Below the pieces are notes generated by a model. The model saw only the letters and a program-made list of their open reading frames with translations, was not told the origin of the DNA and ran no database searches. A stretch of 64,000 nucleotides of DNA from Podarcis pityusensis (taxonomy: Eukaryota). This document shows positions 1-64,000 of the stretch, one piece after another (position 1 is the first letter of the stretch; every line of letters begins with the position of its first letter). A program made the position numbers and the translations under genes. The stretch lies in assembly GCA_964106645.2 (NCBI GenBank), contig OZ067040.1; one strand, written 5' to 3'.

Positions 1-1979
1 GCATGTTTTAATTAAAAACTTTATTATTTTCATTTTCATTACAATTCACAGTTTATGCATGGCAAGAGAACCTTTCTTACCATGTCAACATTCAGAACAC
101 TGTGCTGGGAGAAATGGTGGGGAGGGGCCTTTCCTTTGATGAGCCTGGCCTGGTAATAGTTAATGGAACTTTGCTGATTTGAGATGTACACTCTCAGTAA
201 CTCTTCATTGATTGCTATTTACATTGATAACTTAAGATTTGTTAGAAAAGAAGATGAAGCATCCGTACATTTAACATTCATAGTTCATAATGCTATTCAA
301 TAATCAGACAGAATGGATTTGTTACTTGAATTGTGTCCAATTGAAGTCCCATTTTGCTTTAGATAATCAGAGCCAAGGATGCAGGCCTCAAACAGCTCTA
401 CAGATGCAAGCCTCTGATTTCAATGAAGTTTGCATCATAGTTATGCTTTGAGGATCAGGCTGCCTATTAATCTCTTAAGGGGTATTATATTTGTTTTATA
501 TACAGCCAGGATGAAATAGAATCAAACGGTGAAGGAAAATAAAAGACAATCCATTCCATTATTTAAAAATCCTGCATTCCTTCTGAATCTTGCACACACT
601 TAGAAACAAAAGACACAAGAGGCTATAAAATTAATGTTTTTTCCCCTCTTTAAAACAATTAAAGAAATCCCAAGGATTGGTTTCAGATCTGTGTATCAGC
701 CTATTCTACCCAAATATTCAATTATATTCAGATTGTGCTATTGGTCAACTGTTTTTCACGCCTGCATTTGTGTTCAGATACCGTCTATATTCTCGATGTA
801 GAAAGTCACAGTGATGCCAGTTTCAGCTGCATTCCCACTTTTAATCCCAGCTCCAGAATGGGCAAAAGCGTACGATGTAACATTCAGGAAAGCAATCAGC
901 AGGCGGGATCCCTGTGCTAAAATAGCGTATGGCATGACGTGGCTAAAACAATGAAAATTTCAAATCCTTATCTGCCAGCAGCATGGTGTTTAATAGAAAT
1001 GCTGATAATTCAGGATTGTTTCATGTTGATTCTGTGTAAAATGAGTCTTTTGATTGCACCAAGTTAATCTTACCTATCAAATCGATTAATAATACAAAAC
1101 TGAAGATTTTTGGTATATGATGCATGGGACTGAACTGCCAACTACGGCTTAAGTAACGAGACCTGAAATGGATCCATGAATTCTACAGGTCTGTTGAGTG
1201 TACATACTCTGCACCTGAGTAATAAAAAAAGAAAAGAAACCTACTTGCAGGGAGACACCTTTTGCAACCCTGGTAATTGCAGTGCCTTTAAAGCTAGACT
1301 TAGAAGCGGTGCTTTGATGTTTTTGGATTTGGCATCAGTTTCTTAATGCTGGTATCCTCAGCTTTAGACACCCTTAAAACATGATTGTTATGGTCTAGAT
1401 GAAATATCAAAATGAGATAATGTTACTCATGCAAGAACCAACCAACAAACGAACAAACAAAAAACCATTATGAGAGTTATAGAGGTTCTGTTTCTTTAAA
1501 AGATAAGGCACTGACAAAAATTTCTTAGGTAAAAGGCTGCATAAGATTTTCTTGCCATTTACATATAGATTGTAGTCCGTACATGGTCCGTTCCTAGGCT
1601 TGGTAAGGTAGACCCTGAAAAGTTTAAGGACCGATCCCTCAAAGCTACATTGTTAACCTAAACCAGCAGTATTCATTCTTAACGCCTTATGGCACATTAG
1701 GAGAGATGAAGAAACAGTCTGGGCACAAAAAAGGCATCAAACATTGCTTGTTCCAGCATTTGTCAATGACAGAAGTGCCATTCATTTTCTGTTTTTCAAG
1801 AGATACGATGGTGACTCTGAATCCTTATTGTGGGTGGATTTCTGTTGGAATTCATGCACATGATAAAAATAATGCTATTAGCATCAGTTATGGACAAGGG
1901 GGGGAAATATCAGGAACTACAAGGTAAAGTCTAAACCGTAGGCTTCTTCTTATTAAAAGATCAGGATTCAAAGTCAGTG
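1..1979 (-). other. KCNK2: Probable KCNK2 3' UTR
   Basis: Follows the stop codon, is AT-rich, and contains no repeat I recognised. Ends near an AATAAA at the window edge. Its extent is inferred. Confidence 0.6.
20..25 (-). terminator. Candidate KCNK2 polyadenylation signal (AATAAA)
   Basis: TTTATT on the + strand, ~1.95 kb downstream of the stop codon. Confidence 0.5.
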
Positions 1980-2297
1980 CTACTTAATGTTTTCAATGAC
2001 AGCAATCTCTTCTGCTGCACAGTGAGGAGTCAAGCCATTCATATAAATGCTGTCCGTCTTTGTGATGGCAGGCAAGAGGTCTTTCTCACTGGTGAGGTGG
2101 TTGACAGACAAGGTTCTCTTGCAAGGAGTCAGGTCTTGGCTGTGGTTCACTGCCATTTCTGCAGAGAGCTTCCTTTTGATGGAGGTAGCCCGCTGGAACT
2201 TGTCGTAAATCTCCACACTCAGGCGTCTACGTGTTTCTTTGAACTCTGCCGTGACATTGGCTGTCCATTCAGCTGCATGAGCTCTGAACTCTCCCAC
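1980..2297 (-). CDS. KCNK2: KCNK2/TREK-1 last coding exon (cytoplasmic C-terminus)
   Basis: Translates [47 protein letters not shown]...[10 protein letters not shown], the TREK-1 C-terminus. AG acceptor at 2298-2299 follows a polypyrimidine tract; TAG stop at 1980-1982. Confidence 0.97.
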
Positions 2298-3161
2298 CTA
2301 AAGAACAGAAGGAAGAAGGGGGGAGGGGGGAGAGATAGAAAGAGAGAAAGATTGGGAAAGAGAGAGGGGAGAAAGATAATGTCACTTTGCACTATAAAAA
2401 TCAATGCATCTATTAAATCTCCATAGGAACAAAAGTTGACCATAGGCTGCCCATTGGTATACCTTCTTTGTGCCCACAAATACTCCCTTTGATTGATGCC
2501 CAGACTTCTCATTATTTTGTTTCAGTGGAAGAATTTAGCTGCCATCTTCCTAATATAATAAAAAGGACACACAGCAACAGCTAAAAAACCTCCACAGCTA
2601 AAACATTTCACAGCTCTTTTTATAATTTTATCTAGGCCAGTGAGGTGAAATTGCCTTTAAAAATTAAGCCTCGACAGCTGAGAGGATCCCAGCTGCACAG
2701 GGAGCACTGAATTCCCAGCAATCCAGAGCGTGTGTTATGTGTTGTTACCAGGGGAGCTGTCGTGGTTATTTATGGACACCCTGGCAGTATGTGTAATGAT
2801 CCCTGTGAGACTTGACACAGGCGTTTCTAAATTTAGATGGAAAGGGCTTTTAAAAGAAAAATTTCAGCTGTCGCTGTTCTGTTTTTAGTGCACGTTCAAA
2901 CTGAGGATTAATGCAAGTGACAGTTTTAGTCAAGTCAGCAGAATGATTGCCAGTCTCTCCCTCCACTGCAGTAATAAGATTACTACGTGAAACTTGCAAG
3001 AGTGGTAGAATGAAGTGATCACTAACACTTTCAAATCATGCATATATGTATATCCCAGTGTGCAGGCATAATGATAAGTGTGGAAACTCATTTCTAAAAG
3101 TAATGTGAGCTAATATTTCTCTTTTGTACAATTTGAGGCTGCTATATGTGGGTGGGTGGGG

Positions 3162-3162
<1 letters not shown>

Positions 3163-3193
<31 letters not shown>
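3163..3193. repeat. (AC)n microsatellite
   Basis: Direct sequence. Confidence 0.9.
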
Positions 3194-3195
<2 letters not shown>

Positions 3196-6100
3196 TCTTG
3201 GTGTTGCAGCTAGCCATTTGCGCTGATGTTTTTTGCATTTATTATTTGAAATATTATTATTTTATATATTTATTTATATTCTGCTTTTTTCCAAATGTAA
3301 TTGAAAGGAACATGCAATATATTTAAAGTAAAACAACAACAATATGACAGCAATCAATCGCTACCAACAAATCAAAGCCATCAGTAGATTAAAACTGGCT
3401 GAAACAGCCAAAGGTTTAACAGCCAAAGGATCAGCAATCAACTCTTAGATCTAAGGTATAAGGTAGCTTCCTAGGTTTCTTCCTAAGGGCTTTATAGATG
3501 GATGGCAACACTTTGAATCAGGCCTGGTAACAAATTGGCAGCCGGTGCAGGCAAATGGAGCAGAGGTGTAATATGCTGACAGGGTCTCATGCCTGTCAGC
3601 AATTTTGCTGCAGCATAATGCACAAGTTGCAGTTCCTAGACCAAGCACAAGAGATGCCTCAATGCAGTAATCCACACAGGGTGCATTGCAGTAAAAGTTG
3701 CCAGTACAAGATGATTGCATTCTTTTATTTCTTAACACCATACATATCAATCACTCTCTCTTTCTGTTTTTGCGATAAACTTGTTAATTCTTTTATTCTA
3801 ATACTTGTCTCTTATCTGCTTGCTAATTCCCTGATAACTAGTGCTATTTTAAGTTCCCTTGGTTCTGTTGCATGCAGCAACTCTGAGCTCAAGACCTGAA
3901 AATACATGTTTTGTTTGGGTACATGAATACTTGTGCGTGCACATGCAAGTGTAGACAAAGGCACACAGTAACATTCTTGATGAAGCCACTCATGTATCCA
4001 ATGTGCGTTGGTTCATAATAAGATACTGATTTTTATGGTCACTCCATTAAAGTTGGGAGCAGATAACGCACGGGCATTTTTACTTAAAACCCATTTGATT
4101 TATTTTCATGATTCATTAAGTTTAGAAAAGAGGTGTCAGACTGCTGCTTTAATCACTTCAAAGTGAATCTCTTTATAGTAATTACTGCACTTAAATAAAT
4201 TAGCCTAATTGTTGAATTTTCAGTCATTGGCTGAAACGGAGATTAGCAAGAACGTATGTTTCGCCAAAGTTTATAAAAAAATAAAGCAACGTGAATTATG
4301 AAGCATTCACTATTCAAAGTTGCATTGTCTGACCTTAAATAGAAAGAACCAGGGTTACAGATTTTGATAAACTACAATAAATTTATTGCGGAGATAGCTT
4401 GCCAAAGGTGCTTTGCAGTAGTGGCCAGCGAGGTGGTGTGAATTGGGCTGCGTTGAAGACCCAGCTTCTCAATGCTGCACAATGCTACCAGTTAACAAGA
4501 AGAAAAGGAGGAAGGACAAGGCAGTGGGGGAGCTCCGTGTGATGTGGGCACAGCAGGTGAAAGCACTGGATTGGCTCCATGGTTGCAGCTGCACCACACC
4601 AAGTTCCCCACTGTCTTGCCCTTCCCCATCTTGGTAAGTAGCAGCAATGTGCACCATTGGGAAGTCAGGAAGGCAATGTAGCTGCACCCACACAGCCTCA
4701 CCAGCTGGTATTGGCTCTACCATTGAGTAGGGTGGCCACTCACACATTGCCAAGGGACCCTCTGGAATGGTGTGTGATGGGGCATGGAAGGGTTGCAGCA
4801 GGCTGAGGAAAGTCAGCAGGGCTGCCTTGTGCAAGCAAAGAGCCTTTCCGCTCCTGCAAAACATCTCTGGATCCACGCCAGTGTGTTTTTAAATCCTATT
4901 TTCTATTCTGTATAGCATCCAGGATCATATGAAAAATTAATCAGCAGTCATACTGTTTCTTTTTCAGGTCTCCCCTCGATGGCAAATTGAAAACATGTAC
5001 CTTCCATTTACAAAATTCCTTCTGTGATGGTTCCTGATTTAAAAGGGTCCAGGCATTTTCACAACTAAAGTTGCTAATAAAAGCAAACAGAAGTCAAAAG
5101 CCACACTCTAGAGAAGATTAAAAACACATTAAGTCCCTTTGAAATTAATGAGGCCAGTATCTGCACTTAATGCAGTTTGAATTTAGTGACATGATACTTG
5201 CCAATTTCTGAACTGTTCCTTCAGGGTTTCCCCAGTACCACCACTTATGCTGTTATAATGGAACGTGAAAATGTCACTGACAATCTGGACTGTTATATTT
5301 CAAGACAATGTGCAAAGCCTCCTGGATTTAGAATGAGATGTTATTAGACTTGCTTTGTTTTGGATACCACCTTTCTTCTCTGTCACCATCCCATACCTGA
5401 GTTCAGGCCAGATCTTGAACTGAACATCCTGAAGTGACCCCTTATTTTGTTGTTGCTAAAGAAACAGTTGGCTATGCCACAGGAACTATTCATAAACTCT
5501 GCAGACTGCTTGGTCACACATCCAGGAGATGACAGAAAGTTACATCTCCCCAAATTACTGTACAGTTGGAGGAGGGGGCTCAACCATCTATATTCACACC
5601 ATTTGTATAGATGGCTTTGCACTCAATGGGTCTCTGAAAAACTCCAAAAGCGCTGGCACTCCTTATCACATTGCAATAACATGCAAAGCAAAGTGTATGT
5701 CCATGTCTTCTTTCAACATGGAAATTCTGTAGGGTGTGGTACCAAAAGCACAATTTCCCTAGGTGATCTAAGGTCTATAAAGGGGAAGGTGGTTTCTCAG
5801 GTAACTTGGTCCAGATCTTGAGCAATCTAATTCTCAGAGTTCTTAGTCATATGGTGCCTCTGAGGCCTGTTTCTTGATTACCTTCTGTAAGTTTTAATAG
5901 TAATTTTTGTAATAAAATGGAGTTCAGGTGTTTTTGGTGGTGCCTTTGGGCAGAAGTAACTCACAGAATAAAAAGGTGATAGGGATTTAGTGCCGCACAC
6001 TATTAAGGCACTCCCATTTCCTTTTGATTCTTGGGTTACTTGTATATATAGTGGTGTCATGCTTCTCTATTGCATCTGATTGGAGAAAGTTGGCATCACA

Positions 6101-6589
6101 GTTGCTGGAAGTAACAATGAGCAAGACTATTGCTCTGGACTCTAATTCTTCTGTGCCCTCAAATGCACTCAAAGAAAATGTTACCTTTTCAAAATACAAG
6201 TGGCTTTCCCATGTATTGCTAAAGACATAAGCTCAAGAGGTTACTGATGGAGGGCTGCACAATTTTCAGACTGCCAGAGCTCATAAACAACAAGCTCTTG
6301 TAATTAAATTCCTCCTCCTCTTTATAACAATGTTTTGGTGAGAGTTCAGCTTCCTTCCCCCCCCCCCCCGAGGTATGACATTTTCTCATAGTACACTCAA
6401 TTTTACCTTAATTTGTAGCGTAGAAGTCAGTCTGTAGCTGATGCTAAGTGATTAAAATGCCAGTTGTTTGGGATTTTGTACTGAAGACCCAAACATTTGT
6501 ACATGCGCATCATACAACAGCAAGGGCAATCTAACTTCTTTCATTGAACCTCTTTTGGTTTATTAATGATACAGAATCCAGTACTAAAG

Positions 6590-8669
6590 GTTTTTTTTTA
6601 AAATAATATTTATTGATAATTTCAGAATTACAAGAAAAATAAAAAACAAAAAACAACACTACAATACAAAAAAAGAAAACAATAAAAAAGAGAAAAGCAC
6701 AAAATATAAAAACCAATACAACAATACAGCAAAAGAAAGTAAAAAAGAAGAAAAAAAACACAAATCCCAAATTGCATATGCATAATTTCCATTTGCTTGT
6801 TTCATTGACCTCCTCACACCTCCGTTTTTGTGTTCTAGTTTAGTAATTATTTCAGCAAATTCTTTCCATCTTTCTCAATTTTTGTTATAAAATTTATCTT
6901 AACAATTTAACCTAATAATTAACTCAACAAATCCTTACCATCTTTCCCCATATTCTGTTATTCAGATTACCTTAATTTATTTAACCTTATCTTACCCCTA
7001 AGTACCTTAGAACTTAAATCTTAGTTTTCAAATATACATAGCTCCTGATATCATTTCTGCTAGAGTCGTATAGTTTCATTCCCACATTTTCCCTAATATT
7101 CATTAGCTGATTCTAAAATAAAAAATTTCCATTATAAATTCTCTTCCAATCATCATCCAGTGTCTCTTCTTCCTGGTCTCGGGTCATGTCAGTCCTTACT
7201 GTCCATTCCATCTAGTCCATCAACCTGGAAGCCTTATGTCCGAGGCCCTTAAATCTCTTCCATGTCCCTTCTGCAATTCTTCTTCATCTTGTTTGTGCTT
7301 GCCCTTTTCCTTGTCTTTTGTTGGTCTCTGTCTTAGTTTCTTTCCTTTCTCATTGAAGAGTAGGTCTCTGGGGGATTCCAACCCAAAATTGTCTCCATCA
7401 CCCTTCATCCAGCTCGCCCATTCCCCACAGTCCCACTCCCCACAGTCCTCGATATAATCCAAAATGTATTTAAAATCAAATTTCAAGGTCTCTCCAAAGC
7501 TAGGAACCTACTCATCTCCAGACTCCCCTTGGCCCACTCCAACTTCAATCTTCAATAACAGCGGTTTATGCTCCTGTAGGGCCTCGGGTCTCTCCATTTG
7601 TACTATTTGAGGTGCAGCAGCATCCTCCTCCATTGTCATCTGCACTTGCCCAGTCAGTACAGATTGATAGGTTGGTTCTTGGATGATTTCTGTATCAATG
7701 TTATTAACCACAACAGTCAAATCCATTTTCTCATTCATCAAGTCCATCTTCTCATGCATCTGTTCCAGCAAAGCATTTGTCTTGCATAAAGCAAGCACCC
7801 AGTCTTTCTCCCAGCTCATCTTTGTTCAAGGTCAGAAAAGACTGTTCCCACAGTCTTAATCTCACAGATGTTGGGTCTCAAATATGCTGCAGCAACAATT
7901 TAGCAAGCTCCCTCTAGAGGAGACAATCTACTTGTATCCATTTTTTTTTTTTGAAGACAGGAAAGTTACTTTCATTTTTCAGATATTTCAGATGTTTTTC
8001 AGGTATTTTGTTTCTTTAAAATGCAAAAGGCAACATTAGAATCAACTTGTTTCTCTTCATTAGCTATCTGTCAAAGTGTTACGTTCACAGTCAATGAACC
8101 TCTCCAACAGTTTCTGTCTCTGACACCCCGTTCCCAGGTTAGAGACGGTGGAAACTTATCCTTCTTCACTCCCTCTCCTGCTGGGGTTAAACAGAGTCCC
8201 CCCCCCTTTTCTCCTGCTTCCAAGGGGGGTTTCAGTGATTCTAAATGTAGGAAATTTAGTCTTTTTTAACAGCTTCCCGGCTTTAGCTTGCAAAATTTTT
8301 GCTTTAGTCTATATACAAAAAAGCGGAAGGCGGACTTCCTGTTTGCACCTTCCCGCTTCGATACCAAATTAATACAATTTCTTGATCCAATTTTCCGTTT
8401 CTACTCACAGGTACTTGTTTTAAGTCCAATTGTCCACAGGAAAAAGTCAGCGCTCTCTGGCAATGGTTGTGCGGCTTCACTCCGTGAAAGTAGCAGTCAG
8501 TTCGTAGCACCTCGCTTCTCACCCCACTTTGCTCCGGAGCCCCTAGATGGGATTCCCCGCGAGTAGGGGGGTGCTTCTGGTGCCCTGCCAAACCCCACGT
8601 TCCCAGGCTTCCTCCGCCTGACCCAGAAGTCCCAGAATCCAGTACTAAATGGCGCTGACCCGGAAGTCC
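6590..8669 (-). mobile_element. Non-autonomous L1-type retroelement, copy A (~2.1 kb)
   Basis: 18-bp TSD CAGAATCCAGTACTAAAG (6572-6589, 8670-8687). AATAAA and A-tail at the 6590 end; GC-rich 5' end starting GGACTTCCGGGTCAG. Colinear with 35325-37474. Confidence 0.85.
7220..7819 (-). pseudogene. ORF of non-autonomous L1-type copy A, broken by one in-frame TAG
   Basis: Track ORFs 7508-7819 and 7220-7486 share a frame and together match the 205-aa ORF at 36236-36853. Main differences: GAG>TAG at 7508-7510 and an 18-bp in-frame deletion. Confidence 0.75.
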
Positions 8670-8953
8670 CAGAATCCAGTACTAAAGTTATTTATGTCCA
8701 CACATACAAACACACACGTACACTTTATTCTGGAAAATATTTTCTTTACAGATATGCTGCTACTCTCTAAAAACTGGGATGAATGATTGGAGTTCAAATA
8801 TATATTTAAATAAACATATATGAGAATAACTTTCTGAAAGCATATTAGCCATTCTATACAATAGTAGCTGCCTAGAGAGTTTATAATGTACAAGTGGATT
8901 CAAATGTAAATAATAGGGGCAAATGTAAGTACAAAGCCTGCTTCAAGTGATTT

Positions 8954-9462
8954 TTGTTGTTTAGTCATTTAGTCGTGTCCGACTCTTCATGACCCCATGG
9001 ACCAGAGCACGCCAGGCACTCCTGTCTTCCACTGCCTCCCGCAGTTTGGTCAAACTCATGCTGGTAGCTTCGAGAACACTATCCAACCATCTCGTCCTCT
9101 GTTGTCCCCTTCTCCTTGTGCCCTCCATCTTTCCCAACATCAGGGTGTTTTCCAAGGAGTCTTCTCTTCTCATGAGGTGGCCAAAGTATTGGATCCTCAG
9201 CTTCACGATCTGTCCTTCCACTCAGGGCTGATTTCCTTCAGAATGGATAGGTTTGATCTTCTTGCAGTCCATGGAACTCTCAAGAGTCTCCTCCAGCACC
9301 ATAATTCAAAAGCATCAATTCTTCGGCGATCATCCTTCTTTATGGTCCAGCTTTCACTTCCATACATCACTACTGGGAAAACCATAGCTTTTACTATACG
9401 GACCTTTGTTGGCAAGGTGATGTCTCTACTTTTTAAGATGCTGTCTAGGTTTGTCATTGCTT
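8954..9462 (-). mobile_element. BovB (RTE) LINE, 5'-truncated
   Basis: RT C-terminus (DITLPTKVRIVKAMVFPVVMYGSESW...FELWCWRR), (CAA)n-type tail, TSD TTCAAGTGATTT (8942-8953, 9463-9474). Confidence 0.92.
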
Positions 9463-11444
9463 TTCAAGTGATTTAACCTTTTAAAATCTAAGAGCAGAAT
9501 GTTCTTTATTGTCCGTATGGAATTGTCTCCCCTGTGTCCTGTCCAGTCTGTAAGGGAGGTGGGAGACCACTTTCAGGCAGAGAGCCAGATCCAAAAGTAG
9601 CTAAACCTTCCAATCCAACTTCCATAGCAGATCTGATGCCTGTTACAAGCAGTATGGCTTGTATTGGCGCTAAATGCTGAATGCAAGCCACATCTGAAAA
9701 GGAATAATCAGGAGGTGCCTGACTGTTCCTTTGCAGTTGTCTGTCCTGGGCTTGATGTCCTATGTCATTACTTGAGTGGCCGGTGGGCATGGCCTAGTCA
9801 CACAGCCTTGTGTGCCTAACAGAACTGTCCTAAATGAACAACTGAATGAAGTAACTCATAGACATCCTTGTTACAAAATGCATATGATTTTCAATGTGAA
9901 GTTTGAGATGCTTTCAGTGTACTGAACTCCCTCTTTTATAATTTCTAACAATTATGACTAATGCATTGTCTGAAGCTCTGAAATCATTTTTGCTGATGTA
10001 GTTGTCAGTTATTTAAAAATAAAACTTCCCATTAACCTCCTGAGGATACAGCAGTCTAACTAGAAAGAATAATTTAAGTGTCACATTATCCATGCAGAAG
10101 ACTAGAGTACAGAATGTTTTGTCTTTCCCTTCAAAAATCTTTTTTTCAACATCTCAGGAGCAGCTAAGTTTGCCTCTGTTTCTGAAAACAGATGGGCTCA
10201 GATGGAATCACTAGAAAGCAGGGTGATTGCTGGGGTACTTGTGCCAATTTATTGTTTGGCTAGGAAAGCTGTTCCACTTTTAGTTCACTTGTCTTTGAAG
10301 ACTGCCAGCGAGATTAATTTCTGAAAAAACTGAAACTAGCAGGACACTCCAATGTCTTTTTAAAAGTTTCCAGCTCTTTTGGTTGCAGACAAAAGCATAA
10401 AATTATGACTTCAATAGGGCCTAATGGTTCAGAAAGCAAATAAAGGAACCTGTGTTTCTTTTAAAATCCATCTGGGTGATTATGAGGGATGGGAATAAAT
10501 TTCGAACACACAAGCTAACCATCTATTGCTTTACTGATGGTCAAGCAGGTCCCGGAACACTAATGTTCCATCAAGAACCCTCTTGTTCCTCTGATGAGGT
10601 TACCATGAACAAAAGGCTGTGGGTTTTGTTCAATACACGAAAGAGCCATCCAGTTTCCTGGCTGATTCAGGCTCCATAATTCCAAAACTTCCGCACATTT
10701 CCACGTTCTTTCTGTTGTTATTTGGAGAATAATCCTTCAAGTTTGAAAGGAAAGGAGAAGAAGCAGGCCGCCCCAATAATCTAACTCCAATGCTTACCCT
10801 ACACTCATACCCAAAACTTGCAGCAGAATGATGACCCACATGCTTACTTCAACATCTCTTCCCTAAATCATGGTGACTGGAGTGCACTGTGATTAAAAGT
10901 GGCACCAGTCCATCAAAATGAAAGGTATGCAAACCTCTCCATCCCCTTCGCTCTTGAGCTCTGGGTGTTTCCCCAGTCAGCTTGGTTTCGATTCACAAAA
11001 AAATTAAAGGTAGTGGGAAATGACTGCATTTAAGCTTATGAAAAAAGGAGGCAACTGAGAAGATTAGGTAGTCTCTGCTCTATCTCAATATGCCTTGTTA
11101 ATGGCACAATCTGACTTCGTAACCTGAAAAGCCACTCCAAATCAACCCTAATTGCCTGGTTATTTGGGGTACACAAACAGCCACTCCTGTTAATCACAGT
11201 CCTCAGGGACTGGGCAGAGATAGACGTCACCTGGAAGCAGCAATCAGCAGTGACTTGAAAGCAGATACCTGGACCAAAGGTGAAGTATGACAAGGAAAAG
11301 AAGCGGTAAGGCAGGAAGTTGACCAGATACATAAACTTCAGTACTATGGACAGCTCCTTATAAGGAAAAAACCACCACCCTGTTCTGTAAATCTATGGAG
11401 AAGAACATAGATAGGCCTGTGACATGTCAAAATACCATTCCCTT

Positions 11445-11784
11445 AAAGATAAAGGTAAAGGGACCCCTGACCATTAGGTCCAGTCGCGGACGACTCTGGG
11501 GTTGCGGCACTCATCTCACTTTACTGGCCGAGGGAGCTGGCATACAGCTTCCGGGTCATGTGGCCAGCATGACTAAGCCTCTTCTGGTGAACCAGAGCAG
11601 CACACAGAAACACTGGTCACCTTCCCGGCAGAGCGCTACCTATTTATCTACTTGCACTTCGTGCTTTCGAACTGCTAGGTTGGCAGGAGTAGGGACCGAG
11701 CAACAGGAGCTCACCCCATCGTGGGGATTCAAACCGCCAACCTTCTGATCGGCAAGCCCTAGGCTCTGTGGTTTAACCCACAGC
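11445..11784 (-). mobile_element. Sauria SINE
   Basis: tRNA-like head (GGCGGTTTGAATCCC B-box on the minus strand) and (ACCTTT)n tail; similar to four other copies in the window. Confidence 0.85.
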
Positions 11785-14700
11785 TGGCCTTTAATCTAGT
11801 ACACCTCTGGAGTTCTGTCATCTCCTGGAGAGTCTATTGTTGTTTCAGTCAAGAGAGAATAAATGAATATGGAGTCTTGGGCAATTGAAAGGTTGGCTCT
11901 TCAGATAACTCAGATGATCTGGTCTACTAATGCCAAACTCACAATGATTGGGGGGCTGTTCTGCTGTACTGGAGTCCATAATCTGCTGTCCCCAAAGGAG
12001 GCTATTTCCTTTCTATGGGGGCCATGTTACCAGGAGCTCCTAGAGCTCCAACTTAGCAGGTAGTTGTACCCACCCTGTGGATTCCCCTCGGGCCAGATGC
12101 CAAAGAGATAAACAATTATGTGATTTGGGGGGGACATGTGAAGGCAGCCCTGTTTCAGGAAGCTGTTAATGTTTGATATTGTGTCGTGTTCTTTTCCACT
12201 CTGTTGGAAGCTGCCCAAAGTGGCTGGGGCAACCCAGTTAGAGGGGTGGGGTACCAGAAATAAATCACTAAATGGCATATGCAATGGCTGCAATATGCAG
12301 TTCATTGGTTCACCATGCAGGTGAACTGCATTTTGCAACCTCAGCATAGGTGGCCACACACAAACTCTAACAACAACAACAACCCTGAACAGACCCCCAC
12401 TCACCCAGAATAGCTCTTTGATAAACCTGGAGGGGAAGGAGAATAAACTGTTTTTCCAGTGAAGACTTGCTTGAGCATCAATGTCTTACTCAGTTTGCTT
12501 TTGTATGTTCCTGTCAACATGGGAACTAGGTAACTAAGGATTATCTGCTCCCATATGAATCTGTCCAATAACCAATATCTTCTTTTGATACCTTTTGTCT
12601 TGAGTCCAAACTTCAGAAGTCAGACATGTGGCAACTGGAGAGAGTTTTCTGTACCCTAGTAGCAAAATACCTTTCCAAGCAACATTTGTCTGGCACCCAT
12701 TCTGAATTGTTTTAGGTGACAGGTTAAAACTATTTGATGTAATGAATTTCAGTGCTACTTTTGAGATATTCATTGTTGTTTCATTGATCTGTGCTGTGTT
12801 CTGATGGTTTAGTGAGATTGTAACTGGTAATTGTATTGTATTGCATTTTGTTGTATTTAATAATTGTATTGTATTGTATTATAATTGTATTGTATTTTAA
12901 TGAAGTTGGGTGATATCAAATCTTATTCATACATGGTTGGCTATCACCGGGGGGCATTAAAGAAGTTACAATTTTTTTAAAAATGTAAAGGCTATGTATA
13001 AATTCATTGAATAAAAAATACAATAGCCTACAGCATATCACATGCAGAATTACTGAAAATTCACCACTACTACACCTTCTTAACACAAAGCATTTTTTGG
13101 CATTTTAAATGCACTCTCATGTGCAATTCACCTCTCATTGAAATCAATGACAAAGTTCTCAGGGCTAAACTACTAATGATATCAAAATGGATAAACTGAA
13201 GTGTGGGAGTGGTGTTATAAGAATTTTAAAGCATACAGCATTGCATTTCTCTAACAGTAAAATGTAAAATGTTTGAAAACATTGTTCTCATTATTCGTAA
13301 AAAGGCTATTTTTAAAAAGGACATTTGGGTTATTTCCCTTCAGACTTGTTCATGAGATTAATATAGTGTTGGTGGCTGATCTCACATATGATACAGACAT
13401 CAAAGAGCAGAAGTTAATATATGCCTAAATGCTCAATATCCTTCATCAAAGAGCATAAGGTTTAATGTTCCAGCTACACAATACACACTATTACTAAATA
13501 CCAAAAGACAGAGTATGTCTTACGGTTGGCAAGTTTCTATTTCTTTCTATATATAAGAACCTTTGAATAGAAATTCATATTCAGGAATTAATATACTGTA
13601 TATAATATATAAACATACACATATATTCAACCTCTCTGTCTGCCCCAGAACCCCGAGTTGCAAAAAAGCCAAACCCTGCTTCGTGACCTCCTTGGCTGGA
13701 TTGTGTCCGTGAACTCTGATAACACTTAGCTACAGAATAAGGCTTGTCTGCAGAAAGTAGCCTACTGTATAAGGGCAAATTTTGCATGTGTTGCTCTGCC
13801 TACTTTATGGTCCCAACACCTAAAAAAGATTGTCCACAAGGGAACGTGGCCCTCAAACAGACAAAGTTCCCCTACTTCTGACTTAAGATAATATCATCCT
13901 TGTCAATGATAATAATGAATGAAGTCCAATCTCCATGCTACTTACTTTACAGTATTACAAAATGGAGGACTACATGATTTGAAAACTGCATATTAAGGAA
14001 ATGAGGCACTCCGCTGCCTCTGAAATTGAGCTTCATCAGAAATCTCATTCCAGCTAATTAAGCTTCTTGATCTTAGCATATTTTTGATAGGCAATTGAGT
14101 GATCAATGTGTGTTGTACAGCCCTTGATTGCCCAGGAAAATGAACTACAAGGGACAACACCTATTAAAACAAACCAATGGGCCACAATATCAAAAGAGCA
14201 AATTGGTGCTTGAGTAATTGAATAGTATAATAAAGAACATGAAACCCCTGAGAGGGAGTAATGCTAAAAATGAACGCTAGAGACATGAGGCTGCCATAAC
14301 GTATGGACTACATTCGTCTTGTTTAGTAACAAACAGTCTTACAAGCAATAAATGCTTTATTATATATCCATTTGCCTCTCTCTTCTGCACTTGTGAACGT
14401 AAGGAAGATTATATTGTTTCTCAGACTTCTGATAAGCAAGGCACACTTTTTCTGTTTTGAGATGGAAAGCACAATTCACTGTTACACGTAGGGTGGTTTA
14501 CTTTTACAAGGTGTAAATATTACCCATCCTCAGAGGAGCCTACACCATGATTGGAAGCAAGCAAGCTAAAGCTAAAAATTTGTGACAGGCAGCTTCCTCT
14601 GAGGACCGGATAATTGAGGTGCATTTCTCCTTTAGGAGTGATTGAACAGTCCAGTCACAGTGGATATGAAGACTTAATAGAATTATATGTGCCATGTAGA

Positions 14701-17649
14701 GGTTGACTGAAAGGAGACCATGCCAGAGCAATGAATCATGAAGATAAACAACAGGTGTCCTCTTGTGTTTCTACATGATTCCCGACTTCCCAGCCAAACC
14801 TTAGCCTTTTATCTCTCAGTGATTTCCATAGGCAAGAGTTCATTCTTCCACAGAAATTTAATGCTGCTTAAAATCCTACCAAACATTTGCCTGTCCCTTC
14901 ATAGGGAAAAGAGTCCACTGCGTATGTCTGGCCACAGCTGCTTCAGGATTGCTATCTTTCTCTCTGTGTGAAATTTCTTGCTTTTATTCAAAGACATAGA
15001 TGAGAGTGGCAAGATGCTTGATTTTCAGAAGGAAACAGAGCTGACCTAACTGTTAAAAGCCCTTCTCCACATACACAATGGTCACCACCAGTTTCCTAAG
15101 TAGCAAAGCTGGGTCCAGGAGTACCCAAGAGTGAACTCCTCTTCTGGCAGTCTTGAGCCCTCCAATAGCTTTACAGCAAAGGAAAATAATCTCAGAACGA
15201 CACAGCCAATCCAGTCGTGTGCTTCCTTAGCAAAAATCGCACCACTTTGCTTGGCTGCTCCACCATCCCTTCTTGGTTAACTGACTTCTTGATAGCAGAA
15301 TTTAACCCTTAAGTCACACATGGAATGATCTCAGCTGTTGCACTTCCAACATGATTGTTCCCAGCAACTTTACTGCTACCCACTGTTGCCAAGCTCCCTG
15401 TCTTGTTTTCTTCCTTCTCTACATTCATCCAAGTCACCTTTTGCTTCTAGCTACAAGAAACTAAAGAACACAGGGCTGCTCTCATGAAGACTATGATGAT
15501 GTTTGCAAGCTATTTGGACTTGGGACCAGCAATATTTAATAGTATTGCAGGATAAAAAATCGACTCCCCTTTCACCAAAAGCGAAAGTAAATTCTTCAGT
15601 GACTGCCAAACACAATTGCAACAAAGAATCCTATATTGGCAGGGCACATAGGAAATATATATAAAAAGAGCTTGTTTTATGTGCTGTCTGGGAGCTTGCA
15701 AGGCAGAAAAGCTTCTGCCTACAAAAGAATACAAATGCTCCAACAAAATAAATCAAAATACTTTTATGTAATTTCCTTCTTTTTAAAAAAAAATCCTCCA
15801 AGGTAGCATGTTAATGCAATGCATTAGAGCTTCCTGGCAACACACAAAAAAAATCATATAATTTACTCTGTACTTACTGCCAACAATAGTTCCAAAACCA
15901 TTGTGATGAATGGGTTCGTTTATTACAAGTGCTAGTGTTCTGGATTAAAGGAATGCCAAATGGGTCTAGGCATTTCAAGAGGAAATAGATATATATGATT
16001 TACAGCAGAAAGTTTGCTGTGGTACCTTGACTTCATATAATCGGAATAAAAGGGGGAGGGAGTCCACATGAAAGCCATTATGTAACAGTATCTTTCTTTA
16101 GTCAAGGAAACATGAACTAAAGCACAATATGCTTTTCATTTCTGTAGAAACAGTGAATACACTTGTTTAGACTGCAAAAGTGAGAAAGATAATGATGTGA
16201 AAACACATTTGTAACAGTTGCTGAACAAACTAGGTTTGGCACAGTTTTGTGTTATAGTCCCTTCTCAAGTAGTAGTGCACTGAGTAGACAAAAGAAAAGT
16301 ACTGTAATTGAAGCACTTAATGTACCTAAACACATTCTTTCCTTTTTAAGGGTCAGAGCACACATTTAACTGACTAAGGATATTAATCAACATAGTGGCT
16401 GGTTTACATTTATCTCCATTCTGGACAGCACAGTTTTCAGACTGTATGCCCTTTGGGGTAGAATTTCCTGTTTAAATTGTGTATGTAGCCATGTACGCTG
16501 ATGGTGCTATATAAATAAATGTTAACAACAACAACCACAGTAAGAACTACTTATCACATGGATCACTACTATCACACTGTGAGTTTCTATGCCAGGAGCA
16601 GGGAACCTCTGGCAGAAAGCACTCAACATGGCACCCCATTCCAAGCAGCCTGCCCATGTTAAGTGTAACTTTTGGTCCAGCAACAATTAATGCCATGCTA
16701 TGTCTTATTCAACCATGACCATAGAAGGAAAAATAGCTGTACTACAACATAGGACCCTTAAAGGAAAGGGGCAATAATTTAAGAGTGCAAGAATCCAGTT
16801 GGATCAGATGAGAGAGAGAGGTGGTGGGATATTTTTTTTCTATGCCAAAGTGTCACTTTTGAAAAAAAGACAGCTTGTGAGTATTATGTTAGAGCTTTAT
16901 TAAAAAATATGTTAAAAAATATATTAGAACTCATGCACTACCCAATGAAGTGGGTTGGCAGCATATTTAAGCTGGATGAATACATAATTAATTTATAGAA
17001 TTGAATACAGTTCTGGGGGACAGGTCTGTTGATGGGTATTAGCCTGCAGGCTAATGGAATAAATGGGAATGTGCCTCTGAATGCCAGTTGCTGGGAGGTA
17101 AACAATGAGAGAGGGTTTCCCAGAAGCATCTGCTTGGCCACTGTTGAAACACAATGCTAGAGTAGGTATCCAACAGGGTTTTGCTCAAGTTCTTTCTTAT
17201 ATCCATCTACTTCGGAATCCTTTCCTAAACACTGGCCAAACAGATGCTTCCAGGAACTCCACAACAAGCCATTCATGAAAGCAACACCCCCTCCTTGTTG
17301 TTTGTCCCCAGCATATGTTATTCAGCAGTGTTATTCAGTAGTATACAAAATAGCATTTAAAGGGCAAAATATTTAACTTAATGCAAACACATGCACACAA
17401 TCTAGTTTATGTGACTCACTTGTCTCTCTTTTCTTTCTGCCTTAGTATAGCTGACTACTCATGAGGTGGGGCATGTGGACACCATGCGACCAGCTGAAAT
17501 CTTGATCAATTTCCCTTCCAGGATACAAGTACCAAGATACTCTCAAAGCATGATGACACAGATTTGAGAGTAAAAACCTGATAGGGGGCATTGCCAGATT
17601 ATCAGAGGCCAGGTTAAGGAATTAAGACAGAAAGAGCAATCTAGAACTG

Positions 17650-18189
17650 TGAAGGGAAGTTTTCTTTCTGCAGTTCTCTCACTGTGAAGTTCTCTTTCTG
17701 CAGTTCTCTTACTGCACATAACTCTTGGATTCTGGGAAGTCTTGCTCATAATCTTTTCTCTGCTTCTGCACAAGAGTCTGAGAATGTTCTGAACAGTTCC
17801 CATTGAGTTCATGAAACAGTGTATCCTGACCTGTTCTTAATGCATTGCTGACCACATTTACGGAACGTGATTGTTGTATTCCTTCATGTTATGTTCTCTC
17901 AATATCAATCTTTAGTTATAATTTAATTAGGAGGATTCATGCCTGTCTAGCTCCAGCTCCGTTCCCAGTCTTTGAACTATCAGTGATTAATGTAATATGT
18001 TATTCCCGCCTTGTACCTATGTTAACCAATCAGCAACAAGATGCTTTGTGTTTGTATCAACCAATCAGCCACAAGCACACCTGTGGCAATGTTTGTAATA
18101 TTCAGTAAAAGAGAGTTCCCGGGGCTTGCCCCGGCAGACGCCTCTCCTTTGACACTCACCACTCGTCTGTCGTGATTTTCAACCCAACA
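17650..18189 (+). repeat. 5' LTR (540 bp)
   Basis: TGAAGG...CCCAACA. ~30-bp tandem repeat at the U3 start, two AACCAATCAGC CCAAT boxes, AGTAAA at 18104-18109. No difference from the 3' LTR seen by eye. Confidence 0.97.
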
Positions 18190-18191
18190 TC

Positions 18192-18208
18192 TGGTGACCC
18201 CTGACGTG
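18192..18208 (+). promoter_or_regulatory. Primer-binding site, tRNA-Trp-like
   Basis: TGGTGACCCCTGACGTG lies 2 nt after the LTR. It matches the ASLV tRNA-Trp PBS TGGTGACCCCGACGTGAT with one extra T. Confidence 0.8.
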
Positions 18209-18279
18209 CCAGATCCCTTACGCAGCCAAACCTCATACTTCACCCGACTGGAAAAGTCTCAGCGCGCTACTTCGTGAGT

Positions 18280-19725
18280 ATGGGAGGGGACTTGACTAAA
18301 TTCCAGAAAGAGCATGCTAAAGAATTGCTTTATTTAGTTAGACAGCAGGAGGTGGGTGTTAATATTTCCTTAAAAGAAATTGAACGATTGCTATGTGAGA
18401 TTAATTGCCAATGCTCCTTTTATCCTGAGGCTGGTTCCTTGGAGGTAGAGACTTGGCAAAAGATCGGAAAGACCCTGTTTGCTGAACCTAGGGCTCCGAT
18501 TCATTGTCTGCTCACTTGGCAGAAATGTGCTGATGCCGTTGCTAAATTACCACAGGCGTCTCGCTCGCCACCAGCACTTTTCGCCATCGCAGACAATCCC
18601 CCCCCTTACCCGAAACTTTTACCTCCTTCTCCCAGCCAATCCCTCCCTGCGTCTCATCCTCCTCAGCCTGATTCCTCCCCCCCCATCCCTCCTCCTCCTG
18701 CCACAGCCCCTGTTTGCTCTATAGGAGCTGTGCGCGCTGCGCTCTCTCTGGCAAGGCAGAAAGGGCTCCTGTCCTTAGAGGAGGAGTCTGAGTGGCCAGG
18801 TGAAATGCCATCTGCTTTCCCTATCTCTTATTCAAACCCTGGAACTGCTCAACAGCAGATTTATTATGAATCGCTTCCTTATTCTGTAATGAGGGAATTA
18901 AGGAAAGCCATTGCTGATTCTGGTCTGAAATCCTCTTATGTGACGGGAATGCTAGAGAGCATAGCAACTGGTTACATTATGCTACCTCAGGACTGGAAAG
19001 ACCTGATGCGCATGCTTTTGTCCCCTGCTCAGTATGTGGTGTTTGAGAGTGAATTTAAACATAGCGCTTCAGCCCTGTCTGATCCGCAACATACTGCCAA
19101 TGAACTTTATGGCGCTGGTCAGTTTGCTGATATAACTGCCCAAGCAACACTGACACCTGTACATTTTGTTCGCACCGCGACCTGTGTACAACGCGCCTTT
19201 CGGAAAGTCCCTGTTTCTGGGCAACCGCTGAGCTCCTTTGTAAATATTAAGCAACAGCATTCGGAGCCATACCATCAGTTTATAGATAGATTGAAAGAAT
19301 CAGTCACTAGGCAGATTGATAACACCACTGCTCAAAATGAATTGATGAAAAAATTGGCCTTTGAAAACGCAAACACTGATTGCAAGAAAGCTTTGCAGTC
19401 AATCATACATCGCCCTAAATATGAACTGGCCGATATGATTCAAGCTTGTGCGGATGTCGGTAGCCAGAGCCATGCGATGTCTTTGCTTGCCGGCGCAATC
19501 CAAGCAACCTCTAAGCCTACTGGTAACTGCTTTAATTGCAAGCGCCCAGGCCATTTTGCCAAGCAATGCAGAGCCCCTGGCGGGGGGGCACACAAGGATG
19601 GTGCTGCCTCTAAGGCTAAACCTTCTAAAAAGTGCCCGAAATGTGGCAAAGGCTATCATTGGGCTAATCAATGCCGGAGTTCGGGAAACTGCATTACGGC
19701 CTCTCTCTCGGGCCAGGGCAATTAG
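18280..19725 (+). CDS. gag: Gag polyprotein (481 aa), betaretrovirus-like
   Basis: Met-Gly start, PPPY late domain, MHR (IKQQHSEPYHQFIDRL), and two CCHC knuckles (CFNCKRPGHFAKQC, CPKCGKGYHWANQC). Splice-donor-like GTGAGT immediately upstream (18274-18279). Confidence 0.95.
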   Translation: MGGDLTKFQKEHAKELLYLVRQQEVGVNISLKEIERLLCEINCQCSFYPEAGSLEVETWQKIGKTLFAEPRAPIHCLLTWQKCADAVAKLPQASRSPPALFAIADNPPPYPKLLPPSPSQSLPASHPPQPDSSPPIPPPPATAPVCSIGAVRAALSLARQKGLLSLEEESEWPGEMPSAFPISYSNPGTAQQQIYYESLPYSVMRELRKAIADSGLKSSYVTGMLESIATGYIMLPQDWKDLMRMLLSPAQYVVFESEFKHSASALSDPQHTANELYGAGQFADITAQATLTPVHFVRTATCVQRAFRKVPVSGQPLSSFVNIKQQHSEPYHQFIDRLKESVTRQIDNTTAQNELMKKLAFENANTDCKKALQSIIHRPKYELADMIQACADVGSQSHAMSLLAGAIQATSKPTGNCFNCKRPGHFAKQCRAPGGGAHKDGAASKAKPSKKCPKCGKGYHWANQCRSSGNCITASLSGQGN

Positions 19726-19730
19726 AGAGA
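19683..19730 (+). promoter_or_regulatory. -1 ribosomal frameshift signal (G GGA AAC plus predicted pseudoknot)
   Basis: Heptamer in gag register at 19683-19689; pro is in the -1 frame. Stems GGCC/GGCC and TCTCTCT/AGAGAGA lie downstream. Confidence 0.8.
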
Positions 19731-20453
19731 TTTCCACCTTTAATTTCTGCTGCTGCAAACTTTTCAAAAAACACACCCTCTGAATTTGCCATTGATTTGA
19801 TCAATCAAGAGACCAAAGACTCTGTTTTACCTGGTGAAATTGTGCTTATGCCCACTCAATTGGCAGGTCCCCTGCCTCCTAAAGTCGCAGGTTTAATTTT
19901 ACCCAAATTTTCTGCGGCAAAGGAAGGAATCCAGGTTATTCCTGGAGTTCTGGATCCTGACTATGTAGGCACAATAATGGTTCAACTCTGGAGCCATATG
20001 CCCATGCAATTAAAAAAGGGTGAGTCTTGGGCGCATTTGGTGGTGCTCCCTTCTCATCCTACTGCTTCTATTATGGATACTAATTTGCACGAGCTCTCTT
20101 CTTTCCCTCCACAGCTGTTAGCTGTAGTCCAGAGGATTGGTGAGAAGAAACTTCTTCGTAAGTATAAAATCAATGGTATTGTGCTGGAAGGCTTGATTGA
20201 CACAGGCGCAGACGTTTCTGTAATTTCTAGTAGTTGCTGGGACCCCACGTGGCCCCTTGAGTCTGCCTCTGCTGTCTGGGGTGTGGGTGGCCCCCAAACC
20301 TCTTCCAAAAGCGTACAGTGGCTGCCTGTTTCTCTGCCTGATAGCTCTGAAACCATTGCTTACATCCAGCCCTGTGTGCTGAAAATCCACCTCAATCTGT
20401 GGGGAAGAGACTTACTACAGCAATTACAAGCTACCATTCAATTTAATGAGTAA
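19683..20453 (+). CDS. pro: dUTPase-like domain plus aspartic protease (pro), expressed by frameshift
   Basis: GVLDPDYVGTI (dUTPase motif 3), LIDTGADVSVI (catalytic DTG) and NLWGRDLL. The frame is open to the TAA at 20451-20453. Confidence 0.93.
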   Translation, partial: GKLHYGLSLGPGQLERFPPLISAAANFSKNTPSEFAIDLINQETKDSVLPGEIVLMPTQLAGPLPPKVAGLILPKFSAAKEGIQVIPGVLDPDYVGTIMVQLWSHMPMQLKKGESWAHLVVLPSHPTASIMDTNLHELSSFPPQLLAVVQRIGEKKLLRKYKINGIVLEGLIDTGADVSVISSSCWDPTWPLESASAVWGVGGPQTSSKSVQWLPVSLPDSSETIAYIQPCVLKIHLNLWGRDLLQQLQATIQFNE

Positions 20454-20495
20454 GCTTGCACTTCCCCTCAACTGGAAATCTTCTGGTCGTGTCCT

Positions 20496-21241
20496 GGCTA
20501 TACGTTTAATCACATTCCAGCAAACATCAGCCATGGCACACCTTGCTGTTTAAGCTGTTTGTCCATCATTTTATCGCTGCAATATTTAATTGACTAATGA
20601 TTGTGATGCTTTTGTCTCTCTTCTCAGTAGGTCTGAATATATCTCTTTAGCTGTTTCTCTCTTAGGAGTCCCTGGATTGGCTGTACGGAATCGAATGAAC
20701 ATTATTTCTTTAGCTCATTATGCAGCAAAAACCCTGAATTTTACTTCACAACCTCTTCACCTTTTGAATAAAGAACAGAGTGGACTATATAATGGACTTT
20801 TACGAAATCGTGCTGCTATCACTATTTGCTGATACTTCATCATTATGGCTGTGAACAAGTGAATGACATGTGTTGTTTCAATATTACTGACAATTCAAGA
20901 GCCATTCAAAGTCAAATCCCTCATTTGCAAAATCTTACACATCACATTAAACAGGACATTGGTTTTCCTGGCCTCTGGGATTACACATTAAACAGGACAT
21001 TGATTTTCCTGGCCTCTGGGATTCTTTCACCCAGTGGCTTACCGCTTGGTTGCCAAACTTGAATTGGCTTCGTAATCTCTTTCAATATGCTATTTTTATA
21101 ATTTGTATTCTTATTTTACTATGCTGTTTCCTTCAATGCGTTCCTAGCCTCCTGAGTCTTTTCTCTCGGCTTCTCTCCCCCCCTCCACCACCCAGTAAAC
21201 TCCTTGCTGCTTACATTGCGAAATGGCAACACCAACAGTAA
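20496..21241 (+). pseudogene. env: env remnant (SU C-terminus and TM), ASLV-like gamma-type TM
   Basis: ISD-like LRNRAAI|DYLL is restored by adding one base at 20820/20821. CX6CC motif CEQVNDMCCFNITD and membrane anchor YAIFIICILILLCCFLQC. A ~41-bp tandem duplication lies at ~20943-21023. Confidence 0.88.
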
Positions 21242-21407
21242 ACCTTAGGGGAGATGTGGGCGGATTTATTTTGGGCATGCGCTGGCAAACCACGTATCCT
21301 GAAGTATTTTTGCCCCATCGACCCTGGCAGGCTTATTTCGGGCATTCGCTGGCACACCACTAATCCCGAAGTATTTTTGCCTTATCTACCTAGAACGCCT
21401 CGCAAAC

Positions 21408-21426
21408 AAGAAAAGAAAGGGGGAGA
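21408..21426 (+). promoter_or_regulatory. Polypurine tract
   Basis: AAGAAAAGAAAGGGGGAGA immediately before the 3' LTR. Confidence 0.92.
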
Positions 21427-21966
21427 TGAAGGGAAGTTTTCTTTCTGCAGTTCTCTCACTGTGAAGTTCTCTTTCTGCAGTTCTCTTACTGCACATAACT
21501 CTTGGATTCTGGGAAGTCTTGCTCATAATCTTTTCTCTGCTTCTGCACAAGAGTCTGAGAATGTTCTGAACAGTTCCCATTGAGTTCATGAAACAGTGTA
21601 TCCTGACCTGTTCTTAATGCATTGCTGACCACATTTACGGAACGTGATTGTTGTATTCCTTCATGTTATGTTCTCTCAATATCAATCTTTAGTTATAATT
21701 TAATTAGGAGGATTCATGCCTGTCTAGCTCCAGCTCCGTTCCCAGTCTTTGAACTATCAGTGATTAATGTAATATGTTATTCCCGCCTTGTACCTATGTT
21801 AACCAATCAGCAACAAGATGCTTTGTGTTTGTATCAACCAATCAGCCACAAGCACACCTGTGGCAATGTTTGTAATATTCAGTAAAAGAGAGTTCCCGGG
21901 GCTTGCCCCGGCAGACGCCTCTCCTTTGACACTCACCACTCGTCTGTCGTGATTTTCAACCCAACA
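21427..21966 (+). repeat. 3' LTR (540 bp)
   Basis: Direct repeat of 17650-18189, followed by TSD GAACTG. Confidence 0.97.
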
Positions 21967-22194
21967 GAACTGAAAGCAGGTAAGTGGTGCAAAAGGAGTA
22001 GAATAGCCTAAAAGTGGATTGTATCCAAAGTAGTTCCATCAGCACAATGATTTACACTTGCACAACATAACTTTTCCACATCTCCTCCCTCTTTGCCCCC
22101 CAAATCTGTTCTGGGTCCCCTCCCCCATCCTCTGGAGCAGATTTGGGGAGACAACATTCCACTGCACAAGTATAAATCCTTCCGCTAATGAATT

Positions 22195-22271
22195 AAGACA
22201 GGAGTGCCTGGCGTGCTCTGGTCCATGGGGTCACAAAGAGTCGGACACGACTAAACGACTAAACAACAACA
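22195..22271 (+). mobile_element. BovB 3'-end fragment
   Basis: Reverse complement of the BovB 3' terminus near 8955-9030, with a (AAC)n tail. Confidence 0.8.
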
Positions 22272-22368
22272 ATGGATTAAGGGCACCAGATATGCCCAGT
22301 GTTTCTTCTTAATGATGAGAATGAAATAGTATCCAAATAGCCTCTAAGAATGTCTCATAGGGAATCTG

Positions 22369-22600
22369 GCACAGGGCCTTCTTGGTAGTGGTGCCCACCC
22401 TGTGGAATGCCCTCCTACCAGATGTTAAGGAGATGAGTAATTATATAACATTTAGGAAACATCAGAAGGCAGCCATATATAGGGAAGCTTTTTAAGGTTT
22501 AATCTTTTATTATGCCTTTATATATGCTGGAAGTCGCCCAGAGTGGCTGGGGCAACCCAGTCAGATGGGTGGGGTACGAATAATAAATTATTATTATTAT
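22369..22600 (+). mobile_element. L2-clade LINE 3' fragment
   Basis: RAF-V-P-LWNALP C-terminus and (ATT)n tail; same family as 23374-23790 and 48744-49115. Confidence 0.75.
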
Positions 22601-22739
22601 CATCTGAATATAAGGAGAGCACTGCTATACCAGACCAAAGGCCTATTTGGCACAGTATCCTGTTTCCTAACATGGCCAACCAGATGTATCCAGAAAGCCT
22701 AAAACTAATATATGCTATTCAGGGGCATGTAACCATATA

Positions 22740-22981
22740 CAGTGGTACCTCGGGTTAAGTACTTAATTCGGTCCGGAGGTCCGTACTTAACCTGAAACTG
22801 TTCTTAACCTGAAGCACCACTTTAGCTAATGGGGCCTCCTGCTGCCGCCACGCCACCAGAGCACGATCTCTGTTCTCATCCTGAAGCAAAGTTCTTAACC
22901 TGAAGAACTATTTCTGGGTTAGCGGAGTCTGTAACCTGAAGCATATGTAAGCTGAAGCGTATGTAACCTGAGATACCACTG
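22740..22981. mobile_element. Tc1/mariner-type MITE
   Basis: Imperfect TIRs CAGTGGTACCTCGGGTTA...TAACCTGAGATACCACTG, with TA on both sides. Confidence 0.85.
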
Positions 22982-23372
22982 TAACTCTTTACAACAGGTG
23001 TCTTCTTAAAGAACTCCAATTAATTTTATAACAGAAGTACAGGAAGATTTGTCCTAGTATCTTGAGACAAAGTGACAGGAACACAAGAGTTTAACACCCC
23101 TGAGCCATATGTCAGATCAGGGCCCAGATTCACAGCCTTTCTCCCTAGCAGTTATACTATGCTTTTCTCTACTAGAAAAATATCTTCATATTACTGTGCC
23201 ATTACGAGCTGGATGCAAGGTTTTCCTGGGAATAAATGGATGGAAATACTGAAGTTCCCTCATACCAGACCTTCCTGATCAGGTAGCACTACTGAACATA
23301 GAAGGCATGTAGAGGATTGCTGACCCAATATGTCTTCTATAACAAATGATTGGTTTCATTTTGTTTTGGGGA

Positions 23373-23373
<1 letters not shown>

Positions 23374-23414
<41 letters not shown>

Positions 23415-23790
23415 TTATTATGTATACCCCGCCCATCTGGCTGGGTTTCCCCAGCCTCTCTAGGTGGTTCCAGCAGAATATTAAAATACAATGATTCATC
23501 CAGTATTAAAAGCTTCCCTAAACAGGGCTGCCTTCAGATGTCTTCTAAAAGTCCGATAGTTGTTTATTTCTGATGGGAGGGCGTTCCACAGGGTGGGCGC
23601 CACTACTGAGAAGGCCCTCTGCCTGGTTCCCTGTAACTTCGCTTCTCACAGTGAGGGAACTGCCAGAAGGGCCTTGGCACTGGACCTCAGTCTGGGCAGA
23701 ATGATGGGGGTGGAGACTCTCCTTCAGGAATACTGGGCAGAGGCTGTTTAGGGCTTTAAAGGTCAGCACCAACACTTTGAATTGTGCCCA
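23374..23790 (-). mobile_element. L2-clade LINE 3' fragment with (ATT)n tail
   Basis: Reverse complement of the 48744-49115 element; the tail has expanded into an (AAT)n microsatellite. Confidence 0.8.
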
Positions 23791-24874
23791 GAAAGTACAA
23801 ATGAGCAGATATCCTGAGCAGAAAATATCCTGAATGTATTTCTCTTTTTGTAAAACATGATTTGTTCATACAATCTATATACTAATAAAATATTTTCTTA
23901 TCCAACGCCCAAGAAAACTCCAATGACATTTTAATTAAAATAATTTATAGCCACACTATCACCAACAGATGCACATTATCATGTAAAAATAAATAAATAA
24001 ATACACCTGCAGTGAAACCAATATATTTGCCTACAAATGACTATCCATGTCTCAAAATGATAACAGATGAAGAAACGTCAGAAGATGGATTAATGGCCCA
24101 TAAATGTGGGCCAATGCTTACATTATAGGAAATACATACTTTCACAAATCACTAATCTTAATATTTGGTATAACCTTTCAGAAATTTACATGCTGAGAAC
24201 CTTAAAGGACCAATAATTCTGGGAATCTACCATGCTGCAATCACTACAACCTCTTTGCATTTCACTGATAAGTGGAAAATATAACTCGCAACTGAACCTT
24301 TGGGTTCTATCACATTCACTCTGTATTTCTGCCTAACTGTTCTAGTATATGTGCTGCCGAAGTTAGCATGTCTTTCTAACTGTTCAGCTTAAGTATTATC
24401 ACTTGGTTAAAAGTAGAGAGAATTAAAAAACAACACAGTGCATTGAACAGCTATGTCTTTACTTGCTGACAGCTATTGCTTGATTCAGTTATGCAGTAAC
24501 AAAACACTCCAATTAAAGGAGCAGAAATGGGGGGGGGGGGGTATTGTATAAAAATCTTTAAGAATTGTCCAAGTATTGTAAATTACATCCTACTGCTGAG
24601 TACTAATGTCGTCGTCAGCACTCCTAACCATGAACTTGGCTTTTGAATGCTGACGGATTGTAGCCAAAATGGGGACCATTAAACAACCAGAGGCGGTTAT
24701 CAGCACATCTGCAGGAACACTGAGATTTGCAGAAGTAAAAAAGAAATAATTTTTAAAAGCCTAAGGGGGCAACCCTCTCACAAGCAAGGACGGAGCAGGC
24801 TTAGTAGCCATGGAACGTAGAGTAACAATTGGAAAAGAATAACTGGGGACAGTGAAATATCTCTCTGGGACCCT

Positions 24875-25074
24875 NNNNNNNNNNNNNNNNNNNNNNNNNN
24901 NNNNNNNNNNNNNNNNNNNNNNNNNNNNNNNNNNNNNNNNNNNNNNNNNNNNNNNNNNNNNNNNNNNNNNNNNNNNNNNNNNNNNNNNNNNNNNNNNNNN
25001 NNNNNNNNNNNNNNNNNNNNNNNNNNNNNNNNNNNNNNNNNNNNNNNNNNNNNNNNNNNNNNNNNNNNNNNNNN
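24875..25074. other. Assembly gap (200 N)
   Basis: Run of N. Confidence 1.
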
Positions 25075-25505
25075 CCTCTGTTAATTTCTTGTATTGAACT
25101 TCTGCTACCTTTTTATTTATTAGTAAATTAGTGAACTAACACAATGATGCTTTACGTAGGACAGAATACTAATAACAAAAATAATTATCTGGCCAAATAA
25201 CCTCTGTAGTTCTGGACTATTTGCATTTCTGAACATGTCTTCACTACAAATACAAACAACTACTAATATTGGCTTTTATATCTATTTCTTCATTAATGAC
25301 TTTCTGTTTTAGAAGACTGTTTTTTATATGTTTTCCTGCATAACTAAGAATCATGACAGTAACAGAATAGGAAAATTTCTTTAAACCTAGAATATCTTTT
25401 CTTTAAAGCAGCAGAATTAGCAAGATTTGTTTGACTAATTTTTGTGTGTGCTACTGTGCTAGTTTTCATCGAACTGCTCTGAGACCTGCGGGTATTAGGT
25501 GGTGG

Positions 25506-26422
25506 TTGTTGTTTAGTCGTTTAGTCGTGTCCGACTCTTCGTGACCCCATGGACCAGCGCATACCAGGCACTCCTGTCTTCCACTGCCTCCCGCAGTTTG
25601 GTCAAACTCATGTTGGTAGCTTTGAGAACACTGTCCAACCTGTTGGGATTCGTTAGATCCCAACACAACCATCTCGTCCTCTGTTGTCCCCTTCTCCTTG
25701 TGCCCTCAATCTTTTCCAACATCAGGGTCTTTTCCAGGGAGTCTTCTCTTCTCATGTGGTGGCCATATTGGAGCCTCAGCTTCACGACCTGTCCTTCCAG
25801 TGAGCACTCAGGGCTGATTTCCTTAAGAATGGATAGGTTTGATCTTCTTGCAGTCCATGGGACTCTCAAGAGTCTCCTCCAGCACCATAATTCAAAAGCA
25901 TCAATTCTTCGACAATCAGCCTTCTTTATGCTCCAGCTCTCACTTCCATACATCACTACTGGGAAAACCATAGCTTTAACTATACGGACCTTTGTCGTCA
26001 AGGTGATGTCTCTGCTTTTTAAGATGCTGTCTAGGTTTGTCATTGCTTTTCTCCCAAGAAGCAGGCGTCTTTTAATTTCGTGACTGCTGTCACCATCTGC
26101 AGTGATCATGGAGCCCAGGAAAGTAAAATCTTTCACTGCCTCCATTTCTTCCCCTTCTATTTGCCAGGAAGTGATGGGACCAGTGGCCATGATCTTAGTT
26201 TTTTTGATGTTGACCTTCAGACCATATTTTGCACTCTCGTCTTTCAACCTTATTAAAAGGTTCTTTAATTCCTCCTCACTTTCTGCCATCAAGGTTGTGT
26301 CATCTGCATATCTGAGGTTGTTGATATTTCTTCTGGCAATCTTAATTCCAGCTTGGGATTCATCCAGCCCAGTCTTTAGCATGATGAATTCTGCATATAG
26401 ATTAAATAAGCAGGGAGACAAT
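25506..26422 (-). mobile_element. BovB (RTE) LINE, RT C-terminal part
   Basis: 302-aa open frame with LSPCLFNLY and NNLRYADDTTL RT motifs; (CAA)n-type tail. Confidence 0.95.
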
Positions 26423-26425
26423 ATA

Positions 26426-26615
26426 CAGTGGTACCTCGGGTTAAGTACTTAATTCGTTCTGGAGGTCCATTCTTAACCTGAAACTGTTCTTAACCTGAAG
26501 CACCACTTTAGCTAATGGGGCCTCCTGCTGCCGCCGCACCGCCGGAGCACTATTTCTGTTCTTATCCTGAAGCAAAGTTCTTAACCCTGTTCTTATCCTG
26601 AAGCAAAGTTCTTAA
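26426..26615. mobile_element. Truncated mariner-type MITE inserted in BovB
   Basis: TA followed by CAGTGGTACCTCGGGTTAAG, same family as 22740. The right TIR is missing and the copy ends in a ~28-bp duplication. Confidence 0.8.
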
Positions 26616-27130
26616 AGTATTATCACTTCCACTGGCCTTGTTATTAGCAGTGCTTTCTAAGGCCCATTTAACTTCACCCTCCGGGATGTCTGTCTCAAGC
26701 AAACGAGACATCCATATCTTTCTGGTATAATTCCTCTGTGTATTCTTGCCACCTCTTCTTCTTGATGTCTTCTGCTTCTGTTAGTTCCTTACCACTTTTG
26801 TCCTTTATTATGGTAATCTTTGTACAAAATGTTTCTTTCATTTCTCCAATTTTCTTGATCTCTGGTTTTTCCCATTCTATTGTTTTCCTCTATTTCTTTG
26901 CATTGCTCGTTTAAGAAGGCCCTCTTGTCTCTCCTTGCTATTTTTTGGAAATCTGCATTCAATTTCCTGTATCTTTCACTATCTCCCTCACATTTTGCTT
27001 GCCTTCTCTCCCCCACTATTTGTAAGGCCTTGTTGGAAAGTCACTTTGCTTTCTTGCATTTCCTTTTCATTGGGATGGTTTTCGTTGCTGCCTCCTGTAT
27101 AATGTTATGAAACTCCATCCATAGTTCTTA
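26616..27130 (-). mobile_element. BovB upstream fragment (endonuclease-RT linker)
   Basis: ERYRKLNADFQKIARRDKRAFLNEQCKEIEENNRMGKTRD, a typical BovB ORF segment. Confidence 0.85.
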
Positions 27131-27479
27131 TAATTAATTCATTAAGACAGCATCAACTCCAATATTAAACAACTCAGACTTTATGATTAGCAGAGGAGAC
27201 CCTGATGGCGGTGATGCCTTCTCAGGGATAATTCTTCTTTTGTGTACAGACTCCCTAGTGACATGCATCTGTCTCTCTCATTAACCTTCAGGAGGAATTT
27301 TTAAATATACCTGTACACCCAGGCACTTGATGGCTGAAAGATATTGTTTCCAGCAACCTTTAAATTATTAGGTGTGTGTGTATGTGGCTGTTTGTAAATG
27401 TTTGAAATGTGTTTTTGCTTTTACTTGTGCTGTTTTACTGCTTTGATTTTTGTTGTCATAGGCTCCTTTGGGTGGGAGA

Positions 27480-29400
27480 GATAGAACTTTAATGGGACAA
27501 CAAGTGATAAAACTGTTGGATTATATAAATGGGGCAGAAGGAACTGCAATTATAACTTTTATAGATGTGAAAAAGCTTTTGATAGGATCAAGTGGTTCTA
27601 TCTTTTTCAGGTGATGCAGAAATTGTCTGGCCACACAGACAATATAATTAGTGAATGATAGATTGTCATCATAGTTTTACTTGCAGAAAGGAAAAAGACA
27701 AGATTGCCCAGTATCATCATACTTTTCCATTGTATTTAGATTGTTTCCTGATTAAGATATGGGATAACACTAAAATGAAAGAGCAGAAGATGGCAAAGCA
27801 GAAATTTAAACTTTGTGGATATGCAGATAACGTAGCTCTAATAATTACTGAACCAGAAAGGTCACTAGCTTAGTTTATGAATTTGTTAGATTTCTTTAGA
27901 AAAGTAAAGGTAAAGGTAAAGGTAAAGGTACCCCTGCCCGTACGGGCTAGTCTTGACAGACTCTAGAGTTGTGCACTCATCTCACTCTATAGGCCGGGAG
28001 CCAGCGCTGTCCGCAGACACTTCCGGGTCACGTGGCCAGCATGACAAGCTGCATCTGGCGAGCCAGCGCAGCACATGGAACGCCGTTTACCTTCCCGCTG
28101 GTAAGCGGTCCCTATTTATCTACATGCACCCGGGGGTGCTTTCGAACTGCTAGGTTGGCAGGTGCTGGGACTGAACGACGGGCGTGCACCCCGCCGTGGG
28201 GATTCGAACCGCCAACCATGCAATCGGCAAGTCCTAGGTGCTGAGGTTTTACCCACAGCGCCACCCGCGTCCCTTTCTAGAAAAGTAGCGGAATATAAAA
28301 TTAATATTAATAAAATATAATTGTTATCTTACAGCTTTCAGGACAACAATTAAGAAGATTAAGAGAATAAAAAGAAAAATCCAGATTGGTGTTTTTAAAA
28401 CCTGAAATATATGTTAGAAGCAAATATGAAAGCAGAGCAGGAAATATGGAGATTTATTAAATTTATTATTTTTGGAAGAATATCAACATTAAAAGTAATA
28501 TTCTTTATAAAATAACATTTTTGTTGCTGCATACACAAATAGCTAAAAGAGAGCTAAAAATGGATGCATGACAGTGAATTGTGAATGGTTTTTTCTAAAA
28601 TAATGTGCACCAACAGGGCTGAAGAAGATCTTTCATTTCCAGCTAATTATCATGTTGATTGTTTGGGAAGGATTGTAGATTGGTATTTTTAACTAAATAA
28701 AAATTTCAGAAATCATTTGGTACAATTTTTTGTTGGAAGCTGACAGAAAGTGCTTTTTGAAAATAAAAATAGAAACGTAGCAAAAAGGATTAATAGTGCC
28801 CCCTGTCCCCTGTTTTATGGGAATTTTTTAAAAAAACTACTTCTGCATTTCAAAATGCCCATTAACTTTTCAGCTATTTTAGCCACAATTTAACAAAATT
28901 GGAAATGACACTGACAAATTTGTTGATTGGATTAATAATGGCCAGATCAAGTTCTTCAGTCATCCAAGGGAAAAGCTGAGTGATACAAGGCCCGTATTAT
29001 TTGAACATTGTCAAATAAAAGATTTTCTAAACAATTGGCTAAGAACTCAAGAAAGTGGATTGAGACAGATGTATTCTTTGGAAAGATTAATATTTTTATC
29101 AGCCACGTTGTCTCAAATATATCAAATTATAATGTATAAGGAAGAGGATAAAAGTGGATTACATTCAAAAATGGGGGGGGGGATATGGGAGAAAAGATTT
29201 TGGAAGCTATGTGGAAAATTTAGATAAATATGCAGAAGTCTGAAACAATGTACACCAGCAGGGATGAATGATAAAAGAAAAATAAATCGCAGCAATATCT
29301 AATTATGAATCTATTAAACAAAGACTAAAATAGCTCTAGAAATGTTAAGATGCTAAAATGTTAAAATGTGTTTTATTATGTTGCAGCTAGAACAACTTGT
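27480..29400 (+). mobile_element. Old degraded L1-like ORF2 remnant, interrupted by a SINE
   Basis: D-EKAFDRI-W-like motif near 27562-27596 and YADNVAL (YADD-like) near 27820. A-rich; boundaries approximate. Confidence 0.55.
27906..28273 (-). mobile_element. Sauria SINE
   Basis: (ACCTTT)n tail, tRNA-like head, flanking repeat TAGAAAAGTA. Confidence 0.88.
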
Positions 29401-29596
29401 TATCAGGTTTGTAGAAATGGAACTGTAGACAAGAATATTAAGAAGTTACTAGAGCAGTTTCTACATTCTTGTAGTAGTATTTTGTAGCGCTGTTTGATAT
29501 TAACTAAATAAAAATTCTTAAACTAGGCTTACAAACTTAAACTTTGTAAAAATGGAGAATATTTGAGTCATAATCAGACTACTTCAAATTCCTTAC

Positions 29597-29736
29597 CTCT
29601 TCCTTGGTCTTTTTGGATATAACTCGTAGCCAATCACCGATCATGCTCAGGACAGCAGCAAAATATGCAAGGCCTACAAGGATCCAGAACCATACCATTG
29701 GTTTGTAGACATCAGAATATTCGATATCTGACCCCC
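29597..29736 (-). CDS. KCNK2: KCNK2 coding exon (P2-M4 loop and M4), 140 bp; not in the ORF track
   Basis: Reads (G)[48 protein letters not shown] at 29737-29738, GT(AAGG) at 29595-29596; phase joins both neighbouring exons. Confidence 0.96.
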
Positions 29737-32700
29737 CTGAAAAGACAAAGTTCCTTTTTTTAAATAAAAAAAATGCACATAAATCTAGCTTTCCAATTTA
29801 TACTGATCATACTTTGTTTACTTTTCATTCCAATTCATGAAAAATATTGGCCATTCCTTTTCTATGAACTTATCATGAACTTTGCAGAACAATAACTTTA
29901 GTAGAAAGAAATTCAACCATGAAGCATACAAATGAAAGCCCCAATGAGGCCAAAATTCAGCCAACTTTCTTACCAAAAGCAGGTAACTTGTAAGTTTCAT
30001 TTATTTTTGTGACAATGGCATGCACAATCTTAAATCTTTCCCACTGAACTCAGTTGCCTGGTTTGAAAATAATACTAAATGATGGTTTAACATGGCATGT
30101 GTAAGCTTTAAAGCTCCCTTTTCTCTCTCCAGCTTTGGCATGGCTGAGAGAAGACCAGAAACATATTAAACTCACCAAGAGTTCCTAATTTCATCTGGAT
30201 TCAGGGGAATTCTGCCAAGTTTAAGCTCCAGTTTAGTGAACAGACTGGAATCATGAACCACAAGTGGACCCTAATTTGTTTGTACAAACCACAGTTTTAA
30301 CTAGCTAGTGTTCCTGAGGTTTACACAATGAGGAAGTCGTTAGTTTTAAAGTGCAAATGAAGGTTTCCACTCTCCTCCTGGCCACAAGATGGTCTTGTGA
30401 GGGCTCATTCATATAATTCTAAACTATTATTTAGCAAAAAGCTCAATTAAACTTTAAAATAGCTGGATTGCATCCACAATTCCCTCCCCCTCCTTTTGTT
30501 AAGCAGGCCACAGAATCATAGGTAAACTGTGCAACTTGGGTTGCAATCCTATGCTTCAATGCAACTAAATTCTGAGTAGATGTGATACAACTGTACTGTA
30601 AAATATTTGAATTCAGACTATTTTTGTATTAAACATGTGAAAAACAGTTTCCATATTCCACATACAGACTCATGTGTCCATTAACATTCACTTATTACCA
30701 CTGAAACCAATGGATTTTAGCAGTAATGAATTAAAAGCTGGAATCACAAAGGCTGCTGTCTTACACACATTCAGCTTGCTCCAAAAACCAGTTTGGCTAC
30801 ATCTGAATACTTGATACAACTACTCAATGCTGGCCCATTCCATACACATTACAGCAGTCTTTAAAAATCTATGGAAAGCAGTTTTACCAAAAATGAAAAG
30901 AAAAAGAAAGAAGAACAAAAGAAAAACGCTCCAGTTCTACACTGCAGATAATGGTTGTTAAAGTACTACTATTTGGCTTAAAAGAACTGAGAACCACTGA
31001 CAAATAATAAAAGGCAAATACCTGAAATTTCTGGGGGCTAACATATCAATCCACTATACAGCATGGTTCAAAAGTATGGTATACTAGTATACATTTGTTG
31101 TATACAGATTAAAAGTGAAACGAAAATGACAATGGAAGTTTGTTTTAAGGCTTTGTGCATTATAAGCAGGAGGCTACCTGAAGATCCCTTATATCTCTGC
31201 CCAATCATTGAGATCTTCGGGGCAGTCTGATCTTATAGTTTTCATTTCTTTTTATTCTTTGTATTGTACTTTTGTAAACAGCCTACAAACTATTATAGTT
31301 AAGTGGCATATAAAATGTTTGAATGAATGAATTAATTAATTAAATAGTCGCTACTCTGGAATACATAACCCATTTTAGTACTTCTGTTTTACATTTGCAA
31401 TATTCAGGGTGACCATTCAGTGAGGGTTTTATATTGACTGAAGCATTTATGGCCAGGGATAAGAAGAAATGATGTCATAGTCTAGCACTGGGTCTGAATT
31501 CATCACTACCCAACCCTAGGAGGCAACGCTATGCTTACCAGGTGGGAATTCCAAAGAAGAAGCAAAAAGTTGACTAAGGATACAGGGTTTTATTCAAACG
31601 GGGCAGCAAAGGAGGCCAGGTATTGGTAGCGAGTTCAGAAAGCTCAGGATGAAATGTATATGAGCACCAGGAATCCATTCTGAGTGCAAGGGCTCACTGG
31701 AGAGTTACAGAAGATAAAACCAGGAATTCAGCAAGGGCTGGCACAGTTTCATAAATTAAACTGGGGTAGGGAGCCTCATCTAGGCTTCCTAGGGATCCAG
31801 TGCAAACAAAAAGGTAGGTGCCATTTTAATATTTTGGATATCAGAAATGCCTAAGGCCAACCTTGACACCAGGACTGGCAAAGCTTTGAATACAATTCTT
31901 TAAAAAAAATGCTAAGAAGGTTCACCTCAAGTTTTGCACTTTTGACTGATGTGAATTTTTGCACACCTCCATATTTTCTAAGTTAAGCATTGTCACCTAG
32001 TGGTAGGCCAAGCTGACTGCAATGACAGGCACTTAATGTTCCAGGCATTTTGAGGTTACGTGAGGATAAACCTGTCGTGAGTATTTAACACTGCTTTCAA
32101 TTACAGGGTAAGCAATTTCATTGACTCCAGTACATTAGTGAAATTGTTTAAGTCTTCCTCTTAACATTCTTAGGCCACTGCTGTAGTCTGCAGCCAGCTG
32201 GCAGCTCTATCATTAACACCAACCGAATGTAGGCATTGCAGAAGAACTTTAAAGCAGAGGCAAATGATCTGCAGCTAGCCTTCAAGATGTGAACAAAATA
32301 TATTGTTGTACAATACTTTGCACATTTCCCTTAAAATGCTACATTTGCTAAGGAAACAATCTTAGTAAAGACCTAGCAAGCTGAACTTAGGGGTGGCTGC
32401 AACACTTAAAATTTTAGAAGGACCCAGGGATCTTTACTATGTTCTACTAAGCAAAGCCTCAGGTCTAAAGAGCCTCAGAAATTAAATTAAGAATCTGTGT
32501 CACACTGCTGTTATTCTAGGCAAGGCCAGATTATCAATGGTGCAGTTGGAGCAATTGCACGAGGGTCCTGCCTGTAAGGGGGTTCACGCTATCATCTTTC
32601 ATTGGGGGTGGGGGAACACGTCTGTTGGAATTCCAGGAAGAATATTAGGAAGCAAAGCATTTGTTCAAAGTATTCATTCAACTTGTTTTTATTATTGCTT

Positions 32701-32744
32701 GTTAGCCGCCCTGAGCCCGGCCTTGGCTGGGGAGGGTGGGGTAT

Positions 32745-32752
32745 TAATAATG

Positions 32753-32793
<41 letters not shown>
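32745..32793. repeat. (AAT)n microsatellite
   Basis: Direct sequence. Confidence 0.85.
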
Positions 32794-32794
<1 letters not shown>

Positions 32795-35324
32795 TAGCTG
32801 ATGAACTAGCTCCTGCCTTTCAGCATATTTTAGCCAACCAAGTGAGGTGAGTTGTGAATGAGGAGTGATTTGTTTCAGCACCAGGAGTTAGGAATCCCTG
32901 GGCCCTAAAAAGCTGTGATTTGCCTTCCTTTTATTTCATTTCATTTCCTAGTCAACTGAATCTCTGTAGTTTGCCCAGATAGTGCTACGCAGCAGCAGCA
33001 GCAGTCAGTCTGGCCAGAAGGAAATGGCCTTTGCATTATATTATCCATTACTTATCCATTTCTAGTGAGCACTGTTGCAACACCTCTGCTCATCATGTGA
33101 GTTCTAGAACACCTCGATCCATGACACCATGTCACTTTTCACAGCTCTTCCCTTGCAATAATCTTGCAAAGCAGATCAGGCTGAGATAATGACTTGTCAA
33201 AGTCTACAATGAGGGTTTCATGGCAGAACAGGAATGTGAACCTCTGCCGTCTACATCTAAACACGAAACTGTACCACACTTTGCCTGCTTGAAATTATGC
33301 TTCAGAGAGAATTAGCTCTAATTCTATAGTCTTTAATGTGTTTCTGTTTTCATCTGCTCGTAACATAGTCTCATGTAGCTTTGTTACTATATTTAGCATG
33401 ACCTCTGTCATCATGTTGGAAGATGACAATGTACATGGAAAAGCTTTCTAACTTTTCACCTTCACAGAGCAATGTATTTTTCTGGAATTGTTAATGGAAT
33501 TGTTTCATTTCAAACCAGAAGAGAATTTACACTCAGGTCACAACCACACCATACATTTAAAACACATGGCTTCCCTCAAAGAATTCTGTAATTTACTCCT
33601 TCACACAGCTACAGTTCCCAGCACCTTTAAACTACAGTTCCCAAAATTCTTTCGGAAGTCACATGCTTTGAATGTATGGCGTGGATGTGACCTTATTGTA
33701 CCCTAATTCTTCAAGCAAGGCTATGAATTGTTTCTCAAGGTGCTTTTCTCAGCTCATTTATCAGATGATAATTGCAACCATAAAGATTTCAATGCATCAA
33801 AAATGACCTCTTTCTCATTCATGTGGACTATTAATTTAGACATCTACTTCAATTATGGGCATTTTAAGCCAGCAGTAAATAATTTGTTCAGTGACAAAAG
33901 TCACAGTTGAAATGTAAGGAATAATAGATTGAATTAGATTGTTTTCAAAACAGGTATAAAGAAAAATTAATATTTATCATAAGCATCTAGATTCATTGGG
34001 AAATTCTGTCCTGTAAATGTTCGTACAGGTATTGCAGCATAAAGCAGTTCACCAAATGCAAATTTCTCTGGTTGTTGCATTACCCTTTTCTCTCAGATTC
34101 TGAGATTTTTTTCAGGCAAAGTACGAAATATATACAAAGCAATCCCATAAAAGCAAAAGGATCCCATAACTTGAACAGGTTAGTCTATTCATTTAAATAG
34201 GGAGAACATATTCAAACATTGTTTGCATGAAGAAATCCCTCTACTGAAATGAATGGAGTGTTCTACATGCACAAGAAAGCAATATAAAAATGGGAGCATG
34301 CATCAATTTTTGGATTGGCACATCTGTGTATAGACATTAGGCATAGATATATTGTATACAGATCTGATCTTAAGATGATTGCATAAATAGTTGTGTTATA
34401 CCTATCCATGCATACTCTGGGATTTGTCTAAATTATTTTTCTTTCAGTAAATCTCCTCGCTAGTCAACCCACTTTTACACTCTCCGAGATTAAAGAGTAG
34501 CTTGCCATTTGGCAGTAGCACATGCTGAAATAAAGAAGAGTCTTAACATCACCTGCAATTATATACAGCATCTTGCTGGATGAAAGAAGTAGAGATACTT
34601 TACACAAGTGGAAATATTGTCATTATTGTACAAAAAGTGATATCTTTCAGCAACAGACTGTAGAGAAGAAGTGAAAGCATTCCTTAAAAAAAAATAAAAG
34701 TGGGAACAAATATATTCCTGCAGCTGAATAATCAGCTATCAACACCATCCATCTTCCATCTCTTTATCGTCTATTGTTATTTCAAAAAAGATTCTACTAG
34801 CATTTCTAATAAAGGTAAAAACCTCTCCAGGTCTATTTCATTTATTGATCTATTTGCAAATGCTTCTGCCACTTATCTCTGTAAGGATTCTCTAAGCTTC
34901 CTACTCAGTCCTTTCAGAAGCATAATTTTCCAAAGCACATTTTCAAATAGTGGATTTAATGTTTTAATGTTCAAGGATACCTGGCTGGTGACTAGCAGGT
35001 TGATTAAAAGTGGTGAGGTGTAATGAAGCAGTGGAACCACAACAGCCTTGACACTCATGCTGGGGCAGAAGGAGGGCAGGCAGGTAAATTGCTGTACCAG
35101 CACGGAGCTGGCAGAGTGATTTCAGCAGGCAAAAGTATGTTTGGTGGGTACAATGGGGAGCTGCATGCTAGTGGAGTGACACTGGTATCACTCTGTGGGT
35201 GAAGGCCAGGAATAGCAAAGGGAAACTTCTATCCAATCCAACTGTTGCCCTGCCACTACAAAGTCCACTGCGAAAGGGTTTGGGGGTTTAATATGTTTTG
35301 GGCATCAAAAGGCAACGTGGAGAG

Positions 35325-37474
35325 ACTTCCGGGTCAGTGCCATCGGTGAATGGCGGAGTTCCTCCGACCGGAGGAACTAGCTCCATGAAAACTGGGTCTT
35401 CCCGCCGCAGCGAAGGCGGGGACCCGCTAGAAATCCCAGGCGGAGGAAGCCTGGGAACGTGGGGTTCGGCAGGGCACCAGAAGCACGCCCCCTACTCACC
35501 GGGAACCCCTTTTTGGGGCACCGGATCGAAGCGGGGTGAGCGGCGCGGTGCTGCGAACTGATTGCTACTTTCACGGAGTGAAGCCGCACAGCCATTGCCG
35601 GAGAGCGCTGACTTTTTCCTGTGGACAATTGGATTTAAAACAGGTACCCGTGAGTAGAAACGGAAAATTAGATCAAGAAATATCTTAATTTGGCATCAAA
35701 GCGGGAAGGTTCAAAACAGGAAGTCCGCCTTCCGCTTTTTGTATATAGACTAAAGCAAAAACTTCGTAAGCTAAAGCCTGGAAAGCTGTCAAAAAAGTCT
35801 AAATTTCCTTCATTCAGAACTACTGAAACACCCTTGGAAGCAGGAGAAAAGGGGGGGGGAATTTTGTTTAACCCCTGCAGGAGAGGGAGTGAGAAGGAAG
35901 AGTTTCCACCGTCTCTAACCTGGGCACGGGGTGTCAGAGACAGAAACTGTAGGTTCATTGACTGTGAATGGAATATTTTGGCAGATAGTTAAAGAAGAGA
36001 AACAAGCTGATTCCAATGTTGCCTTTTGCATCTTAAAGAAACAAAATATCCAAAAAATATCTGAAAAATGAAAGTAATTTTCCTTTGTTGGACTTGCCTT
36101 AAAAAAAAAAATGGATACAAATAGAAATTGTCTCCTCTAGAGGGAGCTTGTTAAATTGTTGCAGCAGTATACTTGAGGACTCAACAGCTGTGAGATTAAG
36201 ACCGTGGGAACAGTCTTTTCTGACCTTGCCTAAAGATGAGCTGGGAGGAAGATTGGGTGCTTGCCTTATGCAAGACAAGTGCCCTGTTGCAACAGATGCA
36301 TGAGAAGATGGACTTGATGAATGAAAAAATGGATTTGACTGTTGTGGTTAATAACTGTGGACAAACAGGGAACATTGATACAGAAATTATTCAGGGACCA
36401 ACTCATGAAGCTGTACTGACTGGGCAAGAACAGAAGATAATGGAGGAGGATGCGGTTGCACCTCAAATAATACAAATGGAGAGACCCGAGGCCCTACAGG
36501 AGCATAAGCTGCTGTCATTGAAGATTGAAGTTGGAATGGGCCAGGGGGAGTCTGGTGCTGAGGAGGTTCCTAACTTTGGAGAGACCTTGAAATATGTTTT
36601 TAAATACTTTTTGGATTTTATCGAGGACTGTGGGGAGTGGGACTCTGGGGAATGGGTGGGTCTGATGAAGGGAGATGGAGACAAATCTGGGTTGGAACCC
36701 CCCAGACAACTACTCCTCAATGAGAAAGGAAAGGAATTAAGAAAGAGACCAACAAAAGACAAGGAAAAGGGCAAGTATAAACAAGAAGAAGAAGAAATGC
36801 AGAAGGGACATGGAAGAGACTTAAGGGCCTCGGACATAAGGCTTCCAGGTTGATGGACTAGATGGATTGGACAGTAAGGACTGACACGATCCGAGACCAG
36901 GAAGATGAGACGTTGGATGAAGATTGGAAGAAAATTTATAAAGGAAACTTTTTATTTAGGGAATTAGTTAAAAATTAATGAATATTAGGGAAAATGTTGG
37001 AATGAAACTATATGACTCTAGCAGAAGTGATATCAGGAGTTATGTATATTTGAAAACTAAGATTTAAGCTTTAAGGTATTTTAGGGTAAGATAAGGTTAA
37101 ATAAATTAAGGTAATTTGAATAACAGAATATGGGGAAAGATGGTAAGGATTTGCTGAGCTAATTATTAAGTTAAACTGTCAAGATAAATTTTTTAACAAA
37201 AATTGAGAAAGATGGAAAGAATTTGCTGAAATAACTAATTAAACTAGAATACAAAAAGGGAGGTGTGAGGAGGTCAATGAAACAAGCAAATGGAAGTTAT
37301 AGATATGTAATTTGGGATCTATGTTGTTTTCTTTTTTCTTTTGTTTTCCATTTTTCTTTTTATTTTTTTGTTATATTGTTGTTGTTGTTTTCTATGTATT
37401 GTAGTGTTGTTTTTAATTTTTCTTTTTTCTTTATAACTTTGAAACTACTAATAAATATTATTTTAAAAAACAAA
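35325..37474 (+). mobile_element. Non-autonomous L1-type retroelement, copy B (~2.15 kb, apparently full length)
   Basis: TSD CAAAAGGCAACGTGGAGAG (35306-35324, 37475-37493). CpG-rich 5' end (G)ACTTCCGGGTCAG, AATAAA and A-tail. 3' UTR shared with the L1 fragment at 47336. Confidence 0.88.
36236..36853 (+). CDS. 205-aa ORF of the non-autonomous element (possibly derived from L1 ORF1)
   Basis: Open frame, also preserved in copy A apart from one stop. The N-terminus is heptad-like. ORF1 origin is an inference. Confidence 0.5.
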   Translation: MSWEEDWVLALCKTSALLQQMHEKMDLMNEKMDLTVVVNNCGQTGNIDTEIIQGPTHEAVLTGQEQKIMEEDAVAPQIIQMERPEALQEHKLLSLKIEVGMGQGESGAEEVPNFGETLKYVFKYFLDFIEDCGEWDSGEWVGLMKGDGDKSGLEPPRQLLLNEKGKELRKRPTKDKEKGKYKQEEEEMQKGHGRDLRASDIRLPG

Positions 37475-38039
37475 CAAAAGGCAACGTGGAGAGTTGAAGT
37501 GAAATAACATTAACATCTATAAGAGGAGAGGAGATAATATACACGCTAACAAAAAATAAATAAAAATTTGGCTGGGCATTTTTGACCAGAATAGGTAGAA
37601 GCCAGACAGCTGTCTTCAAATGCCAGTTCTTGAATGAGATGCATGACTCATCACCATCAGAAATCTTTTCACATATTAAAGTAGCCCTGACCTATGCAAT
37701 TACATTTGCTTTGTTCTGCCAAGTTATTTGTTCAGGATACATACGCCATTATTTTATTTTGTTTGCAGAATGAATGAAAGTATAAAAACCACACAGGGAC
37801 ACACCTGAGCAAGGGAAGGTTATCCTTGCTGGTTGTTCAAGAAATCTCAGTGGTGTATGGTATTCTTCTGGAGCTCCTCTCACATGGGGCTTTGGGAAAC
37901 TATATTAGATGTTTCCACTCATTCACCAAAGAGGAAATTTCAGAAGGTGGTACTTATGGGATACCTGTTGACTCAATGGCTGCTGGCCTACCTGGGTTAT
38001 CTTAGGTTCCCAGTCTGTTTTCCCATACTACTTAACATC

Positions 38040-39050
38040 TATGTGAAATGACTGTGAGGGTTTGTCAGGAGATCTGAATTGTGATGCCACCAATTTGGAG
38101 AAGATGCCCAACTCTTATCTCTCATTTCCATCACATTCCAGAAATGCTGTTGAAGTTCTGGAGCCGGTAATGATGGAGACTAAAAAATAAGGCTTGACGC
38201 TAAGAAGACAGATGAGATTCTGGTCAGCAGAATAGCTACTCCAGGAATCAGGATTCAGCCCTGTGGTGTTTTCTGGAAAGCACAGATTCATAGTTTGGGA
38301 ATGCCTATGTATATAGTATTGACCCTGAATGCTCAGGTGACATCTATGACCAGATGTGCTGATGCCTCACTTAGACTAGTGGACCAACTATCTCTAATCC
38401 TGCAGTAGGCAGGTAAAATCTAATTCAAGTATGCCCTTTGTGATACTTGTCTTAATAGCATCACATCTGAAGTACTTCAAAGTGTTTCACATGGTGCTGC
38501 CTTTGAAGAATGCTTGTGATCAGAAGCATATTACATCATTTCTGAGCTGCATTTCTCCCAGTTTATTTCCAGGCTCACTTCAAAACACTAGTAATGCACC
38601 TTTGAAGCTCTATATGGCTTGGACCCATAGTACCAAGGACCACCTTATTGAATCTGCAGAGGCCCCCCCTGTGTTTCCCCAAATCATGTATAGCTGAGAC
38701 CAGGGAGGGGACTCTTTTGGTGATAGTGTCCAGACTCTGGAGTTCCTGTACAGAAAAGTCCACCATGCTGCTAATCCTGATGGGATTTCACTACGGTGCA
38801 TGGTTGACCTTCCTTTTGTGGAAGAAATGTCAATTTTTAGTGCCTTTCTTAAAAGCAGCTTGATTGGTTTTATTCCTGTTCTTATGGATTGCTCTTCCAG
38901 TCTTCCACTGCGTTGTTTCTTCTTTTGAATTATGCCTTTAGCTTTTTATTGTATTTGTTAATGTTTTATAGTACAAAATTGTTCAGTTTTTATTTTATAC
39001 GAATTACCCCCTTGTACTGGCAAGCTTGAACATTTAGGGAAGACAGGATA
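38040..39050 (+). mobile_element. Old L2-like LINE remnant
   Basis: Degenerate RT-like sequence with a T-rich tail; boundaries approximate. Confidence 0.4.
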
Positions 39051-39399
39051 TAAATGTTTCAAACAAGCAAAGTAAACTAATAGCAGAGAACTTCAAATCT
39101 CAATCATATTACTATGTTAACTTGTATAAAATTATCTTTCTGTATACCTAATATGGAGAATTGTTTTAAAGAGACATCAAAATTGAACCATATGGAGCTT
39201 TAGATTAGTTTTCCTCGTATACCAGACCACATGCAGCATGGAAAACTGCTTTTGAAATTGGTTTAATAAAAAATAATAAAAGTGATGACATTAGAAGTAG
39301 CTGTTAAAGAAAAAGCTTAAAAGTTCAACTATTGCATTGATATTGCTCAACTGCCAACAAAAAGATACAAATTGTACCTATGATTATTGTACCTATGAT

Positions 39400-40500
39400 T
39401 GGCCCCTGCACCTGAGAAGTGGAAAGCAGACAATGTAACACAAGTTTTTAATGAAGGGATTCAGGAAGAAACAGGAAAATTATAGGCCAGCAGTTCTGGG
39501 AAAGTTTGTGGAAAGCATTTCTAAAGATAATATAAAGAATATAGAAGAATGTATTGCTGATGAAGAATCAATATGACTACTGAAAAGGTAGTCTCATTAG
39601 TCTTTCAGAGTTATTTGAGAGTATTAGAAGCATACAGACAGAAGTGACCCAGTGAACTTTGTGTGGCTGGGCTTTGAAAAAAGATTTTGACAAAGGCTCT
39701 TGCCAAAAAAGGCTTCTGAACAAATTTAGCAGCCATGGAATAAGATTATGGGTCCTCTTCTTGATCAGCAACTTGTTAAAGATCAGGAAGTAGAGAATAG
39801 GAATGAATAAATAAGTTCTCACAATAAAAGAATGTAAGAAGCCAAGTTCTCAAAGGATCTGTATTGGGAGTGAGACTCATGCAATTCCCCTTGTTCATAA
39901 CTTTTTCTGGAGTTAGAAACAAGTCACAAGGTGGCTAAGTTTGCAAATGATACCAAATTATTCAGGTGGTAACAACAAAAAGGGATTTTGAAGAGCTCCA
40001 ACCAAATATTTCCAGACCTGTGGAATGGGCATTATGGTCAAATCCAGTTAAGTGTAAGGCCGTGTGCAGGGGAGCAAACAACCCTCACATCATAGGGCCA
40101 TGGTGGGTAACCTTTTGAAATTGCGTGTTAGGGGTTATTATTAAGGAAAATAAACTTGCTAGTGTCATAATGTCTTTACTTGGAATACTGTGTATAGTTC
40201 TGGTTGCTGCATCTCTAAAAGGATATTGTACAGCTGAGAAAATGGCTACCCAAATCATCAAGGGCTGGATCCGCTCTCCTGTAAGGAAAGGTCCTAAAGT
40301 TTGCAGCTACTTATTTCATTTAGAAAAAGGCAACTGGGGATGTAGAGCATGATAGACATGCATAAAATTACCAGAACATAGACTCATCAAATGAAGTGGA
40401 GTAGTGGAAAATTCAGGACAAATAAAAGGATGTACTCCTTCCCACAGCCCATACTTAAATTATGGAATCTATTTTCATATATGTGGTGACAACCATCAAC
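39400..40500 (+). mobile_element. Old CR1-like LINE remnant
   Basis: Degenerate RT motifs (ENYRP-, AKFANDTKLF); boundaries approximate. Confidence 0.6.
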
Positions 40501-42568
40501 TTAGAGGGAGGCGGGGAGTGGGGTTTGTTGGTTGGTAGTTTGGGCTGTTGTTTTTTCTGCTCTTCTTTTTATTATGTATTTTGTGTTTTTATCTTGCATT
40601 TTTACATTGTGAACTGCCCTGAGATGAAGGATGGGATACAAATTTAATAAATAAATATAGACTGGACAAGCAGAAGAATGATAAAGCTGTCAAAGACTAC
40701 TAGTCATGATGGCTTTATGCTCCTTCCAGGATCACAGGTAACATGCTTCTTATATAAGTTGCCAGAGAACAACAGCAAGAGGGCTATTGTCCTCATATCC
40801 TGTTTGTAGACTTCTGGTTCATCACTATGAGATAGAAGCTGGTGGACTAGATTGGCATTTGGAATGAATCAGCAGGGTTCTTCTTATGATCCTGGTTTGA
40901 AGCGTGTGCCTAGACCATAGCTTTCTGGTTTGAATGTCACCAAAAACACATTAAGCAAAGCAAGAATTAAGTCAAGAATATGAAGTGTGTGTGTGTGTGT
41001 GTGGTTTCGTCTTTACCTGCAGTACCTGTATATGGCTTAAATCTTTTCCATAAGTTGCAAGAGATGCAGACACAAGTCTGCGCCCTCCAAGTAACAACTT
41101 GGTCTGGATTGTCTACTGTGACCTATGGAAGATTAGTGAGTGGATCAATTACTTAGTGAGTAGACAACATTACTTTGGGTCCCTTTTCTATTAAAAGCCT
41201 GGGCAAAGGTCTGATCAATTCAAGTTGTGTTTGTTTATTTATGATTTGCATTTATAGCCCACACTTTACCAAACGTACCTAGGACAAGTTGTAAAAATAT
41301 AAAAATTAAAATAAGTATAATGTATAATTAAAATCATAAAAGAAAAACCACAAACTCTCTCACTCACAGACACACAGATATAATGTATACTCTTAAAGCA
41401 TGCAATATGAAGTGATCCAGCAAAGAAAGATAAAGCAATATATAAGTATAATCCAAATTTAAGTATTAATCTTCTTTTGTATACCTATGGATATAATGCT
41501 GGAACCTACACATTTTGCCATGTTTTCTTTCTGTGCAGTGGGATTAGAGCCTCAACATTTTCTTCAAAGTTTAATCTGTTATGCTTTTATTTCATCTAAA
41601 GGAGACACTATGTCAGAACAGTCTCAGTCAGCTTTGATCCCGATCTAGACTACTCTTACCAATAAAGTTGTGACCTGTTCAGCATCCTGTCACGGCTAAA
41701 ATGGCCGCTGTTTCTTTAATGCGAATAAAGCTGGCTCAGCATGAGTCAGCAGCTTGCACCAGGTTGTATATATAGAATGAGAAATGCTAGTTTGTTGCTG
41801 AGGCTGGTGTTTGGGTTGGTTGGTTGGTTGGTTGGTTGGTTGGTTAGTGCGTGCTGGTGTGTATAGTTATTCAGTCGTGTTTTGCACAAAGACTTTTAAG
41901 AATAAAACTCTGCAAGGATATTCTCGTGGACTCTTTTATGCAGACAAGGGTCCGAGGACCAGGCTGAAGAGACAAAGGGAGGTCCGAACCCTTTCCTTCT
42001 TTTTTTGCTTTTTACAAACACTGACACATCCATGTTTAGCCTGGTCTCTTCTGCAAAAGAACCTGACAGTTAGTTCCTAAAAAGAATACTTTGGCACTTG
42101 GGAATTTGAAATCCTGCTGTAGGACCCCTTCAGACTGATATTTTATTGCAGGTGAAGTCTGCAACCATGGCTTTGGCCTAATAACTGTCCATTAGTGGTG
42201 ATTGTACTCTGCTTCAGTTTATTCTGCAATGCTTCCCCAATGCTACCACATTATTGCTGTCCAGACGGTCTACAGTGCAGCGAACGTGGGACAAAAATTA
42301 ACCAGAGCATTTGCGGTGTAACTGTTAAGGGATTTCAGCAGAAAGTTACAGGATATGCATGGATTGGAAACAAAACAGTGTGACCACCCCAAAGTAATTG
42401 CATGTGCATTGAAAACTGGGTCACATGTGACTGCCCCCATGAGCACATACTATGATGCATGTGCAATTAAAAAAAAATGCCAGGAGGGGTCCTTTGTAGT
42501 TCTTACTTTAAGTCCTCCACTTTTTACTTTTTGGTAGAGAGTCAAACCAACAGTGCAGATAGCCCTAT

Positions 42569-42919
42569 AAAGGTAAAGGGACCCCTGACCATTAGGTCCA
42601 ACCGTGGCTGACTCTGGGGTTGCAGCGCTCATCTTGCTTTATTGGCCGAGGGAGCCGGCGTAAAGCTTCCGGGTCATGTGGCCAGCATGACTAAGCCGCT
42701 TCTGGTGAACCAGAGCAGCGCACGGAAACGCCGTTTACCTTCCCGCCGGAGAAGTACCTATTTATCTACTTGCACTTTGATGTGCTTTCAAACTGCTAGG
42801 TTGGCAGGAGCAGGGACCGAGCAACGGGAGCTCACCCCGTCGCGGGGATTCGAACCGCCGACCTTCTGATCGGCAATTCCTAGGCTCTGTGGTTTAACCC
42901 ACAGCGCCACCCGCGTCCC
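42569..42919 (-). mobile_element. Sauria SINE
   Basis: Full-length head GGGACGCGGGTGGCGCTGTGG and ACCTTT tail. Confidence 0.9.
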
Positions 42920-44266
42920 TAGATAGCAGTATAGTTAGCAGCAAAATCCATATGAAGCTGCCACTGAATCAAGGCTATTGGTTCATTTAGTTCAGTATTG
43001 TTTTTACTGACCGGATTTCAGGCAAGGAATCTCTCTCTGCCCTCTCTGGAGATCCCTGGGATTGAAGCTGGGAGCTGTTACATGCAAAGCAGATGGTCTG
43101 CCACTGAGCCACAGAGAGAATCCCAATGTACGGAGGTCTACATCAGGATATTTTTTTAAAAATTAGTCTTTTCTTGATATGACACTAAAACTGTATGAAA
43201 TTTTTTTGCATCAAGTGGTCCATGAAGTGGAAAATGTGCAAAAAATTATACTAACAGAAATTACTAACATACTCTATGTTCTAGTCAATGTTCTACAGTT
43301 AAGTGAGCCTTTGCACATAATGTTCCTACTGTAAACATAACCAGGGTAAGCATTTCATTGCATAAAAGCAAGATAAAAATACCAGTTCTATGGCTTTCAA
43401 TAATATACCAGTTTTGATAGAACACCAGCCAGGAGAATAGATGCCTTTGGGAATGATTTATGCTTCCTTCTATGTTGGTTTTATCGACATAACCATACCA
43501 TGCTCCATTCTTGTCTATGAGGATCACAGTTTTTTGAGCATGGAAATAGAATCTCATTGTCATTTTTGTATAATATATGCATATGAAAGCAGATAAAGGA
43601 ATCAAGTTTTTCATGCATGTTTCATACAAGAAGAAAATGACAGCAATAGAACATTTTCACATTTTAAGACATACACATTTTAGTAGTCGAGTATGAGCCT
43701 ATATAGATGAAAACATTATGACATATTCTCATATGTCAGAGTCTATATTTCAAAAGCCTTTCAGGTCCTTTTGATAATGTTTTACAGAGATAAATGAGGC
43801 AGTTCGTTGGTTGTATTTTGCTGCTGATAGCCTGGTATCCAATATTTTAATGTTTTTCTTATTTTGTTTGTTTGTTTGTTTGTTTATTACATTTGTATAG
43901 TGCCTTTCATTCGTAGAGCTCAGGACGGTTCGCAGCATAAAAATACAAGATAACACCACAACATACATTTCTTAGTTGTTGTGGCTGTATATTCCATGTT
44001 ACAATCTGTAAATCACACTGATTTTTCTTTTATATAAAGAGTGGTATATAAATGAAATAACAATTTAGTAAATAAATAAGACACTATACTGCTTGGAGGT
44101 TGTTGGGTTTGTTTGTTTGTTTGTTTGTTTGTTTGTTTGTTTGTTGTTTACTAACAAGCAGTACATAAATATTAAGGAATAAAATAAATAAATAGTGTAC
44201 ACATCTCTGTATATTTTTAAAAAGCTGAAACAGCAGACTTTAGTAAAAAAATTATAAAAAACTTAC

Positions 44267-44453
44267 CTGCAACGTAGTCACCAAACCCAATCGTTGATAG
44301 GGTGATAACTACAAAATATATTGCATCTAGTGTGTCCCAGTCTTCTATGTGCTTGAATATGACTGCAGGGAGAGCAACAAACAGCACACAACCAAACAGT
44401 ATGAATATTATTGTCGATATGATGCGAATCTTTGTCTGACTCACATTCCATTT
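44267..44453 (-). CDS. KCNK2: KCNK2 coding exon (M3, pore helix 2, TIGFGD filter), 187 bp
   Basis: [62 protein letters not shown](G). AG at 44454-44455, GTAAGT donor at 44261-44266. Confidence 0.97.
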
Positions 44454-45651
44454 CTGGGAGGGGCGGAAGAACAAAGAAAGGGAAAGGTGGGTGGAAGAAG
44501 AGAAGAATCCATTATTAGTAAAACAGTGGCTTTGTATGTGTGCATGTATGTGTTTATTAAATGTTAATGTTTTTACTAAAAACCTCTAGGCACAACGTTT
44601 AAAAGTTTCTAAGAAAACAAAGCATGCAGCAAAACAGCACTAAGAGCAAAAGCACAAGGTTGACGTAGTGGGGGGGGGGGGGAGAACCTTTCATGGGTAC
44701 AAGGTAAACAAGTTTCAGCAATGAGTCTCCCCGAGACCCAAGGAGACAAGTCTCATAAGAAGATAGCGTGGGCTGACAATAGAAATATATGATTGCGAAA
44801 AATGTAGAATAAAGTAAAATTGATGCGCTTTATTTTCTTATGCCTTAGGTTGTTTTGGTTATATAAATTAGTCTCATTTGGGTTCTACACATTTTGCCTT
44901 CAAGGAATTTATTTCCTAGGATAATATAGTGTGATGTTGGTTAAAAAAAAATGGCACCAAAGTCGCTGCAGGAATTCAATGTCGGGAGGGAGGAATTCAA
45001 CTCTTACCCTTTTAGGTCTGTGGTCATGATACATAAACTCCACAGGTGAAACTAAAGTAAATCTTTACATGTGCTCTGGGAAGGCTCTTATTATTAAAGT
45101 GAGTGCAATGATTCTTGTGCATTTTCCCCCAACTCAAGTGCCTTCTTATTCAGCTTCCTTTTCCCTCCTTGCTTTCTTGTGCAATGTGTTTTTATAACTT
45201 TCAAGGCCAAAAGCTCATTGGTAAAGGCTTTATATACCAGTAAGCACCAGGGTTTTACAATTGTCTTAGGCAACTTAGATAGATACTGCAGAAAAAGTAG
45301 TACAATTCACCCCATGGCCATTTTTCTTACTATTACTTTATTGGGGAAAGTAGTTTTGGGAGGTGGCATCATGATGCAGAGAAGTGCAAGAGATGTTTAG
45401 CCCTTTGTGCACCTTTACATCTCTGCTCCAAATAATCCACCCCATAGCACAGTCCTTGGTAGCAGGGTAGCAGCACGGCCAGAGAAGAAATGCAGTAGGT
45501 ATGGTCTTTGCTCTGGGAACCTAAACATGTACTTGTTCACGCTACATGTAGCTGTACACACTTTACCTCTTGATAACTTCTAAAGCTTTTCCACCATGTA
45601 AAATGATTAACTGCATTCTTGTAGTTTTGTAGTGGATCCCGTTATATGCTT

Positions 45652-45653
45652 TA

Positions 45654-45696
<43 letters not shown>
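45652..45696. repeat. (ATT)n microsatellite ~50 bp from a KCNK2 splice donor
   Basis: Direct sequence. Confidence 0.9.
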
Positions 45697-45748
45697 GTAA
45701 ATTACAGAAATTATTTGTGGTTCAAGACAACATGTTTAGCATACTTAC

Positions 45749-45909
45749 AACAAACGTGTCTTCTACTTTGGCGATTCCTTTCCCAAATATGGTCCCAAGT
45801 TGATCTCCAACTCCAGCCAACAGAAAACCAAAGAGAGGAATTCCCAGTAAGGCATAAATGATGCAGAATATCTTTCCACCTTTTGTACGTGGCGAGCTGT
45901 TCCCAAATC
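45749..45909 (-). CDS. KCNK2: KCNK2 coding exon (end of filter 1 and M2), 161 bp
   Basis: (G)[55 protein letters not shown] at 45910-45911, GTAAGT donor at 45743-45748. Confidence 0.97.
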
Positions 45910-47335
45910 CTAAATTACAAACAACTTGAGCTGTTGATAAATCAGTTAAAGGCATTAAATTACACATCTAATTTGTACTGCAGATAAGGACACTTTTTAA
46001 ATGTTCCCTAGGAGTATATATCACATTAAAACATTCATATGGAGATCTTACCCTAATTGGATTGCTAAACTCACTTAAAACTGAACTGCACTTGGGTGTT
46101 CTGCAAGGAAACAATCTGTCTTTCTAACACAGTGAAACTGCCACTGAAGAGCCCTGTTACTCTTTACAAATGATATCACTATAGAGGCTTTCTTGGGAAA
46201 ATTCATTTCAAAGAAGATTTTTCTGGTGCTTTAAGAGAACCAGATACTCATAGACAGCCACTAAATAATCTACTCGTACAATATGAACTCATTATTTTTC
46301 ACTGCACACCCTCAAGACCATACAGAAACAAAACCCCACCAACTTTACTGAAGCTGAAGATTTTACTTGAACTGTTCACATAATGTATGCCATGTTTTGC
46401 TAAATATAATTAATTCAGTGGCACTTGAATTGTATGTTGTAATATACAGTTACTGACTCACACTTGTGTGCATGAAAGGTGTAAGCTGGGCTCAGGTTGC
46501 CAATGCAGGTGGAACTTAGCAGGCCTCCTGCAGCCTTTTTTTCTGCCCTCCCATTCTTTTTTCCTCCTTGGTGCTTCCTGGAACAAACAATGAGCCATGC
46601 AGCCAGTGGCTCCAAGCTGCAAGAACCACCAAGTGAACAAAATCTCTCCAAAAGGGACATTTTATAGCCTGCATCTTTGTTAACCCAAAGACTGCATGAT
46701 CCTTTTTGTAAGAAAAACTTTTTCATCTTCATTTTACTGCTAACGGATGGAGACTTGTTGGCTGTAACTTCTAGAAATTCTGAGTAAAACATCCACTTAT
46801 TTGCAAAGCTAAGTGACTGTGATTGATTTTAGCCTAAGTATTTTTGTGGGGAACGTTTGTTTAAAGGTGGATGAGGGCAGATGCAAATCTAACCAAGTTT
46901 TAATGTGCTTAGAGCAATCACCATTGTGCTAACTCTGCTATAAAAGAGTAAGACTCTTTCTTCCAAACCTATATCTCCAACATCATATATATTAAGGTTG
47001 GACCCTTCAGTTTTGTATACCCATCAGTGAATTGACAAAGCATCAACATCTCCTTAATTACTGTAGCAAGTTAATATGGTATAACTTTGGACACTGTAAT
47101 AAAATGTTTTTGCCTCTGCCTTGCCCACTCTCTAAACTTGGCAGAAGTTGCTCATTTAGCAGCTGTGTGCATATATCTAAGCATTCTGTTCAAGTCTCTT
47201 CTTCCCAATGAAAGATAATGAGAAAACCTCTTATACCCCCCCCTTTTTTTTGTCTGGTCTGGATGCTAAAACTCATCAAGATTTGCAACATGTTATTTAA
47301 GCAGGTCCTGTTCCAGCTAAGAAATCAGTGCATGA

Positions 47336-47813
47336 CCAGGGAGAAGAGTTGGTGGAAGAAGATTGGAAGAAATTTAAAGTTTATTTACAGAAACATTGTA
47401 AAATTAAGGAATGTTAGAAGGATGTTGGAATGAAATAATGCGGTTTTAGCAGAAATGCTATAAAGGATTAAGGAAAAATAGATTGCTAAATGGTGAAGGA
47501 GGGAAAGTAAAGTTACATTATATTAAGATAGAATAGAGGACAAAAACTGGAAAAGATGGAAAGGATTTGCTGAAATAGTTAATTGAACTAGAATACAAAA
47601 AAGGGAGGTGTGAGGAGGTCAAGGAAATAAGCAAATGAAAGATAAGTTATGGGAAGATTTATTGTATTTTTTTCTTTTTTCTCTCTTTTTTTCTTGTTTC
47701 TTTTCTTTTTAATATCGTGATGTGATGTTTTGTATTTCTTAAATATGCTGTTTTTTAATTCTTTCTTTTTGTAACACTTTAAAACTCAATAAATATTACT
47801 TTTTTAAAAAAGA
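47336..47813 (+). mobile_element. 5'-truncated L1 (probable ORF2 C-terminus and 3' UTR)
   Basis: TSD AAGAAATCAGTGCATGA (47319-47335, 47814-47830). Reads DQGEELVEEDWKKFKVYLQKHCKIKEC*; ends in AATAAA and an A-tail. Confidence 0.82.
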
Positions 47814-48454
47814 AAGAAATCAGTGCATGAAAGTAGACTTTTGTATGTATACAACTTCAGGGGGGGAGGGGAATCAGAAACCCATCAAAATCCACATTAG
47901 AAATTGCATCCAAATATGATTGCTTGCTATCCTCACTGCATTGCTTGAAACAAGTAGCAGCTGGTACAATGAAGCAGAGTCATGGAGCTACCATCCCAAA
48001 ACAGGCATCACTACATCTTACCTGTCCATGACTGGGATAAAGTTGGGATTGTGCAGATGCACTATCAGGAGCACCAGATTGGCTCCATCAGTGCATCTGC
48101 ACCATCTTAGCCTCACCCCTGCCCTGCCCTGCCCCATTCTGCCCAGGCAAACTATAGTGACACTGGTGTCAGCTCTGCCCTACCACACCACATCAATGAA
48201 ATATGTGGTTAGATAAATATCCCTATATGAATATTGGTATATAGCTTTTTATGTTATTGTCATTTTTAGAGTCCTCCCTATAACAGAAATTTCTCAGCGT
48301 GGCTTACAAGATTATTATTATTTTTAAAAAAGATGTTTTAAACGCAATAAAAGAGTAATACAACAAGATTTGATGCAGCATGAAGGAAAGCTCAAAATCT
48401 AAGACAAAAACAGGATAAAGAACAAAGTGCTGAGAATAAAACAAGTAACTAGTT

Positions 48455-48659
48455 CAGAGCTTTCCAAACTGTGCACTGTGACACGTTGGTGTGTTGACTG
48501 CAGTGTGTAGGTGTGTTGTGTGAATGCTCCCCAACTCCTCCCAGGGCTGGAAAGGGGTTAGTTTAACCTACGGTTTGCTAGAAAAACTGAATTACTGTGT
48601 CGCAAAAAGATACACGTCTAAAAAGTGTGTCACCAACTTGAAAAGTTTGGAAAGCTCTG
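48455..48659. mobile_element. hAT-type MITE
   Basis: 16-bp TIR CAGAGCTTTCCAAACT; 8-bp TSD AACTAGTT/AACTAGTC. Confidence 0.85.
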
Positions 48660-48743
48660 AACTAGTCACTTGTGAGTTCATATTTTACATGTTACCATAG
48701 CTGCTTTGAAGTATAGCTTGAGAAGCATACCTTCATGGTGTTA

Positions 48744-49076
48744 TACCAGTATACTTGAAGGAGCATCCCCACCCCCATCGTTCAGCCTGGACACTGAGGT
48801 CCAGCTCTGAGGGCCTTCTGAGGGTTCCCTCACTGCATGAAGTGAAGTTACAGGGAACCAGACAGAGGGCCTTCTCAGTAGCAGCGCCCGCCCTGTGGAA
48901 TGCCCTCCCATCAGATGTCATGGAAATAAATAACTATCTGACTTTTAGAAGACATCTGAAGGCAGCCCTGTTTAGGGAAGTTTTTAATGTTTGATTCTAT
49001 TTTTAATATTCTGTTGGGAGCATCCAGAGTGGCTGGAGAAACCCAACCAGATGGGTGGTGTATAAATAATAAATTA

Positions 49077-49115
<39 letters not shown>
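48744..49115 (+). mobile_element. L2-clade LINE 3' fragment
   Basis: TRQRAFSVAAPALWNALP...FRRHLKAALF RT C-terminus; (ATT)n tail. Confidence 0.85.
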
Positions 49116-49116
<1 letters not shown>

Positions 49117-49177
49117 GCATGTTAATATAAAAATGTGTACAAAGAGAGTAAGAAGGAGAAAAGAGTGAGTATATCCA

Positions 49178-49403
49178 CAGTGGTACCTCGGGTTAAGAAC
49201 TTAATTTGTTCTGGAGGTCCATTCTTAACCTGAAACTGTTCTTAACCTGAGGTACCACTTTAGCTAATGGGGCCTCCCGCTGCCGCTGCGCCACCACTGT
49301 GTGATTTCTGTTCTCATCCTGAAGCAAAGTTCTTAACCCAAGGTACTATTTCTGGATTAGCAGAGTCTGTAACCTGAAGTGTCTGTAACCCAAGGTACCA
49401 CTG
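49178..49403. mobile_element. Mariner-type MITE (same family as 22740)
   Basis: TIRs CAGTGGTACCTCGGGTTA / TAACCCAAGGTACCACTG. Confidence 0.85.
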
Positions 49404-51528
49404 TATATCCATACCTATATCTATACATATACATCATTAGTTCACGTGTCCTGTTAGCCACAGCAAGAAATGACCTATGACTTAGAATGGAAAAACCATA
49501 GTGCTAATGGCGTCTTCTTGTGGTTTGCTTATAGAAAAACAAACCATGAATGCTTGCTCACATGTACGTACTGCTAAGTGAAGTATCATGGTTTGTTCCT
49601 CCTGGCTCTAGGCAGGGCAGAGTGACGCAAGACCAGCTGAGCAGTATACACAGTTGCTAATCACGATGCTGTGCCTCCACAGCTGGAGGCAATAATGCTT
49701 CTGAATACCAGTTGCTGGAAACCACAGGAGGAGAGATTGCGTTTGTACTAAAATCAAATTATGGGTTTCCAACAGACATCTGGTTTGCCACTGTCAGAAC
49801 AGGATGCTGGACTAGATGGGCCACTGGTCTGATCCAGAAGAGCCCTACTTATGTACCTGTGCTATTTCTTAAGCCATGAATCAGGCACATTGTTTCTCTG
49901 TGCGTATATGTGTGTTTCAAGGAGAATGGAAATAAAATAATAAATCAAGACAAATGTGGGTTGTCTAATTTTTAAGCAAAAAAAATTCTGTTCAGTAGAT
50001 GTGGCATATATAACTGGCCAAAGAGGACATGGCAGTGACGATACACAAGACATTACATTTTGGACCAGAGTACCTAACAGCTTGAGAACACCTGTTGACA
50101 CTGAGTTTGAGCATCAATTCTACGTTAGCTGAAGCATTAAGCAGCAAATTCCATGAGGAATTTTAGTTGAGAGAGAACACTGTCCCATAATTACCTCCTT
50201 TTAATTCAGCTTGTTGCTCAGCATAGTTTAGCTTTTATCATGATTTGCTCTCTTTCACAGAACCTACAGTATTTCTCAGCTGGCACGTAACATCTCTCTT
50301 CTGTTGGAACAATTTTAGTATGCTATATTCGGATGGTGCTATGCTTTGGCACAGGGTTGAAGACTCACTGTGTGGAAAATTTTCTTGCAAAGTATAACTG
50401 TCTCATTTTCAGTCTATTACTTGCTTTTAATATAAATCATTACACATTTTAAAACCAGACAATGTTAAGTTTAAAACAAGGGGGGACGTTACAGAGAAAT
50501 TACGCTTCATGCCTTTGCAGGAGACGTGGAGGGGAAATGTGAATGACTCATGCTTCTGCCCCCTGGCATGAGTGGTGGGAAGGAAAGAGGTATATCAGTT
50601 ATAGAGAAATGAACATTATGTCCATGCTAGGAAGAACATATATCTTGCCTTGGGCATATACCTTCCCATCTCCAGGATGCAACAGAAGAAGGGAAGGAAG
50701 GTCACTCCATCAACTCTGCTAGGAAGTCAGTTACTGCATCCTCCTTTCCCTCAACTCCATTAGGTTGCTGAAGAAGAGCTGGGGAGCAGGATTCTGCTGA
50801 GAGACCATCAACTTTGGGCTTCTCTTCTGCTTGAACTGCTTCCATTTCAGCTAGCCATTTTAAAAACTTTCTAACTAAGTCTGCATACACGCTAGCCCAC
50901 CCGTAGCAACAAAATGTAGTTTTTCTCCACCCAGAATCATTCACAGTCATCCTCAACATTCTGCTTTCAATTTAGATTGATTCTAGATTCTGCTGTCCAA
51001 AAAGATGGGTGTGGTTTCTTGATACATGTTTGAAAACCTTGCCCCTGGTTAGGTTATCCACACCCTTTCTTCTCTGCACATGCCCCAGGTGAATGAAGAT
51101 GGTAGCCGAGATTGTGATCACCACAATGCCACTGGGCAAGTGTGGTTATGCACGAACCCATTGATAGAACCACTTACAGCTGTTCCCAAATAGACACACT
51201 GTAGGGTAACACAGAATCAACATTTTATTTAATGAGCTTTTATATTCGGAATGAAACCAGTTTCTCAAGAAGCACTTTTCAGGGGCAAAAAATATGCAGT
51301 ATATCTAGATTCTGTGTGAACTACGCAGAAAAAACCCAGTACACAATTCTCCATTGGTTCTAGAATATGCAATCTAAGAACTTCCTTCCCAATCCCTTTG
51401 TCATGTATTTATATTGTAAACCTGAGGATAGGGATTGTCTGATTTCAGATTTTTGTAAACTACTCTGGGAATGTTTCAGCTGAATAGGGAGATAAATATG
51501 CTTTAAATTGGGGTGGCTATTCTTTTTT

Positions 51529-51609
51529 GGAAGACAGAAGTGCCTGGCGTTCTCTGGTCCATGGGGTCACGAAGAGTCGGACACGACTAAACGACTAAAC
51601 AACAACAAC
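51529..51609 (+). mobile_element. BovB 3'-end fragment
   Basis: BovB terminus with (AAC)n tail; flanking repeat ATTCTTTTTTGGA. Confidence 0.8.
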
Positions 51610-51763
51610 AAAATTCTTTTTTGGACAAAGGACCCATGGCAAAATTTCAGTCGAAAGTGGGCATGGCTGAAGTGTAGAACGACATAATTTTTAGCCCTTT
51701 TTCTATGAGTTATGAATGATAAAGTTCTTCATATCAGTTAACATTGGGAAGAACTGCTCGCAG

Positions 51764-52136
51764 TGGTAAAGGTAAAGGTAAAGGACCCCTGAGAGTTAAG
51801 TCCAGTCGTGAATGACTCTGGAATTGCGGCCCTCATCTCGCTTTACTGGCTGAGGGAGCCGGCATTTGTCTGCAGACAGTTTTTCCAGATCATGTGGCCA
51901 GCATAACTAAGCTGCTTCTGGCGAAACCAGAGCAGTGCATGGAAACGCCATTTACCTTCCCACTGGAGCAGTACCTATTTATCTACTTGCAGTTTGATGT
52001 GCTTTCAAACTGCTAGGTTGGCAGGAGCTGGGACTGAGCAACGGGAGCTCACCCCATCGAAGGGATTCGAACCTCCAACCTTCCAATCGGCAAGCCCTAG
52101 GCTCAGTGGTTTAGACCACAGCGCCACCCACGTCCC
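51764..52136 (-). mobile_element. Sauria SINE
   Basis: Same head and tail as the other copies. Confidence 0.87.
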
Positions 52137-52427
52137 TCACAGTAAGTGGTCCCAAATAGTGATGCTATCTAAAGTGTGTGTCACACTTACAGGCTTGCCA
52201 TCAGCATCTGATTGGCCACTATGAGAGTGGGGTTTAATTGGTTTAATTCACACAGAAATGGGAAAATGCCTATGTGTATTAATGAAGGTTTAAAATGGAA
52301 AATGGCTAAATGTGTAGCACTAACATTGGGGTTTTTCCACAGTAATTTTCTAAGAGAATCTAAGTGCCTAAATGGGTTAATGATTACCTGTTGATTGTTT
52401 TCTGTTACTCTAAACTGAATGTAACCT

Positions 52428-52773
52428 AAAGGTAAAGGTAAAGGTACCCCTGACCATTAGGTCCAGTCGCAGACGACTCTGGGGTTGCAGCGCTCATCTC
52501 GCTCTATAGGCCGAGGGAGCCGGTGTACAGCTTCAGGGTCATGTGGCCAGCATGACTAAGCCGCTTCTGGCGAACCAGAAACGCTGTTTACCTTCCCGCC
52601 GGAGTGGTACGTATTTATCTACTTGCACTTTGACGTGCTTTCGAACTGCTAGGTTGGCAGGAGCTGGGACCGAGCAATGGGAGCTCACCCCGTCATGGGG
52701 AATCGAACCACCGACCTTTTGATGAGCAAGTCCTAGGCTCTGTGGTTTAACCCACAGCGCCAGCCGTGTCCCT
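52428..52773 (-). mobile_element. Sauria SINE
   Basis: Same head and tail as the other copies; flanking repeat AATGTAACCTA. Confidence 0.88.
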
Positions 52774-55558
52774 CTAGTAATGTAACCTAGTGAGTTGCAA
52801 ATTCACCATCTTGAAAGGGTGGTGGCTTTTAGTCTTTCTCTGAATGCCACAGAGAACAAAAGAATGTAAAGGAAGCTCTCCAAGAAGCTGTATAGCCTTA
52901 GGCAGCCTGAGGCCAGCTGGAATGAGTGATAGAGAAAGTGTTTTGATTTTTAGAGCTATCTTTTATTTTTAAGAGGCTGAGCCTGTGCTGGATAGTACAA
53001 ACCATTGTATGGACATTTTGGATTTATCTTTGATACTTATGTTATGTTTTTGAAGAGTTCTGGAGGTAAACTTTGAATGATTTTTTAATGGGTTCATTTC
53101 CAAAAGGAGTCAGTTCTTATGAATCCAGTCACTTCATGCGGTGTAACATTAATATCTGCAATATGGACTGGGTGAGCTTTTGATTTGATACAGCAGAACT
53201 CTTCTTATGTACTTTAAGAAATAATGCAGAAATAGGAATCTTAGCTTTCTGTACTTCACCCTCTCTGCTTCTTCAAGACAACCAGAGCCACTCTAAGAAA
53301 TAACAAACCCATACTTTTCTAAACTAGAAAAGGCCATTCCCCAGACTAGGAGGCAAAACACTATCTTTATAAACCACTCCTATTCATATGTACAAGATAA
53401 TGGGCAACCACAAGTTCAGATTAATCAGAATATTCATAGTTATCCCCTGATTTTAGTATGGTACCTCTCCATACTGGCTTTTAAGCTGAAAATGTGCAGG
53501 AGGTAAGCTGGGTGCAATGAATAGTTAAATAAGCAAACAACAATTTGTAGTTTGGATTCTTTCCATACTTGGACTCCAGAGAAATAAAGAAACAACCTTG
53601 AGATGTTGAACCTTGAGGATACCTAATCTAGGAAAACTTGTATAGTCTAAACAAAAATTAAAGCTGAGCATCAATTATCTTGATACATAGGAATAATTCA
53701 TAAACTAACAAAGCCCAGTATCTTTTTGTTTTCTAAAGCAATGGAATAGCACATAGTTTTCATCCCAAGTCAAACTGCATGTTGAAATATGGACCAGTGA
53801 GTTTTCTCTTGTCTGCCTATGTTACTTGATCAATGAAATGCATTAGCATATGATGTAGGTTGTGGAATACTCCAAGAACCTGTGTCAAAAATACTTACAT
53901 CATAAAGTATAACAAGTTTGGCTATCTAGGTATCATACAAATGCTTTGGCACTTCTGCCAACCTTACAGTGGGGAGGAAGAAATATATGCTGAATCAGTT
54001 ACGTATTGCTTCTGTGGATTCCATTTACCATATCCATATTACCTTAAAACAGGGAACTGATGAGTGGCTTGGTGTTTAAGCAAAAGTGGGGTTTGAGGAA
54101 TTTGTGTTGTAGATTTCAGGTGTTGTATATTTATATTTTCTAATGTTTCCATAGCTTGTAAAAAAAAAAGTATTTATTCCTAAAGCCAAAAAATAGCTAT
54201 ATGCTTTGACTTTATTATAAGGCTGTTCATAATTTCAGAACCAATGTGCATAGTACCAACGAAATACAATGGGAAGAGTGATATTGCTCAGTCCATATAA
54301 ATGGACTGTTTTGAAGCAATCAAACTGGATATTTTAAGATTCAGAAAGGTACTATCTGCCAACTGGTATCCATTTCAGCTTTGTTCCTTATGATGCAATT
54401 TAAGGCCCCTATTCATCATTTTTGGGAGGCATCAGAAAGGGGGCAAATATCAACTCAGTCAGTCATATTGGAGAGTCTGGAATTAGGCACACTAGTCCCC
54501 ATCAGATACAATTTGTTTCATCCATGTACCTTATGACATAATTATGGGTCTTGGAAATGTGCTTTGAGATCTGCTAAATGTCCTAGAAGTTGCATAGAAG
54601 ATTGGCTGGCAATTCTGGAAGTGCCAGAACTTTTGTATAGTGTATATTTTATTGTTCTAAGCTGCTTTGAGACCTACATGGTGGAAAGCGGAATATCATT
54701 TTTTAAATAAATAAATAAATGAAAAACATTTGTGCAGTATCTAGATATTCAAATCTTTTGTACCTAATCGTATGCTATGACTTGAGTATTTTGACATGGT
54801 CACAGGAACTAGAAGGGCTAGGGGAGAAAGGCGAGCCATTTTATAGTTTGCAAATTTCATAGGAACAAGGTTACTTACACACCTGATGAAAGGCAAATTA
54901 ATAGGGAAGCAAGGCTGCTTACAGAAAGAGAGCTCAGAAGAGCTCTAAACTCATTTATGTGAAGAGCTCCCCAGGATTTTCCTGAAGACAGGAAAACCCT
55001 TAGAGCTCTGAAGATGCTTGGGAGGGGAAGCTTTCCCAGGGCATGGACTGAACAATAGCCATCATAGGTAGTAGCCATTGCTAGGCTTACTCTCCATGAG
55101 TTTGTCTACTCCTCTTTTAAAGTCATCCAAGTTGATGGACTTCACTATATACTGTGGCAATTATTATATCTGTATAATTATTTTTAAAATGCTTCTTGTG
55201 TGAAATGATTTTTTTCTTTGTTCTTTGTCGATTTTTTTGTCGATGACCCCATGTGTAAAACTTATTAATAATGATTTAATAAAATACAGAAATAATAGTA
55301 TCAGCAGGTTGTGCAGTAGCATAAGTCTTTCCTAGAAATCATGCTGTTGTGATTAACTTAACTTCCTAGAAAAGAACTCTGGATTTAGGGGGGAAATGTC
55401 TATAATTACTTTATTCAAGCTGTTAACCATTGCTACTCATTGGTTGCATAAGAGTCACATATAAGCAATTTACCCTGTGTTTGTCCCATCCTCAGTTTTT
55501 CCACCAGTTTTAATTATGTGACCATTATAGGCATTAATTTATAGAAGAATCACAGGAC

Positions 55559-55648
55559 CATAGCTGTCAACGTTTTCCTTTTTTTAAGGGAAATTCCCTT
55601 ATTCCGAATAGGATTCCTCGCAAGAAAAGGGAAAAGTTGACAGCTATG
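55559..55648. mobile_element. 90-bp hAT-type MITE
   Basis: 13-bp perfect TIR CATAGCTGTCAAC; perfect 8-bp TSD CACAGGAC (55551-55558, 55649-55656). Confidence 0.9.
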
Positions 55649-58600
55649 CACAGGACTGTAGGGCTAGAAGGGAACCCTGGGGGTCATCTAGTCTAACTTC
55701 CTGCAATGCAGGAATCTCAATTAGATCGTATTGTTCCCTTGAATCACACACGGGCTTCCATTCCGGTCCTGAATATAAATAAGAGAAGTCCTATTGACTT
55801 CAATAAAGACATCCAAGTGGGACAATAAAGACATCCTGTATCAAGGCTGAAGCAATCAGGCCTGTATTCTTAATTCCCTTGCTAGAAGAAATAGCGGCTG
55901 TCTTGCTTTCTGCTCCATATGGCTGCAAGTAATGTTATAGGCCAGAAGGAGATAACCGGTAGCTACTCACTCAGGTGTTGTCAGGTGATAAAAGACATCA
56001 GTGTGACTTCACATGATTCTTTAAAGTAGATGTGGGGAAGCTTTTTTTTTTAATGTACCAAGGACTGTGGTTTTTTTACCATAGGGTGGGGGCTGATGGG
56101 ACTAGAGTCAAAAGTTGCCAGGACCAACATCCCTCCCTCCCTCCCTCTCTTTCTGTCTCTCTCCCTTACCCCTAGCTGTCTTTTCCCTCTCTATTTGACC
56201 TTCTGCCATCTCTTCTCTTTCTTCTCCCTGCCTATTAGGATGCCAGGGGGAAGTGGGGACAGGGGGAAATCAGCCAAAATAACCTCCCCTTGTTCCATCA
56301 ACAAGGGTCCCTACTATATCAGAGTCCCCTTCTGCAAATGGAAGACGCTTGGATCTCAGGAACCAAGCCAATATTCTTAAGCCTTTCAGATCCATTTGAT
56401 ACCTTGCCTACATAAACGAGCTTATCAGGTCTATTTATTTATGATTAAATTGGAGCTGCCAAAAGTCAAGGCTCTCTCTGCAACTGATGAGTGTCGGGGT
56501 CAAGCAACATCTGGAGGGCCACAGATTTCCCATGTCTGCACAAGCCTTAATCAAATGATGTAGAGTATGACTATGCCCTGCTTTCTGGATGTCAGAAACA
56601 AGTTGCTATTACTCTCAGCTGACAACAGCAACCTATCAGTTTCTTTCAGAAGAACATATCTTTGCCCAAAGGTTGAGGGAAATTGTTTCATAAATGAAAG
56701 TGTCTCACTGTTTCCTGTTTTAAAAAAAGAAAGCATTGAAGCCCAGGAAGATAAGGAACATATCAGCAGTAATTGAACCTAGTGATAGTACATTTTAATG
56801 GTCTTCAAATGGCATTATTGTGTGGTGAAGAAGAAGAAGAAGAAGAAGAAGTCAACAAAATAAACATTATACTCCATGCTGCCATTGATCCTTAAAAGCA
56901 GGTTTGGTGACAGACTGCATTTTTATTGTTCTCTCAGGGAATAAAAATCTGTTGGCATTTGTCACTTTAAAATGATTTTTATTCTGCAGTGTGAAAACTG
57001 AAAGCATTCAGAAATCAAATCTCCTTTTTGATATATCATCGTAATTTATTATTACTATTATTATATATTGAATTTATATACTGCCCTATACCCAGAGGTC
57101 TCAAGGCGGTTCACAGAATAATGGTGCTCAACAAGTGGACTCCCAGCACCTGGTATTATTCTTAAGGCATACTAGAAAAGGAAGCATAGCAAACCAAACA
57201 GTTAAATGGACAAAAAGACCAAAAAAAAAAAAAGGGCAAAAAAAATAAGCACCAGAGACTAGCAAATCGTCCCTGAAATTTGTAGCATGATACAGTAGAA
57301 TAGCTTGGCTCCTAAAGTTTTCATATAAATCCAGTGCAACTCTCTACTATGCTGACTAATTTTCAAGTCAAACTTCAGCTTTTCTATCATAAAGATGGAC
57401 AAAGCCAGCTGATTGAGATACATGGCATAAAATTACAGAATCAACAGTGTTTTCCTTCTGCCATAGATAGAACATTATAGCTCTTATTCTACCACCCTCC
57501 CGACCTTGCTTTGACATCCTAAGCTCTCAGCAAAGACTCTGAAAAGTTACCTCCAGAGGACCAGTTTACTGAGTATTTATCCTGATTTGTGTGCACAAAG
57601 CTCGCACAGAGGTTATATGGTGTGTGCCATTTACTCATCCTCATTTGTTTGTGCAGAGTTTATGTGACTTCCTGTCCAATCAATTGTGAATCCACACTTT
57701 CTAATGCATTTCCCCATCACTTTCCCAACAATAATAAATAAATCTGATTTTAAAAGAAGAAGAAGTAGGCTGGTTGCACAGGAGTGCCAGAGTGCTTTAT
57801 AATCCACATTATTCGCAAAAACTTAAATTTGCCAGTATGCAGTTGAATCCCTCCAGCAGAATAGTTCCCATCTAGAGGCTTTAAAAAGACATATTCATGC
57901 AGCTCTTTCTTTAAAACCAGTTGCAGATCAGATCCCCCAAGCCAGCAGGATGGATTCCTATCTGCCTACGAGCTAAGAGTTAGGTGCCCCTGCTACTATA
58001 TTATTAAATTCTGTTTAACTGGGGGTTTTAATGTATGTTGATGTTTTGTACAGCATGATTTTAATAGGTGTTTCAGAGCCACTTGGGGAGCTAGATCTGG
58101 CTGAGAAATTGAATTGAAGGAATAGTAAGAAAATTATGCAGGTGGCTATCTGCTGTCAGAAGGGGACTACTTCCTGGGAAGGGTGGAGACACTGGCGAAG
58201 GAAGGGGTGTGGTGGGGGCAGTCCACTCTGGGTGCCATCCCTGAGGGGGGGACATCGCAGTGCCACCCCCCTGGGCCGCTCGCCATGGGCAGCGCCTCCT
58301 TGGGACACTTGTTCTGCCCCTGCGGGCAGCTAGCCCTGCCCCCAGGGCTCTGGGTGCCGGAGCAGCTAGCTCCACCTCTGGGTGGAGATTGATCTTAGTG
58401 GCCCCTCCTCCTCTCTGTCTACTATCTAAAATGCTGGTAGAAATTGCACCTTGCAGGAGATGACTTGAGATGCAATCCATGCCGATGCAACGAAGTCGTT
58501 AAAATCAACAGGAACTAAACAGCTACTTCAATTAGTTAAGATTGCCTCAAAAAGATTTGTGCCTCTAGCTGGACCCTTGGTGAGTTGAGGTGGGATCAGA

Positions 58601-61600
58601 TGCTCCTAAGCAAAGCATTTACCGTGCCACATGGGAGATCGTTTAATACAAGGCATCCACAAGCAGAAAAGACACCAATAATGAGATACTGAGACTACAC
58701 AAAAAGAAACTTTGATAGATGTATGGAGACTACAGGTTATAAGTGAGGAAAGAGAAACCTACCATTTGCAAACAACATTCCTGAATTGGAATGCTGAGGT
58801 GTAAGAAATGCAGAGGAGTTTAGCTAAGCAGTTGTGGGTCATCCATTCTGCTAGGAATCCCTTCTCATATCAAGAGAGATGGGTGTGTCGTAAATGTTAT
58901 TTGCGGAAGGCACTGAACTTCTCCCACAATGCACTTGTAACTAAAGTATGTTGTCCATGTGATTTGAACTCAGGGGCAACAAAACCATATGCTTCCTTGT
59001 CTGGAAACTTATTTTTTCAGGAAAAATTGGCAATCAAATAGGATAGTACAGGTGGTTGATGAGCCACTATCACAAACTTTTTTCCAAACAGCTGCTCTGC
59101 ACGGCAATGTAGTCAACGCAGAATGCAAAATGAGCCATTACAGCGTAACCACCATCTGGTGCACTGGCCCAACAGAGAAAAAGGACCAGTGTCTGAGATA
59201 TTGTGGAATGGGTGGGTGGGCAGAAATGGCACTGGGACTGCTTCTACACTGCATGTTTTCACTGGAATTGACATAATTAATTCAGTTATCATTGTCTTGT
59301 ATTCTGCTTTTTATAGATGAATTCACTACAAGTTGCATTAATGGTAAATTAAACTTTATTTTTTATGACGCTTGGAAGTCTGCATACAGTAGAAACTAAC
59401 TTCTTCAGCCAGGCTACACCTCTGAGTCAGCCCCCTTGGCCATAGCTGTGTTTCCCCTTGCCATTCTTCTGTCTTTTTGAAGACTTGATTTGCAGACATT
59501 TTTCTAATGGCCACCTATAGTATTTTAATGGTATTTTGTGTTTTAATGCTGTACATCACCATGATATTTAATGACATAGCAATACATTATTGTCAAATGA
59601 ATGAATGAATGAATGAATGTCAGTACCAGCCTGTCCAGTGTGGACTGACAAAAAGCTATTGAGATATCTGGAGAGGAAAGTGGTTCACAAGACCTATTTT
59701 TGAGGACCCAGGTGCAGGAAGCATGGAGCTCATCTTGGGACAAGTCCAGGTTATAAATAAGACACATAAGGTCAGAATTGCATTAAAATTGGCTACAACT
59801 TTATTGACTACTGATGTAAGCTAGTTTTGGCTAAGGCATCGGGTATGTATCTGGTATCAAGCAACCCACCTGCTGGTTGATCAGTAAGGTGGATTGACCC
59901 TGAGTAGAGGGTTGCCTCTTGTCATACATCAAGTAGAGCAATCCCAACATTCAGAAGGTTACTATGCCCATCGATCCCCGTGTGGTCCCCATGTGGACCA
60001 AGCATATCCTTCCTGGACCCTTTTATCAGGGTATCCCATGTCTAACAATCCAACTCAATGTCTTATCAGGCTCTAGCATTGAGTAAACTTGAGAGCAGCT
60101 GCAGATAAGGGAATTAGCTCATGTAATGTTGCAAGATTTCCTTGCTGGAGCACAAGACCAGCCAGATTATGGCGAACCCTTTATTTACATTTTGGTATTT
60201 GAAATAGACATCCAAAAGCAAGGGCCTTTTCAAGTGCATTGTTTTTCTTGCGGACTAATATGTTACTTAAGACTACGAGAAAAATGGTATGAAAGAAAAT
60301 GTTGCAGTTCTGTTGCTGAAACTTAGCAAGTCCCCCCCCCCCATGTGTAAATTGCCTGGCAACTGTACTTAAACTACTCTAAGCTCTTTAGGGTAAGAGC
60401 AGGGTAATAAGCAAACAATCAAACAGCAAAAACCACCAGCCCCTTCCCCCAAGAGACATGCAGGAGGAGCTTGTTCCATTCACAATCCCTAACACTTAAC
60501 ATCCAACCATGCTTAACCAGATCTCACAATACCGCTGTGATATCTATGGATGAGGAATCCCTACACACAGCAGCGCTTGCCATTCTGATGAGATAATTTT
60601 ATACTTCTGGCCCTTAGCCATAGAAAGTTTATGGATTGTATTCACCAGCACAACAAGGGCAGCTCTCACAATTAAGGACTACAAATCACAGGAAATGCAG
60701 CAGGCACCAGAACAGCAGCAAAATATATTAATACTAGTTGAGTCATGTAGACAAATTATTTGATAAAGAGGTAGGTGAACTCCTTAGACAGGCTAAGAAA
60801 TGGAAATTTTAAAAAGTGCTGTTGGAAAATGATCACGATAGTAAATTTCAGCCCCAATGCAAGTTAGGAAGGCTATTCTCCAAAACAATTCTATCTCTTA
60901 GCTACCACTAGCACAACAGCATGTGGTTGAACCACAAATAGCTGTATAAAATAAAAGTGACAAGAATGCTGGCCTCAGGAGAACATGCTTCCTTCACTGC
61001 ACATCCTAAGCATCCATCACACAAGGTTAAATGACTTGACACTACTACATTACTCCAAACAAAGAGATAGGCATATTCGTTTTCCAATGCTAAAAGGGGA
61101 CTTCTGGTAAAGAGAATGGGAATTTGATCTCTGTAGTACAGCAACACCATTTGTCCTTACCAGAAACTGACTCAAATGCTCTTCTGTGAGCAAAACAGTG
61201 GGTACAGATGGTCCTTACAAGGTGGCTTCCATAAAAACAAAAACACAACAACCAATATCTAAAGTACAAGCAAACCATCATTAAAATAGCACTATCTTCA
61301 AACAGCAATGACATAAGCAATATGAATAACAATCTTAGCATCATATTGCAGCAAACCAGTAAAAACAACGTATTAAATAATTTCAGCGACAATATATTAA
61401 AACCATTTCAGCATCCATTTAAATCAACAACAGTATCTTTAAGGAAAGGCAGCTTTAAACAAATGACTTTTCAGAGCCCATTTGAAACTTGAACCAAGGG
61501 TGCCATAATCACCTCAGCTGAAAGAGCATTCCACAAACAGGGAGCCAAGGTTGAAAAGGCCTTTTATCTTCTGTCCATTATCTATTACTCTCAGTTGTCA

Positions 61601-62559
61601 AACATACTGAAGAAATATACTACTTTTGCCAGAGCATCTACTTACACATACCTGGTATTCAGAGACTCTGAAACAGTAAGACCTCTGCTGATATAAAAAA
61701 CTAACTATGCAAACACCAACAGAGGAAGATGTTTATCCTGCAATCTTATTCAAATTTACTTTAAAGTGTTGCTAGACTCATTGGAACTTATCTCTAACTA
61801 AATTAGATGTGGCAACTGTTATGCATGCAGCAATCATAGCAGGCAATGTTTTAAAACCCTGGGTTGCAATCAGCTAAGGCCTACTCAGAGTAAACCCACT
61901 GAAATGAATAAACCCAAGTTATTCATGTCCATTAACTTCAATGGGTCTTCTCAAGCATCAAATACCACCCACAATTATATATGCTGACTCTTTTTTAAAA
62001 AGTTAAGATTCCTGTGAAGTTGAAAAAAGTGCATGTAATTGTCAACTAAGATGTTCCCTCCCTGCTAAAATGGAAATTCTTGTGTTTGCATGGGTGAGAA
62101 AATAGTACTTATGAGTAAAACGCAAGAGAAAATGTTAACCATCCACCCTGTCATAATGCTTAAACCCCATGGGCAGCCAATGAAGCTGAATGTTGGGAGA
62201 TTTAAGACAGACAAAAGGAAGTTCTTGCAGTAAACTATTGAGTTTATTGCAAGAAGCAGTGATGGCTCCTACTAGAAGCAGCGATGGCTACCAACTTAGC
62301 TCTGAAAGAGGATTGGACACATTCATGGACGATAAGGTTATCAAGTGCCTATGAGCTGTGATGGCTATGCTCTGCCTCCACTATTGGAGGAGGCATAATT
62401 CTGAATACCAGTTGCTGGGATCACAACTGGAGAGAGTGCTGTTGAACTCAGGTCCCACCTTTCAGGATTCTCATGGCTGCCGTGAGAACAGAATGCTGGA
62501 GTAGGTGGGCCTTTGACGGAAAGCCCAAATGGTGGCCATGCTTTGGCTGTAATCCTGAG

Positions 62560-62706
62560 CAGTGGCGTAGCGTGGGTTGTCAGCACCCGGGGCAAGGCAA
62601 GTAATTTGCGCCCCCTAACCCGTGGATTTGCGCCCCCTAACCCTAACCCCCAGATGTTGTGCCCGGTGCGGCCGGCCCCCCCTGCACCCCCCACGCTACG
62701 CCACTG
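62560..62706. mobile_element. GC-rich hAT-type MITE
   Basis: 17-bp TIR CAGTGGCGTAGCGTGGG; imperfect 8-bp TSD ATCCTGAG/CACCTGAG. Confidence 0.8.
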
Positions 62707-64000
62707 CACCTGAGTTCACTATTAAGGAGTGGTAAATCATCATGAGTAGATGGCATGGTTGAATGAAGCATTTGCTGTATTTTATTATCTGGTAAGTACA
62801 TTGTGTGCCTTATGTTATATAGCTGGTAGATTTTTCCAGTAAGAACCGAGAGACAGACAGAGAGAGACAGAGAGAGAGATCACCCTGCTCAGGGAAGCCC
62901 TGAGGTTTGCAGAAGTACCAAAAAAACCCCACCACCAAGCACATTTTTAAAAGGTAGGGTTTCCTCCTTCCTCTCACCCTCCAGAAAAGTAACCGAGCAA
63001 ACAAATATATGCAATAGCCACTGAATGCAGAGTGACCAGGGGGGAGGCACTGCTGAGGTGAGCATACACCTTTTTGTTGCAGGTCCAACATGTATGTAAT
63101 AATAATAAGCATACATGTGCAACGATCCTTCTCATTGCAATTCACAACAATAAACTGCAAAAAATCATATCACATGAAACAGTACTATAAAGCAGGAGAA
63201 GCTGGTTTTTAATGCTCAGTTAAGACGTTCAATCTGAAAATGCCAGCTGTTATAGAAATTGGTGTACAAACATGTCTCTCTTGGAAGGGAGCATTGCTGC
63301 TGCGTAAATAGTTGGGTTATCCTAAAGCGTTCAGCGTTGGAGTGGCTGAAGGGGGAGGTTTTACTTCCTTTCTAGCCCTGGAAACAAAGAGCATCCAGCT
63401 TCCATAATATTCAGGCACTGTCCAGACCTACTATAATAAATACAGCTATTTTGAGCCACTGCCCTCCTTAGAAGGACTCCAACCTAAAGTGGCAAGCTAG
63501 CTCAGTATTCCAGATCCACATAGATATTTTATTTATGCAAAGTGCAAAGCATTCTATTTTTAAACATGGTTTTCAATTAAGGCAATAACTTTGTGACCCT
63601 TGAAACACTTGGATGCGTACTTAAATTTGCACATTTCAACATTCTTGGCTGAAGGGTCAAGGCCTTGAAAGACATAACGAAAAATTAATGATTTGGTGAA
63701 TGAATGAAACATCCTTGACATCACCAGTTTTACCTGGATGAGCAAGACAGAGGCTTGTCTCTTTGCAATCTTGTGTTCGTCCCTGCCCCCCTCAGCAATA
63801 GTAGCATAAGGCACTTTCACGTTCCATTGGTTGTTCAGAGATATGTTAATATAAATGAATCAGAGCATGAGATGTGGAAAATAATGTCTTGAGCTATGTT
63901 TTCCAAAATTGCTTTCTGACACAATAAAAGCTACCAAGGACCATTCTAAAAGTAATTTTGGATTACTATGGGGTTTTTGAATTCAGTAGTAATTTTGAAA

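Follow-up and report, generated by a model that had tools for sequence, protein, structure and literature searches.

A provirus with open gag and pro and without pol in a KCNK2 intron of Podarcis pityusensis

The provirus and its host intron

The window, that is, the whole 64,000-nucleotide stretch of Podarcis pityusensis DNA that was analysed (assembly GCA_964106645.2, contig OZ067040.1), carries a provirus that lies within the final KCNK2 (TREK-1) intron, in antisense orientation to the gene. KCNK2 was named from an exon at 44265-44453 (E 1e-35), and the exon at 1980-2297 presumably encodes the KCNK2 C-terminus. The features are as follows.

1980..2297, minus strand: last coding exon of KCNK2, on one side of the host intron
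17644..17649, plus strand: left target-site duplication (TSD) GAACTG, 6 bp
17650..18189, plus strand: 5' LTR, 540 bp, TG...CA
18192..18210, plus strand: primer-binding site (PBS), 2 nt past the 5' LTR
18274..18279, plus strand: candidate major splice donor just 5' of the gag ATG (consensus match only)
18280..19725, plus strand: gag, open, 481 aa; ATG at 18280, stop at 19725
19668..20453, plus strand: pro frame, open, -1 to gag
19683..19729, plus strand: -1 frameshift signal, GGGAAAC (19683-19689, gag frame) with a possible H-type pseudoknot (19698-19729)
20446..20481, plus strand: reverse transcriptase (RT) stub, +1 frame to pro; its ATG (20446) lies across the end of pro, overlapping the final codons and the stop
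20478..20490, plus strand: junction of the large deletion (approximate)
20479..21241, plus strand: env remnant, putative SU end and TM of avian leukosis type (CX6CC)
20943..21023, plus strand: env lesion, 41-nt tandem duplication, two copies 98% identical
21259..21390, plus strand: two 65-nt direct repeats that fold as twin hairpins, past the env stop and ahead of the polypurine tract
21408..21426, plus strand: polypurine tract (PPT)
21427..21966, plus strand: 3' LTR, 540 bp, same sequence as the 5' LTR
21967..21972, plus strand: right TSD, GAACTG
29597..29738, minus strand: KCNK2 exon, with approximate bounds, at the opposite end of the host intron

The earlier note had judged the LTRs identical and the TSD perfect. 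Alignment bears this out: the LTRs agree at 540/540 positions, the match ends exactly at TG and CA, and GAACTG is present on both sides (chance match for a given 6-mer about 1 in 4,000, by arithmetic). The identity bounds the age at less than about 0.9-2.8 million years, assuming 3 to 1 x 10^-9 per site per year. The 5' LTR has a 30-bp tandem repeat opening U3, CCAAT at 18026 and 18061, and a possible poly(A) signal, AGTAAA, at 18104; judged by motif, these are candidates for the respective LTR roles. The PBS imperfectly resembles the tRNA-Trp sites of avian leukosis viruses. A self-comparison of the window gave no further copy or solo LTR of the provirus. The evidence supports the view that a genome without RT and integrase was inserted here very recently, by an integrase.

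It is highly unlikely that the LTR identity stems from assembly, polishing or gene conversion and that an older element decayed in place. The window does come from a scaffold whose sole N run (200 N at 24875-25074) lies 2.9 kb outside the provirus. However, the TSD is perfect, gag-pro is free of lesions with few private codon changes (2/549, a poor fit to long neutral residence), and CpG is less depleted in gag (0.51) and the LTR (0.39) than in the flanks (0.14 and 0.27), pro being at 0.24.

The predicted Gag contains a p10 matrix, the N and C domains of a p24 capsid, two zinc knuckles, an N-terminal MGxxxT myristoylation-type motif and a PPPY late domain at residue 107. The pro frame begins with a dUTPase-like domain (~19800-20060), degenerate against the M-PMV enzyme and altered in its catalytic motifs, and continues into a retroviral aspartic protease (~20160-20440) with the motifs DTG and GRDLL. 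The dUTPase-like start is an addition to the earlier reading. Identities of 20-24% in this region (P0004, P0015, P0025; P numbers denote database gene models of relatives) were discarded as splice artefacts of the models. The frame ends at the protease C-terminus, with no G-patch after it. A lesion of this copy was ruled out as the origin of the pro stop, P0017, P0041 and P0044 ending at the same residue.

Both frames are whole and GGGAAAC stands in the gag frame, in agreement with the earlier description of an open gag-pro with an intact frameshift signal. The support from RNA structure is modest. The possible pseudoknot has 11 pairs and begins 8 nt downstream of the heptamer; an equal score occurs at 63/3,144 internal positions, and in a plain fold the stretch is not more stable than shuffled sequence (z -0.13). 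The fold of the leader is not significant either (z 0.91).

The env remnant and the pol deletion

The TM part of env matches the ASLV structures 5h9c and 4jpr (E about 5e-6), with only a weak PDB match for its first piece (E 0.13). The SU-end piece gave no meaningful match in Pfam, PDB or Atlas; it is assigned through P0004 and P0025 and through its resemblance to ASLV SU. The membrane anchor and tail are still open. The decay of env claimed earlier (frameshift, duplication, deletions) was confirmed, with at least four breaks: a short deletion with a frame break at the SU end (~20565-20575), where P0004 and P0025 have extra residues including a basic cleavage motif; a stop codon at 20587-20589; a frame break near 20815-20825; and the 41-nt duplication. 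Four lesions in ~750 nt of env compare with none in ~2,170 nt of gag-pro (p ~0.004 under uniform placement).

The twin hairpins downstream of env are more stable than all 200 shuffles (z -6.3; 0/200). In a comparison of their pairing, 22/22 pairs are kept, with four one-sided changes and one two-sided change. The hairpins may serve in RNA export or packaging. No Rfam family reached its gathering score anywhere in the window, and two matches within the provirus are at chance level.

Y.DD, LPQG and the integrase-start motif are absent from all six frames of the provirus. The earlier note had placed an RT-start-like stub of ~40 bp at 20455-20493. The RT start holds, as 20/24 residues match that of the pol-bearing P0025; the length does not. 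Identity to P0025 runs to 'WKS' (~20481), three mismatches follow, and the stub measures ~27 nt from its first Leu. The 'SGRV' beyond most probably comes from env, translated in a different frame. Relative to pro the stub is in frame +1 and not -1, as in P0025.

The sequence lost at the junction comprises RT, RNase H, integrase and most of SU. The break lies ~30 nt past the pro stop and leaves gag and pro whole. Over the 400 nt nearest its stop, the pro frame contains no canonical slippery heptamer, and the folds at the pro/pol junction are not significant (z 0.25 and -1.32). A weak search for longer pro-containing proteins yielded P0025 and P0027 alone, each of them a spliced model; a relative with in-frame Pro-Pol was not among the results. 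Pol may in this family be made by reinitiation, a +1 shift or a separate mRNA. A route of this sort, not known for class II retroviruses, is unlikely, since the argument draws on this copy and one gene model, both of which may descend from a broken ancestor.

Relatives and classification

The provirus family is multi-copy. Relatives with pol pieces show 92-96% Gag identity, and these pieces occur in four Podarcis lilfordi gene models: RT in P0004 and P0025, RNase H in P0024 and integrase in P0027. Pol-bearing relatives of the kind postulated earlier as helpers are to this extent in evidence; a fully intact helper was not seen among them. For pro there were 782 matches, 150 of them listed; we used seven new ones at 90% identity or more together with P0001 and P0015, and left out 141 distant listed matches.

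In a capsid tree (146 columns, 15 rows), this element forms one clade with P0015, P0019 and P0001 (96/93). Pol sequence is present in 0/3 database gene models of the clade, and all four pol-bearing models fall outside it, as do four further models without pol. On the tree as a whole the pol label is unclustered (4 changes; shuffled mean 3.6; 500/500 shuffles as low). The three clade members lie on different contigs (59 Mb, 10.6 kb and 137 Mb, respectively), and 0/18 relatives match the window outside the provirus. P0019 has two env residues in common with this element against P0004 and P0025, and differs from it at 4/40 env and 1/146 capsid positions. P0001 has a 7-residue frame disturbance inside capsid and may be a clade member with a broken gag. 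Absence of pol from a spliced gene model is not absence from the DNA.

Residue changes private to this element number 2/549 codons in gag plus pro and 2/65 in env (Fisher p 0.058), or 2/415 and 2/37 where a clade member covers the position (p 0.035), in what is an amino-acid proxy resting on four changes. The pol-less Gag clade and the few private gag-pro changes together give circumstantial support for a possible spreading pol-less lineage.

The same clade bears on a further explanation, that the element integrated with pol, inherited its env lesions and lost pol by a later chromosomal deletion at this locus. The age bound leaves time for one deletion. Nevertheless, a large deletion ending just past the pro stop would be required in a short time, and the sibling models also are without pol; we consider this quite unlikely.

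All four env-containing models (P0004, P0019, P0025 and P0046) stop inside the TM ectodomain. P0025 and P0046 have a 4-residue env deletion in common. The ends of env models may be annotation artefacts rather than true stops.

By its sequence features, the family is a lacertid class II ERV with a betaretrovirus-like gag, dUTPase-like, pro and pol set and an alpha-like env. Pro is a separate frame reached by a -1 shift from gag, two NC zinc knuckles are present and a degenerate dUTPase domain starts pro. The RT of P0025, a relative and placed by best match rather than by a tree, fits the 7sr6 polymerase, of HERV-K (E 2e-63), better than lentiviral RT (1e-31). A pol in -1 to pro with a slippery site, in contrast, is found neither here nor in P0025; a -1,-1 pattern of gag, pro and pol is described as the class II norm (PMC3482500). 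Two features of mammalian-type Betaretrovirus are also missing, the G-patch and a lysine-tRNA PBS, the PBS being Trp-like; avian class II ERVs are likewise described without a G-patch (PMC3482500). Alpharetrovirus is matched by the ASLV-type TM with CX6CC and not by the separate frames of gag and pro. A caecilian Gag is among the matches, at 43%. The ERV-AB type agrees in architecture (beta-like pol, alpha-like env), set beside this element by description only. ERV-AB-Mun of caecilians is reported with a separate pro ORF, class II pol and alpharetrovirus-type env (PMC12690878); unlike this provirus it is intact, and the likeness is one of architecture. Alpha-like envs are widespread in reptiles, with Podarcis rows in the supplement (PMC13568524). 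In bacterial and archaeal genomes a scan turned up 65 pattern matches, none of which was confirmed.

Origin of the provirus and known systems

The provirus is most probably a defective ERV mobilised in trans, of a sort already known; it keeps LTRs, PBS, PPT and an integrase-type TSD and has no RT or integrase. In detail, we give an even chance to a pol-less deletion derivative copied here recently with the RT and integrase of a pol-positive relative. That the template was already pol-less and was mobilised in trans seems to us equally balanced. The break just past the pro stop and the retained cis signals and Gag assembly motifs would favour this derivation. That no fully intact helper was seen, and that the sole readable pro/pol junction (P0025) is in the +1 frame, argue against it.

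The earlier note had reasoned from the identical LTRs that the lesions predate the insertion and that a helper copied the defective genome. The first part stands, since many internal lesions cannot accrue in place while 540 LTR positions stay identical. The second is unproven, since pol could be lost in the last reverse transcription of a pol-positive parent. According to this alternative, an env-decayed parent retrotransposed in cis and a template jump removed pol; gag-pro would owe its open state solely to the parent's need for it and to the short time elapsed. The decayed look of env in pol-bearing relatives fits this account, as does a described route of retrotransposition with env lost and gag-pol kept (PMC4643047). 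The identical LTRs and TSD are expected either way. Copies of the junction elsewhere, which the earlier note would lead one to expect, did not appear in a protein-level search (6 candidates, 0 scored), but that search was insensitive, as it also missed P0025, which holds part of the peptide. Against such a loss, the nearest three relatives are all without pol in their models, a random break within ~30 nt of the pro stop would be improbable (an estimated ~1-2% of a pol-length target), and the relatives' env ends may be artefacts. We regard it as a real but minority possibility.

Under the preferred derivation by helper copying, env decay would have begun in the family while copies were still pol-positive, and one copy would then have lost RT through most of SU. 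Its 5' LTR would drive unspliced RNA, whose export the 3' twin hairpin may aid, to give Gag and, by -1 frameshift, Gag-Pro. Gag would prefer its own RNA for packaging and co-assemble with a helper's Pol-containing polyprotein; an own protease could keep maturation from dilution. Helper RT would prime at the PBS and PPT, and helper integrase would make the 6-bp TSD.

Whether selection actively keeps gag-pro in the pol-less state is a separate matter, and we consider such a Gag-plus-protease satellite plausible but less likely than not. The earlier reading of a dead env beside an open gag-pro as a mark of such selection is not borne out: env also looks decayed in pol-bearing relatives, and any env-less retrotransposing parent would pass the same pattern on. 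The full combination, a spreading satellite selected for its own Gag and protease, borrowing only Pol and using an unusual Pol route, is very unlikely. On that reading, a Pol made on its own could be shared between elements, which would account for the success of a parasite that takes Pol alone. Retention by the host, with Gag or Gag-Pro interfering with related viruses as Fv1 and transdominant enJSRV Gag do, has the open gag-pro and the intact LTR in its favour. The insertion is, however, too young for host selection to account for lesions older than itself, and siblings at other loci point to spread at the level of the element; we consider this explanation extremely unlikely.

Among described systems, EAV-HP of chicken (the blue-egg insertions) likewise has no pol domain, identical LTRs with separate TSDs at independent sites (PMC3747184), an avian-leukosis-type env and an inferred helper (PMC3747184; PMC4607243). 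It is described as one predicted protein with gag and env matches, whereas here gag and a frameshifted pro are open and env is broken. Mouse IAP 1-delta-1, a deletion derivative of class II that is aided in cis by the Gag-Pol fusion it encodes (PMC7411935; PMC1331978), is reported to need both Gag and Pol in trans; this provirus retains Gag and protease in full. Cattle ERVK[2-1-LTR] D-type, ETn/MusD and recKoRV are given as defective morphs mobilised in trans (PMC10924933). The D-type is described with no intact ORF and a swapped central segment, in contrast to the plain deletion and two open ORFs here. SERV-K/MER11 of macaques is a young class II family with internal deletions common to many proviruses, pol-env in 60 and pro-pol in 32, and with 28 gag, 13 pro and 6 pol ORFs open (PMC11379458). 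Judged from coordinates, its pol-env deletion begins late in pol (nt 6233), unlike here, and the parts of that account drawn on make no mention of selection on gag-pro (PMC11379458). Plant TR-GAG are described as short non-autonomous LTR elements with Gag kept and enzymes gone (PMC4350172). By that description they have Gag only, are Copia- or Gypsy-derived and were chosen for no protease match; the present element is retroviral, encodes a protease and carries a relic of env.

The use of enzymes borrowed from complete relatives is already known, and described defective ERVs keep no genes or only a fused remnant; keeping exactly Gag and protease would be the unusual version. From such a lineage, if it exists, one could learn what viral functions are worth keeping in cis and what can be supplied by others, and its copies would permit a direct dN/dS test. 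Should the junction prove unique, the element would be a young defective provirus of the ordinary sort, from a reptile class II family that has been little described. It has been proposed that ERV families are driven extinct by defective members that outpace their helpers in replication (PMC10924933), and RT-based ERV screens of the kind described (e.g. PMC10435555) would miss pol-less elements. The insertion may be polymorphic within the TREK-1 intron.

Structure and age of the provirus

Aligned with each other, the two LTRs of the element, which the earlier note had judged alike by eye, are identical at 540 of 540 positions and carry TG and CA ends. They are flanked by a perfect 6-bp target-site duplication. 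The 5' LTR is followed by a primer site, and the 3' LTR is preceded by a purine tract. The boundaries are as follows.

17650-21966: provirus, delimited by LTR comparison

The only run of N in the window is 2.9 kb from the element. We regard an artefact as the source of the LTR identity as very unlikely.

The gag frame has 481 open codons (matrix, capsid and two zinc knuckles), and the -1 frame holds an open pro that encodes both a dUTPase-like domain and an aspartic protease. GGGAAAC at 19683 sits in the gag frame. An 11-pair pseudoknot is possible behind it, with 63 of 3,144 positions scoring equally well, and the plain fold of this stretch is not significant. Of the intact frameshift signal claimed between the open gag and pro, the slip site is present and support for the pseudoknot is modest. 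RT and integrase motifs were absent from all six frames of the element. The candidate poly(A) signal of the LTR at 18104 is AGTAAA, not AATAAA; the sole AATAAA on the viral strand is at 20767, within env.

With no differences in 540 positions, the LTRs give an age bound of 0.9-2.8 million years (assuming 1-3 x 10^-9 per site per year). From this bound the internal lesions, as a group, are older than the insertion. The proposal that they predate it holds in that sense, but not for any single lesion. The loss of pol could have occurred in the last reverse transcription, or once after insertion. We consider the latter improbable.

Relatives, the pro-pol junction and env

Of 8,000 candidates scored against Gag, 40 proteins matched. 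Podarcis lilfordi gene models lead the named matches (81-99% identity); one P. muralis gene model has 78%, and proteins of tortoise, anole, agamid, amphisbaenian and caecilian have 43-57%. A Podarcis lizard is therefore the probable host. A 48%-identical Gag, P0009, is assigned to the tick Nuttalliella namaqua. Given the host habit of this tick, the protein possibly comes from a lizard blood meal; if so, it hints at a related circulating virus or host DNA. Gag retains a myristoylation-type start and PPPY, as do most named reptile relatives, and thus shows no visible turn to an intracellular type. Aligned with the M-PMV enzyme, the dUTPase-like domain has altered catalytic motifs; these alterations recur in relatives and are therefore a family trait. 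Across eight cleanly aligned relatives this domain (19800-20060) differs at just 0-4 of 73-76 residues, which may reflect a non-enzymatic role or simple youth.

Four P. lilfordi models join pol pieces to the same Gag: P0004 and P0025 (RT), P0024 (RNase H) and P0027 (integrase). The best match of the P0025 RT is the class II polymerase structure 7sr6 (E 2e-63). The caecilian ERV-AB-Mun likewise combines a class II pol and a pro of its own with an alpha-like env (PMC12690878). Alpha-like envs are common in reptiles (PMC13568524), and a supplement of that paper has Podarcis rows that may or may not belong to this family.

The remnant of pol was described as an RT-start-like stub. It shares 20 of 24 residues with P0025 and is shorter than claimed: identity stops at WKS, near 20481, some 30 nt beyond the pro stop, and the residues that follow most likely represent env in a different frame. 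The RT start (20446-20481) is in the +1 frame relative to pro, with an ATG overlapping the pro stop. Within 400 nt of this stop, the pro frame has no canonical slippery heptamer. In P0025 the same residue run leads from the end of pro into RT. It differs at two positions upstream of the Met, and the codons allow both differences to arise from changes that are silent in the pro frame. Pro also terminates at the same residue in the relatives P0017, P0041 and P0044. At least one pol-bearing copy therefore has the +1 relation too. Class II ERVs of birds and python have -1,-1 or 0,-1 frames (PMC3482500). Either the family may use an unusual, non-canonical route to Pol, or the +1 relation may be a shared defect and P0025 no competent helper.

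The frameshift, duplication and deletion reported in env are all seen, together with a stop.

SU end: short deletion and frame break
20587-20589: stop
Near 20820: frame break
Env: 41-nt duplication

Four lesions in env versus none in gag-pro give p ~0.004 under uniform placement. Host co-option of this copy is, in our view, most improbable. The env TM has its structural matches in avian leukosis TM (E ~5e-6). All four models with env sequence, two of them pol-bearing, stop inside the TM ectodomain, although these ends could be annotation artefacts. A 4-residue env deletion is common to P0025 and a further relative, P0046. On this comparison, env decay apparently also affects copies that have pol. 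Retrotransposition after a loss of env is well documented (PMC4643047). P0046 has a window-like Gag end and a P0025-like env with the same deletion, a mosaic that suggests recombination among copies.

Evidence for a possible pol-less lineage and its proposed mobilisation

A 15-row capsid tree places the window with P0015, P0019 and P0001 (support 96/93). These three models, on contigs of three different lengths, all lack pol sequence, and the four pol-bearing models all fall outside the clade. None of 18 relatives matches the window outside the element. The window differs from P0019 at 1 of 146 capsid, 2 of 76 dUTPase-like and 4 of 40 env residues. Changes private to the window number 2 in 549 gag-pro codons versus 2 in 65 of env (p 0.058), or 2 in 415 versus 2 in 37 at positions that a clade member also spans (p 0.035); these counts trim edges and exclude the stop and SU-end changes. 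Several results count against a pol-less lineage: four further models without pol lie outside the clade, the P0001 capsid has a frame disturbance, the pol label is not clustered on the tree (four changes, a number no higher in any of 500 shuffles than expected from 500 of 500 being at least as low), and an insensitive search for a second copy of the junction elsewhere was blank. The main rival, a one-off pol deletion during the last reverse transcription, is a real but somewhat unlikely possibility. Trans-mobilisation of an already pol-less RNA is our best reading, held at about even confidence. Selection on gag-pro in the pol-less state seems doubtful.

Under trans-mobilisation, the LTR would drive an unspliced transcript. 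Two 65-nt repeats at 21259-21390 form a twin hairpin (z -6.3; 0 of 200 shuffles), with 22 of 22 pairs kept between them, including pair-keeping changes, and without an Rfam match. Some simple retroviruses bear RNA export elements at this position, and the hairpins may aid export or packaging. Gag and Gag-Pro would then be translated, package their own RNA with cis preference, and co-assemble with Pol of a helper. Cis preference is described for IAP and MusD (PMC1331978).

Trans-complemented defective ERVs are already known. They include EAV-HP, which also lacks pol and has identical LTRs (PMC3747184, PMC4607243), the cattle D-type (PMC10924933), IAP 1-delta-1 (PMC7411935), SERV-K/MER11 (PMC11379458) and canid ERV-Fc (PMC6407205), both with deletions common to several copies, and plant TR-GAG (PMC4350172). 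The element would work like such an ERV and is a candidate member of such a subfamily. Among the matches listed from openly readable literature (20 of 5,006 in one case), none described its Podarcis family or an ERV subfamily retaining only gag and pro. The genomes screened in PMC10435555 include P. muralis, which did not appear in the other supplements searched (12 of 14 files covered).

Host locus and neighbouring repeats

A minus-strand exon at 44265-44453 matches KCNK2 (TREK-1; E 1e-35). Further minus-strand exons lie near 45.8 kb, at 29.6-29.7 kb and at 1980-2297 (overall span 1980-45840), which places the provirus antisense in the last intron. On the host-sense strand it carries three AATAAA (18334, 18865 and 21270), so termination of the KCNK2 transcript could be affected.

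A ~2-kb repeat is present in two inverted copies (6591-8620 and 35437-37473; ~90% identity), with a third fragment at 47422-47644. It may represent the 5' portion of a LINE; a 209-codon ORF within one copy (36224-36853) has no Pfam match. A LINE RT fragment at 25513-26448 (minus strand; RVT_1, E 1e-12) adjoins a 200-N gap and has a relative near 9 kb (8947-9476). Several short repeats in the window resemble squamate SINEs.

Follow-up and report, generated by a model that had tools for sequence, protein, structure and literature searches.

How a lizard ERV came to carry betaretrovirus-like gag and pro genes between an alpharetrovirus-like primer-binding site and an alpharetrovirus-like envelope is the question raised by a locus in a 64,000-nucleotide stretch of Podarcis pityusensis DNA (contig OZ067040.1; the whole stretch is called the window herein). 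An earlier note, made from the sequence alone, had described this mixed anatomy and proposed either a squamate lineage intermediate between beta- and alpharetroviruses or an env recombinant. All of the features that it listed were found where it had placed them. The locus is a 4.3-kb provirus (positions 17650 to 21966) in which gag and a −1 pro frame are open, pol is almost wholly deleted, and env consists of a broken TM. The features are as follows.

17644..17649, plus strand: left copy of the target-site duplication GAACTG (right copy at 21967-21972)
17650..18189, plus strand: 5′ LTR, TG...CA, 540 nt
18192..18210, plus strand: primer-binding site, ASLV (tRNA-Trp) type, one base longer
18280..19725, plus strand: gag, open, 481 amino acids, with MA (Gag_p10), a PPPY motif, CA, and two zinc knuckles
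19668..20453, plus strand: pro, −1 frame, open, 261 amino acids, with GGGAAAC at 19683
about 19800-20060, plus strand: degenerate dUTPase-like domain in pro
about 20160-20440, plus strand: aspartyl protease in pro, without a G-patch
20446..20480, plus strand: pol stub of ∼12 codons in the +1 frame relative to pro, matching the start of RT in sister copy P0025; the remaining pol is deleted
20481..21241, plus strand: env remnant with the end of SU and an alpha-type TM; both the leader and the greater part of SU have been lost
21258..21382, plus strand: tandem pair of 58-nt hairpins, 3′ of env and 5′ of the polypurine tract (repeat D15)
21408..21426, plus strand: polypurine tract
21427..21966, plus strand: 3′ LTR, identical to the 5′ LTR

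A young, pol-less copy of a Podarcis family

The provirus is flanked by the 6-nt GAACTG duplication, and its two LTRs differ at 0 of 540 positions. Contigs from all four lizard sequencing runs contained the empty site with one GAACTG copy, and contigs in all four connected position 17642 directly to 21966. Because the empty site is present in four lizard runs, the insertion is very young and probably unfixed. Sister proteins from Podarcis, some of which include RT or IN domains, were 78 to 99% identical, and 12 of the 17 gag/pro differences among copies were synonymous (29% expected). The copy arose by deletion from a class II ERV family of Podarcis and is non-autonomous, itself a defective passenger; the earlier note had missed this pol-less state, as well as the degeneration of the dUTPase and the apparently beta-type leader of the family's env. 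The RT and IN sequences used below come from different machine-predicted Podarcis copies, and no single complete provirus of the family was seen as DNA. Viral and metagenome contigs yielded no members of the reptile clade described below as DNA; full-length matches were at most ∼43% identical to the query, with higher values for short or broken ones.

Such a locus could also be an assembly chimera or a chance pairing of two unrelated ERV fragments between one LTR pair, as the heavily broken env and the absence, among the matches listed, of any contig across the pol-env junction or across the entire element might suggest. Four Podarcis predicted proteins (P0004, P0019, P0025, and P0044), however, link this gag/pro to this env stretch, and in the relative P0045 a single predicted protein combines a dUTPase with this type of env. 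The env leader overlaps the end of IN in frame, and depth over the element was continuous in 4/4 runs, so that we regard this explanation as very improbable. In three runs, contig depth was ∼100 times as high inside the element as in the flanks, a figure that does not equal copy number.

gag and pro resemble those of betaretroviruses

In gag, Pfam recognized Gag_p10, Gag_p24, Gag_p24_C, zf-CCHC, and zf-CCHC_5, the last of which (E value of 6e-11) is the GYHW second zinc knuckle reported before. The separate −1 pro frame was likewise confirmed, and the heptamer also precedes the gag stop in four of the five reference loci checked; no stable RNA structure was found 3′ of the gag-pro heptamer (z +0.8). 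Pfam identified dUTPase (E value of 3e-11) and RVP (3e-14) in pro. The N-terminal dUTPase-like domain that had been claimed is present, but four of its five motifs are lost: only motif 3 is kept, and the window copy, P0017, and P0027 all have degenerate motifs 1, 2, 4, and 5. In the relative P0045 the dUTPase is intact, unlike the decayed Podarcis domain. This arrangement differs from that of alpharetroviruses, in which pro lies in the gag frame and lacks a dUTPase.

The best PDB matches of Gag, PR, and dUTPase were betaretroviral, and PR grouped with betaretroviruses (support of 87/92; the comparison took in 14 of 16 rows). Gag fell into a clade (100/99) of caecilian, tortoise, sea turtle, and squamate proteins, including that of the caecilian Rhinatrema (52% identity over CA-NC), and the proposed squamate lineage is thus too narrow. 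P0040 grouped with SMRV and is not HERV-K-like.

Pol of sister copies belongs to a reptile-caecilian class II clade

Since the window copy lacks RT, sister copies were used for the placement of Pol. Gag, RT, and IN all place in one reptile-caecilian class II clade (100/99), and the sister-copy RT and IN lie inside the alpha-plus-beta clade (100/99), as expected of class II; YMDD is present in the Pols of the clade. In two trees, built on references other than HERV-K, the python ERV, LPDV, and ERV-AB-Mun, the Pol clade (100/100 and 100/99) was placed outside the mammalian betaretrovirus crown (95-99/97-98) and also outside the avian alpha clade, where an alpharetroviral Pol would belong. Nesting of the clade with MMTV was rejected (p-AU of 5e-80); sisterhood of the reptile clade and alpharetroviruses was neither supported nor rejected (p-AU of 0.2), and supports at the class II root, for the order of the clade, alpha, and avian beta, were low (80/59; 39/24 and 58/81). 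IN scored 231 bits on the MMTV type versus 149 bits on the ASLV type, with the same order in a second comparison, and similarity puts both IN and PR clearly closer to betaretroviruses. The idea of an intermediate lineage therefore survives in part: the elements form a class II clade of their own outside the mammalian crown, but sisterhood with alpha has neither support nor rejection, and IN and PR are nearer to beta.

The pol stub stands in the +1 frame relative to pro and lacks a canonical heptamer; this frame was −1 in 17 of 19 reference loci and +1 in the 2 SMRV-type loci. The +1 frame may be a lesion common to the copies.

The envelope remnant carries an alpha-type TM

The env remnant is broken near the SU/TM cleavage site (∼20570-20590), in the immunosuppressive domain (ISD; ∼20821), and through tandem duplication of 41 nt (20943-21023), and its TM pieces are spread over three frames. 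Pfam did not recognize the window env pieces (best E value of 0.17), and the N-terminal TM piece alone found only a reptarenavirus-type GP2 in the PDB (0.13). The piece bearing the CX6CC motif had "ASLV fusion TM" as its best PDB match (1.5e-5); with 14 references, it scored 27 to 34 bits on three avian alpha-type TMs and ≤10 bits on ten others among the matches listed. The TM of a sister copy scored 87 to 97 bits on ASLV versus ≤32 bits on gammaretroviruses. Of the two cysteines on either side of the fusion peptide, the window copy keeps the first and lacks the second. Sister P0042 has the cysteine-flanked internal fusion peptide, the ISD, and CX6CC, that is, the complete set by which an alpha-type envelope is defined in the accessible portions of PMC13568524 and bioRxiv 2021.11.23.469661; a beta-type TM has neither ISD nor CX6CC.

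In the TM tree, the window pieces and P0042 grouped together (100/98) within an alpha-type TM clade (100/97). The avian alpha TMs were nested in this clade as a clade of their own (98/98), with the lizard TM outside it, and the whole was separated from gamma and type-D TMs with supports of 100/97 and 97/91. The ASLV-like character noticed before is thereby upheld, and a position among gammaretroviral TMs, which had been named as evidence against it, was not what the tree gave. The earlier note had proposed separate trees as a check, and these put Gag with reptiles and a caecilian, PR with betaretroviruses, and TM in the alpha-type clade.

These data bear on a simpler view, in which the element would be an ordinary betaretrovirus-like ERV, analogous to type D, from among the mammalian betaretroviruses and with a gamma-type env, its alpha likeness and Trp site being coincidental. 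The betaretroviral PDB matches, the grouping of PR, and an imperfect primer site would fit. This view is already contradicted by the TM tree and the rejected MMTV nesting, and both the position outside the mammalian crown in the two Pol trees and the bit scores of the sister TM speak against it; we consider it improbable.

The primer-binding site resembles that of ASLV

The primer-binding site agrees with that of L005, a reference of ASLV type, at 16 of 18 positions and carries one additional base (score of 12); scores were 1 to 6 against five other references and 2 to 6 against four betaretroviral ones. It is not the tRNA-Lys site typical of betaretroviruses. The claimed tRNA-Trp site thus stands as an ASLV-type site, qualified by the extra base and by an assignment that rests on the ASLV match, the comparison set being reference retroviruses and not lizard tRNAs. 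The extra base is missing from a minority of family contigs in all four runs. No tRNA genes were found in the 64-kb window, and a printed Trp primer-site sequence was not found in the papers searched. The LTR lacks AATAAA and ATTAAA, and a candidate poly(A) signal, AGTAAA, lies at 18104; AGTAAA near the 3′ end occurs in one of eight references, the MMTV-type L003.

Intact relatives have a possibly Rec/Rem-like leader

In intact relatives, a leader of ∼98 residues with weak but repeated Rec/Rem-like matches precedes the alpha-type SU/TM. HERV-K_REC matched the leader of sister P0042 and those of 4 of 8 relatives (best E value of 1.6e-5), always under the Pfam curated cutoff (≤25.3 of 27.5 bits), and it matched neither the other four relatives nor two ASLV leaders. 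A profile of the leader scored 16.9 bits on an MMTV-type leader, compared with 7.4 for the best of 500 shuffles, ≤−1.3 for ASLV, and ≤1.0 for the ENTV type. The leader of intact sister envelopes thus seems to resemble the RNA export proteins of mammalian betaretroviruses, and its putative function would be RNA export. The protein atlas held no Rec-like cluster for the leader, no match at 0.9, and no informative structure match.

The leader overlaps the end of IN, with 31 of 36 positions compatible versus a mean of 21%. A snake-containing Pol subclade is without this overlap signature (≤8/14 versus 10 to 12/14), which suggests that env exchange took place within the reptile clade.

Twin hairpins lie downstream of env

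The two tandem hairpins fold with a z score of −6.0; in a strand comparison, the plus strand gave −4.9 and the minus strand +0.7. Pairing is preserved at five of seven varying pairs, and a two-sequence shuffle control was uninformative (271/500). Rfam gave no match at the hairpins (two chance matches only), and in eight alpha and beta references no env-LTR region aligned with them better than shuffles did, so that they are not recognizable as CTE or DR1. The hairpins are a candidate RNA export or packaging element. Neither a Rec/Rem-like leader on an alpha-type SU/TM nor the twin hairpins were found in the literature searched.

Possible origins of the mixed anatomy

The explanation that we favor, at a probability of roughly 60%, is that the locus is a very young, probably unfixed, non-autonomous copy of a Podarcis class II family with a mosaic env. 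The parent family would have a beta-like core (separate −1 pro, dUTPase relic, MMTV-like IN, AGTAAA) within a reptile-caecilian clade of the ERV-AB kind, and its env would join a long Rec/Rem-like leader to an alpha-type SU/TM. As the leader overlaps the end of IN, it would travel with pol, and SU/TM would have been drawn from an alpha-like envelope pool circulating among reptiles, this being the presumed direction of the exchange. The copy is predicted to be transcribed from its own LTR and to make Gag and Gag-Pro; it would be packaged with Pol from fuller copies, presumably mobilized in trans, putatively primed by tRNA-Trp, and reinserted inside the cell without an envelope.

Because the primer site and env stand at opposite genome ends, an env swap by itself leaves the ASLV-type site unexplained. 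Taken together, these two features fit a history with no envelope capture, in which the clade keeps an ancestral Trp primer, alpha-type SU/TM, dUTPase, separate pro, and Rec-like leader; alpharetroviruses would later have lost the dUTPase, the leader, and the gag-pro frameshift, and crown betaretroviruses would have switched primer and envelope, with the window copy still a non-autonomous derivative. The position of the clade at the class II base, where reptile-plus-alpha sisterhood is not rejected, the nesting of avian alpha TMs within a wider alpha-like set, the intact dUTPase of P0045 beside the decayed Podarcis one, and the placement of ERV-AB pol and env nearest to alpha in the accessible text of PMC12690878 agree with such a history. 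IN, PR, and Gag are, however, much nearer to beta by similarity, ERV primer types are labile (PMC8922424) and avibeta2 primes with Phe, alpha-like envelopes pass freely between pol classes (elsewhere they are carried with gamma, epsilon, and ERV-L pols), and the leader overlap is missing from part of the Pol clade. We therefore see retention of an ancestral state as possible but clearly less probable than the young family copy with a captured envelope.

A still more tentative idea combines these elements: reptiles might have, in a class II clade that branches off outside the mammalian betaretroviruses, a Rec/Rem-type RNA export leader fused to an alpha-type env, for which the twin hairpins would serve as the response element. 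In that case, Rev-like regulation would be older than the beta crown, and the elements would survive as living relics of an alpha-beta ancestor that had a Trp primer, an alpha envelope, a dUTPase, and a Rec-like leader. They would continue to spread among wall lizards, and copies without pol would rely on the export protein in trans.

Implications

Only three class II ERVs have been counted in ectotherms, and the caecilian one was attributed to a jump from birds, according to the accessible text of PMC12690878. With hosts ranging from lizards and snakes to tortoises, sea turtles, and a caecilian, and with alpha-type TMs that do not fall in the avian clade, the clade described here points to reptiles as the reservoir and supplies missing taxa for rooting the alpha-beta split. 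Gamma- and alpha-type envelopes have short signal peptides, and long multifunctional ones are found only in betaretroviruses (PMC9967133); if real, a Rec/Rem-like leader in front of an alpha-type SU/TM would be an exception to this rule and place the exchange point inside env. Unfixed insertions would make the family usable as a marker for wall-lizard populations.

Comparison with known systems

The combination of core and envelope is already published for the caecilian ERV-AB, and alpha-like envelopes are already listed in Podarcis, so that one of the outcomes that the earlier note had named as refuting its reading, membership in an already described family, holds in part. By its description in the accessible text of PMC12690878 and bioRxiv 2024.07.05.601823, ERV-AB (ERV-AB-Mun; Chen, Guo, and Zhang, 2021) shares with the lizard family a class II pol, a distinct pro ORF, an alpha-like env, and many young copies with identical LTRs; the host here is a lizard, and the window copy is pol-deleted. 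Table J of the PMC13568524 supplement has 14 Podarcis alpha-like env loci with ORFs of 347 to 459 amino acids. As far as the accessible part of PMC13568524 goes, Mabuya Mab3/Mab4-like elements and bat CHIRalphaEnv have the same envelope type, and CHIRalphaEnv differs in its signal peptide of 16 to 32 amino acids and gamma-type pol.

With ASLV, the lizard family shares a putatively Trp-type primer site, the cysteine-flanked internal fusion peptide, a similar ISD and CX6CC, and the 6-nt target duplication; it departs in having a relic of dUTPase, a GYHW knuckle, IN and PR of beta-like character, a long env leader, and a TM and Pol outside the avian alpha clade. Avian "alphabeta" ERVs likewise keep pro in a frame of its own but are defined by the absence of dUTPase (PMC3482500, accessible text); the lizard element has a relic of it. 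Like MMTV, HERV-K(HML-2), and JSRV/ENTV, the family has a −1 gag-pro frameshift, an N-terminal dUTPase in pro, and a zf-CCHC_5 knuckle, and its relatives have an IN-overlapping env leader of >90 residues; AGTAAA is common to the element and the MMTV-type reference. Unlike these viruses, it has no Lys primer site, a covalent-type TM (ISD, CX6CC), a degenerate dUTPase, no G-patch, and a position outside their crown.

ETn/MusD and deleted IAPs are non-autonomous ERV pairs. Like them, the window copy is pol-less, with LTRs, primer site, and polypurine tract intact, and was apparently amplified in trans; it differs in keeping open gag and pro and in belonging to another lineage.

Structure and age of the provirus

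An earlier note had placed at 18192..21241 of this Podarcis DNA an element with a betaretroviral gag whose second zinc knuckle reads GYHW and a separate −1 pro frame with a dUTPase-like domain; these features are real and were correctly described, and the provirus has the following parts.

Features of the provirus (window coordinates)
17650-21966, plus strand: provirus with complete frame (paired LTRs, target duplication, polypurine tract)
LTR pair, plus strand: 540 nt each, TG...CA ends, 0 differences between the two
Flanking the provirus: target duplication GAACTG
Ahead of the 3' LTR, plus strand: polypurine tract
18280-19725, plus strand: gag, open, 481 aa; carries Gag_p10, the two capsid domains and a pair of knuckles
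19668-20453, plus strand: pro, open, −1 frame, GGGAAAC ahead

The second Gag knuckle matched zf-CCHC_5 in a Pfam domain search, which also recognized a dUTPase domain (E 3e-11) and a protease domain (E 3e-14) in Pro. Pol is reduced to about 12 codons, joined to the SU end near 20480. Three lesions split the env remnant: one close to the SU/TM cleavage site, one within the immunosuppressive domain (ISD) and a 41-nt tandem duplication. RT, IN and a working envelope cannot be made from this copy. The LTR contains AGTAAA and neither AATAAA nor ATTAAA, as in the MMTV-type reference.

The pol stub is in the +1 frame, its ATG overlapping the pro stop (ATG-AG-TAA, 20446-20453). Eight of nine clade Pol predictions start 19-24 residues ahead of the QWP motif (versus 14 of 78 others), and pol is likewise in +1 in two SMRV-type references. 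Gene callers write alternative starts as M, and the +1 start may be a shared lesion, a gene-caller artefact or a way of making Pol without −1 frameshifting.

Position 17642 is joined directly to 21966, with a single GAACTG kept, in contigs of all four sequencing runs compared (of 23 listed), which carry three organism labels, are not necessarily of the window's species and speak to presence only; the empty-site contig of run X5 differs in the left flank at 1 of 843 bases. Because the LTRs are identical and empty sites occur in contigs, the insertion is very recent; it is probably unfixed. The whole internal region is covered in the same four runs at a depth far above the flanks, which hints at a high copy number but gives no count. 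A contig of run X7 (record 28, a second organism label) crosses the SU/TM cleavage-site break gap-free (20532-20681); therefore, this lesion is common to more than one organism label, and the defective sublineage must predate the insertion in the window. Twelve of 17 gag/pro differences among copies were synonymous, against 29% expected (p 4e-4; from the 40 best-supported of 283 rows, excluding 4 gag-pro overlap rows and every row from the flanks, LTRs or env); purifying selection has thus acted on gag and pro of the family.

Elsewhere in the window are two related RT-like LINE fragments (25513-26448, minus strand, and 8947-9476; repeats D5, D9 and D12), which we take to be of Bov-B/RTE type, and dispersed SINE-like repeats (11444-11799, 27911-28274, 42562-42920, 51766-52773 and 22195-22950), presumably resembling Sauria SINEs. 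There is also a 200-base N gap (24875-25074), and an open frame of 209 Glu- and Lys-rich codons (36224-36853, plus strand) is possibly a retroelement ORF1 fragment.

Placement of Gag and Pol

Among relatives of the window Gag, proteins of Podarcis lilfordi and P. muralis come first (78-99% identity), followed at 31-57% by tortoise, Anolis, Pogona, Rhineura, caecilian, sea turtle, gecko and cobra proteins; some Podarcis predicted proteins carry RT or IN. A same-clade Gag (48% identical) annotated from the tick Nuttalliella namaqua is probably from a reptile blood meal. Reference retroviruses were drawn from viral contigs under names that we assumed from length, layout and motifs; the ASLV-type name is backed by alignment with the PDB entry "ASLV fusion TM".

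In the CA-NC tree, the window falls inside a 20-row reptile-caecilian clade (100/99); this clade, alpha and beta split from one another in a trichotomy. The squamate lineage that the earlier note suggested does have squamate members, but the clade also takes in tortoise, sea turtles and a caecilian. In the Pol trees, Podarcis RT and IN pieces, entered as separate rows, are grouped in a single clade (100/100 and 100/99) with Pols of Naja and Thamnophis and further, unnamed ones. This clade does not belong to the mammalian beta crown (99/97 and 95/98), and its order relative to alpha and avian beta lacks clear support. Nesting with MMTV was rejected (p-AU 5e-80) and joining to alpha was not (p-AU 0.2), both tests having been chosen after the free tree was known. 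By similarity, the core is closer to beta than to alpha: IN scores 231 bits against MMTV-type and 149 against ASLV-type, RT gives 56-60% versus 53%, and PR, which groups with beta (87/92), gives 28-41% for seven beta-type rows and 24% for the one remaining, versus 24-28% for alpha.

An alpha-type envelope behind a betaretrovirus-like leader

The TM is ASLV-like, as claimed. ASLV TM is the top PDB match of the window's CX6CC piece, and P0042, a 491-aa sister env 84% identical to the first TM piece, gives E values of 2e-13 on ASLV, ~1e-7 on reptarenavirus and filovirus GP2, 4e-6 on syncytin-2 and 1.5 on an MLV-related entry. In a 44-row TM tree (28 of 150 env matches, besides P0042), both window pieces join P0042 (100/98). 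Their group belongs to an alpha-type clade (100/97) but not to the avian clade (98/98); gamma and type-D TMs are set apart (97/91), and the window pieces group with no gammaretroviral TM. Alpha-type envelopes are defined in PMC13568524 and bioRxiv 2021.11.23.469661 by an internal fusion peptide between cysteines, an ISD and CX6CC; P0042 has all of these, and the window copy keeps the first of the two flanking cysteines.

P0042 opens with ~98 residues that include a basic segment and a block resembling a helix ahead of the hydrophobic core. This leader, deleted from the window copy and conserved in seven relatives, overlaps in +1 the IN end of sister P0027, 31 of the 36 positions being compatible (mean 21%), so env of this family starts with it. 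Its sole Pfam match is HERV-K_REC (E 0.011), also matched by four of eight relatives (E 0.075 to 1.6e-5), every match being below the curated cut-off; the two ASLV leaders checked gave none. An eight-leader profile scored the MMTV-type leader at 16.9 bits (best of 500 shuffles, 7.4) and other references, including ENTV, at ≤1.0. Signal peptides are described in PMC9967133 as short in ALV, MLV and HTLV and as long and multifunctional in betaretroviruses. Together, these matches and this pattern make homology with Rec/Rem, the RNA-export proteins of mammalian betaretroviruses, likely.

Primer site, dUTPase and origin

We favor, at a probability of about 0.6, an origin in which a beta-like backbone kept its leader and acquired, downstream of it, an SU/TM of alpha type. 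That the family instead retains an ancestral alpha-beta state seems distinctly less probable; its chief argument is the Trp-type primer site, since an env exchange leaves that site unexplained. ASLV is primed by tRNA-Trp, and the primer site that the earlier note had assigned to this tRNA is identical to the ASLV-type reference in 16 of 18 positions and contains one extra base. This base is at 18202; the form without it makes up 11-21% of contig depth in three runs and about half in a fourth, and both forms therefore coexist in the family.

The dUTPase-like domain keeps only motif 3 (by the numbering as we assume it) in the window and in two copies from Podarcis, of which one also carries IN, and is most likely inactive; a relative with the same env type (P0045) has all five. 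Env and the polypurine tract are separated by two tandem 58-nt hairpins (z −6.0, on the plus strand alone), with five of seven varying pairs still paired, one through a double change. They match nothing in Rfam or the references, and their position suggests a candidate export or packaging element. A structured gag segment (18495-18624; z −4.9, lowest of 65 windows over the provirus) is another possible candidate for either role.

Beside the structure, placement, empty sites and pol-bearing sisters, which were observed directly, a route of spread can be proposed: LTR-driven RNA would be packaged, Gag and Gag-Pro being supplied in cis, Pol would come from fuller copies, tRNA-Trp would prime reverse transcription, and reinsertion would occur inside germ cells; env, which has decayed, would be dispensable.

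Relation to known elements

One avian-type reference has ASLV-like Gag, Pol and TM yet a separate pro frame with GGGAAAC, and fits the avian "alphabeta" ERV description. We found no Podarcis or squamate beta-like ERV and no Rec/Rem-like reptile leader in the open-access papers searched; the original ERV-AB description may already report the primer site, dUTPase or leader. Earlier studies describe an avian beta-to-alpha continuum (PMC3482500), alpha-like envelopes on epsilon and ERV-L pols (bioRxiv 2024.07.05.601823) and as ubiquitous in reptiles, with 14 Podarcis loci listed (PMC13568524), and the caecilian ERV-AB-Mun, whose 202 near-identical copies combine a pol of class II and a pro in its own frame with an alpha-like env (PMC12690878; further related literature, PMC8922424 and PMC2664473). 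Thus, the beta/alpha combination is of a known kind, and the window copy is a defective passenger. Four features vary on this known plan: a Rec/Rem-like leader precedes an envelope of alpha type, the dUTPase has decayed, the clade extends widely among reptiles, and a pol-less sublineage is still spreading.
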